Below, piece after piece: positions 1 to 64,000 of a stretch of 64,000 bases of DNA. A model generated the notes under the pieces. The model was not told the origin of the DNA. It worked only from the letters and a program-made list of their open reading frames with translations, and ran no database searches. Every line of letters begins with the position of its first letter. Position 1 is the first letter of the stretch. The translations under genes were made by a program, and so were the position numbers. This stretch comes from Candidatus Omnitrophota bacterium (GTDB taxonomy: Bacteria > Omnitrophota > Gorgyraeia > Zapsychrales > Fredricksoniimonadaceae), in the NCBI GenBank assembly GCA_903944345.1, contig CAJARJ010000014.1, forward strand, positions 64,990 to 128,989, read 5' to 3'.

Positions 1-419
1 CTGGCACGAATCGAATTGACAGTAAGAAATCCTAGGCTGGGAGGACAATCGATAACAATATAATCATAACTGTTCTTGATGCCTTCAAGAATATCAAACA
101 GCTTGGTCTCGCGGCCAATCTCGTCGGCCAGCTCCTGCTCGAGAGTTCCAACCAGGACATTGGAGGGGACAATATCAAAATTGGCTTCGACTTTCTGAAT
201 AATATCACGAATGGCCAGCTTGCGCGGAGTCAGACGGGAAATAACATTATAAATACTGTTCTTGTCGTCGCGGTTGAGGCCAAGCGTCGCATGAGCCTGG
301 GGATCGAGATCAATCAGCAGAGTACGCTTGCCGTTCGACGCCAGCGATGACACGAGGTTAATTGCCGTCGTTGTCTTGCCGCAACCGCCTTTTTGGTTCG
401 CCACTGTTATGATCTTCAT
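1..419 (-). CDS. ParA/Soj-family P-loop ATPase (partial; C-terminus lies beyond the left edge)
   Basis: Reverse complement of 419..1 translates to MKIITVANQKGGCGKTTTAINLVSSLASNGKRTLLIDLDPQAHATLGLN... This carries the deviant Walker A motif KGGxGKT typical of ParA/MinD. ATG at 419..417. The reading frame runs off the window. Confidence 0.8.
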   Translation of the reverse strand, partial: MKIITVANQKGGCGKTTTAINLVSSLASNGKRTLLIDLDPQAHATLGLNRDDKNSIYNVISRLTPRKLAIRDIIQKVEANFDIVPSNVLVGTLEQELADEIGRETKLFDILEGIKNSYDYIVIDCPPSLGFLTVNSIRA

Positions 420-435
420 TAGTCCAGTCCCCCTG

Positions 436-1017
436 CTAGTTTGAAAAACTTATATTGTCTATTAGAACCGTGCCTGTTGCACGTTGGGCATTCCAGGCCT
501 CAATCACAAAAGAAATTTCTTTTAAACTGCTCCAGTCCGTAATATCCAGCTTGTCGAACGGAACCGAAAAATTCTGCCAGCGGGTCGTAATGCCCTGAAA
601 GTAATATGAGGCCCGCTCGTTACGGGCATTAACCAGAACCAGCTTGACCACTCCCGGATTGCCCCCCTCTGAAGCCTTGAGGGCCACATTCAGACGACGA
701 AAACCGGACACGTCAATATCGGAAATCGGAAAACTCAAATCCTTGATCTGCGGATTTCCGTCGGCCTGCATATAATTCAGGCGTACCGGAGAGTTACTCA
801 AAGAATAAATAACCCGGCTGCGTAAATCATCGTGCCGACGAGCAAGAAAAGCCGTTAAACCGTAAACCACGCTGACTAAAATAAAGGCCGTGATCACCAC
901 ATTGATCACATTAGCCACGCGCGGCCGTTTGACCGGAATTTCTTTTACATCGACTACGCTTTCGCGCTTATCCAGATAAACTCTGGCCAAATGGTCATAA
1001 ATCTCGTCACGAGTCAT
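436..1017 (-). CDS. Hypothetical membrane-anchored protein (short cytoplasmic N-terminus, one TM helix, beta-rich C-terminal domain)
   Basis: 193-aa ORF with an ATG start (MTRDEIYD). Hydrophobic segment VINVVITAFILVSVVYGLTAFLA. Lies immediately upstream of the ParA-like gene with a 16-nt gap. No recognisable family. Confidence 0.5.
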   Translation of the reverse strand: MTRDEIYDHLARVYLDKRESVVDVKEIPVKRPRVANVINVVITAFILVSVVYGLTAFLARRHDDLRSRVIYSLSNSPVRLNYMQADGNPQIKDLSFPISDIDVSGFRRLNVALKASEGGNPGVVKLVLVNARNERASYYFQGITTRWQNFSVPFDKLDITDWSSLKEISFVIEAWNAQRATGTVLIDNISFSN

Positions 1018-1170
1018 ACTGCCTGCTACTGCCGTGCTTTTCTCCCGACGGAGAATGTTTTTATGAAGGAGGATTTCTTTTGTTGTTTTTATATTAACAA
1101 ATTAATATTAATTTCAAAACAATAAATAATAAATTTTAGCCTCTTTTTGTGCTGAAAAATCTCCGACGGA

Positions 1171-1215
1171 GAAAAAAGAAAAACCCCCGGGGTTTTATTC
1201 CCGGGGGCTTTTTAA
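1171..1215. terminator. Bidirectional rho-independent terminator (GC hairpin flanked by A-run and T-run)
   Basis: gaaaaaagaaaaa-CCCCCGGGGttttattCCCGGGGG-ctttttaa. On the minus strand the hairpin is followed by a U-run, 22 nt downstream of the porin-like gene stop at 1237. Confidence 0.6.
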
Positions 1216-1236
1216 CAACGCCTGCGTGCCTTTTTA

Positions 1237-2571
1237 TTAGAAAAGAACGCTGACGCTGGTGAGCAACTGACTGGCATCTTTGTTGTCAGGTGTCACGTAG
1301 TTCTTGCCTCTGACGAAATAGCCGGCGCTCATGCCAAGCTTGACATCTTCGGTATAAGCATACGTTACATCCAGATCCACTTCGGTGCCCATGTACTTGC
1401 TGGAATTGCGAACGTTCGGAGCGACGCCCTGGAACGCTAACTTTTCGGCTAACCAGAGACCGTTGACAGAGAACTTGGTCACGACATCCTGAACCGGGGT
1501 CAGCTCGAAGCTGGCCTGAGCCACCTGCGCATTACTAACACCAAGACCTTCGGAGTAGAAAATACGACCGGCGTTCTGATCGCCAAACATGGCATCCCAA
1601 CCGCGACGATTCTTCACGTTGTCATCAAGAGTCGCCGAAGGATTAGAATCAGGATTACCGGAAAGATACGTATAAGCAAGACCCAGAGAAGGCTTCATGT
1701 CATCCATCATCGGAAGAGCATAGTCCACCTTGGCTTGCAGAGCATAAGCACCCTTAAGTGACTGTGAGGAATTCGAGTTCGTATCGTTGTATTGACCAAT
1801 CTGATACGCACCCTCGATCTGAGCATGAACACCCTCGATCGGATTGCTGCTCAAACGCAGACCAGGAACATAAACAGTTTCGGTCTTGCCCTTGGGATCA
1901 GCGCCTGCACCACGGTCATCGGTACCGTTGTCAATTTTGACAAAAGTATAAGCCTCAACAACAGAATCCTTGCTGTCGCCGACCTTGTAGTTGGCATTGA
2001 CACCATACAGATTCACGTTGTCGCGAGTAGCCGTTACAGACTCGCCGGTTGTGTTATTGGTAACGCGGGACGCAATCATATCGATGGTCAAAGCATCATA
2101 GCTGAGTACAGCCTTGATCGCATCGAAATTGACGCCACCGGTCAGGTCACTGACAGAAGCTACAGCTGCATCGCCGTAACCATCTCCGTCAGCAATGATC
2201 AGACCATTACCATAATACAAAGGCTGACGACCAACCGTCACGGTCAAAGGAGCATAAAGCATTTCCTTCATGGTGACATAGGCCGCATCCAGGTTGAAGT
2301 CCGTATTGGAAGCATCGTTGTCTCCCCAGATTCTCTCGTTAGCAAGAGAAATATAGGTGGACACATTGTCGGTCAAATCAGCGCCGACGTTCAAATTGAC
2401 CTGGGACAGAATTTCGTTCAGGCTGCCGCGCTGGGCATTCTCGTTGAAGTTTGAACGAATAACTGAAGTGGTCTTGAGTCCGCCGCCAACCTTGACGTTC
2501 TGGACTGCAGCGAATGACGGGGTCGCAACCAGTGCGAGCGCCGCCACGGCTAACATCATTTTCTTGATCAT
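1237..2571 (-). CDS. Outer-membrane beta-barrel protein (porin-like; signal peptide, C-terminal Phe)
   Basis: ATG at 2571 is preceded by a perfect SD AAAGGAG (6-nt spacer). Signal peptide MIKKMMLAVAALALVATPSFA. Alternating amphipathic beta-strand pattern, ends ...SVSVLF. The ORF-track start at 2589 is an upstream in-frame codon without an SD. Confidence 0.6.
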   Translation of the reverse strand: MIKKMMLAVAALALVATPSFAAVQNVKVGGGLKTTSVIRSNFNENAQRGSLNEILSQVNLNVGADLTDNVSTYISLANERIWGDNDASNTDFNLDAAYVTMKEMLYAPLTVTVGRQPLYYGNGLIIADGDGYGDAAVASVSDLTGGVNFDAIKAVLSYDALTIDMIASRVTNNTTGESVTATRDNVNLYGVNANYKVGDSKDSVVEAYTFVKIDNGTDDRGAGADPKGKTETVYVPGLRLSSNPIEGVHAQIEGAYQIGQYNDTNSNSSQSLKGAYALQAKVDYALPMMDDMKPSLGLAYTYLSGNPDSNPSATLDDNVKNRRGWDAMFGDQNAGRIFYSEGLGVSNAQVAQASFELTPVQDVVTKFSVNGLWLAEKLAFQGVAPNVRNSSKYMGTEVDLDVTYAYTEDVKLGMSAGYFVRGKNYVTPDNKDASQLLTSVSVLF

Positions 2572-2797
2572 GTGATCTCCTTTAAACATATTAGCTATCT
2601 AGTTTGACTAGTTATTTACAAGTGATCCCTATAAACGATGCCCCCTGATCGTGCAATGCAAAAATGCCGGAATGGATTCTCCCCTCCTTTCTTGACCAGA
2701 CTAGGAACATCACAGGGTTAAGGTTGAGGTTATTTTGTCACCAGGATTTTACACTGTCAAAGGAAAACTGAAAAAAATTAACAGCAGAAAAAAGAAA

Positions 2798-2870
2798 CGC
2801 CCCCGGGCCGACTCGAACGGCCACAACAGCCTTAGGAGAGCCGTGCTCTATCCTGTTGAGCTACGGGGGC
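2798..2870 (-). tRNA. tRNA-Arg (anticodon CCU), 73 nt, CCA not encoded
   Basis: Reverse complement is GCCCCCGTAGCTCAACAGGATAGAGCACGGCTCTCCTAAGGCTGTTGTGGCCGTTCGAGTCGGCCCGGGGGCG. Acceptor stem GCCCCCG/CGGGGGC. D-stem GCTC/GAGC. T-arm GGCCG-TTCGAGT-CGGCC. Anticodon loop CTCCTAA, giving CCT. The anticodon stem has two G-U pairs. Confidence 0.8.
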
Positions 2871-2877
2871 ATTGAAA

Positions 2878-3588
2878 TTAACGACTGGCTTGATGCAAGG
2901 ACTGCAGATACTCCGCCGGAGGGTTATACCCCAGTTTCCGGGCTTTATCAAGATAAAATTCCGCATCCGCAATTTGCCCGCTCTGAAAAGAAAGGATGGA
3001 AAGATTGACAAAAGCGTCCTGATGAGACGGATTAACCGCAACCGCTTTACGATAATACTCGATGGCCCGCTCCTGATTTCCCAAACGGGCAAAAACATTA
3101 CCGGTATTATAAAAAAGTTCTGCGCTGTCCACGCCCCGCTCCTCGGCCTGGAGATACCATTCCAGCGCATCCTGGAACTTAAGAGCGCTTTCCTTGATAT
3201 AGCCGACATGAAAATAAATTTCTGGATTCTGGAAACGAAGCTCAACCGCTTTTAGATAATACTCTTCGGATCTGGAAGGAAGATTCAGCTTGAAATACAA
3301 AGCCCCTAAATGGAAATAGGGTTCCGGACGAGCCGGCCAGCGCGCAATGACCGCCTCGAAGGCCGCAACCGCTTCGGGATACCGCTCCCTGGCCTTGAAA
3401 TCCCCCGCTTCGCTGAGCATCCGGTTGAACTCGGCCTCGTCCGCCTGGGCGGAGTCTTTTTTGCCAAAAACTTTCTGCCCCACACCAGCCGCACAGCCGC
3501 GACCGCCCAGATTCAGAGCAAACAGAGCTCCTGCAATCGAAACTGCGGCCCACACAAAGACCGTTTTACGGGAGAGGTTTAATGACAT
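2878..3588 (-). CDS. TPR-repeat protein with N-terminal signal/anchor
   Basis: Repeated 34-aa TPR-like units (AEFNRMLSEAGDFKARERYPEAVAAFEAVIA..., YFHLGALYFKLNLPSRSEEYYLKAVEL..., NTGNVFARLGNQERAIEYYRKAVAVNP...). N-terminus MSLNLSRKTVFVWAAVSIAGALFA. Start chosen at the ATG (MSLNL) rather than the first in-frame codon, which abuts the apt stop. Confidence 0.65.
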   Translation of the reverse strand: MSLNLSRKTVFVWAAVSIAGALFALNLGGRGCAAGVGQKVFGKKDSAQADEAEFNRMLSEAGDFKARERYPEAVAAFEAVIARWPARPEPYFHLGALYFKLNLPSRSEEYYLKAVELRFQNPEIYFHVGYIKESALKFQDALEWYLQAEERGVDSAELFYNTGNVFARLGNQERAIEYYRKAVAVNPSHQDAFVNLSILSFQSGQIADAEFYLDKARKLGYNPPAEYLQSLHQASR

Positions 3589-3605
3589 ACCGGATGACAC
3601 CAGGA

Positions 3606-4127
3606 TCAATACTTAATAGCAGAATAAACAGGATACCCTTTGAGCTTTTTTCTTCCCTCAAGAAAGGCCAGTTCAATAATAAAACCGATCCCCGCAATCC
3701 GGGCGCTTTGTCCACGAACAAGACGAATGACAGCCTCAACCGTTCCTCCGGTGGCCAAAAGATCGTCCACAATCAGAACCCGGTCACCTTTTTTAAAAGC
3801 ATCCACATGAATTTCAAGTGTATCCGCACCATATTCAAGATCGTAAGTTACTGAATCTGTTTTATAAGGAAGCTTGCCTTTCTTGCGCACCGGAACAAAG
3901 CCCGCACCCAGGCAACAGGCCAAAGCAGAGGCAAAAATAAACCCGCGCGATTCCACCGCAACCACGTATTTGATCTTCTCTTTCCGGAAGGCTTTAGCCA
4001 AAAGAGCCACGGATGCTTTAAGAGCGGCAGGATCCTTGAGTAAAGGAGTAATATCTTTAAAGATAATACCCGGTTTTGGGAAATCGGGGATATCGCGAAC
4101 AAATTTTTTAAGATCGATGGCCGCCAT
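3606..4127 (-). CDS. apt: Adenine phosphoribosyltransferase
   Basis: MAAIDLKKFVRDIPDFPKPGIIFKDITPLL...VLIVDDLLATGGT (PRPP-binding motif). ATG at 4127 preceded by GGAGG. Confidence 0.85.
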   Translation of the reverse strand: MAAIDLKKFVRDIPDFPKPGIIFKDITPLLKDPAALKASVALLAKAFRKEKIKYVVAVESRGFIFASALACCLGAGFVPVRKKGKLPYKTDSVTYDLEYGADTLEIHVDAFKKGDRVLIVDDLLATGGTVEAVIRLVRGQSARIAGIGFIIELAFLEGRKKLKGYPVYSAIKY

Positions 4128-4141
4128 CCTTGCCTCCAGCA

Positions 4142-5044
4142 CTATTTAATAGAAGAAGCCGTACGCCCTTTGACCAGTTTGGCCTGCATCACGGTTTTGA
4201 CCGGAAGCTTGGCTAATCCCAGGCTGATCTGATACAGATTTTCCAGGCCCAAACGCGCCATATCCATAAGCGGCTGTTCCACCGTGGTCAGATGGACAGG
4301 CGAATGCATGGTGGTCAAATTATTATCAAAACCGACGACCGAAAGATTTCCGGGAACAGAAAATCCCAGTTCACCGGCACAGGCCACCACTTCCAGAGCC
4401 ATCAGGTCACTGGCAGCAAAAACCGCAGTAGGACGATCCTGCATCTTGAGCAAAGACATAGCCGCGGTTCTGGCCGGAGTGCGCAGAAAACCACCCTTCT
4501 TGACCAGGTGCTTGTCCCGGTCTATTCCGGCAGCAGCCAGCCCCTCGTAATACCCCTCGAGACGGTCAAAGCCGGCCTGGGTTTCAAGGTTGCCGGCAAT
4601 ATGCGCTATGCGACGATGACCCAGTCCGCACAGATATTTAACCACATCCCGCGCGGCCGAACGATTGTCAATAGAAATACAATTATAAGGTTCGGGGGTG
4701 GCATTATTCAAAACAATAGCAGGAATGGCATTGCTGATCGCCTGACGGACAACACCCCAGTCGCGGTCAATATCGGCAAAAATGATACCGTCGACAAAAT
4801 AAGGATCCAGCAAGGTGGGCATAAGCCACTGCGAATGATCCTTGCGGTCGCAGAAAGTCACCAAAATGTCGACTCCCAGCCGGTTGGCGGCAAGGTTTAT
4901 CCCTTTGGTGATTTCTCCGGCGAAAAGCGAATTGCCAAAGTCCTCGAAACGCGGGATCATCAAAACAAAAAGCGGTTTTCTATTTTTCGCTGAGGGTCTT
5001 TTTTTCCGGATCTGAACCATTAGGCCGTCCTTTATCCTGTTCAT
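4142..5044 (-). CDS. LacI-family periplasmic-binding-fold (ligand-binding) protein lacking the N-terminal HTH DNA-binding domain
   Basis: 300 aa. Sequence from PLFVLMIPRFEDFGNSLFAGEITKGINLAAN onwards matches the LacI/PurR sugar-binding core. Only about 23 residues precede it (MNRIKDGLMVQIRKKRPSAKNRK), which is too short for the roughly 55-aa HTH. The ATG at 5044 overlaps the 3' end of the sigma-factor gene by 65 nt. Confidence 0.6.
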   Translation of the reverse strand: MNRIKDGLMVQIRKKRPSAKNRKPLFVLMIPRFEDFGNSLFAGEITKGINLAANRLGVDILVTFCDRKDHSQWLMPTLLDPYFVDGIIFADIDRDWGVVRQAISNAIPAIVLNNATPEPYNCISIDNRSAARDVVKYLCGLGHRRIAHIAGNLETQAGFDRLEGYYEGLAAAGIDRDKHLVKKGGFLRTPARTAAMSLLKMQDRPTAVFAASDLMALEVVACAGELGFSVPGNLSVVGFDNNLTTMHSPVHLTTVEQPLMDMARLGLENLYQISLGLAKLPVKTVMQAKLVKGRTASSIK

Positions 5045-5834
5045 CCGCGATCTGGCGCATTTTTATCAAAATAGAACCTTCAAGCTGGCGAACCCGTTCC
5101 CGGGAGATGCCCATAACGTCCGCAATCTGTGCCAGTGTTTTGGGGTCCCCGTCTCCCAACCCGAAACGCATCTGCATGATCTGACGCTCGCGTTCAGGCA
5201 ATTTTTCCAGAATGTATTCAGCCCGCTCCTTGTTAAGGAACGTTTCCAGCTGCTCGTCGGGCGAAGCCAGGCTTTCATCCTCGATAATATCCTTGACCTG
5301 ACCGTCGCCGTCTTCTCCGATAGGTGCATCCAAACTCGCCATCTTGGTGATGGCCTGATCCAGTTCGCGCACCTTGTCGATGGTCGTTTGCAAACGCTTG
5401 GCCACTTCCCCGTACTGCGGCTTTCGCCCAAGCTTTTGTGTCAGCATTTCAACAGCTTTGCGATACTTGACAATTTCCTCATTCATGTAAACCGGAACAC
5501 GAATCATCTTACCCTGATCAATAATGGAACGGGAAATGCCCTGCTTGATCCACCAGGCCGAATAGGTCGAAAAACGATACCCCTTTTCCGGATCAAACTT
5601 ATCGACCGAACGCATTAACCCGATATTCCCTTCCTCAATAAGATCGCTGAGAGGAATGCCGAGATTGGTATACCGCTTGGCGATGGAAATCACCAGTCGC
5701 AAGTTGGCCCGAATCATATGATCCCGGGCTTCCCGGTCGCCTTTCTGCACCCGGCGAGCCAGCGTAACCTCTTCTTCGGCAGTTAACAACGCGATCGGAC
5801 GAACGTCTTTAAGATAGGCTTTTATTGGGTCCAT
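4980..5834 (-). CDS. RNA polymerase sigma factor, sigma-70 family (RpoD/RpoS-like, regions 1.2-4 present)
   Basis: ATG at 5834 (MDPIKAYLKDV). Region 2 RANLRLVISIAKRYTNLGIPLSDLIEEGNIGLMRSVDKFDPEKGYRFSTYSAWWIKQGISRSI. Region 4 LAQIADVMGISRERVRQLE. The ORF-track start at 5885 is a GTG. Confidence 0.8.
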   Translation of the reverse strand: MDPIKAYLKDVRPIALLTAEEEVTLARRVQKGDREARDHMIRANLRLVISIAKRYTNLGIPLSDLIEEGNIGLMRSVDKFDPEKGYRFSTYSAWWIKQGISRSIIDQGKMIRVPVYMNEEIVKYRKAVEMLTQKLGRKPQYGEVAKRLQTTIDKVRELDQAITKMASLDAPIGEDGDGQVKDIIEDESLASPDEQLETFLNKERAEYILEKLPERERQIMQMRFGLGDGDPKTLAQIADVMGISRERVRQLEGSILIKMRQIADEQDKGRPNGSDPEKKTLSEK

Positions 5835-5910
5835 AATTCCAGTTCGGCTAAAAGGATACGGGCGCGCGCGAAAGACATCTTTCACGCACGCCCGTATTGT
5901 AACTCATTTT

Positions 5911-8709
5911 TTACTTTTTACCCGTTTTTTTACCCGTTTTTTTAACAGGACCCGCTGCCTTGATCTCAACCGCAGCCTGGGCCGCAGCAAGACGGGCAAT
6001 CGGAACGCGGTACGGAGAGCATGACACATAATTCATGCCGGCTCTCACGCAGAACTTGACACTGGCCGCTTCACCACCGTGCTCGCCGCAGATACCGACC
6101 TTGAGGTCCTTGCGGGTGGCGCGCCCGCGCTCAATACCATACTTGACCAGAAGTCCGACACCACTCTGGTCGAGGCTCTGGAAGGGATCATCCTTGAAGA
6201 TCGCCTTGCCGCCGTCTTTCTCGGAAGCAACATAAACCGGAAGAAAACGTCCGGCATCATCGCGGGAAAGACCGAGTGTCATCTGGGTCAGGTCATTGGT
6301 TCCGAACGAGAAGAACTCGGCCACTTCAGCCAGCTCATTGGCGAGCAAAGCCGCGCGCGGAATCTCGATCATGGTTCCGACCATGTACTTGACCTTGGAC
6401 TTAGACTCCCGGATCAGGCGATCCGCGATCTCTCGGGTCTGAACTTCAAGCAGCTTGAGCTCTTTCTTGTCGATGGTCAGAGGATGCATGATCTCGGGCA
6501 GAACCTTGACACCTTCCTTTGATGCCTTGATAGCCGCTTCGATGATCGCGGTCACCTGCATTTCAAGAATCTCGGGATAAGTGATGCACAAACGGCAACC
6601 GCGATGACCGAGCATCGGATTGGACTCGTGCAGCTGTTCACAACGATGACGAATCTGGTCAGCGCTGAGCCCCGTGATCCGGGAAAGCTTTTCGACTCCG
6701 GCATCATCTTTGGGAGTAAATTCGTGCAACGGCGGATCAATAAGACGGATCGTGACCGGCTTGCCATCCATGGCCTTGAAAATGCCATAGAAGTCTTCAC
6801 GCTGGATCGGCAGGAGTTTGCCCAATGCCTTTTTGCGCGTTTCGAGAGTTTCGGCAACAATCATTTCCTGGATCGCCAGACGGCGCTCTTCGGTATCGAA
6901 GAACATGTGCTCGGTACGGCAAAGACCGATACCTTCAGCTCCCATCTCCAGCGCTTTTTTTGCGTCGTAAGGAGTGTCGGCATTTGTACGCACATTGATC
7001 GTGCGAATCTGGTCGGCCCACTTGAGAATGGTGCTGTAAGCTTCCGGCAGTTCCGGATCCTTGAGCGGCAGATCACCGATATAAACTTCACCGGCAGATC
7101 CGTCGAGAGTAAGATAATCCCCCTGCTTGATGGTCTTTCCGCCAACAACCATCTGCTTGGTTTCATAGTTGATATTAAGCGCTTCACAACCGACAACGCA
7201 GCACTTGCCCCAGCCGCGCGCCACAACCGCCGCGTGAGAAGTTTTCCCGCCCGTCGCAGTAAGAATACCCTTGGCCGCGTGCATACCGCCTACATCCTCG
7301 GGGCTTGTTTCCTTGCGAACCAGAATAACTTTCTCACCCTTGGCAGCCATTTCTTCGGCTTCCGCCGCAGTAAACACAACTTTTCCAGCCGCCGCTCCGG
7401 GAACCGCATTGATACCCGAAGCAATCCTGGCATCTTTAAGCTGCTGGACAGAAACCTTCTTGCCGTCAATAACCGGATAGAAAAGACGTTCGATATCATC
7501 GGAACTCAGACGGCAGACCGCCTCTTCCTTGGTGATAACCGATTTAACCGCCATATCAGCATACTTCTTGGGCAAATACCCCTTCTTGACCAGATCCGCA
7601 GCCTGGGCCTTGCTCAAAAGCGGCTTGGTGGCATGATCCAGTGCAATCTGGAACGCTGCCGCCGGAGAACGTTTTCCGGTACGGCACTGCAACATATAAA
7701 GCTGCTCGTCCTCGATAGTAAATTCGAGATCCTGCATTTCCTTATAGTAGGACTCCAGAATGGCGCGCACAGCCAGAAGCTGGTCATAAACCTTGGGCAT
7801 CTGCTGCTTGAGCGTCTCGAGCTTGAGCGGTGTGCGAATACCCGCCACAACGTCCTCACCCTGCGCATTGATCAGGTAATCTCCGTAAAACACATTCTCC
7901 CCGGTATTCGGGTCGCGGGTAAAACAGACACCGGTTCCGGAATTATCGCCCTTGTTGCCAAACACCATCTGCACGACGTTGACCGCGGTCCCCTTGAGGT
8001 CGCTGATCTTTTCGACGCGGCGATAAGTGACGGCTTTCTCGGCTTCCCAGCTGTTAAAAACCGCCATGATGGCGCCCCACAACTGTTTGTAGGGATCCTG
8101 GGGAAACTCCTCGCCCTTGTTCTTCTTGTAAAAATCCTTGAACTGCTGACAAAGCTCCTTGAGCTTCTCGGCAGGAATCTCGGGGTCATTCTTGATACCG
8201 AGATCATGTTTCATCTGGTGCAAGAGATCTTCCATCGGCTGTTTGGAAAGGCCCATCGCCGTGGCAGAAAACATCTGGATAAAGCGGCGGTAGGAATCGT
8301 AGGCAAAACGCGGATTACCGGTCTTGGCCGCCAAACCCTCGACACTCTTGTCGTTAAGACCAAGATTAAGAATCGTTTCGAGCATACCCGGCATCGAACG
8401 GGCTGCGCCGGAACGGACAGACACCAGAAGAGGATCCTTGGAATCGCCCAGTTTCTTTCCGGTGTTCTTTTCGAGTTTCTTGACCGCATCCAGAACTTCC
8501 TTCTCGAGAGACTTGGGCAGTTTACGTCCAAGCTTGTAATACTCTTCACAGGTCTGGATGGTGACCGTAAAACCTGCCGGAACCGGGATGCCGATGGACG
8601 TCATTTCCATAAGGCCGATACCCTTGCCGCCAAGCACGCTCTTGCTCAGCTCCGCGCCCTTGGCTTCTGCCTTGCCGGCGCCGTACGAGTAAACATGTTT
8701 TGTTGCCAT
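5911..8709 (-). CDS. ppdK: Pyruvate, phosphate dikinase
   Basis: MATKHVYSYGAGKAEAKGAELSKSVLGGKGIGLMEMTSIGIPVPAGFTV... continuing through the PEP-utilizing and TIM-barrel regions (GGKTSHAAVVARGWGKCCVVG). ATG at 8709 preceded by SD GGAGAG. C-terminus carries a KKTGKKTGKK tandem repeat. Confidence 0.9.
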   Translation of the reverse strand: MATKHVYSYGAGKAEAKGAELSKSVLGGKGIGLMEMTSIGIPVPAGFTVTIQTCEEYYKLGRKLPKSLEKEVLDAVKKLEKNTGKKLGDSKDPLLVSVRSGAARSMPGMLETILNLGLNDKSVEGLAAKTGNPRFAYDSYRRFIQMFSATAMGLSKQPMEDLLHQMKHDLGIKNDPEIPAEKLKELCQQFKDFYKKNKGEEFPQDPYKQLWGAIMAVFNSWEAEKAVTYRRVEKISDLKGTAVNVVQMVFGNKGDNSGTGVCFTRDPNTGENVFYGDYLINAQGEDVVAGIRTPLKLETLKQQMPKVYDQLLAVRAILESYYKEMQDLEFTIEDEQLYMLQCRTGKRSPAAAFQIALDHATKPLLSKAQAADLVKKGYLPKKYADMAVKSVITKEEAVCRLSSDDIERLFYPVIDGKKVSVQQLKDARIASGINAVPGAAAGKVVFTAAEAEEMAAKGEKVILVRKETSPEDVGGMHAAKGILTATGGKTSHAAVVARGWGKCCVVGCEALNINYETKQMVVGGKTIKQGDYLTLDGSAGEVYIGDLPLKDPELPEAYSTILKWADQIRTINVRTNADTPYDAKKALEMGAEGIGLCRTEHMFFDTEERRLAIQEMIVAETLETRKKALGKLLPIQREDFYGIFKAMDGKPVTIRLIDPPLHEFTPKDDAGVEKLSRITGLSADQIRHRCEQLHESNPMLGHRGCRLCITYPEILEMQVTAIIEAAIKASKEGVKVLPEIMHPLTIDKKELKLLEVQTREIADRLIRESKSKVKYMVGTMIEIPRAALLANELAEVAEFFSFGTNDLTQMTLGLSRDDAGRFLPVYVASEKDGGKAIFKDDPFQSLDQSGVGLLVKYGIERGRATRKDLKVGICGEHGGEAASVKFCVRAGMNYVSCSPYRVPIARLAAAQAAVEIKAAGPVKKTGKKTGKK

Positions 8710-8832
8710 ACTACTGCTCTCCTTTTTTTTAGGCCTGGCCGGGCGGTTCAAGCGCCCAACCTTACATTCCCTGCGAACAGAAAAGATACCTGATCTTCTC
8801 TGTCACAATAAACCGGAATGAGCGCCCGGACA

Positions 8833-10146
8833 TCAGTCCAGGCGTTCACGCAAATATTCTTTGACCTGGTCGAGCGAAACACGTTCCTGCGCCATCGTAT
8901 CGCGCGAACGCACCGTGACCTGCTGATCCTCGAGTGACTGAACATCAACCGTAATACAAAATGGCGTTCCGATCTCGTCCTGGCGGCGATACAGTTTACC
9001 GATGGCCCCAGTGTCGTCGTAAACACAATTCCATTGTTTCTGCAATCCGGTCTTGAGTTCTTTGGCAATCCGGACCAACTCGGAGTTTTTCTTGAGCAAA
9101 GGAAACACGGCCACCTTGACGGGAGCCAGTCTGGGATGAAACTTGAGAACCACCCGCACATCGTCCTTGACCTGTTCCTCGTTATACGCATCAACCAGAA
9201 AGGCCAGTGTCCCGCGGTCACAGCCGCCGGAAGGCTCAATCACATAAGGATAAAACTTTTCGTTGGTGACCGGATCCCGGTACATAAGATCTTTGCCCGA
9301 GAACTGCGCATGCTGCTTGAGATCGTAATCGGTACGGTTGGCAATGCCTTCAAGTTCCGACCAGCCAAACGGGAACAGATACTCGATATCGGTACAGCCT
9401 GCGGCATAATGTGCCAGCTCGTCATGGGCATGAGGGCGAAGACGCAACTTGTCTTTGGTCATCCCCAAACTGAGATACCATTGCAGACGGGTTTCGATCC
9501 AATGCTCGTAGCGTTCTCCGGCCTGTTCGGGACGGCAAAAATATTCGATCTCCATCTGCTCAAATTCGCGGGTCCGGAAAGTAAAGTTTCCCGGAGTGAT
9601 TTCGTTACGAAAAGATTTACCGATCTGGCCGATACCAAAAGGCAGCTTGCGATGGGACGAATCCATGACATTGGCAAAGTTGACAAAAATACCCTGAGCG
9701 GTTTCAGGGCGCATGTAGACCGTGGAACTGGAGTCTTCCATGGCTCCGAGAGCTGTCCGGAGCATAAGATTGAAAGCTCGCGCTTCGGTAAAAGAAGTGC
9801 CGCCGCACCCCGGGCATTTGCCGTTCTCGATATGATCCGCACGCAAACGGCGGCCACATTTTGTATTCTTGCAATCCACCAGCATATCGGCAAAATTGGC
9901 GGTGTGGCCCGAGGCCTCCCAGGTTTTGGGATGCATCAGAATAGAAGCGTCCAGGCCGACCATGTCGTCACGATCCTGAACCATGGCCTTCCACCAGGCC
10001 GACTTGATATTGCGTTTGAGTTCCGAACCGACCGGACCATAGTCCCAGGCGCCGTTAAGGCCGCCATAAATCTCGGAGGAAGGGAAAATAAAACCACGCC
10101 GTTTACAGAGAGAAACAACTTTATCCATCAGTTCGGGAGTTTTCAT
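8833..10146 (-). CDS. glyQS: Glycine--tRNA ligase (single-chain, class II GlyQS type)
   Basis: MKTPELMDKVVSLCKRRGFIFPSSEIYGGLNGAWDYGPVGSELKRNIK... with a class II aaRS core. ATG at 10146. Confidence 0.9.
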   Translation of the reverse strand: MKTPELMDKVVSLCKRRGFIFPSSEIYGGLNGAWDYGPVGSELKRNIKSAWWKAMVQDRDDMVGLDASILMHPKTWEASGHTANFADMLVDCKNTKCGRRLRADHIENGKCPGCGGTSFTEARAFNLMLRTALGAMEDSSSTVYMRPETAQGIFVNFANVMDSSHRKLPFGIGQIGKSFRNEITPGNFTFRTREFEQMEIEYFCRPEQAGERYEHWIETRLQWYLSLGMTKDKLRLRPHAHDELAHYAAGCTDIEYLFPFGWSELEGIANRTDYDLKQHAQFSGKDLMYRDPVTNEKFYPYVIEPSGGCDRGTLAFLVDAYNEEQVKDDVRVVLKFHPRLAPVKVAVFPLLKKNSELVRIAKELKTGLQKQWNCVYDDTGAIGKLYRRQDEIGTPFCITVDVQSLEDQQVTVRSRDTMAQERVSLDQVKEYLRERLD

Positions 10147-10216
10147 AATTCCGGGTATTGTAACAAAGGTTGTTGTTTTTTCAAGAGGGATGTCGAAATA
10201 TCTCACAAAACAGGTC

Positions 10217-11014
10217 TTACCGGTAGGTCTGCTCCGGCCCCGGAAAAACGGCACTGTGAACATCTTTTGTGTAAGCCTGCACTGCGGCAACCGTCGCCTC
10301 TCCGAGCGCGGCATACGGCTTGACGAAACGCGGAAGTTTTCCGGCATTCAGGCCCAGCATGTCATTGGTCACCAGAACCTGCCCGTCGCAAAAACGCCCC
10401 GCGCCGATCCCGATAGACGGTATTCGCAAAACAGCTGTAATGCGTTGCGCCAGTGATTCGGGCACACACTCCAGCACCACAGCAAAGCAACCGGACTGCT
10501 CCAGCTCAAGTGACTGCCGGACAATCCCCTCGGCTTCCTGCTGCGTCCGCCCCCGGACATTAAAATTCTGCGCGGTCTGGGGCGTCAGGCCCACATGCCC
10601 CATCACCTTAATCCCGCCATCACACAAAAGACGCACGACCTGAGGACAACGGGAAAACCATTCGACCTTGACCGCAGCACACCCAAGGTCGATAAACTTC
10701 CGGGCATTGAGCAAAGCATCCGAGCCTTCAGGCTGGTAGGCGTCAAAAGGCATGTCAACAATAACCGGAGTATCCTTTGCTCCCCGCAAAACGGCCGCGG
10801 CATGATGCAGCATGATATCCATCCCCACCTGGGTGGTTGAAGCAAGCCCCAGCTCGACGTTGGCCAGCGAATCTCCGACAAGAATAAGATCCACTCCGGC
10901 ACGGCTGAGCCACACCGCTGTGGGATAATCGGCGGCGGTCAGCATGGCAAAGGGCGGACTGAGCTGTCGCTCGAGAAAAATGCTTTTATCAGACAACGGA
11001 TGATTGGACAACAC
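10217..11014 (-). CDS. panB: 3-methyl-2-oxobutanoate hydroxymethyltransferase (ketopantoate hydroxymethyltransferase)
   Basis: Aligns with PanB throughout (FAMLTAADYPTA...LILVGDSL...KVEWFSRCPQ...IGIGAG). GTG start at 11014, 5 nt after the ssb stop. Confidence 0.85.
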   Translation of the reverse strand: MLSNHPLSDKSIFLERQLSPPFAMLTAADYPTAVWLSRAGVDLILVGDSLANVELGLASTTQVGMDIMLHHAAAVLRGAKDTPVIVDMPFDAYQPEGSDALLNARKFIDLGCAAVKVEWFSRCPQVVRLLCDGGIKVMGHVGLTPQTAQNFNVRGRTQQEAEGIVRQSLELEQSGCFAVVLECVPESLAQRITAVLRIPSIGIGAGRFCDGQVLVTNDMLGLNAGKLPRFVKPYAALGEATVAAVQAYTKDVHSAVFPGPEQTYR

Positions 11015-11019
11015 CGGAA

Positions 11020-11442
11020 CTACTCCTCCCAGGCGATATTTTCCGGACTGGCAACCTCGGCCCCCGAGGAAGCCGCAGGCTCGTCATTCGATCTTTGATA
11101 ATTGCCCCCCGCGTCTTCAGCGCGTTTGGGCATAAAATGAACGTTATTGGCCACAATACGAACTTTGCTCTGAGTCTTACCGTCTTTCTCCCAGCGGTCC
11201 TGACGCAAGCGTCCTTCGACGATAATCCCGCTGCCTTTTTTAAGATATTTGGCACAATTTTCCGCAACCGCCCCCCAGACCTCGACATCAAAGTAGGAAA
11301 CCTCGGAAGCCCGCTCGCCATTCTTTGTAAAAATACGGTTACTGGCAATTGACAAAGAGCAAACACCCTTGCCGGACTGGGCGTAACGTAACTCGGGATC
11401 ACGGGTAAGATTGCCCATGATATTGACACTGTTAAGACTCAT
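11020..11442 (-). CDS. ssb: Single-stranded DNA-binding protein
   Basis: MSLNSVNIMGNLTRDPELRYAQSGKGVCSLSIASNR... OB-fold SSB pattern with an acidic C-terminal tail (IAWEE). ATG at 11442 preceded by AAAGGAA. Confidence 0.85.
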   Translation of the reverse strand: MSLNSVNIMGNLTRDPELRYAQSGKGVCSLSIASNRIFTKNGERASEVSYFDVEVWGAVAENCAKYLKKGSGIIVEGRLRQDRWEKDGKTQSKVRIVANNVHFMPKRAEDAGGNYQRSNDEPAASSGAEVASPENIAWEE

Positions 11443-11482
11443 GATCGATTCCTTTCATTTTGTATTGAACATAAAAGCCATG

Positions 11483-11505
11483 AGGGCGGACACAAGATCC
11501 GCCCT
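11483..11505 (-). terminator. Possible rho-independent terminator hairpin downstream of the GH5 gene
   Basis: AGGGCGGA-cacaaga-TCCGCCCT, followed on the minus strand by a T-rich tract. It lies only about 40 nt upstream of ssb, so assignment is uncertain. Confidence 0.3.
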
Positions 11506-11625
11506 GACGACTGTCTAAAAGCTTCTGCAGGCAGGACGGCTGCCAGTCGCTCAAACAGAGCTCGCGCGCTTCGCGGCTCGCAAACTCGCTTGGTGGCAGC
11601 TGCCCTGCCTGCATACGATCAAACC

Positions 11626-14600
11626 TTACCGACGCAGCAATCGCACCGGAGCGGACGGCGTCACACGAACAACATTGGACCAGGGTCCGGCTCCCTGCAC
11701 ACTCATCGCCCGCACCCGGAACTGATAAGCCTTGCCCGGCATAAGCCCCGCAATAACCGTTCCCGGACGGGCATCGTCCAGCCACAACTGATCCCATGTA
11801 TTCCCTTGCACTGCGCCAAACTGCACCTGGTAAGCTGTGAATACAGATACACTGTCCGGAGCCGACCAGCTCAGGGCCACCGCGCCAGGCCTGGCGCTCG
11901 CGCTCAAATTATGAATATACCCCGGACGTTCGGCTTCCTTTTTGAGCAGAGACTGCAAGGCCTGATATGGCTTGTGATAAATGTCAGTTGCATAGCGTGA
12001 TGCCTTGCGCAAGAGAGTCTCCAGCGTATCCGCACCAGGATCCGGTTCGGTGTCATCATACAAGGAGTGTGCGAAAAGCCCCCACTCTGAGGATGAGTCA
12101 TGCACCTTGTGCGACCATACCGCCCAGTGCCAGCCCCGGGCATTGAACGTGTTCACCAGGAGATTCCAAATCCTGGCCTCGCCAAAACCGTTAAACTCGC
12201 CAATCAAGACCGGCACATTGTAACTGGCCTGACGGGAATTTCGCACCTTGTCATTCAGATACTCCTGATGCTGCTCATATGTCATTGTTCCGTTAATATT
12301 CCCGCTATCATCATAAGTAAAACCGTAATAATGATGCTGATACATAACATTCTGCCAGCCGAAAGCCGCAGGAGAAGGAAGAGTTTCCCAATCCCGAGGG
12401 GAAGGAATGCCTTCCAGAACAATCAGATGCTGAGTGTCCCCGGCCCCGCCGGAAGACTGGGCAGAACGGATGGCTTTGTAAAGACGATCATACAAGGACC
12501 ACAAAGCCCGATAGCCATCCTCTTTAACCGGATAATATTCCGGCGTCACCGCTCCAAAAGGCTCGTTGATCAGATCGTAACCGAGCACAGTGGTATTACT
12601 CCGGTAACGACGCGCCAGAGCTGTCCACAACTCGACAGTCCTTTGACGGAAAATATCATTAGCGGGATCAAACAAACGATTCACATCCTTGCGTCCGGAA
12701 TGAAACTCGCGGCTCTGGTATCCCGGCGCGCCGTGAAGATCCAGCAGAACATAAAGTCCACGATCGGCGCAGAACTTGATCACGCGATCAATATACTCGA
12801 AACGGAAAGAGGATGTTGTCCATTTGCCATTATCATCCAGCGGACGAATATCCTGGACATTAATCGGCAAACGCACCAGATTAAATCCGTTGCGCATAAA
12901 AGAATCAAAGTCCGATTCCTGCACATAAGCAGCCCGGTAGGTCTTCAGAAATGAATCCAGTCCTGACTGGCCAAACCGAGTTTTGATACTGCCGCGAATG
13001 GAATAATCATCAGGATAACTGGTGGTCAAGGGACTGTTGCTGCCAAACAGCATCCAGGGCTCCATAAGCAGATAATTGCCCAGGTTGACTCCACGCAGTT
13101 TCAGCAAACGGCCGCTCCCCTTTTTCTGGCGCAGGGCAGTTCCCTCCGCCGTCACAAAAGCGGAACGATCATATAACAAGGCCGGACTCCAATCGCCATA
13201 AGCCGTTGGCGCTCCAGTATTATTCTTCTGCAGCCCGCGCACCTGATACCAGTACCCGGGACGAGCGGACAGCGGAGTCACCTGAAAAGGCCCCTCGTAA
13301 ATCGTTGTCCACGGACCAAACCGGTCCGGAGCAGACTGCACCTGGTAAAAAGGCGCCTGGGCAATAAAGCTCCATTCCACACTGCCGGCATCCAGACGAT
13401 CTTTGGCAATCAGCACAGGACGGGGAAAATAACGTACCGCTTCGCTCCAGTCCGAAACATAAGCCACAGTCCCTCGCTGAGAATTCGCATCCGATTCCCA
13501 GCGCACACGAAACCAGGCCGGAGACAGGCTATCTGTCTGAAAAAGACTTTCGGAACCGTTATAAACCTGGAGCCAGGGGCCGCGGGCACTCTTGTCACTG
13601 CGTTCAACCACGTACCGCACTGCTCCAGGAACTTCATTCCAGGTTACCATCCCGCTGGAAAGATAACCCTCGTCTATCCGTAACGCGGAATACTTGACCA
13701 CCCGGATATCGTCAAAAAAATAGGTTCCCGGCCAGTAAAGACCAAATTCGATCTTGTCCAGATCCTGAAAATTGAAAGCCGTCGGCAAAAGATTTAAAGA
13801 AATCCCGAAACGTGTCCATTCGTTGTACGCACCACGCCGGTTCGTCCACAGCTCGCAACCTGACCCTGCCGAACAGCTGTCATGATCAAAAAAGACCGCC
13901 TGGATATTATTATCCAGACCGTTTTGCCCCAGCTGTTTGACACTCAAAGCCAGTGTTGCATAAAGTGAAGAATGCATCCCGCGGGGCAATAGCGCCACAT
14001 TCCAGATGTCCTGCACCTGTCCGGCATCGGTGAAATTCTTGCCCTGGTACTTGATCCCGGTGCCAGCCCAGTTCGGCAGGACATTGCTGGCCTTTAACTG
14101 CCAGGACAATGCGCCTTGAACAGGCAGCGAGCCGGTCAGAGCTGCAGAACCATTCCAGGCCCAGCCGTATTCGGCAGGGTCGGGAACCGCTATCCCGGCA
14201 CGTTTTTCGAAAGTCTGATAAACCCGGTCAGCGCTGGTTATCACAATATCATCAAAATAAAACGTTCCCGCTCCCTGGACGTATATTTCAATCTTGTCGA
14301 TATCATCCAGATCAAATCCTTCCGGCAGCTGGGTAAAAAGCACATCCATAACACTCCAGGCGCCGGCAGCAGCCTGATTAAGAACGGTGACGGTCGCCCC
14401 GTCACGACCGGAGGCCGGATCCCAGACATAATTGCCATGGTCGAAGAACTTCACTTTGACTGTCTGGGGAGAACTGATCTGCGGACGTGCCAGCAGGCGA
14501 AATGAGAGCCGGTCATGCCGGTGCGCTTCAGCCTTCAGATGCCACTGCTCGACACGCGCCTTGACCGCTGTCCCTCCGGCCCAGGGAGCCAAAGAAGACG

Positions 14601-16128
14601 GAACCGTCATTTTCCAGGAATAAACTCCGGCAGATTTGCGTTCGGTTGTCCTGGACACCGTGACACCCTGCGAAGCATTGATCGCCCAACCGTATTCGTC
14701 TCCGGTTCCGTTATTATCTTCGAAGTCCTGATAAATCTTGCCATGAGTCAGGCTGTCTACCATGGCCCGAACCTCGGCTGCAGACAAAGCCCGGTTATAA
14801 ACACGCACCTCATCCAGACGCCCGGCAAAACTTCCCCCTCCAAACAGAGAACGACCAATCGTCAGCGTCCCTGCTGTAGCGGGCGTAAAAGCTCCGGTGT
14901 TTTCTTCCAGAATCGGTGTCCCGTCCAGATACAACACCGCACGTCCACTACTGCGGCTGTAGGTTGCGGCCAGATGATGCCATTGATTCAGCGCGGGATT
15001 AGCCACAGAAAGCACATGAGTACCCGAAGCTCCGGCAATATCTACAAGATTAATCCCCGTACCCAAAGAGTTCCACTGGCTGCCCGCAGCGTACGTACGC
15101 ATATGCACTCCGGAGACAGACACATTGCCCCACTCCAGCAAAGACCCTTCATCAGCCCTTTCCGACAAAAACCAGAGCGCGACAGTCAGATCCCCGTCAA
15201 CATTTAAAGACGGATCGTTTCTGACCAAAAGATAATCGTCAAAGCCGTCAAAACGAAAACCCGCACCGACCCGTCCATCCGCAGTAGGGGCGGCACCATT
15301 TTTGACGCTGGCATCGTTACCCAGTCCGCTCTGATCTTTAACCACCTCTGCATCATTACTATCGAAAGAATAATGCAGAACAAGTCCGTCACCACGCCCC
15401 TGATGAAGCCGCTTGACCTCAGCCGGAGACAAGGGCCGATTATAAACGCGCACCTCGTCGATCAGTCCGCGCCAGAAACGATTCGGTTCCGTGGAATAAC
15501 CATTGCCGATAGCCACATTGGCCAAAGCAAGCGTGGTCTGTTTGTACTCCCCGGCGGTCAGGGGCAGATCGGGATGGACTTTTGAAGAAGGATCGGGGTG
15601 AGGGTTGCGAAACCGCAATTTTCCGTCGAGATAACCATAAACATATTTGTCGTCCCAGATATAAACCACATGATACCAGCGCGAAGGCTCCATGGTTTTC
15701 ATGAGCATATCGCCGCGCCCCAGACCGTGACCGCCTCCGGAGAATTCACCCGAAGCCGAAGATTCAAAACGGATATTATCGTCCCAGCTGGCAAAATCGG
15801 TGGAGAAAGGATTCCGGTAGTTTTCAAGCGCCGCGGCGTTCATCCAGAAAGAGATGGTGCCTGCGGACTGATAACCAAGGTTCCCGGCAAGAATATAATC
15901 GTCCTGGCCGTCAAAAGAATACGCCCCTGCGAATTTCCCGGCTGAACTGAAAACCGCTCCATTAACCTGGCCGTCATGCCCCGCCCCGCTCAGGTCTGGA
16001 ATAGTTGATCCGGTATTAGTGTCAAACGAGTACTGAAGAATAAGCCCGTCACGCAGGCTGTCCGCCAATGACACGGATACGGCCAGAAAAGAAAAAAGCA
16101 CGACCAGAAAAAGGTTTTTGAACAACAT
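11626..16128 (-). CDS. Large secreted multidomain glycoside hydrolase: signal peptide, repeated LamG/concanavalin-like lectin domains, FN3-like domains, GH5 (cellulase-family) catalytic domain
   Basis: ATG at 16128 (MLFKNLFLVVLFSFLAVSVSLA). GH5 signature residues in order: FNLVRLPI, DLHGAPG, LINEPFG (acid/base NEP), HHYY, VLIGEFNGFG (nucleophile Glu), WAVWSHK. LamG-type repeats show recurring LDEVRVYNRxLS motifs. C-terminal FN3-like repeats. Confidence 0.75.
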   Translation of the reverse strand: MLFKNLFLVVLFSFLAVSVSLADSLRDGLILQYSFDTNTGSTIPDLSGAGHDGQVNGAVFSSAGKFAGAYSFDGQDDYILAGNLGYQSAGTISFWMNAAALENYRNPFSTDFASWDDNIRFESSASGEFSGGGHGLGRGDMLMKTMEPSRWYHVVYIWDDKYVYGYLDGKLRFRNPHPDPSSKVHPDLPLTAGEYKQTTLALANVAIGNGYSTEPNRFWRGLIDEVRVYNRPLSPAEVKRLHQGRGDGLVLHYSFDSNDAEVVKDQSGLGNDASVKNGAAPTADGRVGAGFRFDGFDDYLLVRNDPSLNVDGDLTVALWFLSERADEGSLLEWGNVSVSGVHMRTYAAGSQWNSLGTGINLVDIAGASGTHVLSVANPALNQWHHLAATYSRSSGRAVLYLDGTPILEENTGAFTPATAGTLTIGRSLFGGGSFAGRLDEVRVYNRALSAAEVRAMVDSLTHGKIYQDFEDNNGTGDEYGWAINASQGVTVSRTTERKSAGVYSWKMTVPSSLAPWAGGTAVKARVEQWHLKAEAHRHDRLSFRLLARPQISSPQTVKVKFFDHGNYVWDPASGRDGATVTVLNQAAAGAWSVMDVLFTQLPEGFDLDDIDKIEIYVQGAGTFYFDDIVITSADRVYQTFEKRAGIAVPDPAEYGWAWNGSAALTGSLPVQGALSWQLKASNVLPNWAGTGIKYQGKNFTDAGQVQDIWNVALLPRGMHSSLYATLALSVKQLGQNGLDNNIQAVFFDHDSCSAGSGCELWTNRRGAYNEWTRFGISLNLLPTAFNFQDLDKIEFGLYWPGTYFFDDIRVVKYSALRIDEGYLSSGMVTWNEVPGAVRYVVERSDKSARGPWLQVYNGSESLFQTDSLSPAWFRVRWESDANSQRGTVAYVSDWSEAVRYFPRPVLIAKDRLDAGSVEWSFIAQAPFYQVQSAPDRFGPWTTIYEGPFQVTPLSARPGYWYQVRGLQKNNTGAPTAYGDWSPALLYDRSAFVTAEGTALRQKKGSGRLLKLRGVNLGNYLLMEPWMLFGSNSPLTTSYPDDYSIRGSIKTRFGQSGLDSFLKTYRAAYVQESDFDSFMRNGFNLVRLPINVQDIRPLDDNGKWTTSSFRFEYIDRVIKFCADRGLYVLLDLHGAPGYQSREFHSGRKDVNRLFDPANDIFRQRTVELWTALARRYRSNTTVLGYDLINEPFGAVTPEYYPVKEDGYRALWSLYDRLYKAIRSAQSSGGAGDTQHLIVLEGIPSPRDWETLPSPAAFGWQNVMYQHHYYGFTYDDSGNINGTMTYEQHQEYLNDKVRNSRQASYNVPVLIGEFNGFGEARIWNLLVNTFNARGWHWAVWSHKVHDSSSEWGLFAHSLYDDTEPDPGADTLETLLRKASRYATDIYHKPYQALQSLLKKEAERPGYIHNLSASARPGAVALSWSAPDSVSVFTAYQVQFGAVQGNTWDQLWLDDARPGTVIAGLMPGKAYQFRVRAMSVQGAGPWSNVVRVTPSAPVRLLRR

Positions 16129-16233
16129 AAGGCACCCCCGGATGGATATTTTCCTTATTATAGGGTTGATAGAAAAACAAGGCAAGAACTAAAAAGAAGG
16201 CTCTGGACGCGCTGGAAACCTGCCCAGGAAGTT

Positions 16234-17586
16234 TCAGACCTCCAGAAATTTCCCGATTTCAGCAGAAGCGTTTCTGGCTGAATTTATTACAGTAGCGATA
16301 TCTGCCGCAGGCGCAAGCAAATGTCCGCAGGCAAAAATACCGTTAACAGCTGTCTCGCACAACGAGCCTGGACGAAGACGAAGAACGCCTTCAATATCCA
16401 TTTCCAGTCCGGGGATGTCGCGTAGAAACATGGTATCCGGATTCCCCCCGAAACAGGTAATAAAAGTATCCAACTCGAGCGAAAAGCGGGCATCCCCCGC
16501 CGCCGCGACCATATTCAGCCTGCCCTGGGGATCAATCTTGTAATCCATACGTTCACACTCCAGAAAACGGATGCAACCGGCGTGATCCTTAACGGCCGAT
16601 ACGGGGCGGACAAAAGTCTGAATTTTTATCCCCTCTTCGGAGGCTTCGCGCAAAGTAGCGGCATCAACTCCGGCATGGGTCTCTGACCCGTTGATGAGAA
16701 CCGTCACACTACGCCCGAGCCGGACCAGAATGCGGGCGGCATCAAACATCTTTTCTCCCTGTCCGGCCAGCACAACCGAACCTCCGACTGCCAACGGTGT
16801 CCGATAACGCTCATCACCGGCTTTCATCCAGTGCCGGAAGCGCAAAAATTCCTCAACCGGAATAATCCCGGCGGCATCCGCACCCTGAGCGAAAAAAGGA
16901 ACAGAAAATCCGGCACCACAAGCCAATAAAAGGGCAGCATAGCCTTTATCCCACAATTCATCCGCGAGCAGTCCGCGACCAAACAAAACGTTGCACTGCA
17001 AATCTATTCCTTCGTCTTTCAGAAATAAAAAGATCCTGTTTAATACCTGCGCCGGCAAACGAAAAGGCGCATACGCATAACCGAGTGATCCTCCCGGCAC
17101 ATGAGAAGCCTCAAACACCGTGACACGAAAACCCTGACGACGAAGGTAAAACGCCGCCGTCAGTCCTGCCGGACCGGATCCGATCACGGCCACCTTCTGA
17201 CGCTGACGTACCGCAGGCGCACGCGGCGCACGCGCGTGATCGCCAATAAAACGCTCAATGGCACGCCAGCTGACGCACTCCGACTTGCGATTGAAAACCT
17301 GGGTTTCAACAAACACTTCCGGACATAAACGACCCGTTACAGCAGGAAGCGGATTGGTTGCCAGCAAAAGTCCGCAGGCAGAAGAAAAATCTCCGGCAGC
17401 GACATGACGCAAAACAGCAAAAATGTCCGTACCCAGAGGACACGGATCTCCCTTCTGAGAGCCAGATCGCTCAAGCAATATTCTGGCATTCTCGCGGGCA
17501 TCCACCCGGGTTAACCCCAGACGAACTTCTTCAAACGAGCGAATACGCCTGGCTGGTGCCAGGATGCGGCATCTTTCCTGCGGCAT
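16234..17586 (-). CDS. GltD/NfnB/SudA-family FAD/NAD(P)-dependent oxidoreductase (glutamate synthase small-subunit-like)
   Basis: KVAVIGSGPAGLTAAFYLRRQGFRVTVFEASHVPGG (FAD GxGxxG) and the C-terminal FACGHLLAPAADIATVINSARNASAEI. The N-terminal Cys content is reduced relative to canonical GltD/NfnB. Overlaps the upstream partner gene by about 75 nt if the first start is used. Confidence 0.7.
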   Translation of the reverse strand: MPQERCRILAPARRIRSFEEVRLGLTRVDARENARILLERSGSQKGDPCPLGTDIFAVLRHVAAGDFSSACGLLLATNPLPAVTGRLCPEVFVETQVFNRKSECVSWRAIERFIGDHARAPRAPAVRQRQKVAVIGSGPAGLTAAFYLRRQGFRVTVFEASHVPGGSLGYAYAPFRLPAQVLNRIFLFLKDEGIDLQCNVLFGRGLLADELWDKGYAALLLACGAGFSVPFFAQGADAAGIIPVEEFLRFRHWMKAGDERYRTPLAVGGSVVLAGQGEKMFDAARILVRLGRSVTVLINGSETHAGVDAATLREASEEGIKIQTFVRPVSAVKDHAGCIRFLECERMDYKIDPQGRLNMVAAAGDARFSLELDTFITCFGGNPDTMFLRDIPGLEMDIEGVLRLRPGSLCETAVNGIFACGHLLAPAADIATVINSARNASAEIGKFLEV

Positions 17587-18377
17587 TCGGAATACTCCCT
17601 TGCGCCCGCCAAGAAATCGGCGAGCTGTTTGACATCAATCCGGTCCGCGCGGACCACCAGTCCACTGACCGCCGGATAATACTTCTGTTTCCCTGTAACC
17701 AGCGGCACTGTCGGCGAAAAAGATGCCGCGATATCCAGCCACGGCATAAGATGGATATAAAGAGAAGCCTTGTTCGCCAGGCAAACCTGGCGCACATCTT
17801 CAAGCATCCCGGCGCCAACACAGGCATAAACCGTAACACCCGCCTCGGAAGACAAAACCTTGTTTAATGGAGCCAGGACATCTCCGCGACGCTCGTGCGT
17901 GCCATCTTTGTACATCACAAAAAATTTTGAACAATTCAGCCGGATCTGACTTTCCAGCAAAGCATTGTTGCGCTCTTCAAAACCAACAACACCAATAACC
18001 TTGTTGCCTGCCTGCTTGAGCAGACGGCACATCCCTGCCAGCGGCACCAGCCCCAAATCTTCACCCACACATACCACTGTGCCAGTCTTTTCAGCCAGAA
18101 AAGGTGTACCAAATGGTCCCTGCAACAGGAAAACCGGATCCCCGATCTTCATTGCAGCCAGCAAAGAAGTTTCACTGTCCGCCTCACGAAAAATCAGGGC
18201 CAGACTTTTCCGCCGCCAGTCCACTTCGTATACCACAAGCGGAACCAGCCGGGAGAAACGGTCGGGCATAACTGCCACGAAATGACCAGGCCTGACTTTG
18301 GAGGCAAGGCTGTCAGCCTGGATATCCACCCGGCGAATAACCCGATTCACGTTTTGTTTAGCAATCACCTTGAACAT
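17511..18377 (-). CDS. PyrK/NfnA/SudB-like ferredoxin-NADP reductase-fold subunit (FAD-binding; apparent loss of the C-terminal 2Fe-2S Cys motif)
   Basis: ATG at 18377. RPGHFVAVMP (FAD-binding beta-barrel) and Rossmann-like GLVPLAGM, YACVGAGML. No CxxGxCxxC cluster motif in the C-terminal 90 aa. Confidence 0.65.
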   Translation of the reverse strand: MFKVIAKQNVNRVIRRVDIQADSLASKVRPGHFVAVMPDRFSRLVPLVVYEVDWRRKSLALIFREADSETSLLAAMKIGDPVFLLQGPFGTPFLAEKTGTVVCVGEDLGLVPLAGMCRLLKQAGNKVIGVVGFEERNNALLESQIRLNCSKFFVMYKDGTHERRGDVLAPLNKVLSSEAGVTVYACVGAGMLEDVRQVCLANKASLYIHLMPWLDIAASFSPTVPLVTGKQKYYPAVSGLVVRADRIDVKQLADFLAGAREYSECRRKDAASWHQPGVFARLKKFVWG

Positions 18378-18421
18378 ATGCCCTTATTATTACGGAAAGC
18401 CGGGGAAAACACAACAGGAAG

Positions 18422-19210
18422 TTACGGGGAAATACCAAAAAAGTTACGGGCGTTCTGATTGACAACGGCAAGAACTTCAGCTTGCTCACGTTCCAGTAAA
18501 AGCGCCAAGGCCGTAAGCGTACGCCGAATATCCACAGGCGTTGAAGGAACTCTGCGGCCCTGTGCTGACGGATACGCCACCGGCGTGTCCGTCTCAAGTA
18601 AAATCCGCTCCAGCGGCGCGATCCGGGCGGCCAGACGACATTCCGCACTGAATTCCAGCGCTGGAGAAAAAGACACCAAAAAACCGGCCGATAAAATGTC
18701 TTCAAGAACATCCTGTGGCCCGCTAAACCAGTGGAATACAGCCCGGCTGACTCCTGCCGCCAGCGTCAGCTGCAAACAATCCCGCCAGGCTCCCCTGCTA
18801 TGAATAATAACCGGCAACCCCGCGTCTGCCGCAAGCAGCAGCTGGGAAGAAAAAACCTCCCGCTGCAGCACTTGCAGTCCGGGATCACGACGAATGGCAG
18901 GATAGGTGTAGTCCAATCCGATCTCGCCAATGGCAATGGCGCGGGCAAGGTTGTCCCGAATGTGCCCCAAACAATCCTCCGTCTCCTGCGCAGTCGTAAT
19001 ATTTCCGGGATGCAAACCAAGAGCCGGATGCAGCCGGGGCCACGGTTTCCCGACAGATGCGCAACAAAGTTCCAGATGCGTTTTATTGGAAGACCTATCA
19101 ACCCCGGGCAGGATCAGATCCGAAAGCCCCTGTGCCGCGCAAAACCGCAAGACAGTATCCGGATCATTGACAACGTATAAATGAGCATGAGTATCAATAA
19201 TATCGTGCAC
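18422..19210 (-). CDS. tatD: TatD-family metal-dependent hydrolase/DNase
   Basis: IIDTHAHLY...GEIGLDY...IIHSR...LETDTP motifs. GTG start at 19210 with GGAG 4 nt upstream, overlapping the dtd stop. Confidence 0.8.
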   Translation of the reverse strand: MHDIIDTHAHLYVVNDPDTVLRFCAAQGLSDLILPGVDRSSNKTHLELCCASVGKPWPRLHPALGLHPGNITTAQETEDCLGHIRDNLARAIAIGEIGLDYTYPAIRRDPGLQVLQREVFSSQLLLAADAGLPVIIHSRGAWRDCLQLTLAAGVSRAVFHWFSGPQDVLEDILSAGFLVSFSPALEFSAECRLAARIAPLERILLETDTPVAYPSAQGRRVPSTPVDIRRTLTALALLLEREQAEVLAVVNQNARNFFGISP

Positions 19211-19219
19211 AACGCTCCA

Positions 19220-19660
19220 CTATGAAGAAAGGATAATCGTAACCGGACCGTCATTGACCAGAGAAACTTCCATTATCGCCCGAAAACGGCCTGTGCGAAC
19301 CCGGCAAGGCCCCTTCTTGATGCTTTCAACAAAAGCGTTATAAAGCTGCTCGGCCTCGGCAGGCGGTGCCGCGTTGTCGAATGAAGGACGATTCCCCCTG
19401 GAAAGATCCGCAGCAAGAGTAAACTGCGAAACGATCAGAAACTCCCCGTCAACTTCAAAACAGGCCAGATCCATATTCGCCCCTTCAGGCGAAGGGAAAA
19501 GCCTCAACTGCAGAATTTTCCGGCTCATGGCTTCGACCTGATCCGGAGTATCCCCTTTCTCAATCGCGACCAGAACAACCAGCCCCTTGGCAATCGCTCC
19601 GATTGTTTCCCCGGCCACCACAACTTTGGCCTGCTTGACTCGCTGAAGAACGCATTTCAT
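19220..19660 (-). CDS. dtd: D-aminoacyl-tRNA deacylase
   Basis: MKCVLQRVKQAKVVVAGETIGAIAKGLVVLVAIEKGDT...SQFTL. ATG at 19660 preceded by GGGAGGTG. Confidence 0.85.
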   Translation of the reverse strand: MKCVLQRVKQAKVVVAGETIGAIAKGLVVLVAIEKGDTPDQVEAMSRKILQLRLFPSPEGANMDLACFEVDGEFLIVSQFTLAADLSRGNRPSFDNAAPPAEAEQLYNAFVESIKKGPCRVRTGRFRAIMEVSLVNDGPVTIILSS

Positions 19661-19713
19661 AAGCACCTCCCTGCGGACACAAGATTGCATTCGGGCGGAC
19701 ACGATGTCCGCCC

Positions 19714-20427
19714 CTACGGGAATAATTTGGCCAGAAGAGTGACGATCGCGGTGTCCACCCTGAGAATACGCTCGCCAAGACCGGCGATACAGCAGCCGGC
19801 CAAGCGAAATTGCTCCAGCTCCCAGGGAATAAAGCCGCCCTCAGGACCAACCAGCAACACGACTCCGCCGGTCACCCTCTCTTTGAAGAATGCAGAATCC
19901 CCGGAAGGATCAGCCACAACCCCCCGGCGACCCTGCAACAGCCCGGGCAAAACATCTTCAACAAAAGGCCGGAAACGCTCTTGCCGGGTCACAACAGGAA
20001 AAATCGTATCTCTGGACTGCTCAAGCCCAAGCTGCAACTGCTCCTGAAGCTCTTCTTCCCGCAAGACACTGCTTTGCCAGAAACTTTTCTCAACACGGCT
20101 TGAATTCATCAGAATGATTTCGGAGACTCCCAGCGAGGCCGCGGTAAGAAGCACCCGCTTGAGCACCAGCGGGCGCATAAGAGCCGCGCATAAAATGACA
20201 GGCAACTTCTTCGGCGGAGAATCCGTCAGTGAAACATCCAGAACAGCTTCATTATCCGAAACTTCCCGAACAATGCCGCGCCCCATGCTTCCTCCGGCCA
20301 GCCCGGTACAAAGAATGTCCCCGGGCTTGACCGCAAGAATCTGCTGCAAATGAACAAATCTCCGGCCGGTCAACCGAACCCGGCCGGGAGCAGTAAAATC
20401 CGAAGGAAACAACAAAAGAAGATTCAT
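19714..20427 (-). CDS. rsmE: 16S rRNA (uracil1498-N3)-methyltransferase
   Basis: RsmE pattern: N-terminal PUA-like region then VVLLVGPEGGFIPWELEQFRLAGCCIAGLGERILRVDTA. Confidence 0.8.
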   Translation of the reverse strand: MNLLLLFPSDFTAPGRVRLTGRRFVHLQQILAVKPGDILCTGLAGGSMGRGIVREVSDNEAVLDVSLTDSPPKKLPVILCAALMRPLVLKRVLLTAASLGVSEIILMNSSRVEKSFWQSSVLREEELQEQLQLGLEQSRDTIFPVVTRQERFRPFVEDVLPGLLQGRRGVVADPSGDSAFFKERVTGGVVLLVGPEGGFIPWELEQFRLAGCCIAGLGERILRVDTAIVTLLAKLFP

Positions 20428-20439
20428 GCCGGTCCAGGT

Positions 20440-20835
20440 TCAGGCCTCGGTCTTGAGCGCCTTGCGCAGTTTGGCCGGAGTCATTTTCTCCTTGCTATGC
20501 GCCTTGATCATCTTTCTCTGCCGGTCCACAATAGTCTCAACCTGACGACGAGTGGCAATAAAAGCTTCCCTTACAACCGTGGCCAGATTCTCGTGTGAAT
20601 TCCGCCCGGAATCACGCTTGACGACAATTTCATGATGAGGAGGAACGCGCACATCAATCCGGACATGATAGGAAAACTTTGCCTGCTGATGGGTCGGATT
20701 CTGTTCGACGTAAACATGACAGCTGATAATATGATCACACACCTGCTCCAGCTTGGAAATCTTCTCGGCAATCACATCTTCGACTTCATGCTTGTGAATA
20801 ACATTTTTCAGAACAACTTCCAATGGGACTTCCAT
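20440..20835 (-). CDS. hpf: Ribosome hibernation promoting factor / RaiA family protein
   Basis: MEVPLEVVLKNVIHKHEVEDVIAEKISKLEQVCDHIISCHVYVEQ... aligns with HPF/YfiA. ATG at 20835 preceded by GGAGG. Lys-rich C-terminal tail. Confidence 0.75.
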   Translation of the reverse strand: MEVPLEVVLKNVIHKHEVEDVIAEKISKLEQVCDHIISCHVYVEQNPTHQQAKFSYHVRIDVRVPPHHEIVVKRDSGRNSHENLATVVREAFIATRRQVETIVDRQRKMIKAHSKEKMTPAKLRKALKTEA

Positions 20836-21038
20836 ATATAACCTCCGTTTAAAAAGGCTCCCTGACCGGCTTCCCGAAGCCGGCCATCTGCCTGTTATTG
20901 CAACATGTCTTCACCATTGTCTTCAGATTCCGGGCTTTGTCAATCCAGGAATACACGACAAAGCAGGGAATCCATTGACTCCCCCGAATAAAGCAAATAG
21001 AATGCACAGAAAATCAGACTCAAACAATTAAAGATACC

Positions 21039-23252
21039 ATGCTATTTAAAGAGATGCTTGTAAAATATTCCTTTCCCGGAGCCTATATCGAAGCTCTGAC
21101 CGCCGGAGGAATCACGACCCTGCACCCGCCACAGGCCCAGGCCATCGAAGCCGGGGCGCTGGATCGCCAAAGCCTGGTGCTGGCTGTCCCTACCGCATCG
21201 GGCAAAACCCTGATCGCGGAACTGGCCATTCTCAAAGCTATCGCTGAACGCAAAAACCCTTCTGCGCAGGCCTCTTCCGGCACCGGAAAATGTCTTTACA
21301 TCTCTCCGCTCAAGGCTCTGGCCAGCGAAAAATACCGCGACTTCACCCGGAAATACGCCGGACTTGGCATCCGGGTCGGCATCGCTATCGGAGATCTGGA
21401 TTCGCCTTCGGCGCATCTTAAAAGTTACGATATTATCATTGCCACCGCCGAAAAAGTTGATTCCCTGCTGCGCGCCCGCAGTGAATGGCTCTGTGGCAAT
21501 CTGGATGTCATTGTCCTGGACGAAGTGCATGTTCTGGGGGATCCGGGGCGGGGCCCGACTCTGGAAATCCTTATTACCCGCCTCAGGCAACTTAACCCGC
21601 AAGCCCAGATCCTGGCTCTTTCTGCCACGGTTCCCAACGCCCAGGAAATGGCCGACTGGCTGGAAGCAAAACTGGTAGCCTCCTCATGGCGGCCCATCCC
21701 GCTGCATGAAGGTGTTTTTTACAATAATCGCCTGACATATAAAGAAGGGCATATTCGACTGATCAAGGAAGAAGCTCCGGAAGATCTGCAGAAACTGGTC
21801 GTTGATACCCTGCGCAGCCGCTCGGGAACTCCCCCCCGCGGAGGACAGGCCCTGGTTTTTGTCAATTCCCGCCGCTCCACACAGGCTTCCGCCCGGGAGC
21901 TCTGTCCCTGGGTGGCCCCACTCCTGACACCGGAAGAACGTAAAGCCCTTGCCCTGCTGGCCGACGAACTGGCCCCTTCCGTTGACTCAACAAAAATTTG
22001 CCAGAAGCTGGCCGACTGTGTGCGTAACGGCGCAGCCTTCCATCATGCCGGCCTCAAACCTTTCCAGCGGGAAGCCATCGAGGAAAATTTCAAAAAGAAT
22101 CTGATCAAAGTCATCTGCTCGACACCAACTCTGGCGGCCGGAGTCAACCTTCCGGCCAGACGCGCAATTATCCGCGACGCCAAACGCTACGCGTCCGGAG
22201 TTGGATCGGTCTTTATCCCGGCCAGCGAATACAAGCAATGTGCCGGCCGGGCCGGCCGACCGCAATACGACGAATACGGTGAGGCTGTGCTGATCGCCAA
22301 GTCCCTCTCGGATCAGAATGCCCTGTTTGAACGTTTTATCCTGTCCCCCCCGGAACCAGTCGATTCAAGGCTGGCGGATGAAGCCGAACTGCGAAAACAC
22401 ATTCTGGCCGCTATCGCTTCCGGATATGTCACCGATATCAACGGCATGCTGGAATTCCTGCAGTCGACCTTTCTTTCTCACCAGCGAAAAGGAATCAACC
22501 TGCTGGACATCATCGGCCGGATTTTCGAGTTTCTTAACGCCGAGCAGTTCATAAAAAAAAGCGGCTTTCGCTATTTTGCCACTCCTTTTGGAGCCCGGGT
22601 CAGCCGGCTTTATATCGATCCTGTTTCGGGGCTGATCATCAAAAAAGGCCTGGCCAAAGCTGCCGCCGGACACTCCTTCTCGGGGATCGGATTGCTGCAC
22701 CTTGTAGCCTCAACCCCGGACAGCGAAATGCTTTCAGTCGGCAAAAAGAACGCCGAAGACCTGGAGGATTTCGGTAACCGGGTCGCCGACGAATTGCTCC
22801 TGACCAGAGATGATATAGAATCGCTGGGCGACTACTATACAGCTCTTGCCGTCCTAAAAACAGTCTGGATGCTGGTGCGCTGGATGGATGAGGAACGTGA
22901 AGAGGATCTCTGTGAAAGATTTGACATCGGCCCGGGAGATGTTTTCCGCCATACCGAATCAGCTCAATGGCTGTTGTACAGCGCGCAATCGATCGCTGAA
23001 GTTTTTCATTTCACAAAACTGACTTTCTTTCTGGAAGGCCTGCGGAATCGGGTTCGTTACGGCATCAAGGAAGAACTTCTGGAGCTGGCCGCTCTCAAAG
23101 GCATTGGACGGGTACGAGCGCGCATACTGTTTGCTCACGGCATTCAGACCAATGCAGGCATTCGCCAGGCCGGAGAAAAGCTCCTGGCGGGAATGAAAGG
23201 CATCGGCCCGGCCCTGGCCCGGGATTTGCTCCGGCAAGCCAACAGCGAATAA
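21039..23252 (+). CDS. Hel308/Ski2-like superfamily-2 DNA helicase (DEAD/DEAH core, winged-helix/ratchet domain and C-terminal HhH domain)
   Basis: 737 aa. [21 protein letters not shown] (motif I), VIVLDEVH (motif II), LALSAT (III), [14 protein letters not shown] (V), QCAGRAGR (VI). C-terminal [24 protein letters not shown] is a helix-hairpin-helix. Confidence 0.8.
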
Positions 23253-23271
23253 CTCCGCGTCAGTAAACAAA

Positions 23272-24987
23272 TCAAATAAGATTCTCGGAACGAAGCCGCT
23301 CAAGGATTTCGCGCACACCTGTCACCGCATTGGCGCTGGATCCTCCATGTTCCAGAAAAAAGCAGTAGGCAAAACGCCCGGACGAGGAACGCGTCACACC
23401 GGCAAACCAGGCATGGTCTTCACGCCCGGCTCCGGTCTGCGCTGTTCCGGTCTTGCCATAAGTTGTCAAGCCATCCATCTTCAACTGGTTTGCAGTTCCG
23501 GAGGGCATGTCCACAACCAGAGAAAGACCTTTTAACACTATGTCCCACACCTCGTCACGGAAAACCAGCTGACGTGCACTCTGGGGTGCCCCCGCACAAA
23601 GATCTCCCCGGGATCCGACAGCGGAAACCAGACATGGGGTTTGCAGTCTGCCCCGGGTCTCCAGAGCCGCCATCATGCGGGCCAACTGCAAAGGAGTAGA
23701 CAAAACATCGCCCTGACCGATCGACATATTAGCCGTATCCCCCTGGTACCAGTTACGATAAGAGGAACGGACCGGAATATTTCCTTTGCTCTCGTACGGC
23801 ACAGAAATACCCGTACGTTCTCCAAGACCAAATTTTCTGGCGTATTCAGCCAATTTTTCCGCTCCGAGGAGAAACCCTGTATGAAAAAAATATTCGTTGG
23901 CGGAATGCCCCAACGCCCGAACCAGATCCTGTCGTCCAAACGCATGCGGAAACTGATAACGGCGGTTACCCAAAACAAAGAAACCCGGACAGTCAAATTC
24001 GGTGCCCGCTGTAATCTTTCGCTCCTGCAATCCGCCAAAAGAAACGGGAATCTTGAAAACCGATCCTGGCTGGAAAGCCGCAGCATAAGCACGATTAATC
24101 ATGGGCGAACGCGTATCCTTAAGATAGGCAGACACATCGTCAACGCCTTCACCGGAAGAAAAAGCATTCGGATCAAAAGAAGGCGCACTGAGCATGGCCA
24201 CAACCTGGGCCGAGGAAATATCAATCATCACAAAAGCCCCCCTGCGTCCGCCAAGCACATCATAGGCAATCTGCTGGATACGCTGATCAATGGTCAGAAC
24301 GATATCGGCACCAGGAGCCGGATCGCGCAACGTCAGAACCCTCACTTCTCGACCACGACTGTTGACCTCAACTTCACGCCCCCCGGGAATGCCGCGCAAA
24401 TCCTCGTCAAACCCTTCCTCAACCCCCGTATAACCGACAAGACCGGGAACAGGATCTCCGTTATTAATCAGATCCTTCATTCTGCGGGCATCGACAGCGG
24501 CAGCGTAACCAAGCAAATGGGAGCCGACAGCCCGACGAGGATACCGACGTTTATAATCTTCCAGAATAACCAGACCGGGATGAAGAAAAGCCCCTTCCGT
24601 AACCCGAATCGCCTGTTCGCGGTCAAGTCCGGTGACCACCGGCACCGGAGTATATGGCGAAGCACGTCCACGGATATAACGACGTTCCAGAACCCCGGAT
24701 TCGATACCCAGCGCTCCGGAGAGAAACATAAAAATTGCCTGCCGCCCCTTGGCTGTGCTGTCCTGGGGAATAATCGCGGCATCAAAGGTCTTGAGGCTTT
24801 CGGCTAAAACAATACCGTTGCGGTCAAGAATATTCCCGCGCGGCCCGTCGAAAGAAATAACCCGGCGGGAATTATTACGACTTTGACGGGCGAAATAACT
24901 TCCCCGGATGACCTGCAAATAAAAAAGATCCAGCACCAGAAGCAGAAAAAGAAAAGTAAAAACATAACGGATCACATTCAATCGCAT
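23272..24987 (-). CDS. mrdA: Penicillin-binding protein 2 (peptidoglycan D,D-transpeptidase)
   Basis: N-terminal TM anchor, dimerisation domain, transpeptidase motifs (SVFK = SxxK, SAN-like, KTGTA). Last gene of the mreBCD-mrdA cluster. Confidence 0.85.
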   Translation of the reverse strand: MRLNVIRYVFTFLFLLLVLDLFYLQVIRGSYFARQSRNNSRRVISFDGPRGNILDRNGIVLAESLKTFDAAIIPQDSTAKGRQAIFMFLSGALGIESGVLERRYIRGRASPYTPVPVVTGLDREQAIRVTEGAFLHPGLVILEDYKRRYPRRAVGSHLLGYAAAVDARRMKDLINNGDPVPGLVGYTGVEEGFDEDLRGIPGGREVEVNSRGREVRVLTLRDPAPGADIVLTIDQRIQQIAYDVLGGRRGAFVMIDISSAQVVAMLSAPSFDPNAFSSGEGVDDVSAYLKDTRSPMINRAYAAAFQPGSVFKIPVSFGGLQERKITAGTEFDCPGFFVLGNRRYQFPHAFGRQDLVRALGHSANEYFFHTGFLLGAEKLAEYARKFGLGERTGISVPYESKGNIPVRSSYRNWYQGDTANMSIGQGDVLSTPLQLARMMAALETRGRLQTPCLVSAVGSRGDLCAGAPQSARQLVFRDEVWDIVLKGLSLVVDMPSGTANQLKMDGLTTYGKTGTAQTGAGREDHAWFAGVTRSSSGRFAYCFFLEHGGSSANAVTGVREILERLRSENLI

Positions 24988-24990
24988 AAA

Positions 24991-25542
24991 TCAAAACCTC
25001 AAGACCCGTGCCAGAAACAAAAGACGACCGAACAAAGACAAGGCCACGACCAATGTGGTAACAACCTCGGGCAGCCATATCCCCAGAAAAACCTCGCCCC
25101 AGGCAACCTCCTCGAAAACCATCTGATGCAAAAAACCAAGAACCAGCACATTCGCCGTCACAACAGCAAAGATCATAAAAAGCTTGGAAAGGTCATTGCC
25201 ACGTTCATAAAACGTATGCCGGATAAAAACCGAGAAATAGACACAAACCACATAGGCCAGAATATGCGTGCCAAAAGGCATGGTGCTAAAACAGTCCTTG
25301 AACATTCCCGCCCAGAAAGCAGACCACAGACTAAAACGAACACCGGAATAAAGATTGAAAAACAGCACCACCAGCAAAAGCAGCTGAGGATCTCCCCAGC
25401 GGCCAAAAAGATTAAACAGGCAAAACTCCGCCAGCAACGCAAAAAAACAGATCAACGGAATATAAACAACCTGTTTCATAGAAAATTCCGATAACAAACA
25501 CAATCGGCCCCGCCTTCTCCTGAAAAACCGGATACGGGCCAT
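24991..25542 (-). CDS. mreD: Rod shape-determining protein MreD
   Basis: Polytopic small membrane protein immediately after mreC. Two candidate ATGs: 25542 (3 nt after the mreC stop) and 25479 (MKQVVYIPL...). Confidence 0.7.
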   Translation of the reverse strand: MARIRFFRRRRGRLCLLSEFSMKQVVYIPLICFFALLAEFCLFNLFGRWGDPQLLLLVVLFFNLYSGVRFSLWSAFWAGMFKDCFSTMPFGTHILAYVVCVYFSVFIRHTFYERGNDLSKLFMIFAVVTANVLVLGFLHQMVFEEVAWGEVFLGIWLPEVVTTLVVALSLFGRLLFLARVLRF

Positions 25543-25544
25543 CG

Positions 25545-26324
25545 TTATTTAAGGACTAGCACCTCTTCAAGCGTGGAAACATCGACCGCAGGATGAATAT
25601 CCACCTGCCTGCGCGCTCCTGAGGCAAACTCCGTGATACGCACCACATGCCCGATAAGCAAACCGGGAGGAAAATCAGAACTCAGAGCCGACGTTATCAC
25701 TTCATCTTCCAGCTCCAGATCAGGATTTTCCGGAAGATAAAGCATCCGGCAACTGCCGGACAATGTTCCGCTGACCAGAGCACTCTCGCGCGAACGCCTG
25801 TTGATCGCCGCCACACTGAAACCCGGATCCCCAATCAGGACAACCTTGGCGGCCCGGTCAGAAACCTCGGCGACTTTCCCTACGACACCATCGACATTGA
25901 TGACAGCCATTCCGGGACGCAGTCCGTCTCTTTTCCCGCGGTTGATCATGATCGAGGAATTCCAGTTAGCCGGATCCCGGGCAATGACAGCGGCCATGAC
26001 AGCATCAAAACTTTTGCTGTCACGAAACTGATACAGCCGGCCAAAACGATTGGTTTCACGGACAATTTCTTCCAGCTGCACGATTCTGGACTTCAGCGAA
26101 CCTGACTCTCTTTTCAAACGCTGATTTTCCTGCCATATGCGCCGGTAAGAAAGCAGCCGAACGGCTTCATTCAGCGGCCAGCGAACCGTAGCCACCGATG
26201 CGGTCATTACTCCCATCGCCTTCATTTTCAGGCCATGCCAGGAAGTAGAATTAAAGAATATCAGCCAGAAAGGAACCAGCAGAAAAAGAAAATAGATAAT
26301 TTGTTTGGGAAACCTGAAGAACAT
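25545..26324 (-). CDS. mreC: Rod shape-determining protein MreC
   Basis: N-terminal TM helix, coiled-coil (QENQRLKRESGSLKSRIVQLEE), C-terminal beta domains (GMAVINVDGVVGKVAEV). Confidence 0.8.
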   Translation of the reverse strand: MFFRFPKQIIYFLFLLVPFWLIFFNSTSWHGLKMKAMGVMTASVATVRWPLNEAVRLLSYRRIWQENQRLKRESGSLKSRIVQLEEIVRETNRFGRLYQFRDSKSFDAVMAAVIARDPANWNSSIMINRGKRDGLRPGMAVINVDGVVGKVAEVSDRAAKVVLIGDPGFSVAAINRRSRESALVSGTLSGSCRMLYLPENPDLELEDEVITSALSSDFPPGLLIGHVVRITEFASGARRQVDIHPAVDVSTLEEVLVLK

Positions 26325-26376
26325 GCAAGACCGTCAATGCCGCCGGATGAACAGCGGACACCCCCTCTTTCTATTG

Positions 26377-27450
26377 CTAGAAATCGAGTTTTGAATTGGA
26401 CATAAGACGCCGCTGAAGATTGCGCGACATATTGAGCGTTTCGCCGGTTCCGCGAACAACCGCCGTGGTTGGATCGTCCGCCACCAGGACAGGCAGTCCG
26501 GTTTCTTCCGCAATTCGTTTATCGAGCCCTCTGAGCAGAGAACCGCCTCCAGCCATCACAATGCCGCGGTCAATCAAATCCGCAGCCAGCTCCGGAGGCG
26601 TATGTTCCAGGGTTGACTTGGAAGCATCCACAATCGACTGCACAGTATCGGCCAGGGCTTCACGGATCTCCACAGAGGTTACCGCGATAGTCTTCGGCAA
26701 TCCGGCAATCAGATCCCGTCCGCGAACATCCATGGTCATTTCTTCTTCCAACGGATACGCTGAACCAATACGAATCTTGATCTCTTCCGCAGTCCGCTCC
26801 CCGATCATCAGATTGTAGGTCTTACGCAGATACTCTGTGATATCCTCGTCCATCTCATCGCCTGCAATCTTGATGGATTTGGAATAAACCAGACCCCCCA
26901 AAGAAATAACAGCGTAATCGGTGGTCCCGCCTCCGATATCGATCACCATATTGCCGCCCGGCTCCTGAACCGGAAGACCAACACCGATAGCCGCAGCCTT
27001 GGGTTGTTCGACCAAAATAACACTGCGGGCACCGGCATGCTCGGCCGCGTCAATGACCGCGCGTCGCTCAACCTGCGAAATCTCCGGCGGAATGGCCACA
27101 ACAACTGATGGCCTTGTAAGAAAACCTCTGGGCTGAACCTTCTTGATAAAATATTTGAGCATGGCCTCGGTAACTTCCGGATCGGAAATAACCCCGTCTT
27201 TCATGGGCCGGATCGCCACAATGCTGTCGGGCGTGCGACCCAGCATTTTCTTGGCCTCTTCACCAACCGCAACAACCCGATTGGTTGCTTTCTCAATAGC
27301 TACGACCGAAGGCTCGCTAAGTACAACCCCTTCCCCCCGCACAAAAACATGCGTGCTGGCGGTTCCCAGATCAATGCCCAGATCGTTGGAAAAAAGCCCC
27401 AACACGCTGTCGATCAGTCCTTTTATAAAACGGAAAAGTTTCTGGATCAT
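26377..27450 (-). CDS. mreB: Rod shape-determining protein MreB (actin homologue)
   Basis: [33 protein letters not shown]...[16 protein letters not shown]...[21 protein letters not shown]-terminal amphipathic helix. Confidence 0.9.
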
Positions 27451-27524
27451 GTCGGGCCTCTGATTAAGAAAGGTTATAAAAAATCTGTTGTATAGTATAC
27501 GAAAAAGCGGAGCAAGTCAACTCG

Positions 27525-28817
27525 TCAGGAATTCCCGGCCTGCCGCACGATGAGCGAACGAAAATGCCGGACAAAAGCCGGATAGGATTTGGCACAACAT
27601 TCCATATCCCGGACAGTGACACCAATCCTGGTTCCCAAAACAGCGAACGCCATAGCCAGCCGATGATCGCGATGAGGATCAAGTTCAACATTGCCTTTAT
27701 ATTGAGCACAGGGACGAATAACCAGTTCATCCTTTGTTTCAGTAATATCCGCCCCCGTCTTGAGCAGTTCAGTACGCAGATCACTGATCCGGTCAGACTC
27801 CTTGACTCTTGCGTGAGCAATATCAGTTAAACGGGTTTCCCCCTGTGCAAACATGGCGATCACTGCCATAACCGGAACCAGATCAGGAGCATTCGCCAGG
27901 GAAAAAGTTCCACCTTTAATACGGCAAGGCCCCTTGATGCGCAACATCTTTTTGCTCCGCTGAACAGCAACTCCCATTTTGTCCAGAAATTCAAGAATAG
28001 CCCCATCCGACTGCACAAGGCGGTCGTCAAAATGCCCCTTGAGCCTGACATCGGAGGAACCGAGAGCCGCGGCCGCCAGAAGAAACGCCGCCAGACCATA
28101 ATCAGATGGCACCGTAAACGATTTAAGTCCATGAAATTGCTGTCCTCCGGGGATAGAAAATTCCCGGTCAGAAACCCTGCCGACGCTTACCCCGGCCCGC
28201 TCAAGAATCTGTTCGGTCATGGTCACATAATCGCGGGAGACCAGCTTGCGCCCTGTCATCAAAAGACGGGTATCCCGCGGTGCTTGCGGCAAAGCAATCA
28301 TAAGCGCCGATATAAACTGCGAACTAAGCGACCCGTCAATTGACACTCGCCCGCCGGAGAAGCTTCCCCCCTGAAAACTGATCGGGACAGAACCGTTGGA
28401 ATCCTCTGCAGTAAACGTCAGACCGCAGGCGGTGAGCGTTTCAAGTAAATGCCGGTTAGGGCGGCCGATCAAAGTTCCCCTGCCATTGACCAGAGCCGAA
28501 TCGGTGTAAAAAGGAAGCAGCGGCAGAATAAAACGCAGGGATGTTCCGGACTCACGCACATCAATCCTCAATTGTTTCCTGCTTTTAGCCGATGACGCAG
28601 CCTCCACCAGAAAACCACCCGGAATGGCTTTAAGGGATGCCCCCAAAGCACGAGCGACACCCAAAGCAGCCTTGGCATCATCACAATCCGAAAGCCCGGT
28701 CAGACGGGATACGCCGCCGCAGGCGGCTATAAAGATAGCCCGGATCGAATACGACTTTGAGGCCGGAAGATCAACTGCACCGGCCATCCTGGCCACCGGA
28801 GAAATCCTGAATTTCAT
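27525..28817 (-). CDS. aroA: 3-phosphoshikimate 1-carboxyvinyltransferase (EPSP synthase)
   Basis: MKFRISPVARMAGAVDLPASKSYSIRAIF... The ATG overlaps the upstream gene's stop (ATGA). Confidence 0.9.
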   Translation of the reverse strand: MKFRISPVARMAGAVDLPASKSYSIRAIFIAACGGVSRLTGLSDCDDAKAALGVARALGASLKAIPGGFLVEAASSAKSRKQLRIDVRESGTSLRFILPLLPFYTDSALVNGRGTLIGRPNRHLLETLTACGLTFTAEDSNGSVPISFQGGSFSGGRVSIDGSLSSQFISALMIALPQAPRDTRLLMTGRKLVSRDYVTMTEQILERAGVSVGRVSDREFSIPGGQQFHGLKSFTVPSDYGLAAFLLAAAALGSSDVRLKGHFDDRLVQSDGAILEFLDKMGVAVQRSKKMLRIKGPCRIKGGTFSLANAPDLVPVMAVIAMFAQGETRLTDIAHARVKESDRISDLRTELLKTGADITETKDELVIRPCAQYKGNVELDPHRDHRLAMAFAVLGTRIGVTVRDMECCAKSYPAFVRHFRSLIVRQAGNS

Positions 28818-29665
28818 CTTTTAGCAGACACCAGATCGTTCTTGCGAACCTTGCGGCTTGATAAAGGCGGAACAAAGTCGGCTGCCGACATTTCATCCTG
28901 AACCCGGGTGACTCGAACGTCTCCCTGATAAGCACTGCCGCGATAAACCGACATCACAGCCCCCTCACTCACCCCGTCTTTGGCTCCGAGGTCAAAAATA
29001 AGAAACTCGGCTTCAGTATCAATATTAAGCACCTTGCCATTTCTGGAAAGTTCCTGGGCCACGATAATCCGATCCAGCTGAACAGGATCTTCCGCGGCCG
29101 CTGCGGGAGAAAGATCATTGTTCTCGCCAGACAACTCCGGAGCCTTGCCCGCCTTGAAATCATTAACCTGCTTTTCCAGATCCTCGCTCTTTTTCTGAAA
29201 ATCGGCCAGGCTTTGCCTCAACTGCAAAACATCCTGCTTGTGCTGAACAGCCGCCGATTCAAACGTCTTCAATTTACTCTGCAAATCTTCCAACTCCTGG
29301 GAGAGTTTATTGCGTATTTCAAGCTTGGCCTTTGCTTCCTGATCCAGGTTATCACGCAAAGCAAGATTTTCTTTCTTGATCTCGTCTCTCAGCCCCTTTT
29401 CAATTTCCAGATCATCCAGCAAGGCATTAATTCTTTCATCCGCATCCTTGTTCTTGCCTTCAAGCACAAGAATCTGACCCTGAGCGTCATTGAGAGTCGC
29501 CTCGACTTTGGCGTTCTTGAGCGTCAGCTCTGCCAGTGAAGCTTCTACCGCACGACGATTGGCCGTTTCCTTCTGCAGCATATAAATACTGATCGCAACC
29601 GCAGAAACAAGAATGATAATCGTCAGAAAAAGAAAAACAAAAGCTGTGCGTCCCGAATTTTTCAT
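28814..29665 (-). CDS. Hypothetical membrane-anchored coiled-coil protein with a C-terminal beta domain
   Basis: MKNSGRTAFVFLFLTIIILVSAVAISIYML (TM), about 160 aa of heptad-like coiled coil, then C-terminal FLIFDLGAKDGVSEGAVMSVYRG...VRVTRV. Translationally coupled to aroA. Confidence 0.5.
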   Translation of the reverse strand: MKNSGRTAFVFLFLTIIILVSAVAISIYMLQKETANRRAVEASLAELTLKNAKVEATLNDAQGQILVLEGKNKDADERINALLDDLEIEKGLRDEIKKENLALRDNLDQEAKAKLEIRNKLSQELEDLQSKLKTFESAAVQHKQDVLQLRQSLADFQKKSEDLEKQVNDFKAGKAPELSGENNDLSPAAAAEDPVQLDRIIVAQELSRNGKVLNIDTEAEFLIFDLGAKDGVSEGAVMSVYRGSAYQGDVRVTRVQDEMSAADFVPPLSSRKVRKNDLVSAKR

Positions 29666-29786
29666 AAGGTTGTCCCATCCTCTTCTGTTATAAGCCTATT
29701 ATAAAAAGGCACTTCAGGATGTAAAGAGGAAATTCAAGAAATATTGTCCAAAAGCACTGCCACAAGAGAGATTACAACCCTGTTTA

Positions 29787-30692
29787 TCAAACATAGTCCA
29801 TGAAATCTTCCGGCAGCGGAACGGACAATTCGAGTCTGTGCCCGCTGCGAGGATGATCAAAAGCTATCGCCTGGGCATGCAGGGCCATACGAGGGAAATT
29901 TCCTTTATTGCCATATTTTTCGTCTCCCATAATCGGATGACCGCTATGACGCATATGCAACCTGAGCTGATGGGTTCGCCCGGTACTTGGATAGAGCGCC
30001 ACTGCAGTCAGCCGCTGGCAACGCCTGATAACAGAATAAAAAGTTTCTGCTGTCTTGGCCGGCTCGCCTTCTCTGGCAATGCGCCGCATATCATGATGTT
30101 TCGGATGCCGGGCAATGGCGGCGGTGATCCGCCCCTCATCGAACTGCACAACACCTTCAACCAGAGCAACATACTTTTTTTCTATCGAATGCTCCTCAAA
30201 CTGGGCAGCCAACCGGGCATGAGCGAAATTATTGCGCGCCACAAGAATAATCCCGGACGTTTCCTTGTCGAGACGATGCACGATCCCGGGACGCTTGCCC
30301 CCATTGATATCGGAGAGTTCATCAAAATGATAAACCAGAGCATTCACCAGAGTCCCGCTATAATTCCCGGCAGCCGGATGAACCGATATCCCGACCGGCT
30401 TGTTCAGTGCAATGACATCGCCGTCTTCCCAGACAATATCCAGCTGTGCCGGCTCCGGCTTAAGGCGTTCGTCCGGATAATCCTCATCCCTGACATCCAG
30501 GTCAATCCGGTCACCGGGCTGAACATGATAACAGGCACGTGCCACAGCGCCATTCACCAGCAGTCGACCATCATCTATCAAACGTTTTACAAACATGCGC
30601 GAAGGAATAACGTCCGGCAGACTACGGGCCACATAAATATCTACCCGGATATCCTTGTCCTGTTCGGTAATTGTCAACGTGTGCGTTGTCAT
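29787..30692 (-). CDS. rluD: RluA-family 23S rRNA pseudouridine synthase (RluD-like, N-terminal S4 domain)
   Basis: S4-like N-terminus, catalytic HRLDKETSGIILVARN. ATG at 30692 overlaps the lgt stop (ATGA). Confidence 0.75.
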   Translation of the reverse strand: MTTHTLTITEQDKDIRVDIYVARSLPDVIPSRMFVKRLIDDGRLLVNGAVARACYHVQPGDRIDLDVRDEDYPDERLKPEPAQLDIVWEDGDVIALNKPVGISVHPAAGNYSGTLVNALVYHFDELSDINGGKRPGIVHRLDKETSGIILVARNNFAHARLAAQFEEHSIEKKYVALVEGVVQFDEGRITAAIARHPKHHDMRRIAREGEPAKTAETFYSVIRRCQRLTAVALYPSTGRTHQLRLHMRHSGHPIMGDEKYGNKGNFPRMALHAQAIAFDHPRSGHRLELSVPLPEDFMDYV

Positions 30693-31420
30693 GATCGAGT
30701 CCGGTTCAGACGAATTTGTGCATAAAAAGCAAACATAAAAACCACCAGACATACATACTGGAAAATACTCAGTCCGGCGTATAAAAGATGATCCGCCCTG
30801 AAAAACTCGATGAAAAAACGGTCAATCGAGGATAACAACAAATACCAGACAAAAATCTGGCCGTCACGAAAATTCCGGGAAGCAGCGATCCTTAATAAAA
30901 CAAAAATCACCAGCTGGGTCAAAGACATATAAACCTGGGTCGGATGGACGGCAACGTCAAAGGAAGGAAAAACAAGCCCCCACGCCACTGGCTTGCCGTA
31001 ACAACAGCCGTTGAGCAGGCAACCGACCCTGCCGATAGCATGCCCCAAAGCCACATAGGGAGCCGCCAGATCGAGAAAGCGCCACACCGGAATATTCTTC
31101 TTGCGCAAATAAACGACAAAAGCGGCCAGACCGCCAAAGAAACTGCCCTGCCAGGCCAATCCGCCATTCCAGAGCATTACAATCTCGAGCGGCGAAGAAA
31201 TAAAATACTTCAGGTTCAGAAAAACATAAAAAAGACGCGCCCCGGCTATACCCGAAAGCACAACCCAGAAAACAAGATCATAAACAACATCCCGCGCGAT
31301 TCCCATGCGCTTGCCCGCTTCCCGCGCAAGCAACCCTCCCGAGAGCAGCACGGCCAGAGCCAGCATCAATCCATAACTGTAAAGTGTAAAAGGGCCAAAC
31401 GAAAAAAGCTTTGGATACAT
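30689..31420 (-). CDS. lgt: Phosphatidylglycerol--prolipoprotein diacylglyceryl transferase
   Basis: MYPKLFSFGPFTLYSYGLMLALAV... polytopic. Lgt signature region GARLFYVFLNL...HPTQVYMSL. Confidence 0.85.
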   Translation of the reverse strand: MYPKLFSFGPFTLYSYGLMLALAVLLSGGLLAREAGKRMGIARDVVYDLVFWVVLSGIAGARLFYVFLNLKYFISSPLEIVMLWNGGLAWQGSFFGGLAAFVVYLRKKNIPVWRFLDLAAPYVALGHAIGRVGCLLNGCCYGKPVAWGLVFPSFDVAVHPTQVYMSLTQLVIFVLLRIAASRNFRDGQIFVWYLLLSSIDRFFIEFFRADHLLYAGLSIFQYVCLVVFMFAFYAQIRLNRTRS

Positions 31421-31442
31421 AGTCTAAGTCCGTTATGAAAGT

Positions 31443-31940
31443 CTATGGTTTCTTCGGAGCAACCTGCCAGGGCCAGGAAAAACATTTCCCCATAATAATG
31501 ACGGCCCCGACACTGATCGCACTGTCGGCCACATTAAAAACGGGCCAGATCCGGAAGTCAATAAAATCGATCACATAACCCAATAAAATCCGGTCAGTAA
31601 GATTGCCGATTGCTCCGCCCAGAATCAGGGAAAAGGCAACAACATACCAACGATCAAGCTCCGAGCATTTATGGTAATAATAGATATTGTAGAGCAACAG
31701 GGCAACCGCGATCAAAGGGATGACCAGATAAACAAACCCGTTGTCCTTGAAGAGACCAAAAGCGATCCCGGTGTTATGCACCAGGGTAAAATGAAAGAAA
31801 CGATAAATGATGGGTAAAGATTCTCCGATCCGCAAAAGATCGGAAAAAAAGATTTTGGTCAAGCGGTCAACCAGAACCACAACAACGACTGTACTGAGGC
31901 ACAGGGCAATATCCGTAAAAGAATTGTTGTGTTTACGCAT
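31443..31940 (-). CDS. lspA: Lipoprotein signal peptidase (signal peptidase II)
   Basis: LspA motifs: HNTGIAFG, FNVADSAISVG. Four TM segments. Confidence 0.85.
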   Translation of the reverse strand: MRKHNNSFTDIALCLSTVVVVVLVDRLTKIFFSDLLRIGESLPIIYRFFHFTLVHNTGIAFGLFKDNGFVYLVIPLIAVALLLYNIYYYHKCSELDRWYVVAFSLILGGAIGNLTDRILLGYVIDFIDFRIWPVFNVADSAISVGAVIIMGKCFSWPWQVAPKKP

Positions 31941-31999
31941 AAAACGCCTTGGTCCGGATCAAGGAACTATCAGAAAAAATTATTGTGTGCGAGCGGGAA

Positions 32000-32386
32000 T
32001 CATTTCCCCAGCTTGCGATCCATTTCTTCCTGGACTTCAAGGCAGTACTCTGCGTAAGGAATCGCCTTCAAACGCTGATCAGGAATACGCTTTCCTGACT
32101 TGAGACAAAAGCCATACACGCCCTTATCGATCCGGGCAAGAGCATCATCAATACGCGAAATAACCTCCCGGTCATTGGACGCCAGCGAAAGATTGAACTC
32201 CCGGTCATACATATCGGTGGCCACATCCGCCATATGCAAAGCATGACCGGATACATCCCCCTTGTCTCCCTGCTCACCCTCATTTTCATCAGACATGCTG
32301 CGGATATCGCCTTGGATCTGCCCTTTGATCTTGAGTAACAGCTTCTTATAAAAATCCAGCTTCTTTTCGTCCATTTTATCGGGCAT
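32000..32386 (-). CDS. DksA/TraR-family RNA polymerase-binding protein, two-Cys (DksA2-like) zinc-finger variant
   Basis: Coiled-coil with acidic tip (MADVATDMYD). C-terminal GFCLKSGKRI...YAEYCLEVQ aligns to the DksA CxxC...CxxC motif with the 2nd and 4th Cys replaced by Ser/Val. ATG at 32386 with AAGGA upstream. Confidence 0.65.
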   Translation of the reverse strand: MPDKMDEKKLDFYKKLLLKIKGQIQGDIRSMSDENEGEQGDKGDVSGHALHMADVATDMYDREFNLSLASNDREVISRIDDALARIDKGVYGFCLKSGKRIPDQRLKAIPYAEYCLEVQEEMDRKLGK

Positions 32387-32414
32387 TTCGAAACATCCTT
32401 CTTGTGATTGACGG

Positions 32415-35221
32415 TTAATCCTCACCTTTCACCGCTGCAGCACATCGCGGGCATACTCCGGGATGATCTGGATCAAGACCAAGATCCTGCCGGTAATTCC
32501 AGCAACGCGGACATTTGTCTCCTTGCGCACGGGCAATAACAATTTCTGTGGCCGGAAAAACTCCACCGACAGCAGACACTACCGCCGTAACCCGCTCAAT
32601 CGAAACCGCGGAAACAATAAAAAGCATCGGCAATGTGTCGAGCAACGCTTCAAAATATTCGGCGTCACGCTGACTTGCCGTACGAATAATGACCCGGGCT
32701 TCCAGCGAAGCCCCGATAGCCCCCTCAGCGCGCCTAGCCTCCAGGGCCTTGAGAATATACGGCCGCAGCTGTGTCAGGAGAGCATAGCGTTCTTCCAAAG
32801 CTGAATCGTGCCAGGACGAATCGACGCAAGGCCACGAAGCCAGATGAACGCTGTTATCCGGAACGGCACCAGGAAGAAAGGTAAACATTTCTTCGGATGT
32901 GAACGCCAGAACCGGCGCAAGCATCCGGACGACTCCGTCGGCAATATAATAAAGAACAGTTTGTGCCGAGCGCCTTTTCAAGGATCGCGAGCCGGAAGTA
33001 TATATTCGATCCTTGAGGATGTCAAGATAAAAGCCGGAGAGATCCTCGTTACAAAAAAGATATATCTCCCGAATGACTGATGAAAAATCATAACGTTCAT
33101 ACGCCGCAGTCACCCGATTGACCAGTCCCGCGTAACGGCTCAAGGCCAGACGATCCACTTCCAGCAGCTGAGCGGACTCGACCTTGTGCTCCGCAGGAAT
33201 AAACCCGTCCAGATTGGCCAACAGATACCGCACCGTATTACGAATCTTGCGATAGGCATCCACCAGCCGGTCCATGATCTCTTTGGAAAGCCGGATATCA
33301 TCATTATAATTGGAAGAAGCCACCCACAGTCGCAGGATGTCAACACCGTTATTCTTGATCACATCGTCAGGAGCTATGACATTGCCCAGTGACTTGGACA
33401 TCTTGCGCCCGTCACCGTCAACCACAAACCCGTGAGTAAGAACCTGCCGGTACGGAGCCCGGCCATCCAGGGCAACCGAAGGAATAATCGAAGACTGAAA
33501 CCAGCCGCGGTGCTGATCAGAGCCTTCCAGATAAAGATCGGCCGGCAGGGGCAGTTTGAGCATTCCGTTAAAAACAGCCCGGTGACTGACCCCGGAATCA
33601 AACCAGACATCCAGAATGTCGTGTGTCTTTTCGAAATCTTCAACTTTCCCCTGGGCGGGTTCAAACCCCTTGGGCCACAAAGCCGCCAGGTCCCGCTCAA
33701 ACCAGACATTGGAACCATGCTCTGCCGCCAGACGGGCAACATGGTCAACGAGTTCGGGAAAAAGATACTGTTCATCTGTGCCCTTACGTCTGACTGCAGG
33801 GATGGGAACTCCCCAGTTGCGTTGACGGGAAAGGCACCAGTCCGGCCGGGTCTCGACCATGGCCCGGATACGCTCCTGCCCCGCCGCCGGAAACCACTGG
33901 ACATCCGAATGAATGGCCTCTTTAACCCTGGCACGCAATCCCTCATGATCAATCTTCAGGAACCACTGCCAGGTCGCCCGGAAAATAATCGGTTTCTTGC
34001 AACGCCAGCAATGTGGATAGGAATGCCGGATATCCTCGGAATAAAACAACAACCCCCGCGCATCCAGCTCGGCGATCACCTCAGGATTGACTTTGGAAAC
34101 GTGCTTCCCGGCAAAAATACCGGCTTCGTCCGTAAAAACACCCCGATCATTGACCGGCATCAGAATATCAAGTTTATAACGCAGGCCGGTCTGGTAGTCG
34201 TCCTGACCGTGTCCCGGAGCTGTGTGTACAAGACCCGTACCGTCTTCCCTGGTCACGTAATCCGCCGCAACCACCCGTCCGGACTTCTGCGGAGCAAACG
34301 GCCGAGCATATTCGAGCACTGTCAGCGCGCTGCCCTTGAACTCCCGCAAGACTTTCCAGTCCAGCCCGTTTTTTGCGGACGCACCTTTATCCAGAACACC
34401 CGCAGAAAGATTTTTTTCCACAATCAGCTGTCCGCGAGTTGTTTCTACCAATACATAATCAAAATCCGGATGCACCGCAACCGCCACGTTTGCCGGCAAT
34501 GTCCAGGGCGTTGTGGTCCAGATCAGAAGGAAAAGCTCGGCCTTGTCGGCAAGCCCCAAAACCACCGGATTGGTAACCCTGAGCTTGACAAAGACTGCCG
34601 AAGAGGTGTGATCTTCGTACTCGACTTCCGCTTCGGCCAGTGCAGTTTCGCAATCACAACACCAGTTCACCGGCTTACGATTACGATACACATAACCCTT
34701 ACGGGTCAACTCGGCCAAGGTTTCCAGAATACAGGCTTCATACCAGGGTGCCAGTGTCAGGTAGGGTTTGTCCCAATCCCCCATAACTCCCAACCGCTTG
34801 AACTGTTCCTTTTGCAAACCAACATGCTTCATGGCGTAATCATGCGCCTTGCGGCGTAATTCAAGGCAATCAATGTCGGACTTTCTGGCTTTGAGTTCCT
34901 TGAGCAAGGCATGCTCGATAGGCAGCCCATGACAATCCCACCCTGGAATATACCGGCTGTCAAAACCCTGCATGGTTTTGTACTTAACCACAACATCTTT
35001 AAGAATCTTGTTAAGCGCATGGCCAATATGGATATTACCGTTGGCATAAGGAGGCCCGTCGTGCAGAATAAACGGCTTGCGCCCCCTGGCTTGCTCCCGA
35101 ATACGGGTATACAAACCGGACTTCTCCCAGGCGGCCAGCATTTGCGGCTCTTTCTGGGCAAGCCCCGCCTTCATGGGGAAATCTGTTTTCGGAAGGTTGA
35201 GTGTTTTTTGATAATCCATAT
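32415..35221 (-). CDS. ileS: Isoleucine--tRNA ligase
   Basis: [20 protein letters not shown]...[13 protein letters not shown] (HIGH)...KMSKS. C-terminal Zn-finger CPRCWNY...CPRC. ATG at 35221. Confidence 0.9.
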
Positions 35222-35412
35222 AATCCTTCTGGGGTTTGCCCTTTATGCGGCGCTCGGACATCTGCCAGTCGCTCGGACAGTTTTCACACACTTCGTTTCT
35301 TTTCGGAAGCAAAAAATTAATGCCGATACAATTTATATCAAACGAAACGTTTGTCAAGACTATCCGCGGGGACGCCTTCCCGGGCTGCAAACGCCTGTGG
35401 GCCAATCCGGGT

Positions 35413-36273
35413 TTATTTCATATATTTGCCAATTATAATCTCCAGATCCCGCTTTTTCTGCTCCGGAACAAGATCCGGACGGGTCACAATAGCCCCTTCA
35501 AGCGCGGAAGACGCGGAAAATTTCTTGATGCGGCCAATTCTGGGAATCGCAAGTTTCAGAATCTTTTCGGCATTTTTGATATTTTTAGACAGACATTCAA
35601 TAATCATCTCGACAGTAACCGTCCCGTGCGAATGATGCCAGCAGTCATAGTCTGTCACCGCAGCCAGTGTTGCATAAGATATCTCGGCCTCCCGAGCCAG
35701 CCGGGCCTCGGGCAGATTGGTCATTCCAATAATGTCACACCCCCAGGAACGATACAGTGCCGACTCGGCCTTGGTCGAAAATTGCGGCCCCTCCATATTC
35801 AGATAAGTTCCATTCTTGTGCGCATCAACTCCTGCTTTTTCACAAGACTGGTAAACGATATCCGCAACTTCATCAGACACAGGCTCGGCCATGCTGATAT
35901 GGGCGGTAATCCCCCCCGAAAAGAATGTGCTGTGGCCGCGGGTTGTCATCCGGTCAATAAACTGATCCGGAACCACAAAATCCAGGGGCTTGATCTCGAG
36001 CTTCAGACTGCCGACCGCTGACACGGAAACAATCGCGTCAACTCCAAGTTTCTTCATGCCCCAGATGTTCGCCCGACAATTGATCTCGGACGGGGAAATG
36101 CGATGTCCGCGCCCGTGACGAGGAAGAAAAACAACCGGAGTCCCTTCCAGTGTGCCCGTTACAAAAACATCCGACGGGTCACCAAAAGGCGTTTCCAGCG
36201 ACACCTCCCGCGCATCCTGCAAACCGTCAATCTGATATAAACCGCTCCCGCCAATGACCCCGACTGTTGCCAT
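35413..36273 (-). CDS. mtnP: S-methyl-5'-thioadenosine phosphorylase
   Basis: [13 protein letters not shown]...PRHGRGHRI...[29 protein letters not shown] family. SD AAGGAG. Confidence 0.8.
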
Positions 36274-36310
36274 AGACCGACTCCTTTAGCGTATCTCTTT
36301 ATTTTAGAAA

Positions 36311-37090
36311 CTACCGTGCCAGCTCTTTAGCCCTGTCCCTCGCGGCGGTCATCGCCGAAACAAAAAGAGCGGGCATTCCCCCGGCCATAAAAACATCCAT
36401 CGCCGCCTGGGTTGTGCCGCCCTTGGAGGTAACCATTGATCTTAACCCGGCGGCAGAATCCTTTGAGCCCGCCAGCAAACGCGAAGATCCCAGCAACGTT
36501 CCCTGAACCAGCGTCCGTGCTTCCTTTTCGGTAAACCCCAGATCGCGTGCGGCAGTCATCATGCACTCCGCAACCAGAAAAATATACCCCGGCCCACTGC
36601 CGGAAACCGCCGTAACAGCGTCCATCTGGGATTCCTTGAGAACCAGGCTGTCCCCCACCCCGGAAAAAATGTCCTGCACCAGTGCCAGATCTTTGGCACT
36701 CGCACTGCGTCCACGGCAGACCGCGCTGACACCCTCACCAATCATGGCCGGAAGATTGGGCATCACACGAACAACCCGTGCGGATCGCAAGGATTGTTCC
36801 AGAAATGCCGTACGAATGCCGGCAGCTATCGACACAAAAAGTTTTCCCTTAAGCGGCTGGCCGGCAATATCGGCTAATAATGCCGGGAAATCCTGTGGTT
36901 TAACCGCGAGCAAAATAACATCGCAGGCCGTCAGCAATTCCGCAAGCGAACAGGAAGACACCTTAAACTTCTTTTTCAGATACGCCCTGCGTTCTGCTCT
37001 TGGCTCACACACCAGGCATGAATGTTTCTTGTAATTGCCGGCAAGTATGGCTTCTCCCATATTACCACAACCAATAAACCCGATCTTCAT
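36311..37090 (-). CDS. proC: Pyrroline-5-carboxylate reductase
   Basis: MKIGFIGCGNMGEAIL...SGSGPGYIF. ATG at 37090 preceded by GGGAGG, 1 nt after the yggS stop. Confidence 0.85.
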   Translation of the reverse strand: MKIGFIGCGNMGEAILAGNYKKHSCLVCEPRAERRAYLKKKFKVSSCSLAELLTACDVILLAVKPQDFPALLADIAGQPLKGKLFVSIAAGIRTAFLEQSLRSARVVRVMPNLPAMIGEGVSAVCRGRSASAKDLALVQDIFSGVGDSLVLKESQMDAVTAVSGSGPGYIFLVAECMMTAARDLGFTEKEARTLVQGTLLGSSRLLAGSKDSAAGLRSMVTSKGGTTQAAMDVFMAGGMPALFVSAMTAARDRAKELAR

Positions 37091-37091
37091 C

Positions 37092-37799
37092 TCAAACCTC
37101 CCGATGGGAACTCTCTCCGAATACTGCCGAACCAATCCTGACCATATTGGCCCCCTCTTCAATCGCTATAGTATAGTCTCCACTCATCCCCATGGACAGA
37201 TATTTCATTTGGCCACCGCCAGGTAACGGCCGGGCAGCCAACTGCTGAAAAAGACCGTAACAATCCCTGAAAACTCCACGGATTCTTTCAGCATCCTGAC
37301 AAAGAGGAGCCATAGTCATCAATCCCTGCAGACGAACATGCGCCAGCGCGGATAGTCCGTCCAGCATTTGATCAATCTCTCCGGGAGAAAGGCCGAACTT
37401 CTGCTCCTCCCGGGCGATATCCATCTGAAGAAGAATGTTCTGAATTTTGCCGCAGGCTTGCGCCCGCTTATTGATCTCAAGAGCAAGCTTCAGACTGTCA
37501 ACCGACTGGATCAAATCAAAAAGACGCACAGCATCCCGAACCTTGTTGGTCTGCAGATGCCCAATCAGATGAGTGGTCAAAAGCCGTCCACCGGCATCCA
37601 GCAATGGAAACTTTTCGTCAGCCAGCTGAACACGATTTTCGGCAATATGCGACAGTCCTGCCCGAAGGGCCTCATTAACGGCCTGGACACTGGCGAATTT
37701 GGTAACCCCTACAAGAATAATATTATCGCCGGAACGACCGGAGCGTTTGGCCGCCGCGCGAATATTGTCTGTGAGATGTTGCAGATTGTTACTGATCAT
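37092..37799 (-). CDS. yggS: YggS-family pyridoxal-phosphate homeostasis protein
   Basis: ILVGVTKFASVQAVNEALRAGLSHIAENRVQ...HLIGHLQTNKVR...LSMGMSGDY. Confidence 0.85.
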   Translation of the reverse strand: MISNNLQHLTDNIRAAAKRSGRSGDNIILVGVTKFASVQAVNEALRAGLSHIAENRVQLADEKFPLLDAGGRLLTTHLIGHLQTNKVRDAVRLFDLIQSVDSLKLALEINKRAQACGKIQNILLQMDIAREEQKFGLSPGEIDQMLDGLSALAHVRLQGLMTMAPLCQDAERIRGVFRDCYGLFQQLAARPLPGGGQMKYLSMGMSGDYTIAIEEGANMVRIGSAVFGESSHREV

Positions 37800-37814
37800 A
37801 AGACAGCCCTGCTG

Positions 37815-38234
37815 TCAATCCGGGGCGGACGTCTTTTCCGGGGCGGCAGGAATAAAAAGATTCCTTGAAGTCTTTTCAGCCAAGATCTCCATGATTCTGG
37901 ATAAAAGATCCTGAAAACGAACCGGCTTGACCAAATAGGCACTGATCCCGTGCCGGCAGAAGATCGGCTCCATGGAGTCGTAGGCCGTAAGCACAATAAT
38001 CGGGATATTTTCCGCGCCGGGGATTTTCTTGCGCTCGTACAAAAAGGCATAGCCGTTCATCTGGGGCATTTCAATATCAAGGACAATAAGGTCAACCGGG
38101 CCTTCGCGTAAAACCTTGATGGCCTGCTCGCCGTCATTGACTCCGATAACGGAAATCCCCTGCTGCAGAAGCTTCTTTTTTGTGACGTCGACAACCAGCT
38201 CTTCGTCATCAACTAACAGGACTGTTCCTACCAT
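37815..38234 (-). CDS. Stand-alone response-regulator receiver domain protein (CheY-like)
   Basis: VLLVDDEE...DLIVLDIEMPQMNG...IIVLTAYD...LVKPV. 139 aa, no output domain. Confidence 0.75.
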   Translation of the reverse strand: MVGTVLLVDDEELVVDVTKKKLLQQGISVIGVNDGEQAIKVLREGPVDLIVLDIEMPQMNGYAFLYERKKIPGAENIPIIVLTAYDSMEPIFCRHGISAYLVKPVRFQDLLSRIMEILAEKTSRNLFIPAAPEKTSAPD

Positions 38235-38294
38235 ATGAGTGGAATTATATCTGCAAAAAGTGGCAGAACAATCATTAATATGATTTTTTTAACA

Positions 38295-41102
38295 TTACCC
38301 CTGCAAGATGCGGGCCAGCTCATGATCCTCAAAAGGCAAATCCGGATCCATAATCTGTGACATCAGATAATCAATTGCCTCCAGATACGGAGCCAGAAAG
38401 ATCTCGGGCCGGGGTGGAATTCTGCCCTCAAAGACAGAATCCAGCCTGACTTCCCGCAAACGATAAAGCCCCGCATCGAGGATTTGCCCCGGATAAAGCC
38501 TGGATCCCAAATAAAGATAAAGCGGAAGCTGAAAAGACCCGGCTTTTCTGTAAATCTCCTCCCGTCCCATCCCCCGGGTAAAAACAAAATCATCCGGAGG
38601 TATCCGGTCAGCGCTGCCGGTCTTGTAATCCAGTATCAGCAACCGCCCGTCTTTCATCCTGTCCAGACGGTCGATTCTTGATTTGAAACGAAAACGCCCG
38701 CAAGGAAGCTCCATCCACTCGTCACAGGCTTTTTCGACAGACACAACCTCCGCGATGTCCGCCTGCCTCTCGAGCGTATCCTCCAGAATGGAACGAAACT
38801 TGTGCTCCGCGACAGCCCGCACCAGAAAAGAATCCGAACGCATCCTGCGCGAAAAATGCTCGTCGAAGAAACGCTCGAACAAATGCCAGCCCCGCGCGGA
38901 ATCTGCGGAGGAAAAGGCAAACGGCCGTCCGGCCAGCGGCCGAAAAAGTTCCTCCAGCAGACGATGCCAGAAATTTCCGACCATCAGCGCGTCCGGCTCA
39001 TCGAGCAAATTCTCCGGCTCCCTCAGGCCCAGTACAAAAGTCCGGTAGAAACGAAAAGGATTCTCCAGATACATATTAATGCTTGTCGCCGAGAAAGAAA
39101 AACCGCGCAAAAATTCCATCGTCAACGGTGTTTTGCGTGCCTGCCGGCTAACCGAAGACAGCCGCAGGGCAAAACCCGCCCGCTCGGTCGGGAACGGAAT
39201 CACATCTCCCCGTTTTTTCTGTTCCTCCCAGACAAGTTCCTCCACAAAACGACTGGGAGCCTTTTCTTTTGTATCCTGATAAACCAGGTGTACCCGTTTG
39301 GCGGATGAAATAATACGCATAAACTGATAACGCTGGATATCCTCCTCTTCCTCGATACGCTCCAGACCAAGCATGGAAAGAATCTCGCGCGGGATAAGCG
39401 AGGAACGCACCTCAACACCCGGCAGAACCCCTTCGTTCACATCCAGAATGATGACATTATCAAAGTCCAGCGAGCGTGTCTCAAAAAGCCCCAGAATCTG
39501 TAATCCCTTGAGTGGCGCCCCGGAGAAACTGACCACCTCGCTATCGACCCGGCTCATAAAAATCCGTACCAGATCGTCCATAGACATCACTTCCGAAGCG
39601 AAAGAAGCTTTTGCAAGTTCGTCTTTGAGTGAATACAGACGTTCGGCAATATTGACATTTAAAGGATAATGTCCCCAGGAAGCTCCCTGCGTCAGAACAT
39701 CCAGAAAATGACCGACCGCGTCCGCGAAAGCGCCCAGGGTATTGACGTTCTCCCAGGCCTCGAAACACAAATAATGGATCCGCTCCAACCCCTCGCGCAA
39801 TCGGGCAGCAGAGACTTCTGTTGCAGCCTGCGACATTTCAAGGACCAGGCCGTCAAAAACAGCCTTGTCATCCAGAACCTCGGCCAAAGAAAAAAACAAT
39901 GTGCCCGATAATGCCGTCAGAGAACGCCCACTTAGCGCCGCTTCCAGGCGGCGGACAAGCGCGCTCATCAGCCCCGGGGCCGCAAACAGGTCGGAATTCC
40001 GAATAAAGGGATGCCGGACAAGCTTCAGATAATCCCGGGAGTAATACCGGCCATTGCGGCGGGAAGCCTGAGCTGCAAACACAAAACGCAACAGAACCAC
40101 CACACTCCCGCGATTAAGCGGATACCCCATGGAAACATTAAATTGCCGGACAGCCTGCGGCAAAGACGAGATGAGCGGAACCAGTGCCCCTGTGTCGGGC
40201 AAAACCACCACCGTGCGCTCGAGCGCGTCAACCCCGGACAGAATGTCCCGGGCGATCGCGGCCTGGGAATGCATATCATACGCCGCATGAACCTTGAGTT
40301 CATTTCTGACCGGAACAGGCTCAGAACCCTCCGTGATATCACAGCCCAGCCTCCCGGAAAGACGTTCCAGCACGCTCCACTTGCGCCGGTCTCCCTGGAA
40401 AAAGAATGTTGCCTGCCCCCGCTCATAAAAAGAGCGAACCAGAGTTTCCTCAGTGCTGTGAAAATGAAAAAAGTTGGCGAAAATAATCTCGTCGAAAGGC
40501 AACAGTGGCTGCTGCCGGGAATTGGCGGCCGCCCGCATGTACTGCATGCCGCGTGAAGCTTTCCCCCGGGCCAGCAGATTGCCATGAAACGCCTCGCGCA
40601 ATACAGAAACCCGGGACAAAAGCCGGTTAACTGACTCGGGGACCGGAAAACCGATACGGGCGCTTTCTTCGACATTAAGAAGCTTCCGGGAAGAAATATC
40701 CTCAAGATCCGCCTGTTCAATAAAACGCCGCAATTCCCTGGCCCAGGGCAAAAAACGCGCAAAGTCCTCACGCCCTCCCAGCAGTTCAGGAGTCAATTCG
40801 CGCACCAGCCGGTAAATTTCATAACAATCATCCAGTTCTCCGGAGGAAGGCGCCAGAAAACCGGACTGATTGGCCGCAAGATTGACCAGATCATCAATAG
40901 CAAAGAAAGCCGGCAATTCCAGCACTTGCCTGTGCCTGCGGGCCAGTTCCCTTTTAAGAAAAAGAACCGGACGTTTTCCGCCGAAAACAACAGCCAGACG
41001 GGACATGGGCCTGCGCACGGCAATATATTCACGGCTGATATATCCGGCCAGTTCGGCAATAAAACTTTTTGTAAAATCAACCGTTACCACTCGCCCCTTC
41101 AT
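38295..41102 (-). CDS. AddB-like PD-(D/E)XK nuclease-family protein (helicase-like N-terminus without an intact Walker A)
   Basis: 935 aa. C-terminal nuclease motif RIDRLDRMKDGRLLILDYKTGS. No GxGKT in the N-terminal region. Start overlaps the upstream addA-like stop (ATGA). Confidence 0.65.
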   Translation of the reverse strand: MKGRVVTVDFTKSFIAELAGYISREYIAVRRPMSRLAVVFGGKRPVLFLKRELARRHRQVLELPAFFAIDDLVNLAANQSGFLAPSSGELDDCYEIYRLVRELTPELLGGREDFARFLPWARELRRFIEQADLEDISSRKLLNVEESARIGFPVPESVNRLLSRVSVLREAFHGNLLARGKASRGMQYMRAAANSRQQPLLPFDEIIFANFFHFHSTEETLVRSFYERGQATFFFQGDRRKWSVLERLSGRLGCDITEGSEPVPVRNELKVHAAYDMHSQAAIARDILSGVDALERTVVVLPDTGALVPLISSLPQAVRQFNVSMGYPLNRGSVVVLLRFVFAAQASRRNGRYYSRDYLKLVRHPFIRNSDLFAAPGLMSALVRRLEAALSGRSLTALSGTLFFSLAEVLDDKAVFDGLVLEMSQAATEVSAARLREGLERIHYLCFEAWENVNTLGAFADAVGHFLDVLTQGASWGHYPLNVNIAERLYSLKDELAKASFASEVMSMDDLVRIFMSRVDSEVVSFSGAPLKGLQILGLFETRSLDFDNVIILDVNEGVLPGVEVRSSLIPREILSMLGLERIEEEEDIQRYQFMRIISSAKRVHLVYQDTKEKAPSRFVEELVWEEQKKRGDVIPFPTERAGFALRLSSVSRQARKTPLTMEFLRGFSFSATSINMYLENPFRFYRTFVLGLREPENLLDEPDALMVGNFWHRLLEELFRPLAGRPFAFSSADSARGWHLFERFFDEHFSRRMRSDSFLVRAVAEHKFRSILEDTLERQADIAEVVSVEKACDEWMELPCGRFRFKSRIDRLDRMKDGRLLILDYKTGSADRIPPDDFVFTRGMGREEIYRKAGSFQLPLYLYLGSRLYPGQILDAGLYRLREVRLDSVFEGRIPPRPEIFLAPYLEAIDYLMSQIMDPDLPFEDHELARILQG

Positions 41103-44100
41103 AACCCGACCTCCTCCACCGCAACAGGATTGATGGTCACCAGAAAACCCCGCACCCTGTGTGGAGCATAGACATCCGCCAGCAAGCGCAAATACTCCCG
41201 CAACTGATCCCTTCCGGCATCCGTTGCCGAAGCAAGCTTGAAATCCACCACCTGGACCTCGTCCTTGAAGACGAGAATGCGGTCTGGCCTGCGTTCCTTG
41301 CCATCAGGAAGAAGAAAGGCTTTCTCACAAAAGACTTGAGCACAAGTAAAGAAAAAATGGCGGGTGGCCCGGGCTGTAAGCAGCGCCTCAAGTTCCTGCA
41401 AAAGAGATTCCTCGGCCGGCACACCGCAAAGGCGGGCAGCTGTCACCAGCGCCTCCCGGGCATCCGTCCCCGGCGGCAATCCAGGAATTCCGGCCAGGAT
41501 CGCGTGACGCAAGACCCCCTCCTGACGTTCACGACGGAACGCCAGCGTTTCCCGGGGAACGAATTCATCGGCAAGATACTCCATCCAGTCCCGGCATGCC
41601 GAAGGCTGCAGGGCACGGATCTCTCCATCCTCCCGGCGTTCTTTCCTTGCCACCGGACCGGTAGTCCCGATGGCATAACAATCCGCAGGAATCAAGGCCA
41701 ACGCAGGATTAACAGCCCGCCCGGCCCGGGAAGGAATAAAAACATACAGCTCCTCCGCAGCCCGGGTCAGAGCAACATAGGTCATATTCAGTTCCCCCAT
41801 CAGAGAGCGAATATACTCCCGCGCGTAACCCTCATCAGCCGTATCGGAATACTTTCTGTAATCCTGGGTCAAACGCAAAAGCCGGACCTCGTCTCCGTCA
41901 ACAACAGGAGTGTAATTGTGCGCGCGCCCGTCACCCGATCCTGACACCTTGGGCTTTATCGTCAACAAAGGAATAATCGTAACCGGAAACTCCAGACCTT
42001 TGGCCTTGTGCACCGTCAAAAGTTTAACAGCATCTCCACCCGGCCCTCGCACAAAAAGCACTTCGCCCGCAAGAAGGGCGTAATGTTCCAGAAAACCGGA
42101 GAGATCCGGATAATCCTTTTCCTTCTCCTTGACCAATTCGAGAAAACGCATCAGGAACGCCTGCCCTTCGACACAATGGACAAGAGCATTCGTCCGGCGA
42201 TAGAAACTCACGATCAGCTCGTACAGAGGATACGTCCCGAAATTACAAAAGAAATCATCGAGCAGTTCATTCCAGAGTCCGGAATATTGCTGCTGAAAAA
42301 ACACATACAACGATTCCGGAAAACCGGCCTGAGATCGCCCTATGCGCCAGCGCAAGATCATATCCTCCAGCTGGTCACGCTGGAGGCCGGAGGCGCGGGT
42401 AAAAATATCGCCCAGAATAAACCCGGCGAAAGCCTGGCTGTCCTGCGGTTCTGCCAGAAAACCCAGGAAAGAAACCACTTCCTCGACCAAAGGGTGTTCA
42501 CGGATACTCGAAAGGCGTTCCGAGTGCACCGGGATTCCTTCTTCCAGCAGCCAGCGGGCCGTTTCCTCCACCTCGCTGTTGGAACGTAAAAGCAGCGCAA
42601 CCGAGCTCCAGTCATAGCCGCGCTCTTTAAGGGAACGCAGCAGGGAAATAATCCTGACTCTGACCAGCTCGAGCGTTTCTTCTTTCAGCGCAGCGCACTC
42701 CACCTGCTCGACCCGAACAACTCCACCGCCGTCCGTTCTGGCGGAAGACTGCCGCGAAGAATGAAAAACTTCCCCCAACCGACGAATATCATCCGTGCTA
42801 AACCCGATAGCCGTGTCTTTTCTCACACCTTTACTGTCCAGCCCGAAACCGGCAGCAAAACGTTCGAGCGAAGCCAGATCAAAAACACGATTGTTGAACT
42901 CGACCACGGCGGGCAGGCTGCGCCAATTAACCGCAAGAGAAACTTCCTGCACATTGTACGAACGGTAAGCCTCCTTGAGCTCGTCAAAAAGACCCGCCTC
43001 ACCCCCGCGAAATCCATAAATCGCCTGCTTCTTGTCGCCAACATAAAACAGCGTCCCCCCGGATGAAATGGCGTCCTCCGGCAAAAGGCGCAGGTTCTCC
43101 CACTGCAAAAGACTGGTATCCTGAAACTCGTCCACCAGATAATGCCGGTAACGCACGGCCAGACGGTAGAAAATATCCGGAACAGCCAGCCCACCCTCAA
43201 AAAGAACCTTGGCCCGGGAATTAAGCTCTTCAAGAAAAAGGACATCCTCCCGGGAACAGTCCCCGGAGAGAAAAGCACGCATCAGATAATAAATCGCGAC
43301 ATACGGATCATACAGATGCCTGACTTCCAGATCCGCCGCCCGCAAGAACCCCTGATGGATTTTCTGCCACAAATCAGCCTGCTGGCCGGTGACCAGCGCC
43401 CCTTTGTTGACAGGAATATCCTGGCGGGCAAAATACGCTGACAAATCATTGAAACGAAAAGAACGGCGCCCGGTATCAAGAAACTTGTCCAGGCTTTTGA
43501 CAAACGTCCCGTTGGCTCCATCGGGTAAGATCTGCCGGAAAGACTGCAAGTCACAAACAATCTGCTTCTTGAGCGCAAGAATCTCTTCCGGAGAAACCTG
43601 ACCGCGGGCAATCGGAAGGGCAAAGGTATTCTCGATCGAAAAAAGCCCTCTCAGGGCTTCCAATACAGCCTCTTTGGGCATCCAGCTGGTACGAGCCTCG
43701 ACATGTAAATAATTAAAAATAAAATCCTCGAACAAGCGGCGCACATGCTTGTCAGAAGCAGCTGTGTCCACCAGTGCGTCCAATGCGCGAGCTATATACT
43801 CACCGGAATCTGTCCTGATAGAAAACGCCGATGTCAACCCTGCCTGCGCCCCGCAACTGACCAGCAGGGTGTTGATGAAGCGATCAATGGTTTCAACCTG
43901 AAAAAAATTGTAATGACCGATAATTTCCGCCATCAAGCCCCGGGCCAGTTCAACGGCACGCGGCCGGGACAATCCAAGCGGAGACAGAACTGACTGCTCC
44001 AGGGCGGTGTCGATTCTGTCAAGCGCGATCCGCTTGATAAAATCGAGTATACGCCGCTTCATTTCAATAGCGGCTTTATTGGTGAAAGTCAGCGCCAGAA

Positions 44101-44257
44101 TGGAGCGTAGCGGAAGCTCAAGGCCGGCATCCGTCATTTTCAGGGCAAGAATCACATAGCGTGCAGCCAAGGCATAGGTTTTGCCCGATCCGGCAGAGGC
44201 CTCCACCACACGAACTTCAGGAAATGTTATGGGAATATGCGAGGGTATTTCTTTCAC
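41099..44257 (-). CDS. addA: AddA/RexA-like UvrD-family helicase with C-terminal PD-(D/E)XK nuclease
   Basis: Walker A VEASAGSGKTYAL, helicase motifs (LTFTNKAA, VDEFQDT, VGDKKQAIYGFRGG, MTIHKAKGLEF). C-terminal nuclease RPDRILVFKDEVQVVDFKL. Start assigned to GTG at 44257, which overlaps the upstream stop as GTGA. The ORF-track TTG at 44347 would overlap the upstream gene by 94 nt. Confidence 0.75.
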   Translation of the reverse strand: MKEIPSHIPITFPEVRVVEASAGSGKTYALAARYVILALKMTDAGLELPLRSILALTFTNKAAIEMKRRILDFIKRIALDRIDTALEQSVLSPLGLSRPRAVELARGLMAEIIGHYNFFQVETIDRFINTLLVSCGAQAGLTSAFSIRTDSGEYIARALDALVDTAASDKHVRRLFEDFIFNYLHVEARTSWMPKEAVLEALRGLFSIENTFALPIARGQVSPEEILALKKQIVCDLQSFRQILPDGANGTFVKSLDKFLDTGRRSFRFNDLSAYFARQDIPVNKGALVTGQQADLWQKIHQGFLRAADLEVRHLYDPYVAIYYLMRAFLSGDCSREDVLFLEELNSRAKVLFEGGLAVPDIFYRLAVRYRHYLVDEFQDTSLLQWENLRLLPEDAISSGGTLFYVGDKKQAIYGFRGGEAGLFDELKEAYRSYNVQEVSLAVNWRSLPAVVEFNNRVFDLASLERFAAGFGLDSKGVRKDTAIGFSTDDIRRLGEVFHSSRQSSARTDGGGVVRVEQVECAALKEETLELVRVRIISLLRSLKERGYDWSSVALLLRSNSEVEETARWLLEEGIPVHSERLSSIREHPLVEEVVSFLGFLAEPQDSQAFAGFILGDIFTRASGLQRDQLEDMILRWRIGRSQAGFPESLYVFFQQQYSGLWNELLDDFFCNFGTYPLYELIVSFYRRTNALVHCVEGQAFLMRFLELVKEKEKDYPDLSGFLEHYALLAGEVLFVRGPGGDAVKLLTVHKAKGLEFPVTIIPLLTIKPKVSGSGDGRAHNYTPVVDGDEVRLLRLTQDYRKYSDTADEGYAREYIRSLMGELNMTYVALTRAAEELYVFIPSRAGRAVNPALALIPADCYAIGTTGPVARKERREDGEIRALQPSACRDWMEYLADEFVPRETLAFRRERQEGVLRHAILAGIPGLPPGTDAREALVTAARLCGVPAEESLLQELEALLTARATRHFFFTCAQVFCEKAFLLPDGKERRPDRILVFKDEVQVVDFKLASATDAGRDQLREYLRLLADVYAPHRVRGFLVTINPVAVEEVGL

Positions 44258-44991
44258 GGACGACTCAAATACAACGGATCTTCCAGGGACTCCCGGATAA
44301 CTGCCGCACTCGCCTCGACCGTCGACTGTCCGGGTTTCATGCCCCAATCCATATTAATACCCGGAACCGTGGCCAGCGCGGCAGACAAGCGGTCTCTCTC
44401 GGCCGGAGTAAAATCCAGCACCCTGCAGGTCTCATCTTCGCAATGAGCAGAACTCAACATGACCCTGGTGGCCAGAACACTGGCCCGCAAAACATCCTTG
44501 GCCACCTCTTTTTTCTGCTGGGCCAAAAGAACCTGCTGTCGGCTGAATTCTTTCTCGTCAAAATTTTCAGGCTGCCCATCGGTTATGTAGCGCAAGAAAC
44601 CTGACCAAAGCGTACGCTCCCGGGCACTCATCGTCAAAAGACGCTGATAAGCATCAACGGCCGTCAGCGCCGTCTTGCGGACAAAAGGGCTGGCCGATGA
44701 ACAATAACGCTTCAGATAATTGCGGGCTATGCGCAGTTCCGTATTATCCAGTGTACGGTTGGCGATCAATTGCCGAACCACGGCTTGCTGCTCCAGAGAG
44801 GCCGCCGCGGTTTCACCTTCCAGCTGAAGTCTTTGCGCAACCCGGGCGTAATAAGAGAGAGCAAAAATATAATCTTTAACAAAAGCGTACTTTCCCGCGT
44901 CCGGATTGAGTTCCCTGAACGAAAGCTCCGAGGCATACACTGGCGGAAGAAAAGCAAAAAGACAACAAAAAACAATACACAGTCTGAGCAT
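44254..44991 (-). CDS. Hypothetical secreted/periplasmic protein (signal peptide)
   Basis: MLRLCIVFCCLFAFLPPVYA|SE. No recognisable family. Translationally coupled to the addA-like gene. Confidence 0.5.
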   Translation of the reverse strand: MLRLCIVFCCLFAFLPPVYASELSFRELNPDAGKYAFVKDYIFALSYYARVAQRLQLEGETAAASLEQQAVVRQLIANRTLDNTELRIARNYLKRYCSSASPFVRKTALTAVDAYQRLLTMSARERTLWSGFLRYITDGQPENFDEKEFSRQQVLLAQQKKEVAKDVLRASVLATRVMLSSAHCEDETCRVLDFTPAERDRLSAALATVPGINMDWGMKPGQSTVEASAAVIRESLEDPLYLSRP

Positions 44992-45028
44992 ACCTCGACC
45001 TTTCAGTCTCTGAGCGCAGGTAAAGCCC

Positions 45029-45403
45029 CTAATTGGCGTTACCCGCTCCCAGGACTTTCTGAACCTTGGCGATCAGCTCGGAGGACGAACAGGATTTGTG
45101 CAGATATTCAATACCCATAAGAACCCCCAGCCGACCATCAAGCTCCTGATCCCTGCAAGTCAGCAAGATCACGGGGATTGGCTTCAACTCCGGATCAAAC
45201 TTCATTTTGAAACATACATCATAACCATTAAGCTCGGGCATCATGACATCAAGCAACAACAGATCAGGCTTGTCCTGCTTCAAACGCGCCAAAGCCTCAA
45301 CACCGTCAGCGGCAAGAATAACCTCGAAGCCAAAACGCTGCAAAGCTTCTGAAATGATTCGCCTTATTGTCGGATCATCATCCGCGCACAGTATCTTTTT
45401 CAT
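45029..45403 (-). CDS. Stand-alone response-regulator receiver domain protein (CheY-like)
   Basis: MKKILCADDDPTIRRI...LLLLDVMMPELNG...VILLTCRD. 124 aa. Confidence 0.75.
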   Translation of the reverse strand: MKKILCADDDPTIRRIISEALQRFGFEVILAADGVEALARLKQDKPDLLLLDVMMPELNGYDVCFKMKFDPELKPIPVILLTCRDQELDGRLGVLMGIEYLHKSCSSSELIAKVQKVLGAGNAN

Positions 45404-45524
45404 AACCCGCTTTTCCCTTTTAGTAAAATAATCTTACTCAAACCCACTCTCTATCTCTAGTTATATAAGGAAATACCGTTCACGTCAATTGCCCGGAATC
45501 TTTCTTTGCATCCAGCCGGTGACA

Positions 45525-46538
45525 TCATCCAGCAAAAACAGAAAAGTTCCTCTGCAAAATGGTATCAAGGGGGGTGTGCGCAGAGTAGCGGCTAAAATAC
45601 CATTTCTGGCTGAAAACAGCCCGCTCCCCCGGAAGAAGGGATTGGACAGGAGAGTGTATCTCCAGCTCTCCATAAGGAGCTGAGGCCGAGTTAAAAACTT
45701 CGACCACAGAGGAGTGGGCGTATGACCTGGAGATATCTACCGGGAAAGACTTGAGAAAACTGATCATCCCCTGCGCCGACTTCTTCAGCAAAAGAACCGC
45801 TCCCGGAGAATACCAGGCGCCGAACTTGAAGCATACCCCCGAATGAACCGGCAAGTGCGACCATGCCCCACAGGTTTCGGCCTGCTGTCCGGGATCGGGC
45901 AGAGTGCTGTCATGCGTATGATAGGATCGGATACACTGCGTGGAACAGGGAAAATACACATCAAATGGCCGCGGAACCTGGGTGACTGTCCACAAACCTT
46001 TATTAACCGGAACATTGCCGGCATTCTCGAAGATTTCAGTCACTCCAAGCCGGTTGTATTCCAGAAAACTTATACGACGGGTCACGCGCAAACCTGTTTC
46101 ACGACAAACCGGACTGGTCAAGACAACACTCTCGGCGTCTTCAACAACAGAAAAAGGCGCCCGGTCAAGATCGACCGGAGGCATGCCTTCCCACCACTCC
46201 TTCTCCGGAGCCGGCCAGACCTTGCTGCCTCCGGGAAGAAGAAAACCGGTTCGGCGCTTGAAAGAACGCAGATCGGCATTCGCGCAAGGAACTTCCAGAG
46301 GAAATGCCGGGGGAGAAAACAACAATTCAAGACCGGCGAAAACCAGGGACATGATCCGTCCACCGGCAGAAGGCACAATACCAACAGAAAGGTCGCCGCA
46401 AGAACGACGGATTGCAGGCCACCCGCAAACCCGGGTATCCTCAACCTTTACGTCCAAGCGCCCCCCTGATCCTTTCTTTGGCCTGTAGAGACAACCGGTC
46501 TTGTTCAAGGGGAGGGACATTGTCCAGAAGTTCTTCAT
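45525..46538 (-). CDS. Hypothetical protein with an aldose-1-epimerase/galactose-mutarotase-like N-terminal signature
   Basis: LDVKVEDTRV...LSVGIVPSAGGRIMSLVFAGLELLF resembles the mutarotase-like family start. 337 aa. The 5' end overlaps the anti-sigma gene by about 30-98 nt depending on start. Confidence 0.45.
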   Translation of the reverse strand: MKNFWTMSLPLNKTGCLYRPKKGSGGRLDVKVEDTRVCGWPAIRRSCGDLSVGIVPSAGGRIMSLVFAGLELLFSPPAFPLEVPCANADLRSFKRRTGFLLPGGSKVWPAPEKEWWEGMPPVDLDRAPFSVVEDAESVVLTSPVCRETGLRVTRRISFLEYNRLGVTEIFENAGNVPVNKGLWTVTQVPRPFDVYFPCSTQCIRSYHTHDSTLPDPGQQAETCGAWSHLPVHSGVCFKFGAWYSPGAVLLLKKSAQGMISFLKSFPVDISRSYAHSSVVEVFNSASAPYGELEIHSPVQSLLPGERAVFSQKWYFSRYSAHTPLDTILQRNFSVFAG

Positions 46539-46740
46539 GACGGATAAACACTTTTCTTAATACAGAAATCTGTGCCCGGTAGAAAGAACAGGTTTTGCAC
46601 AAACACAAGTGCAGCCGCATGACAATAAATTCGCGCAAAGACAGCCGACGCTCGAACGAAAGGGATACCAGAAGAGCGGCCTGCTTGCAGGAAACAAGCC
46701 AACCGGTACGCGTTTCTTTTTCCAGATTTATAGGTGTCAT
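46441..46740 (-). CDS. ZAS-family (RsrA-like) zinc-binding anti-sigma factor
   Basis: 99 aa. C18-x25-H44-x3-C48-x2-C51 (SCKQ...RLHLCLCKTC) fits the C/H-x(23-26)-H-x3-C-x2-C ZAS motif. ATG overlaps the ECF sigma stop (ATGA). Confidence 0.6.
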   Translation of the reverse strand: MTPINLEKETRTGWLVSCKQAALLVSLSFERRLSLREFIVMRLHLCLCKTCSFYRAQISVLRKVFIRHEELLDNVPPLEQDRLSLQAKERIRGALGRKG

Positions 46741-47345
46741 TTTTTCAGATCAAACCAGTTACGTTCCAGACATTCGCGCAGCTGAAGCCTTGCCCGATGC
46801 AGCATCACCCACAGATTGGTAGGCGTAATCCCCAGCTCCTTACATATTTCCCCGGTATCTTTATCATCCAATTCACGCATGGCAAAAGCATGCGCGGTAT
46901 TTTGCGGCAATTTCCCCATGCAATGTTGCAGTGTCTCCCAGAATTCCTTGTTATGCAAAAGGGCTTCCGGCTCGGGCATCCAGTCTTTGGGAAACTTGCG
47001 CGGATCTCCGGCTGCATCGTAAAAACTGTCGATAGTCTGCTCTTCATCATTTTGCTGGCCCTGTAAGTCCGTAACCGTCTTCTCACGAAAATCCCGGCGA
47101 TAATGATCAATAATCTTATGTTTGAGAATACCCACCATCCAGGTCCGCTCGGTCGACCTGCCGCTGAAACTGTTCTTGCCCGTAATGGCTGCCAGAAAAG
47201 TTTCCTGAACCATGTTTTCGGCCAAATCCTTGTTGCGCAAACGCATCATCGCATAACGAAACAGATAATCGCCGTGCTGGTCAACCCATGTCGCTGGATC
47301 GGAAAGGCTTGCCTTGAGTGGCTTGGGGGCTAATGGTGACTGCAT
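46737..47345 (-). CDS. ECF-subfamily RNA polymerase sigma factor (sigma-24 type)
   Basis: Region 2 DLAENMVQETFLAAI. Region 4 GEICKELGITPTNLWVMLHRARLQLRECL. 202 aa. Confidence 0.8.
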   Translation of the reverse strand: MQSPLAPKPLKASLSDPATWVDQHGDYLFRYAMMRLRNKDLAENMVQETFLAAITGKNSFSGRSTERTWMVGILKHKIIDHYRRDFREKTVTDLQGQQNDEEQTIDSFYDAAGDPRKFPKDWMPEPEALLHNKEFWETLQHCMGKLPQNTAHAFAMRELDDKDTGEICKELGITPTNLWVMLHRARLQLRECLERNWFDLKK

Positions 47346-47469
47346 ACTTTAAAAACACCCTTCTTGTGAAACCAAAGAAAAACTCGCCTATCCTCAAACA
47401 GGACGTGAGCATAGTAACAAAAAAGAAACCGCATTTCAACCGGCAGGACAAAGACTCGAAGGGAAGGAA

Positions 47470-49596
47470 TTAACAGCAAGAAGAAACACCTGGCAACTGC
47501 AGGCAAACCTTGGTCCACTGGCCATACTCGGATGTCAGGGCAATCTCGCCCCCTTGTCCTTTAACCAGGTTCTGCATCGCATAAAGGCCAAGTCCGGTGC
47601 CATTCTCCGTGCCCTTGGTGGTAAACAAAGGAATAAAAACTTTCTCCATATTCTCCGGCCTGATGCCAATTCCATTATCCTCCAGCTCAATCCAGACCCG
47701 ATCGGACCGGACCTCGGCCCGAACGATAATCCGCCCCATATATCCGGCAACCTGTTCCCCGGATTTTCTGCGAGCCCTTATAGCGTCCAGGCTGTTGTCA
47801 AAAGCATTGGCAAAAACATCCTGGATAACGGCATCGTTAACCCAGAGTTGTATATCTTCGCCGTAATCCTCGAGAAATTCGATCTTGACCCCCGGATGCT
47901 TAACTTCAGCCAAGGCTCGCCCCCCCTGAATGAGATCCCTGAGCCTGACAACACGCGGTTCGGCACCTTTCTTGCTGGAACGCTTGAGAGCGTCGGCAAT
48001 CGAACGGGAACTCAGAGCGTCGCGGATGATCAGCGGATAATTCCGGAAACACTCCCTTATTTTGCTAACCAGCTCATCACGGGAATTGTTCTGCAGAGCA
48101 TTCTCATCGAGCAAGTCCTGGGCAATCCACAACTCGGCTGTGATCCGGTTCAGGCGATTAGCCATCTGATGAGCCACGGCCGAGCCAAGCAACCCGATCT
48201 CTTTCAATCGCCGGTCATGCATCTTTTCCTCAAAACTCTTGCGCTCCTGCTCATAGTTCTGGGCATTGACAATCGCCATGGCACCGTTAATTGCCACGTC
48301 ATTTAGAACCTCCAGATCGCGGTCAGAATACACACGCCCTGCTTTTTCGCCCAATAAAAGCAAGCCTGGCATTGATCCGGCCCTGCGGAAAGGAACCGCC
48401 GCCGCTGCTGGCACGCTGGAGAGCGCCTTGACCAGAAGTGCTGTCTTCTGCTCATCCTCGCATTTGACCACCCCCTGACGGAATTCATCCAGATACCGGG
48501 TGCCGTGCTTTTTAAGAAACAAAACCAGCGGATGATCTGCAGGCAAAGCCTCAGGGTATCCATGCGACTGACCGTAGACCTCTTTGCGCAGATAAGCTTC
48601 TCCATCAAACAAATAAAACACCGCGGCCATCGGACGAAACGTCTTGCCGATAATATCGACCACCGAACGAATAATGTCGTCGGCATTAAGAATATCGGCA
48701 AAAGTTGTGGAAACACGCGTTATCACGGCCTGACGTTCACGTTCTTCTCTAAGAATCTTGTCCTCGGCCTGCTTGCGGAAATAACCGTAGATGAACGGCG
48801 CAGGAGTGGCAAAAAGAATGGCCGAACATAAAGCGATAAAATAGTACCCTTTATTGTAGAGGATAAAAGGAATTCCCAAAGCCACGGAATAAACAACCAG
48901 GAAAATGCCCGCTGTGGTTATGGCTACGCGGATGTCCATCAAACTATGCCGTGTAATTGCATAGGTTACCGCAACAACATAAATAACCACAAGACTTACC
49001 CCAAATGGATAAATAGGGATGTTAAACACATAAAAGAATGTCGTTGCTCCTCCTAAGAAACCAATCATTGTCCCAAATAAAATATATTTCGACTGCACTG
49101 CAACAATGGCACTCGAACTCCTATAAAACTTATAAAGCAAATATAACCCCCTCCCAGCCAAGAACGAGAAGAATGGAAAGAAAAAATAATAAAGTATTCC
49201 CGGCTTTGGATAATATAAAAACTCTGCCTTCGGAGAGACTTTCGGAATAAACAAACTGGGGAATAATAACGCTAGAATTATTATGATGAAAGCGATGACA
49301 TAATAGGAAATGAATTCCTTCTTTTTCGAAGACTTAGAAAATAGAAAAACAAAATGAACAAAAAAGGTTGGAATAGAAATTGCTGATAAATTCAAAAAAC
49401 GCAACCAAAAAAGAGCTGAGGCATGGTCTGTTGATGAATAAGCCTTAAACAATCCAAATCCCCAAAACGCTACTGCTAAACTAAAAACCGACCAAGTAAA
49501 CTTTAAAATACTAAAGGGGCGACTCAAAATAACCATCAGGAAACATAATGCACTGCCTAAGGCTATGATGACGCCTGACATTGAAAGATAATTCAT
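47470..49596 (-). CDS. Sensor histidine kinase: multi-pass (>=7 TM) membrane sensor region, GAF domain, HisKA and HATPase_c, no receiver
   Basis: N-terminal 300 aa hydrophobic. GAF-like middle. H-box GSAVAHQMANRLNRI. N-box and G-boxes (NAFDNSLDAI, DNGIGI, GTGLGL). ATG overlaps the upstream methyltransferase stop (ATGA). The 5' third of the gene is strongly AT-rich. Confidence 0.75.
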   Translation of the reverse strand: MNYLSMSGVIIALGSALCFLMVILSRPFSILKFTWSVFSLAVAFWGFGLFKAYSSTDHASALFWLRFLNLSAISIPTFFVHFVFLFSKSSKKKEFISYYVIAFIIIILALLFPSLFIPKVSPKAEFLYYPKPGILYYFFFPFFSFLAGRGLYLLYKFYRSSSAIVAVQSKYILFGTMIGFLGGATTFFYVFNIPIYPFGVSLVVIYVVAVTYAITRHSLMDIRVAITTAGIFLVVYSVALGIPFILYNKGYYFIALCSAILFATPAPFIYGYFRKQAEDKILREERERQAVITRVSTTFADILNADDIIRSVVDIIGKTFRPMAAVFYLFDGEAYLRKEVYGQSHGYPEALPADHPLVLFLKKHGTRYLDEFRQGVVKCEDEQKTALLVKALSSVPAAAAVPFRRAGSMPGLLLLGEKAGRVYSDRDLEVLNDVAINGAMAIVNAQNYEQERKSFEEKMHDRRLKEIGLLGSAVAHQMANRLNRITAELWIAQDLLDENALQNNSRDELVSKIRECFRNYPLIIRDALSSRSIADALKRSSKKGAEPRVVRLRDLIQGGRALAEVKHPGVKIEFLEDYGEDIQLWVNDAVIQDVFANAFDNSLDAIRARRKSGEQVAGYMGRIIVRAEVRSDRVWIELEDNGIGIRPENMEKVFIPLFTTKGTENGTGLGLYAMQNLVKGQGGEIALTSEYGQWTKVCLQLPGVSSCC

Positions 49597-50639
49597 ATCT
49601 TACTAGCTTTAAGAATCCAATAGCTATTACATCCGACCGGATTCTCGACCTTAAATATTTTATTCCCTGTCAAATCTACACCCCACTCTGATAGTTCCTC
49701 TTTTGTTCTATGGTACATCCGCCAATCCCCAAACACTTCATAATAGGCTCTATGTCTAGCATTCTCTAAAGACATATTAAAAATGATTAAATCTTTCTTT
49801 GTGATTGAGAACAGTCTGGCAAAGATCTTTCTCGCGACACGCACACTCAAATAATCAAAAACTCCAGAAGCATATAGAAGTTCAACATTAGCAAACAATG
49901 AAAGGAATTGGTCGTTCTTGATGACCTCGACCAAGTCCATCACATAAAAATGAATATCGATCTTTGTTTTATCATAAACCAAATTTGATAACTGCCGTTG
50001 CACATATGAAACTGCTTTCTTCTCAAGATCTAAAAGATGAAATGTCCCTTGCTCTATTTTCCCTTCTTGCAAAAGCTCAATAATTTCTCGCGCAGAACCA
50101 CAACCAACACTCAGAATAGCAGCATCCTTATTTACCGTTAACGTCTGCAGTATTGAATTCTTTATGTAATCTTTTCGTGCGATATTTGATTTCGCAACAT
50201 TAATATTGCATGTATATCTATTTATAAGCATAGAATACAAGGAGTCACCCAAGTATCTTTTGTCATGATAATCATAAATATAATTCATCATTACAAAATC
50301 TCCGGCATAACCAAGAGGCCTACTACGAATATATGTATTTGTCTCGATTGAGTTCCCTAAATACGGGTAAAGTATTTGATTAAAAAAACATCTCTTTTCC
50401 TCGAAAACGTGGTCTTTGAAACTTAAAAAATATTCCCAGAACTCATCGAAGTACGCATCTAAAACCGGGAATAGCTTCTCAGCCGCAGAAAGTAATATCT
50501 TTTCTTTATCAACATACATTGAGCTAATATTAAATTGATCAAGCTCGTCTTTTGTAACACGCAAAATTTCTTTTAAAGACTCCACCTCTTCTTCAAAAGA
50601 TTGACTTCTAGACTCAACAACAATCATTTTATTTCCCAT
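49593..50639 (-). CDS. Class I SAM-dependent methyltransferase, PhcB-like (3-hydroxy-fatty-acid methyl-ester synthase family?)
   Basis: 348 aa. SAM motif ILSVGCGSAREIIELL followed by an acidic residue. RSRPLGYAGD motif that I associate with the PhcB family from memory (unverified). SD GAGGGGAAAG. Very low GC. Confidence 0.55.
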   Translation of the reverse strand: MGNKMIVVESRSQSFEEEVESLKEILRVTKDELDQFNISSMYVDKEKILLSAAEKLFPVLDAYFDEFWEYFLSFKDHVFEEKRCFFNQILYPYLGNSIETNTYIRSRPLGYAGDFVMMNYIYDYHDKRYLGDSLYSMLINRYTCNINVAKSNIARKDYIKNSILQTLTVNKDAAILSVGCGSAREIIELLQEGKIEQGTFHLLDLEKKAVSYVQRQLSNLVYDKTKIDIHFYVMDLVEVIKNDQFLSLFANVELLYASGVFDYLSVRVARKIFARLFSITKKDLIIFNMSLENARHRAYYEVFGDWRMYHRTKEELSEWGVDLTGNKIFKVENPVGCNSYWILKASKI

Positions 50640-51045
50640 GACTTTCCCCTCAACACACTGAAGAGTCCAATCCTAAAAAATGTCAGAAGCTTGGGAACCT
50701 TTAATAAAAAAACGAATCTGCATTTCTCGTTAATAAAAATATAGAGAATCTATGACGAAACTCCGATGAATAAGACTAACCACCATACTTATATCTCTAG
50801 AAAAGCTCCCAAACTTTCCGAATAAATTTGATGATTCCAAAATTATCAGTTACTTAATATACCAGCCTTTAGACGCTTCCATTTCATCGAACCAACATTT
50901 TACCCCACAATTTCTTCAGATCCCAGCTTACAACAGACACCCTTACTGACCTGCTAATGATTCTTCTTGGCAAGCTTGAAAGAGACTTATGCTTTGGCTT
51001 TGGCCTCTGACACTGCCCAAGCAAGCGCATCTTGCTAGGCATACA

Positions 51046-51093
51046 TAATAAAAAAGGCCGAGCTAAAAGCTCGGCCTGTTCGTTTATTTTTTT
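51046..51093. terminator. Orphan bidirectional rho-independent terminator in the metH upstream spacer
   Basis: ataataaaaaa-GGCCGAGCT-aaa-AGCTCGGCC-tgttcgtttattttttt. Hairpin with an A-run on one side and a T-run on the other. No annotated gene ends nearby on either strand. Confidence 0.5.
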
Positions 51094-51309
51094 ACTGCCC
51101 AACACATCCACATAGCAGTTGCCCTCTGGGCTACCTTCGATAGTCTTTACCTTCTTCCGACGAAAGACAACAAGCAATATATCATACCCCTCAAAAAAAA
51201 CAACAACTTTCTCGCCGTCAGCACACTTTCTATCGCCGGAGAGCGCCCGTATTCAAACCGGACGAATCAGGAATTGACTTTATCCCTGCTTTCTATTATC
51301 GTTCTAGCC

Positions 51310-54300
51310 ATGAATAATCCCTTCTCTAAACACCCTATAGCCCAGGCGTTAAACCAACGCATTCTTGTTCTTGACGGTGCCATGGGCACCATGATCCAGC
51401 GCCACCGCTTGACCGAAGAAGCCTACCGCGGAGGCCCCCAAGGGCGTTTTGGCTCCTGGCATAGCGACCTGAAAGGCAATAACGACCTGTTGTCGCTCAC
51501 CCAGCCTGCCATCATCGCTGACATCCATCGTGCCTACCTTGAAGCTGGTGCGGATATCATTGAAACCAATACCTTTAACGCCAATCGCATTTCCATGGCG
51601 GACTATCACATGGAAAGCCTGGTTGGCGAGCTCAATCTGGCCTCTGCCCGGCTGGCACGCTCTGTCTGCGACGAATTCACCAAAAAAAATCCCGCACGCC
51701 CGCGTTTTGTTGCCGGTTCTATTGGACCCACCAATCGCACTGCGTCCATATCACCGGATGTCAATGACCCCTCCTTCCGCGCGGTCACCTTTGACCAGCT
51801 GGTTGAAGCCTACACGGAACAAATCCTTCCCTTGGCGGAAGGCGGCGTGGATTTGCTGCTCATTGAAACCATTTTTGATACCCTTAACGCCAAAGCCGCA
51901 GTCTTTGCCGCGTTGACCTTTAACGAAACAGCCGCCCGTCCTTTGCCACTCATTATTTCGGGCACCATAACTGACGCCTCGGGCAGAACCCTTTCCGGCC
52001 AGACAGCAGCGGCTTTCTGGACTTCCCTAAAGCACGCCCGTCCGCTGGCCTTTGGATTCAACTGCGCGCTCGGAGCAAAAGACCTGCGCCCGCATATTGC
52101 CGAAATTTCAGATCTGGCGGATACCTTTATCAGCGCCTACCCCAATGCCGGATTGCCAAACCAGTTCGGCGAATACGACCAAAACCCTGAAACCATGGCC
52201 GCCCTGATTCGCGAGTTTGCCATCAGCGGACTGGTCAATATTGTAGGCGGCTGCTGCGGCTCGACCCCCGAACATATCCGGGCCATTGCGAATGCAGTCA
52301 ACGCCGTACCGCCAAGAAAAATTCCTGCAATTGCTCCGGCTTCGTCCTGGAGCGGGCTCGAACCACTCGTACCGGGAACCAGCCCCGTTTTTATAAATAT
52401 CGGGGAACGCACCAATGTGACCGGATCCAAAAAATTTGCCAAACTGATTATTGAAGAAAAATACGAAGAGGCCCTGGCGATTGCCCGCCAGCAGGTCAAT
52501 GCCGGCGCCCAGATTATCGATATCAACATGGATGAAGCCATGCTGGATTCGCTCTCGGCCATGACCCGTTTTCTCAACCTGATTGCAGCGGAACCGGATA
52601 TCGCCCGCGTTCCGGTCATGATCGACTCATCCCGCTGGGATGTTATTCTCGCCGGGCTCAAATGTGTGCAGGGCAAACCGCTGGTCAATTCGATCAGCCT
52701 CAAGGAAGGTGAAGACCTTTTCCGGCAACGCGCCAACATCATCCGCAAGTTCGGGGCGGCCGCGGTTGTTATGGCGTTTGACGAGCAGGGCCAAGCGGAT
52801 ACCAAAGAACGTAAAACCGCCATCTGCTCCCGGGCCTACCGTATTCTTGTTGAAGAAGCCGGATTCCCGGCAGAAGACATCATCTTTGATCCCAATGTTT
52901 TCGCGGTGGCTACCGGGATCGAAACCCATAACCGCTACGCTCTTGATTTTATCGAGGCCGTGCGCGAAATCAAACGCACTCTGCCTCTGTGCCGGGTCTC
53001 CGGAGGGATCAGCAACGTCTCCTTCTCCTTTCGCGGCAATGAGCCTGTCCGCGGAGCCATGCATTCGTCCTTTCTTTATCACGCGATCCAGTCCGGCCTG
53101 GACATGGGAATTGTCAATGCGGGGGTCATTCCGGTCTACAACGAAATCGCCCCGGATCTTCTGGCCTGCGTCGAAGATGTTCTGCTCGACCGGCGCAAGG
53201 ATGCTACCGAGCGACTGGTCACCCTGGCCGGAACTGTCCAGACCCAGCAGCAGAAGACTGTGGAAGATGATGCCTGGCGCAAAACTTCTCTGGAAGAACG
53301 ACTGGCCCATGCTCTGGTCAAAGGGATAACAGATTTTATCGATGCCGATATAGAAGAAGCCCTGAAACTTTATCCGCGTCCGCTCTCTATTATAGAAGGG
53401 CCGCTGATGACCGGAATGAACCGGGTCGGCGATCTTTTCGGAGAAGGAAAAATGTTCCTGCCCCAGGTGGTCAAAAGCGCCCGGGTCATGAAAAAAGCCG
53501 TGGCTGTCCTGCAGCCCTTTATTGAACAGGACAAATCCTCGCAAGCCTCAAGCGCCGGGAAGATCATTATGGCCACCGTCAAGGGTGACGTCCATGATAT
53601 CGGAAAAAACATCGCAGGGATCGTTCTGGCCTGCAACAACTTTGAAATTATTGATCTGGGCGTTATGGTGCCCTGCGACCGCATCCTGGCCGCGGCACGC
53701 GAACACAAGGCCGACATCATCGGACTTTCCGGGCTGATCACCCCTTCACTTGAAGAAATGACCCATATCGCCGCGGAAATGCGCCGCCAGCATTTTTCCA
53801 TCCCGCTGATCATCGGAGGAGCAACCACCTCCGAAAAACATACCGCTGCCAGGATCGCTACGGAATACCACGGACCGGTCATCCATGTCAAAGATGCCTC
53901 GCGGGCTGCGGGGATTTGCCGCAAACTGATGGACCCCGGCACTGCGGAAACATTTATCCTTGAACAAGCGGCGCACCAGAAGATGCTGCGCGAACGCCTG
54001 GCTGCCGAACAGCAAACGGCCTGGAAACTTCTTCCTCTCAAAGAAGCCCGGCAGATGAAAACCCCGATCCAATGGTCGCAGGACATGGTCTGCTCGCCTC
54101 GCCGGATGGGCATCACCAGCTTCAAAAACTTTGATATACGCCGGATACGGGCAAGAATTGACTGGTCGTTCTTCTTTCTGGCCTGGGGCATCAAGGGGCG
54201 TTATCCTGCGCTCATGAAAGACCCCAAAACCGCCACAGAAGCCGGAAAACTTTTTACCGATGCCCAGGCCATGCTCGATCAAATCGAAAAGCGCGCACTG

Positions 54301-54990
54301 CTGCGCTGTCAGGGGGTTGCGGCCTTTTTCCCCGCCAACAGTTCCGGAGACGATATCGAAGTTTACACTGACGAAACCCGCAGCAAACTCGCAGCGCGTT
54401 TTGCGACCCTGCGTCAGCAAGTGTTCAAGCCGGAAGGCGAGCCCTGCCGCGCGCTGGCCGATTTTGTGGCACCGGTTTCGTCCGGGCTCAAAGACTATCT
54501 TGGAATGTTCGCCGTGACCTCCGCAGAAGGCATGACAGAGGCCGTCAAACTCTACCGCGGTGATGACTACAACATAATCATGCTCAAAATTCTGGCTGAT
54601 CGTCTGGCGGAAGGCTTTGCCGAAGTCCTGCACGAAACCGTCCGCAAAGACCTCTGGGGTTACTCACCGGACGAACAACTGACCAACGAAGACATTATTG
54701 CCTGCCGTTATCGCGGCATCCGACCGGCTCCGGGATATCCCGCCTGCCCCGATCATACCGACAAGGCAGCCATCTGGCAGCTGACGGATGCCCAGGCCAG
54801 AACCGGCATCAGCCTGACAGAAAGCTTCATGATGCTCCCGGCGGCATCAGTCTGCGGATTTTACTTCTCCCACCCCGTAGCCACCTATTTTCCTATCGGA
54901 CGCATTGACCACGAACAGCTCTGCGACTATGCACAACGCAAAAACTGGACCATCGAAGAAGCCCAAAAATGGCTGGCCCCGCTGATCTGA
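51310..54990 (+). CDS. metH: Cobalamin-dependent methionine synthase
   Basis: [30 protein letters not shown]... followed by Hcy-binding, pterin-binding, B12-binding (DVHDIGKNI = DxHxxG) and AdoMet reactivation domains. ATG at 51310. The ORF-track start at 51274 is a TTG. Confidence 0.9.
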
Positions 54991-55022
54991 TCAAACGCAG
55001 AAATGTAAATTGAGGATATCGC

Positions 55023-55403
55023 TTAGATAATGTCGGCCTGAGCGGCAAGCAGATCAGCCACCCGGTTAACGATGATCGGGTAGTCCAGCAGTTTGGATAA
55101 ACCAGGATAATCTTTTCCCTTGACCGGAACCACAACATCTTCCGCAGCGGTCACAGAAGTCAGGAATAAAACAGGAATATCTTTAAGCACCGGATTCTCG
55201 CGGATCCGCATGACTGTTTCAACGCCATCCTGCTCAGGCATAAGTAAATCCATCAATATCAGGTTCGGCCTGATCCTGGCGGCCACAAGTTCGCCTTCCC
55301 TGCCGGTAGCGGCCACAACAACCTCATAGCCTGCCCGGGAAAGGACAAACCTCATGTTTTCGGCGTAGTCAGCGGCATCATCCACAATCAATACGGTTTT
55401 CAT
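55023..55403 (-). CDS. Stand-alone response-regulator receiver domain protein
   Basis: MKTVLIVDDAADYAENMRFVL...LILMDLLMPEQDG...VLFLTSV. ATG at 55403 with GGAG upstream. Confidence 0.75.
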   Translation of the reverse strand: MKTVLIVDDAADYAENMRFVLSRAGYEVVVAATGREGELVAARIRPNLILMDLLMPEQDGVETVMRIRENPVLKDIPVLFLTSVTAAEDVVVPVKGKDYPGLSKLLDYPIIVNRVADLLAAQADII

Positions 55404-55458
55404 CACGGCTCCGAAATCTTTTCTGTTTCCTGTATTATCTACCCTTCAGGCAGTTTGG

Positions 55459-56949
55459 TCACGCAAATTCTCTGATCAATCGAATAAATTCCGGTCCGAA
55501 CCATTCGAGCTTCTTTTCTCCGACACCCGTGATCGCCAGAAAACTTTCCCTGTCGCAGGGACGCTGCCGGGCCATTTCCCGTAAAGAGGTATCGGCAAAG
55601 ATTACAAACGGCGGGACGCCCCGCGCATCCGCCAGACGTTTACGCAATCTGCGCAATTGCTCAAAAAGCTCGTCGCCGTCATGCGCTTTTCCGAACGCGG
55701 CAACCTTGTGCGTTTTAGGCATCTCCGGCTCAACCGCACGCGGCAGACAACGGTCACAACCTGCGCAATTGCCGTGCGGCCAGGGTTCACCAAAATACTC
55801 CATAAGAAATTTCCGCCGGCAAAGATGGCTGTCACAAAACGCCATCATCCGCTCCAATTTCTCCTGCGCCCGACGGCGTTCATCCTTATCAGCGATCCTG
55901 TCAATAAAGTATTCCTGCCGGAAACGATCCGCATAGGAATAAAACAACACACACCCCGCAGGCAGGCCATCCCGGCCCGCGCGTCCGGTTTCCTGGTAAT
56001 ACCCTTCCAGCGAAGCCGGCAAAGCGTAATGCACCACCAGACGAATGTCCGGTTTATCTATCCCCATCCCGAAAGCAACCGTAGCGGTAATAATCGGCGT
56101 TTCATCTTTGATAAAACGATCCTGAATGGCATGCCGGTCGGAGGCATCCAGCCCGGCGTGATACGCCTCAGCCCGAAACCCGCGAGCACAAAGAGCCTGC
56201 GCCAGGGTTTCAGTCTCCTTGCGGGAAAAACAATAAATAATCGCTGAAGCATCCCGATAACGCTCCTGATGCAAAAGAGCACTCAAAGCCTCAAGCGCTT
56301 TCTTTCGGGGACGAATATCATAATGCAGGTTGGGACGATTAAAACTGGAAACAAAAAAACGCGGAGTTTTAAGCTCCAGCTGGGTCACAATATCCTTGGT
56401 AACCCGTCGGGTGGCCGTAGCCGTCAGGGCAACAAACCCGACAGCCGGAAAATCTTCCCGCAACGTCTTGATGGACAAGTAGTCCGGACGAAAATCATGC
56501 CCCCACTGGGACACGCAGTGCGCTTCATCCACAGCAACGCAACTGACAGGCAATTCGCGCAGAAAAGAACGAAAACCATCGAGAGCCAATCGCTCCGGCG
56601 CCAGATAAAGCAGTTTAACCGTGCCCTTCCTGAGCCCGGACATAACCTGACCGATCTGACTGGCGTTCATGCTGCTGTTGATGACCGCAGCCGGAACACC
56701 TCCGGCCTGCAAGCCATCCACCTGGTCTTTCATAAGAGCAATCAGGGGAGAAACCACCAGCGTTATCCCCTCGAACACCAGCGCCGGCAACTGATAACAG
56801 ACAGACTTGCCGCCTCCGGTAGGCATAAGCACCACAGCGTCGGCTCCGGTCAGGACATGCCTGACAATGTCCTCCTGCATCGGACGAAACCGGTCAAAAC
56901 CAAAATAGGTCTTAAGCAGTTCCAGCAAATGAACATCATTTTCTTTCAT
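55459..56949 (-). CDS. recQ: ATP-dependent DNA helicase RecQ (helicase core, zinc-binding region, HRDC domain)
   Basis: FRPMQEDIV...LMPTGGGKSVCYQLPAL...VDEAHCVSQWGHDFRP... Cys4 (CRRK...CAGCDRC). C-terminal HRDC (PPFVIFADTSLREMARQRP). ATG at 56949. TAGAAT box 6 nt upstream. Confidence 0.85.
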   Translation of the reverse strand: MKENDVHLLELLKTYFGFDRFRPMQEDIVRHVLTGADAVVLMPTGGGKSVCYQLPALVFEGITLVVSPLIALMKDQVDGLQAGGVPAAVINSSMNASQIGQVMSGLRKGTVKLLYLAPERLALDGFRSFLRELPVSCVAVDEAHCVSQWGHDFRPDYLSIKTLREDFPAVGFVALTATATRRVTKDIVTQLELKTPRFFVSSFNRPNLHYDIRPRKKALEALSALLHQERYRDASAIIYCFSRKETETLAQALCARGFRAEAYHAGLDASDRHAIQDRFIKDETPIITATVAFGMGIDKPDIRLVVHYALPASLEGYYQETGRAGRDGLPAGCVLFYSYADRFRQEYFIDRIADKDERRRAQEKLERMMAFCDSHLCRRKFLMEYFGEPWPHGNCAGCDRCLPRAVEPEMPKTHKVAAFGKAHDGDELFEQLRRLRKRLADARGVPPFVIFADTSLREMARQRPCDRESFLAITGVGEKKLEWFGPEFIRLIREFA

Positions 56950-57010
56950 AAAGGATTCTAGCACGAAAAAGTGCTCCGCACGCAAAAGTCTGACGACAAA
57001 TAAGCAGCAT

Positions 57011-59059
57011 TTAAAAACGATACTCCACGCTCAAGCGGTAATTACGACCCGGGCTGGGGTAATAAAACCGGTCCGAATAAAGCGTCGAAGAATTAAAAGC
57101 ATACCCGGCCATTTCCGCATACTCTTTATCCAGCAGATTGTTAACCCCCACCGACAGTTTCCAGTCCTGTATTGTCCATAGAATGTTGGTATCCATAACC
57201 ATATAGCCGTTCACCCGGCCCTGGGCATTGGCCTGGTCATTAAGACCATAACGGCGCCCGACATACGAGGAGCCGACATCCCAGTTCAAGTCTCTGGATA
57301 AAAGAACTCTCAGCCCCAGTGCCGCTTTATGCCGGGGAACCAAAGGAATACTGTTGCCGTTATAAATGCCGTTTTCAAACTCGGCCTCGGTCAAGGAGTA
57401 GTTACCATAAACCGACAGGCTCCCGGCCAGCCGAATATCTGCCGACGAAGTCAGCCCCTGGTGAGTGGTGCGGTCGTAATTCTCGTTCTTGCCAAACCCC
57501 CATGGTCCGCCATTGGAATTATAGTAAAGCTCGTCCTCCATGTTTGTCCGAAACAGCGCCACCGAAGCCTTTCTGCCCTCGGCGAACTGGTGCCTGACCC
57601 CCAACTGAAAGGTCCTGGCTGTCTGTGGACGTAAAGAAGTATCCAGCTGCTGCTGGAAAGCGGCATCCTGGTAAGAAAACTCGTCAACTGCGGGAAAACG
57701 AAAACTCTGTGCCATGTCCGCAAAAACATTTGAAGCAGGCGCATATTCATACACCAGCCCGTTATTCCATGCCCGCATCACTGGCCGGGTTTTCGTGTCC
57801 TGGTCGGGATAGGGATGCCCCCAACTGGTCGTGTCATAATCATGATAATTAAACGCATACCGGGCCGTCTCATAACGCACCCCCGTAATAAAACTCAACG
57901 GATCCAGAAGCGCCAGTTCATTCTGGATATAGCCTGCCAGCGACGACTTGGTCACATGGGTGTAATTCTGGAGCGACTGATCATCCATATACTCGTTCTG
58001 GGACGAACGATAAAATGATTTATAAAGGTCAGCGCCCGCAACCAGACGGTTGTCGCGGCCTGCCAGTTGCAGCTGCCATACATGCCGGGGTGTCAGGCCA
58101 AAGGTTTCGATATCATTGCGCAAAGTAGGATTGCCCGAACTAAGAAAGAACGAGTCTGTCTTTTTGCGGCGGTAACTGAAATCCAGCAAAGACTCGCCCT
58201 TATCCATAGACTGATTCTTAAGCCCGATCACAACATAATCATCCCCGTTCTTTGTATAATCTTCGGCATAACGCGCATAACGCCGGCCATACTGGTCAAT
58301 ATGGTTCTGCCAGAGAGCGCCAGGCATGCCGTAACGGGCTGTATGGCTCCCCGCTCCGAGACTGACCGCGAAAGTATCCGTCAGTTCAAGTGCGGTGTTC
58401 ATGGAAAAGTTTTCTGTCCGGCTGAAAGAATTCATCCGGTAACCGTTAGACTCGCTGCGTCCGGCATCAAAACGATAATCATAACGATTTGCGGCCCCCC
58501 CACTGACAGAGACACTCTGATCCAGCGCACCATAACTTCCTGCCCCGGCTTTGAGAACCCCCTGAAGACTCCCGGAACCGCGTTTACTGACAATATTAAT
58601 AACACCGCTTGAAGCGTTGTCGCCATAAAGCACTCCGCCTGCACCCGAGCGCAATATTTCTATTCTTTCAATCCGTTCAACAGGAATCTGTGCCCAGTCC
58701 ACCCCGCCAAGATCCACATCGTTAAGCCTGCGTCCGTCAAGCATAACCAGGACATTGAGAGCCCCCTGCTCGCCAAATCCCGCAATATCTACCGCCGTCT
58801 TCATACCATTCCCGTACCAGTCACGCACATCCAGTCCGGGTTGGGAACGCATGACGTCCGCCACGGTCCGCGCATTCATCTGTTGCAATTCTTCCTGGCT
58901 TATCACGGTCAAATCAGCGGCAGTTTTCCCGGCCAAATCCTCATACCGAAACGGTGTAATCACCAGCCGGCCCAGATCCCCTCCTTCTGCGGACCAGAGC
59001 AATCCGGCTGTCATTTCCACAAAAAGTACTACCATCAACAGGACTCTTCCTAAAAACAT
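57011..59059 (-). CDS. btuB: TonB-dependent outer-membrane receptor, BtuB-like (cobalamin/corrinoid uptake inferred from the riboswitch)
   Basis: Signal peptide. TonB-box-like LVITPF. Plug domain. 22-strand barrel, terminal ...VEYRF. Preceded by a cobalamin riboswitch. Confidence 0.75.
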   Translation of the reverse strand: MFLGRVLLMVVLFVEMTAGLLWSAEGGDLGRLVITPFRYEDLAGKTAADLTVISQEELQQMNARTVADVMRSQPGLDVRDWYGNGMKTAVDIAGFGEQGALNVLVMLDGRRLNDVDLGGVDWAQIPVERIERIEILRSGAGGVLYGDNASSGVINIVSKRGSGSLQGVLKAGAGSYGALDQSVSVSGGAANRYDYRFDAGRSESNGYRMNSFSRTENFSMNTALELTDTFAVSLGAGSHTARYGMPGALWQNHIDQYGRRYARYAEDYTKNGDDYVVIGLKNQSMDKGESLLDFSYRRKKTDSFFLSSGNPTLRNDIETFGLTPRHVWQLQLAGRDNRLVAGADLYKSFYRSSQNEYMDDQSLQNYTHVTKSSLAGYIQNELALLDPLSFITGVRYETARYAFNYHDYDTTSWGHPYPDQDTKTRPVMRAWNNGLVYEYAPASNVFADMAQSFRFPAVDEFSYQDAAFQQQLDTSLRPQTARTFQLGVRHQFAEGRKASVALFRTNMEDELYYNSNGGPWGFGKNENYDRTTHQGLTSSADIRLAGSLSVYGNYSLTEAEFENGIYNGNSIPLVPRHKAALGLRVLLSRDLNWDVGSSYVGRRYGLNDQANAQGRVNGYMVMDTNILWTIQDWKLSVGVNNLLDKEYAEMAGYAFNSSTLYSDRFYYPSPGRNYRLSVEYRF

Positions 59060-59074
59060 AATACCCCTTTCATG

Positions 59075-59290
59075 AAAAAACCCTTTTGCTACCGAAGTAA
59101 CAAAAGGGGTCTATAAAATTAAACAGTTTATGGACGCCTTATGCCGTTACGCGCAGCATGATCGCATTATATTGTTCAGGTCTTCTGACTTGCCGCGCAG
59201 GATTTTTCCTGCGCACGGCTCACAGTAGCGCGACTGTCCGTGAATTTCACACGGTTTCCCTGACATCAAATTTTAGATAGAGACTTGCCT
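59075..59290 (-). promoter_or_regulatory. Cobalamin (B12) riboswitch with intrinsic-terminator expression platform
   Basis: Minus-strand leader contains GGGAAACCGUGUGAAAUUCACGG (conserved GGGAA...GGUG..AAxUCC core) and GCUACUGUGAGCCGUG. B12-box-like AGUCAGAAGACCUG. Helix GCGCAGGA-aaaa-UCCUGCGC. Then hairpin ACCCCUUUUG-uuacuucgguag-CAAAAGGG followed by UUUUUUC, ending 10 nt before the btuB-like ATG. Confidence 0.65.
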
Positions 59291-59299
59291 CCTGAAGTT

Positions 59300-59806
59300 T
59301 CAGTCTCTGAGTAACACAGGAGCCAGCCGGGTGCCTTTGACCCGACGGACAAAAAATTCATATGAACCAAACAGAACAACAGTATACACAAGCGTGCTGG
59401 CCAACATCGTCCGGAAGAAAGGCACGGCAAGCGCATAGCACTCAAAAAGGCCTTCCCGGGTCAGCGGATAATACGCCAGCCAGGCTCCGAAATTGGTGAC
59501 CAAAAAGAACACCACCGCCGAAACGACCGCACCGGAAAGAATCCGTGAAGGACGGTTAGCCTGACGAACCCACAAACCGATCAAACCAGTCAGAAGAACA
59601 CTTCCCCAGGTAAACGCAAGCGTCGGATGCAAACCCAAAAGAAGATCCGTGCCGATCATAAGAACAAGCGGCAGCCATAGCGCCTGGGAACGGCGCAAGT
59701 AAACACCGCCAAACAAGGCGATGGCCAGAACGGGAGAAAAATTGGGAGCATGCGGCAGTAACCGCGCCAGGGAACCGACAATTAACAGAACAAGTACAAG
59801 AACCAT
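59300..59806 (-). CDS. Hypothetical small polytopic membrane protein (about 5 TM)
   Basis: 168 aa, MVLVLVLLIVGSLARLL.... SD AGGAGG. No family assignment. Confidence 0.5.
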   Translation of the reverse strand: MVLVLVLLIVGSLARLLPHAPNFSPVLAIALFGGVYLRRSQALWLPLVLMIGTDLLLGLHPTLAFTWGSVLLTGLIGLWVRQANRPSRILSGAVVSAVVFFLVTNFGAWLAYYPLTREGLFECYALAVPFFRTMLASTLVYTVVLFGSYEFFVRRVKGTRLAPVLLRD

Positions 59807-59854
59807 GCATGCCTCCTGATATCTGAAAACACAGACAAATCCATTTTGTCCGGA

Positions 59855-60229
59855 TTAAACCTCGGCGACAACCTCGATCTCGACCAAAACATCCTTGGGG
59901 ATACGCGCAACCTGCAAGGTTGAGCGGGCCGGGAAATTTGAAGGTATATACTGACTGTAAACTTTATTCATTCCGGCGAAATCATTAAGATCCTTAAGAA
60001 ACACCGTAACCTTGACCACCCGGGACAAAGAGGATCCGGCATCTGCCAGAACGAGCTTGATGTTCTCGAAAACCCGCAAAGTCTGCTCTTCAATGCCTCC
60101 CGCAACCACCTGACCGGTCAACGGATCAAGCGGAATCTGACCGGCACAAAAGACCAGATTCCCGGAAATAACTGCGTGATTATACGGCCCTAAAGGTTTG
60201 GGAGCCTGCACTGGCTGAACAATTTTCAT
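59855..60229 (-). CDS. ridA: RidA/YjgF-family reactive-intermediate deaminase
   Basis: APKPLGPYNHAVISGNLVFCAGQIP...RSTLQVARIPKDVLVEIEVVA. SD AGGAG. Confidence 0.85.
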   Translation of the reverse strand: MKIVQPVQAPKPLGPYNHAVISGNLVFCAGQIPLDPLTGQVVAGGIEEQTLRVFENIKLVLADAGSSLSRVVKVTVFLKDLNDFAGMNKVYSQYIPSNFPARSTLQVARIPKDVLVEIEVVAEV

Positions 60230-60299
60230 AAGAAAACTCCTGTTGATATTCCAATGAATGCCAATAATACCCTGCCGCCAGGATTATGGCAAGCGTAAA

Positions 60300-61163
60300 T
60301 CAAAGATTCCTGGGTTTACGAAAAACCACCAGCCAGGAACTGTTCAAATTTGAATAAAAAACATTCGGATAACCCAGAAGAACCAGCCGACGCTGATCGT
60401 TTTGGTCCCAGACGATCAAATCGTGATGTTTCCAGCCTGCCGCAACACCAAGATTGATAATATCCGCATGGACCGGAATATACTGCGCACCGTTATGCGA
60501 ATCCCGCTGGTCACGAACAACCCACACGCTGTAACCGCCTTCGCGGGTTACTCCAAACACTTTCCTGAAAACATTTTTAAGTTCATCCAGATACATGCGA
60601 TACCCGAAATTGCCAAAATCATCCAGACGCAGGCTATGCGCGGGCACACGCTCGGACATTTCTTCGAGTTGATCCGTCTTGCGCGGACGACCCGGCCCCT
60701 TGGGTTTGGGTGGACGAATATCAAAATTGGGATACGGCGGAGCCGTCAGCGTAACCTGGACCGAACCCAAAAACACATGCTTTTCCATGGCTCGGCAGTC
60801 GTCGCAAATGATCTCGTGGCGTAAAGCCTGATGCGTCCCGAACAGATCGGTCTTTTCCTTGTCAATAAGAGTCCGGGCAAGCTCACAGAAGCGGGACTGC
60901 AGTTCGATACCAACACCTACCCGGCCAAGCTTGGCGGCCGCAACAACCGTAGTTCCGATCCCCGCAAAAGGATCAAATACCAAATCCCCTTCTTTTGAAT
61001 AAAGGGTCACCACCCGCTCGGCCAGCGCCAGAGGAAAAGTTGCTCCGTGTAAAAGATGATACGACTGCCGCGGCGAACTGACATCGTTCCAGACATTCTT
61101 GCTTAATACAGTCCAGTCTTTGGCCGAAAGGCCATTAAAAGATTCGTCAGCGGGTCTGGTCAT
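60300..61163 (-). CDS. N6-adenine/N4-cytosine-type DNA amino-methyltransferase homologue with motif I upstream of motif IV (APPY variant) and an AT-hook-like GRPRK stretch
   Basis: HLLHGATFPLALAERVVTLYSKEGDLVFDPFAGIGTTVVAA (SAM-binding, PF01555-like). About 75 aa later VTLTAPPYPNFDI (motif IV with Ala in place of D/N/S). Then PKPKGPGRPRKT, then YLDELKNVFRKVFGVTREGGYSVWVV. ATG at 61163 has GGAGGG upstream. An alternative ATG at 61175 exists. Confidence 0.6.
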   Translation of the reverse strand: MTRPADESFNGLSAKDWTVLSKNVWNDVSSPRQSYHLLHGATFPLALAERVVTLYSKEGDLVFDPFAGIGTTVVAAAKLGRVGVGIELQSRFCELARTLIDKEKTDLFGTHQALRHEIICDDCRAMEKHVFLGSVQVTLTAPPYPNFDIRPPKPKGPGRPRKTDQLEEMSERVPAHSLRLDDFGNFGYRMYLDELKNVFRKVFGVTREGGYSVWVVRDQRDSHNGAQYIPVHADIINLGVAAGWKHHDLIVWDQNDQRRLVLLGYPNVFYSNLNSSWLVVFRKPRNL

Positions 61164-61214
61164 GCGGCCCTCCATGATGGGAAGTGTCCAATGCCAGATA
61201 CTAGCATAAAAACG

Positions 61215-62561
61215 TCAAATTGCAACGCTGCCGGAATCCTCGGGCGCATCTTCATCCATGATATCGGCAGACATCAAAACGGAGGCTTCTCCGGCAGGCA
61301 ATTGCTGAACATCCTTGAGTTTGCGTCCAACCATCCTCGAGCGCACCTTGGCTTTCTCGATAGTTTCCGAGGCCTGATTCAGTTTCTTTTGCACATTATC
61401 AAGAATATCGCCGTACTTGGTCCACTCGGTCTTGACTGCGGCCAGCAGATTCCAGACTTCACTGGATCGCTTCTGAATAGCAAGTGTACGAAACCCCATT
61501 TGCAAACTGCTTAGAAGCGACCATAACGTAGTAGGCCCTGCGATAACCACACGATACTCCCTCTGGATAACCTCGGTCAGAGCAGGCCGGCGGACAACTT
61601 CGGCAAACAAGCCTTCGACAGGAAGAAACAAAATACCGAAATCCGTGGTTGCCGGCGGGCTTAGATACTTCTCGGAAATATTTCTGGCGCAAAAACGAAC
61701 ACTGCTTTCCAGCTGTTTGCCAGCCAGTTCCGCACCTTCGATATCTGCCCGCTCCTGGGCCTCGACCAGACGCTGGTAATCTTCAAGAGGAAACTTGGCA
61801 TCCACCGGAAGCCACACTGACTGATCATCGGCGCCACTCTGCCCGGGCAGTTTGATAGCAAATTCAACCCGTTCGGCCCCGCCCTTGGTGGCGACATTGG
61901 CCGCAAACTGATCCGGACCAAGCACCTGGTCAAGCAAGGCTCCCAATTGAACCTCACCCCAGGTGCCGCGTGTTTTAACGTTCGTAAGCACCTTGCGTAA
62001 ATCGCCCACACCGGTGGCTAATACCTGCATTTCCCCCAGGCCTTTATGCACCAGCTCCAGACGATCACTGACCTGCTTGAAGGATTCGCCCAAACGCCTT
62101 TCAAGTGTCCCCTGAAGTTTCTCATCTACAGTCTGGCGCATCTGATCCAGCTGTCTGGCGTTATCGGCCTGCAAGCTTTTTAGTTTTTCTTCGACGGTGG
62201 CTCTGATCAACTCCAGGCGGCGCTCATTGGCTTCGGCCAGCTTGGCCACAGAAGAAGACACGGCCTCAAGCTGAACCTTTTCGGCAGCCGACAAATCTTT
62301 TATGGTACTAACCATCGTTCCGGAAATCTTCTCGAGTGTGGCAATAACTTCTTCCCGCTGCTGCCGCCCGGACTTGTTGTGTTCCTCCCGGCCCAGCAAA
62401 GCTTCTTCCCTGATAACACGCTCAAGACGTTCCTGGGCTTTTTCGAGAGAATCAAAACGTAACAATACCCCAGAGATATCCAGACGGGAAAATCGAACGA
62501 ACACATACAGGAACAAACCCGTTAATAAAACGAGATTAAGGCCAAGCAAAATATTTGTCAT
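61215..62561 (-). CDS. rmuC: DNA recombination protein RmuC (N-terminal TM and coiled-coil, C-terminal restriction-endonuclease-like domain)
   Basis: MTNILLGLNLVLLTGLFLYV, a long coiled-coil, C-terminal KTRGTWGEVQLGALLDQVL...ILFLPVEGLFAEV typical of the RmuC family. Confidence 0.8.
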   Translation of the reverse strand: MTNILLGLNLVLLTGLFLYVFVRFSRLDISGVLLRFDSLEKAQERLERVIREEALLGREEHNKSGRQQREEVIATLEKISGTMVSTIKDLSAAEKVQLEAVSSSVAKLAEANERRLELIRATVEEKLKSLQADNARQLDQMRQTVDEKLQGTLERRLGESFKQVSDRLELVHKGLGEMQVLATGVGDLRKVLTNVKTRGTWGEVQLGALLDQVLGPDQFAANVATKGGAERVEFAIKLPGQSGADDQSVWLPVDAKFPLEDYQRLVEAQERADIEGAELAGKQLESSVRFCARNISEKYLSPPATTDFGILFLPVEGLFAEVVRRPALTEVIQREYRVVIAGPTTLWSLLSSLQMGFRTLAIQKRSSEVWNLLAAVKTEWTKYGDILDNVQKKLNQASETIEKAKVRSRMVGRKLKDVQQLPAGEASVLMSADIMDEDAPEDSGSVAI

Positions 62562-62603
62562 AAATTATTCCTCAGGCGAGAACAACGTAACGGCGGCAAA
62601 TCT

Positions 62604-63203
62604 TCAGGAGTAATCCCTCACAACCTGCAAAACTTTGCCAATAATGGAAATATCAGCCGACATAGGGATCGGTGAGAAATCCGGATTGGACGGATCAAGA
62701 AAAAAGTCGGAGCCTCTTCTGGCCAAGCGTTTGATGGTGGCTTCTTCGCCGGCCAGTGCCACAACAATATCGCCGGGCTGGGCATGCTCCTGTTTACGCA
62801 CCAGCACAAAATCGTTTTCCATAATACCGGCATCTTTCATGCTCTGCCCGCGCACCCGCAAAGCAAACACGTCCGGTTCGGGAAATACAAAACGGTCAAG
62901 ATTAAGATAACCCAGAAGATCTTCGGCGGCATAAACCGGCATACCGGCCTGGACACGGCCAAGCACCGGAATCTGAAACAAAGCTTCTTTAACCAGCTCG
63001 ATCGCGCGGGACTTGCCTTCCTGGATACGAATGTAACCTTTTTTAACCAGAGCGCTCAGATGATCGCGCACCGTTCCGGTGGAAGAAAAACCGAAGTGCT
63101 CGCCAATTTCGCGGACAGTCGGGGCCAGCTGTTTGAAACGGATCTGTTCGTAAATAAATTTGAGAACGTCTTTTTGTTTGTCAGTCAGTGTGTTTGTATC
63201 CAT
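62604..63203 (-). CDS. lexA: LexA repressor (SOS regulator; winged HTH and S24 peptidase domain)
   Basis: MDTNTLTDKQKDVLKFIYEQI... Cleavage-site VAAEDLLG (Ala-Gly-like). Catalytic GQSMKDAGI...VLVRKQ. ATG at 63203. Confidence 0.85.
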   Translation of the reverse strand: MDTNTLTDKQKDVLKFIYEQIRFKQLAPTVREIGEHFGFSSTGTVRDHLSALVKKGYIRIQEGKSRAIELVKEALFQIPVLGRVQAGMPVYAAEDLLGYLNLDRFVFPEPDVFALRVRGQSMKDAGIMENDFVLVRKQEHAQPGDIVVALAGEEATIKRLARRGSDFFLDPSNPDFSPIPMSADISIIGKVLQVVRDYS

Positions 63204-63240
63204 AAAACGTATAATACCGCACGCATGGGTGGATTTCAAG
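63204..63240 (-). promoter_or_regulatory. Candidate sigma-70 promoter for lexA (TTGAAA-17 nt-TATTAT) ending 7 nt before the ATG (possible leaderless transcript)
   Basis: Minus-strand reading: TTGAAAtccacccatgcgtgcggTATTATacgttttATG. No convincing LexA-box palindrome identified by eye. Confidence 0.35.
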
Positions 63241-63286
63241 AGAAAATTGTACTTTCAGGCAAAAGGATTGACGATCCTGACCCCGG

Positions 63287-64000
63287 CTACAGCCTTGTTT
63301 CTATCGTGCCTCTTAGCACTTTCCGGTCAAACAAAGCCAGTTCAGATTTGTCGACCAGAAATCTTTCCACATCCTTCCGGGCGGCATCTATATCCATTCT
63401 CTCGATACGCTCCAGCAGAAATTTCTTGAAACTGCCGGCATCAAGATGAAGATGAGTGCCTTGCGTCTGATAAATCGCATTGTTCAACAGAACCCAGTTC
63501 GGCACAATCCTCTGCCCCAGATACCAGTAAAGATCATAAATATCCCGGCCCTTGGTGTACTGGCGGTAACACAAGGCATGAATTTTTCCGGCAAACAGCG
63601 ACGGAAGGTCGTAATGAACTACATTGCAGATAAATGTTTCTGTCAGCGCGGTATTAGCCAGGCACCAACCCGCCGGCGGATTGAGATCAACTTCCAGCTT
63701 GATCTGCACTTTGCGGCTGACCATCGGGTCAAGTTCAAGCTTCCGGAGTATCCCGGGAAACTTCATCATCAGCCCGTGAACATTGCCATTAATCCTTGGC
63801 TTGCCTTCCATCTCAAGACCGTACAACGCAAACTGCCGGACAAGGGCAGTATTCAGCGAACTTATATCAAACCCTTCCGTGCGCGTGGCAGAAAAATCGA
63901 GATCCTCCGAAAACCTTCTGACGCGGTAAATGATCCTGAGCGCAGTTCCTCCAATAAAAGCCAGCTGTTTAAAAATTCCCCGGTCACCAAGAATTTTAAG
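63287..64000 (-). CDS. AbiEii/AbiGii-family nucleotidyltransferase toxin (partial; N-terminus lies beyond the right edge)
   Basis: Frame continues upstream of the ORF-track TTG start. Translation to the window edge reads LKILGDRGIFKQLAFIGGTALRIIYRVRRFSEDLDFSATRTEGFDISS..., matching the F-KGGTAL...RFSEDLDF hallmark of AbiEii/DUF1814 toxins. C-terminal 179 aa are in the window. Confidence 0.6.
   Translation of the reverse strand, partial: LKILGDRGIFKQLAFIGGTALRIIYRVRRFSEDLDFSATRTEGFDISSLNTALVRQFALYGLEMEGKPRINGNVHGLMMKFPGILRKLELDPMVSRKVQIKLEVDLNPPAGWCLANTALTETFICNVVHYDLPSLFAGKIHALCYRQYTKGRDIYDLYWYLGQRIVPNWVLLNNAIYQTQGTHLHLDAGSFKKFLLERIERMDIDAARKDVERFLVDKSELALFDRKVLRGTIETRL

Follow-up and report, generated by a model that had tools for sequence, protein, structure and literature searches.

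This locus raises the question of why a methyltransferase gene and only the membrane-sensor part of the following kinase gene should share a low GC content, while the rest of the kinase does not. An earlier note had seen in this a recombination joint or domain swap and a candidate small-molecule signalling module. Overall, the observation was confirmed in the present analysis and that interpretation was supported, with the corrections given below. Positions refer to the window, that is the whole stretch of 64,000 nucleotides analysed, and the features needed for the argument are as follows.

45029..45403, minus strand: stand-alone receiver (REC), a candidate phosphoacceptor (Pfam Response_reg, 79.7 bits)
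46441-46740, minus strand: anti-sigma factor (NF052368, 46.7 bits, below the cutoff of 50)
46737-47345, minus strand: ECF sigma factor (Pfam Sigma70_r2/r4_2; NCBIfam TIGR02943, 197 bits)
47470..49596, minus strand: sensor histidine kinase of 708 aa, HisKA_7TM - GAF - DHp (His476) - HATPase_c (Pfam, H-box)
47470..48939, minus strand: conserved kinase core with the last two hydrophobic segments, GAF, DHp and CA (nucleotide identity, GC3 0.573)
48397..48636, minus strand: second, smaller mosaic patch within the GAF domain, kinase codons 321-400 (nucleotide identity, dS)
48943..49596, minus strand: variable sensor part in the cassette, kinase codons 1-218, approximately the first five hydrophobic segments (identity, GC3)
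49593..50639, minus strand: PhcB-superfamily class I SAM-dependent methyltransferase (MT) of 348 aa (homologues, invariant residues, hhalign, AF2)
50640..51015, minus strand: allele-specific cassette leader of 376 nt (junction alignment, leader sequences)
48940..51015, minus strand: replaceable low-GC cassette of 2,076 bp, comprising leader, MT gene and kinase codons 1-218 (blastn, GC 0.32-0.39)
51016..51217, minus strand: conserved upstream flank with terminator hairpin, the putative left recombination anchor (88-91% nucleotide identity to L086/L091/L100)
51055..51077, minus strand: intrinsic-terminator-like hairpin with a 10-bp stem, 7 GC pairs and a T-run on the minus strand (terminator scan)

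Composition and boundaries of the cassette

In 300-bp windows the GC content stands at 0.32-0.39 from about 48850 to about 50950, with flanks of 0.50-0.58, and in 1-kb bins across the 64-kb window the two bins at 49-51 kb have a GC of 0.35 and the remaining 62 bins 0.47-0.56; no other dip of such depth occurs in the window. The drop to about 35% that had been placed at 48.8-51.3 kb is real, with an upper edge nearer 51.0 than 51.3 kb. It reflects codon usage rather than amino-acid content. The MT has a GC3 of 0.338, about 6 SD under the average for the remaining long ORFs of the window (0.553, sd 0.036; 52 ORFs called), kinase codons 1-218 have a GC3 of 0.353 as compared to a minimum of 0.463 among 327 equal-sized codon windows elsewhere, and the one further ORF with four or more TM segments stands at 0.533. 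It follows from these comparisons that the dip exceeds that of the other membrane-protein gene and that the 5' region of the kinase is compositionally distinct, two of the points on which the earlier note had staked its reading.

Within the kinase gene, a maximum-likelihood GC3 change-point was located at codon 218 (position 48942; LLR 14.8), with 0.35 before and 0.57 after, and coincides with the end of the Pfam HisKA_7TM match (residues 14-222) on its C-terminal side; the shift thus begins inside the kinase gene, between an AT-rich sensor part and a host-like core, as had been proposed. Across 19 loci the MT lies 0.094 below each genome's own GC3 background (p=6e-4) and the 7TM segment 0.142 below it (p=8e-6), and the kinase core sits at that background (p=0.42); the reduced GC3 of 7TM segments could in part be a general trait of fast-evolving membrane domains.

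Orthologous loci lose homology abruptly, exactly at the GC change-point, which bears out the suggestion of a recombination joint or domain swap. When the allele-B loci L086, L091 and L100 and locus L105 were compared with the window by blastn, homology stopped at 51016 and resumed at 48939, and inside the cassette the sole similarity to the allele-B loci was a 184-bp, 68% patch in the MT core. Nucleotide identity of the flanks among orthologous loci of close relatives is 86-91%. The left junction, resolved to the base in the junction alignment, falls immediately after ...GCGCTTGCTTGGG, and the right junction lies in the motif RHSL/MDIRVA (the slash marks the junction), where conservation within the sensor half peaks across the family. 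With respect to L086, the MT is 44% identical and the flanking proteins 83-97%; in 40-residue bins, kinase residues 1-200 are 22-35% identical, residues 241-320 85-98% and residues 401-708 75-100%. The kinase core, beginning exactly at 48939, is 86% identical in nucleotides and about 90% in amino acids (DHp and CA together 91%), and the mosaic patch in the GAF domain has a nucleotide identity of 0.63 as compared to 0.78-0.88 in the adjoining segments (dS 1.6; dN/dS 0.21; about 50% amino-acid identity).

Such sharp edges might be produced by an assembly chimera or compositional artefact in which the AT-rich block was misjoined, and many metagenome contigs do break at the junctions: nine contigs of independent assemblies begin (L093-L097, L106, L108) or end (L001, L002) within 50 bp of the right junction, L001 and L002 cover only positions 51044-48905, and L098 begins 18 bp inside the conserved core. 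The abrupt GC change could be a partial cause of these breaks, which we also read as a population signal of cassette exchange. However, contig L087 (52190-43593) spans both junctions at 100% identity, the same allele is present in L088, L089, L090 and L109 (13 contigs in all), the reading frame is unbroken across the junction, and the architecture recurs at orthologous loci. The recurrence of the allele, both junctions included, in independent assemblies effectively refutes a chimera.

The block is also not a simple inserted island but rather an allelic cassette at a resident locus, the alternative allele being equally AT-rich and having a leader of just 61 nt. Just two deeply divergent cassette types were found on this backbone, A/A' and B, and never together in one sample. 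The polarity follows from the outgroup backbone L105 (80% nucleotide identity to the window): its cassette is of type B and collinear with that of L086, so in the window's lineage type A took the place of type B. The nearest relative of the window's MT (58%) and 7TM domain (66%) is L003, in a different genomic context, and that of the kinase core is L086 (83%); for both cassette and core, the closest relatives with a name are Omnitrophota MAGs, for a host that had been taken as deltaproteobacterial in type. Cassettes A and A' are 92% identical in nucleotides (dS 0.17), and the backbone L101 from the same sample series as A', to which A' is tied by sample co-occurrence only, is just 86.6% identical (backbone dS 0.36-0.80), a contrast that speaks for mobility of the cassette. 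The comparison of A with A' gives a dN/dS of 0.12 (MT) and 0.13 (7TM segment): both halves are under purifying selection, and both are functional.

The spacer upstream of the MT (50640-51273) measures 634 bp rather than the 670 bp given earlier and is AT-rich only in its cassette part, 50640-51015. The hairpin lies about 40 nt upstream of the cassette and is kept in relatives (its loop is inverted in L091); with a proper T-run on the minus strand only, it is not convincingly bidirectional. The terminator that had been assigned to the island is a feature of the conserved backbone outside it. Folding of the 161 nt around the hairpin is not unusual (z=-1.74), and in the leader we found neither an ATG-start small ORF nor an Rfam family at its gathering score.

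The methyltransferase and its coupled kinase

The MT contains the VGCGSAREI and RPLGYAGD motifs noted previously, and is laid out as an N-terminal helical domain (residues 14-168) followed by a Rossmann domain (173-346). Among Pfam families it matches Methyltransf_25/31/12 only, all below threshold, yet 132 homologues were found, 13/13 family-invariant residues are present and the AF2 model has a pLDDT of 92.3. Its description as PhcB-like is supported. A Paraburkholderia PhcB-type MT, located in an MT-HK-RR-RR operon and belonging to a Burkholderiales PhcB-type orthogroup that includes Cupriavidus members (68-69% identity), was used as a proxy for Ralstonia PhcB; the MT family aligns with it end to end over 398 columns (hhalign probability 100%, E=1.4e-45) and shares all the signature motifs (KPLGYAGD..MN, VGCGxAxE, Y..G.FDYLS and N..R..E..W..R), and several family members bear an automatic PhcB label. 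Because identity to the proxy is just about 25%, however, the MT is a superfamily member and not a PhcB orthologue; it is also without the approximately 120-aa N-terminal domain of PhcB-length proteins.

The TGA of the MT overlaps the kinase ATG as ATGA, as had been read from the sequence before. The kinase has Pfam matches to HisKA_7TM (40.8 bits), HATPase_c (68.7 bits) and, below cutoff, GAF_2 (20.4 bits), and its H-box AHQMANRL contains His476. That the pair travels as a unit is confirmed by the family: a multi-TM kinase lies downstream on the same strand within 1.7 kb in each of the 35 closer-tier loci whose downstream sequence is long enough, directly after the MT in 24 of these and often with the same 4-bp overlap, and in the distant tier a hybrid kinase follows the MT in 22/36. 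The Mantel correlation is 0.57 for MT and 7TM, 0.42 for MT and kinase core, and 0.21 for 7TM and core.

Neither a conserved response regulator beside the pair nor a conserved export gene near it was found across the family loci. The ECF sigma/anti-sigma pair described earlier was confirmed by profiles, as was the orphan receiver; these backbone genes downstream of the kinase are 97% (sigma), 93% (anti-sigma) and 93% (receiver) identical in amino acids to those of L086. The sigma/anti-sigma context is absent from the other family loci, and in a few of these (L020, L024, L027, L036) the gene right after the kinase is REC-only.

Explanations for the joint exchange

We favour, with a probability of roughly 0.55, a PhcBS-like methyl-ester synthase and receptor pair in which the synthase and the ligand-sensing half are exchanged together in a pherotype-like manner. 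The MT would convert a cellular carboxylic acid, by analogy with PhcB a (hydroxy) fatty acid, to a hydrophobic methyl ester with SAM as the donor, and we infer that the HisKA_7TM domain of the co-translated kinase, with its several TM segments, would detect this small-molecule signal within the membrane. From there the signal would pass through the final TM helices and then the GAF domain before reaching His476 and the ATPase domain. The 2.1-kb cassette would be swapped as a unit through homologous recombination, anchored in the conserved upstream flank and in the sensor-domain motif of highest conservation. Exchange as a unit implies that close relatives carry differing synthase-plus-sensor specificities on the same kinase core, and the alleles may represent separate communication groups.

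Alternatively, the MT might be a CheR-like modifier or accessory subunit docked on the 7TM domain from the cytoplasmic side, where it would methylate the kinase or adjoining lipid, so that MT and sensor co-vary through a protein-protein interface and not through ligand synthesis. We consider this unlikely, but it draws on several observations: the ATGA coupling suggests a stoichiometric complex; the family profile matches, among solved structures, only the protein carboxyl methyltransferase CheR (5ftw, E=7e-7, over the catalytic domain), so that the substrate may be a protein; distant members have weak Pfam CheR matches, and the matches include a Deinococcus gene with a CheR annotation (E=1e-10). 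Many family members are moreover fused to PilZ or REC domains, which shows that the MT takes part in signalling and is regulated itself, and it could then be the output of a pathway and not its input. The PilZ (c-di-GMP) input on many MTs ties the enzyme to surface or biofilm physiology, and would suit a private metabolic feedback in which the MT makes a methylated envelope lipid or metabolite, the 7TM kinase monitors the product or its precursor in the same cell, and cassette exchange is an adaptation of envelope chemistry. The MT-kinase coupling and the small-molecule context fit this scenario, as does the lack of a conserved export gene or dedicated response regulator. We regard it nevertheless as quite doubtful, as the characterised homologue PhcB yields a diffusible quorum signal (PMC11960443, PMC8578825) and loci that set signal-receptor specificity are characterised by the joint replacement of an enzyme and of just the ligand-sensing half of the kinase (PMC10482373, PMC4408185).

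A further possibility is that the sensor is an exposed membrane protein, for instance a phage or toxin receptor, under diversifying selection, with the MT hitch-hiking; this might explain why the 7TM segment differs most between close relatives and deviates most in composition family-wide. It is very improbable given that both genes are under purifying selection between the close variants A and A', that the cytoplasmic MT diverges as a sharp-edged block and that the pairing is kept across phyla; a defence-system search gave no meaningful match.

Comparison with known signalling systems

The synthase and receptor pair that we favour most resembles PhcB-PhcS (phcBSRQ) of Ralstonia and the Burkholderiales, in which the two proteins co-diverge by signal type (PMC11960443). 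The MT is homologous over the full catalytic and helical domains, and in both systems a multi-TM sensor kinase immediately follows it in the operon. The kinase here combines HisKA_7TM with GAF, as compared to the MASE8-like and HisKA architecture of PhcS, and its sensor has no detectable homology to the PhcS-type sensor; in addition, the window kinase is not followed by phcR/phcQ-type regulators, and the variable unit cuts through the kinase gene. In CheR-MCP carboxyl methylation, CheR makes carboxyl methyl esters, as the MT is predicted to do, and its target is a membrane signalling protein; it is also the sole solved sequence relative of the catalytic domain.

In Bacillus comQXP a modifying-enzyme gene and the adjoining kinase gene are also polymorphic, but the hosts are Gram-positive, the pheromone ComX is a peptide, ComQ is an isoprenyl transferase, and there is no homology to the window proteins. 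In work attributed to Tran et al. 2000 and Tortosa et al. 2001, comP is reportedly polymorphic in its N-terminal membrane region and comA conserved. The polymorphism of the two genes is striking among close relatives, and the pherotypes coexist in one habitat (PMC4408185). The hypervariable region of staphylococcal agr comprises agrB, agrD and agrC (PMC10482373), that is the signal-producing genes and the membrane sensor of the kinase, with the cytoplasmic part and the flanks conserved as they are here. The agr signal is a ribosomal peptide, AgrD, processed by AgrB, whereas the window enzyme is a methyltransferase, the proteins are not homologous, and no conserved peptide-precursor ORF was found at the cassette. 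The swap of methyltransferase and sensor part with the core unmoved is nevertheless the pattern of strain-specific quorum-sensing “dialect” loci, here with a probable small-molecule signal and in uncultivated bacteria.

A low-GC cassette within a resident locus

We note that the drop in GC previously estimated by eye is borne out by calculation, with values of 0.32-0.39 in 300-bp windows across ~48.85-50.95 kb as compared to 0.50-0.58 in the flanks on both sides. The two 1-kb bins at 49-51 kb stand at 0.35 GC and the remaining 62 at 0.47-0.56; the dip is unique in the window. The features concerned are:

47470-49596, minus strand: 708-aa sensor histidine kinase (ORF call)
49593-50639, minus strand: 348-aa methyltransferase (MT; ORF call)
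48940-51015, minus strand: the cassette (leader, MT gene and kinase codons 1-218), the rest of the locus being termed the backbone

As the earlier note had read it, the MT stop and the kinase start overlap in an ATGA. The dip is a codon-usage effect: third-codon-position GC (GC3) is 0.338 in the MT gene against a mean of 0.553 (sd 0.036) for the other long ORFs of the window (52 called), and 0.353 in kinase codons 1-218, where the lowest of 327 equal-sized windows elsewhere is 0.463. These controls rule out low GC as a mere property of membrane proteins, the sole other multi-TM ORF of the window having a normal GC3 of 0.533. The compositional shift suspected inside the kinase gene is confirmed by a maximum-likelihood GC3 change-point at kinase codon 218 (window position 48942), coinciding with the end of the match to HisKA_7TM (7TM), the membrane sensor part of the kinase (residues 14-222). 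The terminator hairpin at 51055-51077 is good on the minus strand only, so the bidirectional terminator that had been proposed is not convincing.

The window sequence occurs at 100% identity in independent assemblies that span both cassette edges and is therefore not a chimera. In L086, a locus from a close relative, the genes are arranged as in the window (MT, kinase, ECF sigma, anti-sigma, DUF4380, REC, 245-aa protein, AddA and AddB).

Amino acid identity of window proteins to L086
Flanking proteins: 83-97%
MT: 44%
Kinase residues 1-200: 22-35%
Kinase residues 241-320: 85-98%
Kinase residues 401-708: 75-100%

The kinase core is ~83% identical overall and its DHp+CA (phosphotransfer/ATPase) part 91%. 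Nucleotide homology to relatives, at 86-91% over 51217-51016, then disappears and is back at exactly 48939, supporting the recombination joint or domain swap that had been suggested; the replaced block of the window is 2,076 bp long, its counterpart in L086 1,769 bp. The two alleles are alike in being AT-rich, with an MT GC of 0.35 and 0.32, respectively. Locus L105, on a remoter backbone (~80% nucleotide identity), carries a cassette collinear with that of L086 (type B), and window homology again restarts at 48939, which argues that type B is ancestral and that type A was received by the window's lineage. The nearest relative of the window MT (58%) and 7TM segment (66%) is L003, in an unrelated genomic context, and that of the kinase core is L086. 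The feature is an allelic cassette at a resident locus. We reject a recent insertion of foreign DNA at a previously empty site, since the ancestral allele B is located there too and is AT-rich to the same degree.

Several further observations concern the backbone. A patch in the GAF domain (48397-48636, kinase codons 321-400) has a nucleotide identity to L086 of 0.63, as compared to 0.78-0.88 in neighbouring segments, with a dS of 1.6 and a dN/dS of 0.21; this looks like an older recombination tract within an otherwise conserved kinase core rather than positive selection. Read at its longest (337 aa), the DUF4380 ORF (45525-46538, minus strand) has ~100 nt in common with the anti-sigma gene; a 310-aa start (46457) is chosen by gene callers elsewhere, and the shorter start is probably the true one. 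Among the near-identical backbones of relatives L093-L098 (equivalent window ~42400-44270) the gene for the AddA-like helicase varies: its product has either 944 or 1052 aa, and a stretch of ~100 bp is unalignable. In L098 the insertion of two reverse-strand ORFs (255 and 86 aa) has reduced AddA to a remnant of 414 aa.

Junctions and exchange of the cassette

A variant of the type A cassette, A', is 92% identical to A and was recovered on 2.1-kb contigs made of the cassette alone, whose flank SNPs are not window-type. In the sample series that yielded A', the single backbone found has 86.6% identity to the window. Given a dS of 0.17 for the cassette as compared to 0.36-0.80 for the backbone, the cassette appears younger than the backbone split, A' being linked to this backbone by co-occurrence in samples only. 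Only two deep cassette types (A/A' and B) are found, on four backbone lineages. No sample contained both A and B, and two scans of JGI metagenomes, for the hairpin pattern of the left flank and for the kinase-core protein, yielded no further backbone relatives.

Nine contigs from independent assemblies have an end no more than 50 bp from the right junction, and another begins 18 bp inside the conserved core. We read these breaks as coexisting alleles splitting the assembly graph, to which the sharp GC change may contribute. The right junction, at RHSL|MDIRVA, falls where the sensor half is most conserved among 25 family kinases, which suggests exchange by homologous recombination anchored in conserved sequence. 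Site-specific recombination is unsupported, as the two junctions have no repeats in common beyond chance (one inverted 9-mer).

In locus L091 (~130-155) the hairpin loop is CTAAAAG, inverted with regard to the CTTTTAG of the window (51055-51077) and L086 on an identical 10-bp stem, and this looks like a hairpin-inversion polymorphism beside the left junction of the cassette. Rfam searches of the spacer gave nothing at gathering score, and a permissive scan of 50500-51400 gave sub-threshold matches only. Folding of the 161 conserved nt that surround the hairpin is not exceptional (z=-1.74), so we no longer propose a structured leader or a riboswitch. Elsewhere in the window, and unrelated to the cassette, are a cobalamin riboswitch (59157-59296, minus strand; 32.2 bits against a gathering score of 31.5) and a tRNA-Arg(CCT) (2797-2871, minus strand).

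The methyltransferase, its kinase and their relatives

The MT has generic methyltransferase matches in Pfam, all sub-threshold, no family in NCBIfam and nothing meaningful in a single-sequence search of PDB sequences; its best relatives among named genomes are at most 44% identical, several relatives being labelled 3-OH-PAME biosynthesis protein by the JGI pipeline. As a proxy for Ralstonia PhcB we used WP_114158447.1, encoded on a Paraburkholderia graminis replicon, where a gap of 2 bp separates the gene for a 468-aa MT from that for a 445-aa kinase, with two response regulators behind it. Its orthogroup includes Cupriavidus members at 68-69% identity, and members are named EF 3-OH-PAME protein by several sources. 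An hhalign comparison of a 77-sequence family alignment with this proxy covered 398 columns with all motifs in common (probability 100%, E=1.4e-45), and tblastn with the window MT alone gave E=3e-13 at 25.6% identity and 78% coverage. All 13 invariant columns of alignment A2 are kept in the window MT (G109, G112, D113, G130, R154, G180, E184, D203, Y255, D261, Y262, N287 and W305), and its predicted fold combines a helical N-domain with a Rossmann domain (pLDDT 92.3). By homology, and with its SAM-binding motif retained, we assign the MT to the PhcB superfamily of SAM-dependent MTs, whose annotation reads EF 3-hydroxypalmitic acid methyl ester (3-OH-PAME) biosynthesis protein. The earlier description of it as PhcB-like holds as regards full-length homology but probably not orthology, since identity to the proxy is ~25% and the extra N-terminal domain of the PhcB-length architecture (~465 aa) is absent, the 348-aa window MT starting at the helical domain. 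Compared with the Paraburkholderia proxy rather than with Ralstonia PhcB itself, it ranks as a distant, paralogue-level relative.

The N-terminus of the proxy aligns with the region where many relatives carry PilZ, REC or REC+PilZ. Across the MT family, N-terminal fusions to PilZ, REC, REC+PilZ or cNMP-binding domains recur (L003, L011, L020, L053 and many others), the window form being the bare 348 aa; this domain content implies that in many lineages c-di-GMP, phosphorylation or cyclic nucleotides may control MT activity.

The kinase has seven hydrophobic segments and matches HisKA_7TM (PF16927) over residues 14-222 at 40.8 bits against a cutoff of 28.6, and HATPase_c at 68.7 bits. No homology to a PhcS-type sensor was found: BLASTP against the Paraburkholderia kinase aligns DHp/CA only (25%, E=3e-18), and Pfam gives a weak MASE8 plus HisKA in that kinase as compared to HisKA_7TM plus GAF in the window kinase.

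The expectation that MT and kinase travel as a unit is upheld among named genomes. In the closer tier of MT-homologue loci, all 35 with enough sequence have a multi-TM kinase at most 1.7 kb downstream on the same strand: a 7TM kinase directly follows in 24, often with the same 4-bp overlap, one gene intervenes before it in nine, and two have another multi-TM kinase, one of which (L041) also matches HisKA_7TM in Pfam. The distant branch (MTs of ~490-520 aa; L045-L084; Myxococcota, Polyangiaceae and Bacteriovoracaceae MAGs) has the MT followed in 22 of 36 loci by a hybrid kinase of ~840 aa, comprising HisKA, HATPase, REC and a second HATPase. Members of this branch in Desulfomonilia and Thermodesulfobacteriota are without an adjacent kinase. 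Pfam was run on six of the nine intervening genes, and all six code for enzymes of small-molecule tailoring: GMC oxidoreductase, SDR/3-beta-HSD, 3-hydroxyacyl-CoA-dehydrogenase-like (a weak match) and ICMT/PEMT-type membrane methyltransferase. Two more match in size. Loci with a gene of these kinds between MT and kinase are L021, L022, L027, L029, L046 and L013, the GMC oxidoreductase bearing a Fer4 motif.

Divergence of the MT is correlated more closely with that of the 7TM part (Mantel r 0.57) than with that of the kinase core (0.42), the 7TM part and the core being nearly uncoupled (0.21). The compositional signature is family-wide: over 19 loci GC3 lies 0.094 (MT) and 0.142 (7TM) below the background of the same genome, with the kinase core at background. 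Comparison of A with A' gives a dN/dS of 0.12 in the MT and 0.13 in the 7TM segment. Judged from sequence, both halves of the cassette are functional and belong together.

A putative signal synthase and receptor exchanged together

We propose that the MT would be a methyl-ester signal synthase, co-translated with its membrane receptor kinase, and that synthase and ligand-sensing half of the receptor would be exchanged jointly to give pherotype-like alleles; the PilZ- and REC-fused MTs would then control the making of the signal or act back on it. We infer the nature of the product, that the 7TM part is its receptor and that the alleles differ in specificity. More broadly, pairs of MT and HisKA_7TM kinase might constitute a widespread, unrecognised family of methyl-ester quorum sensing in Omnitrophota, Nitrospirota, Elusimicrobiota and other largely uncultivated phyla, with cassettes that circulate horizontally and create pherotypes and with signal synthesis in many members under additional control by c-di-GMP (PilZ) or phosphorylation (REC), a proposal to which we give a probability of roughly one in three (0.35). 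In the literature searched, HisKA_7TM is named in two papers only, both of them archaeal two-component censuses; neither these nor the papers on PhcB, its homologs and PilZ describe a module of MT and 7TM kinase.

The main rival, which we hold to be unlikely, is that the MT is a CheR-like accessory to the kinase. The PilZ- and REC-fused members fit this as well as they fit a signalling role. For the MT, the combination of an above-threshold CheR domain match with a CheR fold as nearest structural neighbour was not found. PADLOC returned only a weak generic MT-domain match (mad2, 3.8e-5). No conserved output regulator of the pair was identified across the family loci. The ECF sigma/anti-sigma pair and the REC gene belong to the backbone and neighbour the MT-kinase pair in the window's lineage only, and the ECF-sigma/DUF4380/AddA context occurs in no named genome locus.

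If our proposal of a signal synthase exchanged with its receptor half is true, methyl-ester quorum sensing would reach beyond Burkholderiales into a wide range of bacteria that are uncultivated and in many cases tiny-celled, and of whose social behaviour, to our knowledge, almost nothing is known. With their near-identical kinase core, alleles A and B offer a natural specificity-swap set, for which RHSL|MDIRVA marks the chimera point. For metagenomics the cassette is of practical use, as it probably accounts for the repeated contig breaks in these assemblies and marks strain-level polymorphism.

Should the broader proposal hold, its agr/comQXP-style "dialect" architecture for a non-peptide signal would be one of which we know no description. 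The cut is the same as in agr and comQXP, with synthesis gene and sensor half variable (MT 44%, 7TM 22-35%) and kinase core (~83%) and flanking proteins (83-97%) kept, across junctions at 51016 and 48939. The difference is the ribosomal peptide gene: one within the cassette is ruled out, as the leader has no ATG-start small ORF, allele B has only 61 nt from junction to MT start, and MT and kinase overlap, so the locus would work like agr/comQXP and is a member of neither. The Ralstonia proteins PhcB and PhcS diverge together according to signal type (PMC11960443), the hypervariable region of agr extends over agrB, agrD and agrC (PMC10482373), and comQXP pherotypes coexist (PMC4408185); these precedents support an exchanged synthase and receptor. 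If so, the swapping of a synthase and ligand-binding half on a fixed kinase core would have arisen independently for a small-molecule signal. Our verdict on the locus is probable PhcBS-type signalling combined with cassette polymorphism of the agr/comQXP type.

Follow-up and report, generated by a model that had tools for sequence, protein, structure and literature searches.

The question posed by this locus is whether an RmuC-type nuclease and a DNA methylase that lie side by side behind lexA form a damage-inducible pair, as a preliminary description of the window (the whole 64,000-nt stretch analyzed here) had proposed, or whether their adjacency has another origin. Five co-directional open reading frames on the minus strand encode LexA, RmuC, a 287-aa PF01555 methylase, RidA and a DUF6580 membrane protein. 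The intergenic gaps in this order are 42, 51 (39 from an earlier methylase ATG), 70 and 48 nt, in agreement with the 39-70 nt described previously, and a terminator scan predicted no strong terminator between the genes. The same-strand run extends past the end first assigned to it and takes in a cobalamin riboswitch and the genes for a TonB-dependent receptor, RecQ and a response regulator. We favor, at a probability of roughly 0.7, the explanation that a string of lexA, methylase, ridA and the DUF6580 gene, followed by a B12 riboswitch and btuB, is ancestral, that its methylase is an orphan derived from a restriction-modification (R-M) system, and that a canonical rmuC later entered a variable slot within it.

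The lexA gene, its promoter and a candidate operator

The first gene of the string (62604..63203, minus strand) encodes a 199-aa LexA with a winged-helix DNA-binding domain and an S24 self-cleaving peptidase. In profile searches it scored 199.5 bits against TIGR00498 (cut-off 111) and also matched PF01726 and PF00717. The translation retains the Ala-Gly cleavage site (VQAGMP), the serine (GQSMKD) and the lysine (IKRL). We place the start at ATG 63203; the TTG at 63239 forms part of the -35 box. As had been proposed, lexA is preceded by a sigma-70-like promoter (63211..63239, minus strand), which consists of TTGAAA (63239..63234), a 17-nt spacer and TATTAT (63216..63211) and scored 10 of 12 matches in a promoter scan. 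Because the -10 box ends 7 nt ahead of the ATG, the lexA mRNA is probably leaderless. A TTGACA-17-TAtaAt layout 6-7 nt from the lexA ATG was found in nine of ten related lineages.

The promoter spacer holds a candidate LexA operator, CCACCCATGCGTGCGG (63217..63232, minus strand), which is a degenerate copy of a palindrome in the relatives, CCACAY-N4-GTGTGG; a search recovers the window copy with 2 mismatches. Allowing at most one mismatch, the palindrome occurs five times in 142 kb of related loci, compared with about 0.3 occurrences expected by our own arithmetic on the search matches, and all five lie in the lexA promoter spacer. From this pattern, the palindrome is likely to be bound by LexA. 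The window copy is the most degenerate of all, with only four of six positions matched in each half, and in three lineages (L009, L094 and L095) the left half is not well preserved. Because an extended -10 element (TGTGn) lies across the right half, the conservation of that half may reflect a promoter feature rather than an operator. The palindrome search found no second copy of the candidate operator anywhere in the gene string.

Upstream of lexA lies an AbiEii toxin gene (63287..64000, minus strand; PF08843, E 6.6e-15), of which the 3' 238 codons are in the window. Its frame stays open to the window end, where the gene runs off; in the same genome it encodes 267 aa and has an AbiEi-like gene ahead of it. 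Together with type I-C Cas genes and BrnT, the AbiEi/AbiEii genes substantiate the earlier suggestion of a defense neighborhood upstream of lexA.

An orphan methylase descended from restriction-modification cassettes

The methylase (60300..61163, minus strand) most likely starts at ATG 61163, giving 287 aa; this start is preceded by a GGAGGG Shine-Dalgarno sequence and is common to all database homologs. The protein matches PF01555 (E 1.7e-24) through profile positions 137-219 of 221 alone, aligned to residues 22-100, which puts the SAM-binding half at the N terminus. Thus, motif I, DPFAGIGTT (residues 64-72; 60974..60948, minus strand), precedes motif IV, APPY (residues 141-144; 60743..60732, minus strand), and an AT-hook-like GPGRPRK (residues 156-162; 60698..60678, minus strand) follows in a loop predicted to be disordered. 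The permuted order, the non-canonical motif IV and the AT-hook-like stretch had all been noted in the preliminary description, and each holds. The AlphaFold2 model has a pTM of 0.76, with pLDDT below 50 at residues 150-175. Aligned to the beta-class enzyme TTHA0409 (2zie), residues 15-106 correspond to 191-279 of the chain, residues 124-149 to 26-51 and residues 191-266 to 68-146, which is a circular permutation. Among PADLOC models, MTase_II PDLC03353 gives E 9e-43 and the colinear PDLC03363 gives E 1e-25.

The family is patchy: a scan of 185,579 species genomes yielded 120 matching stretches and placed it in six Omnitrophota species representatives. Outside Omnitrophota it is the first gene (M1) of an M1-M2-R restriction-modification cassette: of 74 loci outside the phylum, 61 have M2, 54 have a REase-like ORF and 51 have the two together. 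The third gene of the cassette matches PADLOC REase_II PDLC03439 (E 4e-42), and the cassette also occurs on a 15-kb Helicobacter plasmid. The partner REase is 570-600 aa long and unrelated to RmuC. No restriction-enzyme homolog was found near the window methylase, as had been stated before. An identity as an RNA or protein methylase of the HemK/RsmD type was considered and rejected, because the relatives are M1 genes of M1-M2-R cassettes; the original assignment as a DNA amino-methyltransferase therefore stands. Since the family elsewhere is the M1 of R-M cassettes, its distribution identifies the window gene as a domesticated orphan DNA methylase of that descent.

Motif IV reads TSPPY in 112 of 120 homologs, and APPY is restricted to the seven closest. 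In a neighbor-joining tree these seven group together within a clade of ten, the sampled members of which are Omnitrophota orphans. The sister orphan P0008 has SAPY, which hints at relaxed constraint on motif IV, and TSPPY persists in the orphans P0009 and P0010, which have the same lexA-methylase-ridA synteny. The loop after motif IV is rebuilt in the window methylase relative to the family. The protein retains motif I and the 57 columns that are invariant in the family. Orthologs give pN of 0.07-0.15 compared with pS of 0.64-0.88, demonstrating strong purifying selection. Because of this selection, the methylase most likely retains SAM binding, DNA binding and DNA methylation, perhaps at an altered rate or with another site preference. 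Substitution of alanine for the Ser/Asp/Asn of motif IV could severely impair catalysis. As an SPPY-type enzyme, it is predicted to target N4 of cytosine.

The variable slot and the arrival of rmuC

Comparison of related Omnitrophota genomes identified a conserved block, lexA-[variable slot]-methylase-ridA, in about ten lineages (L005/L011, L006, L008, L009, L010, L089, L092/L093, L094 and L095). This gene order holds down to 57-58% methylase identity while the flanks and slot content vary. The methylase is thus genuinely linked to lexA, and the linkage is conserved in these lineages. The slot is empty in four of them (L005, L009, L010 and L095), where 5-64 nt separate lexA from the methylase (17 nt in L009). 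Elsewhere it is filled by a Bro-N/PDC-S13 gene, a DUF4349 gene, a 1361-aa ORF, two small ORFs or a giant ORF. The window species and one strain (L092/L093) whose RmuC is 95% identical are the only ones with rmuC in the slot; the gene was not found there in any of the roughly nine other Omnitrophota lineages compared. By gene order, rmuC is thus an insertion specific to this lineage.

The ridA gene (59855..60229, minus strand) encodes a 124-aa Rid-family enamine/imine deaminase (TIGR00004, 161.7 bits, cut-off 106; PF01042, E 1.7e-42) and lies directly 3' of the methylase in every related lineage, with gaps of 3-110 nt, and of 3-12 nt in several. The DUF6580 gene (59300..59806, minus strand; 168 aa; PF20221, E 1.3e-44) ends the string directly upstream of the cobalamin riboswitch (59157..59296, minus strand; Rfam RF00174, 32.2 bits, gathering score 31.5); in lineage L094, BtuFCD-like ABC transporter genes take its place. 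The riboswitch marks the downstream boundary of the string and controls the TonB-dependent receptor (59059..57011). A terminator-like hairpin was detected at 59108..59081.

Promoter-like sites also occur within the string. A weak one, TTGCAA-16-TAGTAT (61198..61225, minus strand), overlaps the rmuC stop codon and has 8 of 12 matches, which is under the scanner's threshold; similar sites lie ahead of the methylase in L005 (TTGCCA-17-TATGAT) and L089 (TTGCAG-17-TAAAAT). A stronger one, TTGCCA-17-TATTAT (60264..60292, minus strand; 10 of 12 matches), lies 5' of ridA. The weak site may drive the methylase independently of lexA, and because such sites precede both genes, the methylase and ridA may be LexA-independent.

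The inserted gene (61215..62561, minus strand) encodes a canonical 448-aa RmuC with an N-terminal hydrophobic helix, a coiled coil and a full-length RmuC domain of the PD-(D/E)xK type, as originally annotated (PF02646, E 1.8e-74, profile positions 2-287 of 291). It scores 250.9 bits on the general RmuC model versus 34.9 bits on the defense-associated one, PADLOC RTasRmuC, which it matches weakly (E 1.6e-9). The nearest relatives outside the species are 71-75% identical, and the two named ones come from Binatia and Desulfomonilia; in other phyla the gene contexts are unrelated, and the closest relatives lie in housekeeping contexts such as priA.

Origin of the locus and comparison with known systems

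Taken together, these observations are best accounted for by the following history. The M1 gene of a mobile two-methylase Type II (IIS-like) M1-M2-R cassette would have lost M2 and R and become fixed in the lineage. In a sub-clade, motif IV would have changed to APPY and the following loop been rebuilt into the AT-hook-like GPGRPRK. The string of lexA, methylase, ridA, DUF6580 gene, B12 riboswitch and btuB would then have gained rmuC between its first two genes. With lexA read from its conserved, probably leaderless sigma-70 promoter under the likely operator, DNA damage would induce rmuC, and perhaps the genes that follow it, only via read-through. It is plausible that SOS control reaches the downstream genes in this way.

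The proposal that RmuC and the methylase form a LexA-controlled, damage-inducible R-M-like, anti-recombination or defense module draws on their adjacency and shared direction 39-51 nt apart downstream of lexA, on the toxin-antitoxin and CRISPR genes upstream, and on the RmuC-domain proteins of some defense systems, to which the PADLOC match is weak. On a Collierbacteria contig (L013), another rmuC-like ORF sits immediately upstream of an M1-M2 cassette, but a single case among 74 loci is within chance. The linkage is essentially not conserved, being limited to one species and one near-identical strain, and the proposal is therefore largely refuted; we consider it very improbable. The bit scores and housekeeping contexts of RmuC also weigh against it, as does the family's real nuclease partner, an unrelated enzyme. 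Because rmuC is a species-specific insertion, we conclude that the two genes are neighbors by insertion and not a functional nuclease-methylase pair.

It is also unlikely, though less so, that after losing its partners the methylase became a catalytically dead DNA-binding protein or an RNA or protein methyltransferase. The change from Ser to Ala together with the new AT-hook would suit a dead protein, APPY and SAPY are confined to the orphan Omnitrophota clade, and the loop after motif IV is rebuilt. The top Foldseek matches are Trm11 and an archaeal m4(2)C rRNA synthase, and coupling to the metabolic gene ridA is tight. However, motif I and the invariant columns are kept, purifying selection is strong, two orphans retain TSPPY in the same synteny, and a domain search found no THUMP or other RNA-binding domain in the methylase. 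The matches to 8vyd (E 0.07) and PrmA (E 0.4) are marginal compared with that to the DNA methylase 2zie (E 2.4e-22). A third possibility, which we regard as doubtful, is that five independent neighbors with their own promoters share an inherited order of no regulatory meaning. The internal promoter-like sites, the single copy of the candidate operator, the unrelated functions (repressor, nuclease, methylase, deaminase, membrane protein) and, in L089, a terminator-like hairpin and promoter-like site between the inserted gene and the methylase fit this reading. The short lexA-methylase distance where the slot is empty, the persistence of the order while flanks and slot change, and the lack of a predicted strong terminator between the window genes argue against it.

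Among known systems, the closest are the M1-M2-R Type II (IIS-like) cassettes, such as that on Helicobacter sp. NHP19-003 plasmid pNHP190003_3 (WP_260320722.1, WP_221281319.1, WP_221281328.1). Their M1 is a full-length homolog with 44-54% identity, the same permuted order and about 285-320 aa. The window methylase differs in lacking M2 and the 570-600-aa REase, in APPY rather than TSPPY and in its rebuilt loop, and it is fixed at one chromosomal site by lexA and ridA, whereas the cassettes are patchily mobile. Like Dam and CcrM, it stands alone, is vertically conserved and is under purifying selection. CcrM is also a PF01555 protein, and its NCBIfam model matches only partially (E 1.3e-11). 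Unlike either, the window methylase is permuted, narrowly distributed and SPPY-derived (predicted m4C-type) rather than having a DPPY motif, and we know of no link of this type of orphan to replication or the cell cycle. With beta-class TTHA0409 (2zie), the N4-cytosine enzymes 8s9m/8s9n and M.PvuII (1boo), it has in common the catalytic domain and SAM-binding half, including an HxAxFP...DPFxGxGTT block conserved with 2zie; its halves are reversed and its target-recognition region is very short. Trm11/UPF0020-type RNA methyltransferases (6zxw, 5e71, 8vyd) likewise show the Rossmann-fold order in which motif I precedes an (N/D/S)PPY-type motif IV. They give the best PDB matches (Trm11, TM about 0.5) in a Foldseek search that depends on sequence order. 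Identity is only 12-18%, and the relatives of the window methylase lie in R-M cassettes, not RNA-modification contexts.

For rmuC, the closest systems are the E. coli and Vibrio cholerae genes (yigN), which have the same full-length domain architecture and LexA association. Both belong to the LexA regulon (PMC6590174, PMC5963079), and mitomycin C induces the V. cholerae gene 19.7-fold (PMC5963079), so the SOS regulation of rmuC is already known and not new. The gamma-proteobacterial gene, for which the cited work notes rmuC-tatABC synteny, sits at a separate SOS-regulon locus, whereas the window rmuC is the gene immediately after lexA, on whose promoter it would depend.

The gene string and its flanks

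The preliminary description placed five open reading frames on one strand between 59300 and 63240, and this arrangement was borne out on the minus strand with slight corrections to the coordinates. The string begins with lexA (63203..62604, 199 aa; PF01726 and PF00717) and continues with rmuC (62561..61215, 448 aa; PF02646, E 1.8e-74 over nearly the full profile), a PF01555 methylase (61163..60300, 287 aa; E 1.7e-24), ridA (60229..59855, 124 aa; TIGR00004) and a gene for a DUF6580 membrane protein (59806..59300, 168 aa; PF20221, E 1.3e-44). The intergenic gaps down the string are 42, 51, 70 and 48 nt, and the gap of 51 nt becomes 39 nt if the methylase is read from an upstream in-frame ATG. 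LexA is bona fide, with a TIGR00498 score of 199.5 bits and with a VQAG cleavage site and the GQSMKD and IKRL motifs of the Ser-Lys dyad in its translation. RidA scored above the curated TIGR00004 cut-off (161.7 versus 106.25 bits). We did not take RidA for a defence gene, because its match to the PADLOC model PD-T4-2_B (E 7.6e-39) covers only the shared RidA domain (profile positions 170-291 of 294).

Downstream of the string, a cobalamin riboswitch (59157-59296, minus strand; Rfam RF00174, 32.2 bits) begins 3 nt past the DUF6580 stop codon. It is followed by a terminator-like hairpin (59081-59108) and by a TonB-dependent receptor with plug and beta-barrel domains (57011-59059, minus strand), which is a BtuB-like B12 uptake gene. 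The B12-dependent metH lies nearby on the plus strand (51274-54990). Among loci taken from other genomes and contigs (numbered with the prefix L), DUF6580 always lies between ridA and the B12 riboswitch or TonB receptor (L003, L005, L006, L089 and L095), and in L094 its position is held by BtuFCD-like Peripla_BP_2, FecCD and ABC_tran genes (8664-11300). This replacement, taken with the riboswitch neighbourhood, suggests that DUF6580 is an inner-membrane B12 importer. A literature search on DUF6580 found no mention of it. The only other RNA family match in the window is a single tRNA gene (2798-2870, minus strand; RF00005, 57.5 bits).

The other side of lexA had been suggested to be a defence neighbourhood, and we found this to be so. 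The AbiEii open reading frame upstream of the string is intact and extends past the end of the window, and the same genome encodes type I-C Cas proteins (Csd1, Cas7, Cas4, Cas1 and Cas2), BrnT and AbiEi/AbiEii. This side is a strain-variable island of defence and toxin-antitoxin genes (63287-64000 and beyond; L001:1-5877). In a strain whose RmuC is 95% identical, the island consists of Fic, DUF6088/AbiEii, AAA_14/DUF4143 and PIN genes (L092:1-5275), and more distant relatives carry FKBP-DsbD-redoxin genes in its place. Elsewhere in the window, a 2-kb island at 49000-51000 has a GC content of 35%, compared with about 52% outside it, and is possibly foreign DNA. It spans a 348-aa open reading frame (50639..49593), whose class-I methyltransferase matches are only weak, and reaches into the 5' end of a 7TM-GAF histidine kinase gene (49596..47470).

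Fold and ancestry of the methylase

The methylase contains the DPFAGIGTT, APPY and GPGRPRK stretches that had been noted in it. The SAM-binding motif I, DPFAGIGTT, is preceded by an HxAxFP block, and the PF01555 match scored 87.5 bits against a cut-off of 26.7. This match covers only profile positions 137-219 of 221, at residues 22-100 near the N-terminus. The protein also aligned with the beta-class DNA methylase TTHA0409 (PDB 2zie; E 2.4e-22), in permuted order: residues 15-106, with the motif I block, pair with 191-279 of the 2zie chain, residues 124-149, with APPY, pair with 26-51, which hold SPPY, and residues 191-266 pair with 68-146. Given the permuted alignment and the partial N-terminal Pfam match, we conclude on sequence grounds that this is a circularly permuted PF01555 enzyme, which does not keep the beta-class linear order of motif IV, target-recognition region and motif I. 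Among the PADLOC Type II methylase models, PDLC03353 matched with E 9e-43 and the colinear PDLC03363 with E 1e-25.

We scanned one genome per species and found 120 matching stretches in 185,579 genomes, a sparse scatter over numerous phyla of bacteria and archaea. A second permuted PF01555 methylase (M2, about 375 aa) lies downstream of the first (M1) in 61 of the 74 loci from outside Omnitrophota. A third open reading frame (R, about 570-600 aa) is present in 54 of these loci, and M2 and R occur together in 51. R matched the PADLOC Type II restriction-enzyme model REase_II PDLC03439 (E 4e-42) and had no sequence match in Pfam, NCBIfam or the PDB. This three-gene cassette is also carried by a 15-kb Helicobacter plasmid, and a homologue of the methylase is found in a Microcystis phage. 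From the M2 and R companions and the plasmid and phage carriage, we conclude that the family supplies the first methylase, M1, of a mobile M1-M2-R system. From what is established about such motifs, the paired methylases suggest an asymmetric, IIS-like recognition site for the ancestral system, and the SPPY motif suggests N4-cytosine as its methylation target.

This ancestry bears on the alternative that the protein modifies RNA or protein, which, had the homologues been of the HemK or RsmD type, would have counted against the proposal in the preliminary description. The relatives are instead M1 genes of M1-M2-R cassettes, and the window methylase had no Pfam or NCBIfam match to the HemK, RsmD or Trm11 families, including THUMP and the HemK N-terminal domain. 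RNA and protein methylases appeared in the PDB sequence search only marginally (8vyd, E 0.07; PrmA, E 0.4). The alternative draws on a Foldseek comparison of the AF2 model with the PDB, in which Trm11 and generic Rossmann methylases were best, at a TM of about 0.5 and 12-18% identity. We discarded this as a substrate assignment and gave the Trm11 likeness no weight, because the search is order-dependent and cannot align the nearest DNA methylases, which are permuted.

M2 and homologues of the family's restriction enzyme (PDLC03439) were absent from every Omnitrophota locus examined, so the earlier statement that no cognate restriction enzyme is present stands. Methanogenic archaea and one Elarobacter MAG also carry orphan members of the family that lack both M2 and R over a distance of 7 kb (L022, L028, L034 [Methanocellaceae], L031 and L083), and the sampled Methanocella-type orphan proteins (e.g. 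P0101 and P0080 among the numbered methylase homologues) retain TSPPY. These independent orphans indicate that partner loss occurred more than once.

A database search with the methylase returned 606 homologues, each 265-335 aa long. When 28 diverse family members were aligned, 57 columns proved invariant, and bacterial and archaeal members are about 50% identical. The PPY of motif IV is invariant across the family, and 112 of the 120 homologues read TSPPY. The window methylase departs from the canonical (D/N/S)PP(Y/F) in its first residue, which is alanine. APPY itself is found in no sequences but the seven nearest ones, with identities of 76% or more, and the relative that follows them has SAPY. 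The APPY clade has also remodelled the loop behind motif IV, where the family consensus ...ANFIQRSIKDRKKTHKKS... has given way to ...PNFDIRPPKPKGPGRPRKTD..., with the GRPRK core kept throughout the clade. AF2 modelled the protein with confidence overall (pTM 0.76) but predicted disorder for the rebuilt GPGRPRK loop. Neighbour joining placed P0001-P0010, the ten closest homologues, in one clade whose sampled members are Omnitrophota orphans, and grouped the APPY sequences as a sub-clade inside it. APPY orthologues differ at 0.07-0.15 per non-synonymous site and 0.64-0.88 per synonymous site; we give pN and pS in place of dN/dS, since synonymous sites are saturated in most pairs. The low pN beside saturated pS argues for strong purifying selection on the methylase and against decay of the gene. 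A literature search found nothing on SPPY or APPY motif variants, and a 2026 preprint on Omnitrophota genomes (bioRxiv 10.64898/2026.06.07.730766) held no methylome or LexA content.

The lexA promoter and a candidate operator

A sigma-70-like promoter had been proposed at lexA, and a promoter scan located it as TTGAAA-17-TATTAT (63239..63211, 10 of 12 matches). The true start of lexA is the ATG at 63203, 7 nt past the -10 box, and the TTG that opens the longest reading frame belongs to the -35 box. We compared this upstream region (63203-63239, minus strand) with those of relatives including L005, L006, L008, L009, L010, L089, L092 and L094. The relatives share a layout in which a 17-nt spacer separates TTGACA from TAtaAt. 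The distance from the -10 box to the lexA ATG is 6-7 nt in nine of ten lineages, and these have no Shine-Dalgarno sequence, so that the lexA mRNA appears to be leaderless. The exception is L095, which has a 27-nt lexA leader with a Shine-Dalgarno sequence.

The promoter spacer is occupied in 5-6 lineages by a palindrome, CCACAY-N4-GTGTGG. L005 has the perfect form (CCACACACATGTGTGG), L006, L008, L010 and L089 each carry one mismatch, and the degenerate copy of the window and L092 (CCACCCATGCGTGCGG) has two. Across 142 kb of related loci we counted five sites with at most one mismatch, against about 0.3 expected by our own arithmetic, and all five are at the lexA spacer. The right half of the palindrome overlaps the extended -10 element (TGTGn), and three lineages have no good left half. 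We consider the palindrome a candidate LexA operator, and it may be an undescribed LexA box of this Omnitrophota lineage; we know of no LexA box in the literature that matches it.

Further copies of CCACAC-N4-GTGTGG with up to three mismatches were not enriched in the 64-kb window (14 matches versus 18 expected), and no copy lay 5' of rmuC, the methylase or ridA there or in the 142 kb of related loci, which gives no sign of another LexA site within the string. LexA control of the downstream genes would thus act only by read-through. Such read-through from the lexA promoter is plausible, because the gaps are short, no strong terminator was predicted within the window string, and lexA and the methylase are 5-64 nt apart in lineages where nothing lies between them. 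Internal promoter-like sites are present before the methylase (TTGCAA-16-TAGTAT, 61225..61198) and before ridA (60292..60264).

The lexA-methylase junction and the place of rmuC

The nearest homologues of the methylase are in Omnitrophota MAGs. In all Omnitrophota loci ridA lies directly 3' of the methylase, and the usual order beyond it is DUF6580, a B12 riboswitch with a TonB-dependent receptor, and metH. On the 5' side, lexA is found in about ten lineages, with methylase identities of 57% to 100%. The space between lexA and the methylase is empty in L005/L011, L009, L010 and L095. It holds rmuC in the window species and in the strain of L092/L093 (RmuC 95% identical), a DUF4349 protein in L008 (6068-6976), a 1361-aa open reading frame of no recognised family in L089 (1779-5864), and two small open reading frames in L094 (6341-6976). 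In L003/L007 a giant open reading frame of at least 3068 aa lies 5' of the methylase (L003:1-7960), and lexA was not visible in the stretch fetched. The junction is a variable insertion slot. In L006 the slot holds a 272-aa Bro-N protein (6013-6831) that matched the PADLOC defence candidate PDC-S13 (E 1e-118). This protein has the same length as E. coli DinD, with 25% identity over 144 aa (pairwise E 0.004), and matched the NCBIfam DinD model with E 0.0098, a likeness that is suggestive only.

RmuC begins with a hydrophobic helix (MTNILLGLNLVLLTGLFLYVFV), followed by a coiled coil and a full-length RmuC domain (PF02646 positions 2-287 of 291), and carries an ExxxF...VDAK pattern that we take to be catalytic from knowledge of the family. 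We did not take RmuC for a member of a defence system, since it scored 250.9 bits with the general Pfam model and 34.9 bits with the defence-associated PADLOC model RTasRmuC, a match that reflects generic RmuC homology. Beyond its own species, the nearest RmuC homologues are 71-75% identical, and the two named ones are from Binatia and Desulfomonilia. Their contexts are unlike that of the window, one being isolated and one adjoining priA, which fits a lineage-specific insertion of rmuC, possibly by horizontal transfer.

The preliminary description had read RmuC and the methylase as a damage-inducible, restriction-modification-like or defence module. What favours this is the adjacency itself, which our survey of relatives found to be confined to the window species and L092/L093. 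The only other rmuC-methylase adjacency observed is a truncated rmuC-like open reading frame directly 5' of an M1-M2 cassette on a Collierbacteria contig (L013:1-2659, DQFC01000017.1; 31% identity to the window RmuC). As one of 74 loci, it is compatible with chance, and rmuC has so far been seen within two genes of a member of the methylase family in two independent cases among about 85 loci. No relation was found between RmuC and the family's restriction enzyme. The adjacency is not conserved beyond a near-identical strain, an outcome that the preliminary description itself had named as speaking against its proposal. On this ground the tempting picture of an SOS-controlled nuclease-methylase defence module is unsupported, and we set it aside.

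The best-supported reading is an M1-derived orphan methylase behind lexA, with an inserted rmuC and with ridA and DUF6580. The orphan DNA methylase, with its variant motif IV, would be ancestral at this position and domesticated behind lexA. A canonical, SOS-type rmuC would then have been inserted between the two genes in the window species, with a housekeeping ridA and a probably B12-related membrane gene completing the string. Read in this way, the locus would be a clean example of domestication, in which the first methylase of a mobile two-methylase system became a solitary, vertically inherited gene whose catalytic motif and DNA-contact loop changed after its partners were lost. For this Omnitrophota lineage, a candidate LexA operator and a probably leaderless promoter of lexA also come out of the analysis.

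Interest now centres on whether the APPY enzyme is catalytically active and whether DNA damage induces it. In a fuller version of this reading, to which we give roughly one chance in five, the APPY methylase with its AT-hook-like stretch is fixed behind lexA and co-transcribed with it, so that the SOS response would gain an epigenetic arm in the form of damage-inducible DNA methylation. The junction would then be a docking slot for SOS-type cargo, namely rmuC here and the weakly DinD-like Bro-N gene in a relative. If the enzyme is active and under LexA control, an uncultivated phylum would offer a rare case of DNA methylation induced by damage; otherwise the enzyme would be an ordinary orphan methylase. 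In E. coli the rmuC gene (yigN) is on the list of the SOS regulon (PMC6590174), and in V. cholerae it is induced 19.7-fold by mitomycin C (PMC5963079). Since rmuC is already an SOS gene in both, its place directly behind lexA here gives a new physical form to a regulatory relationship that was already known.
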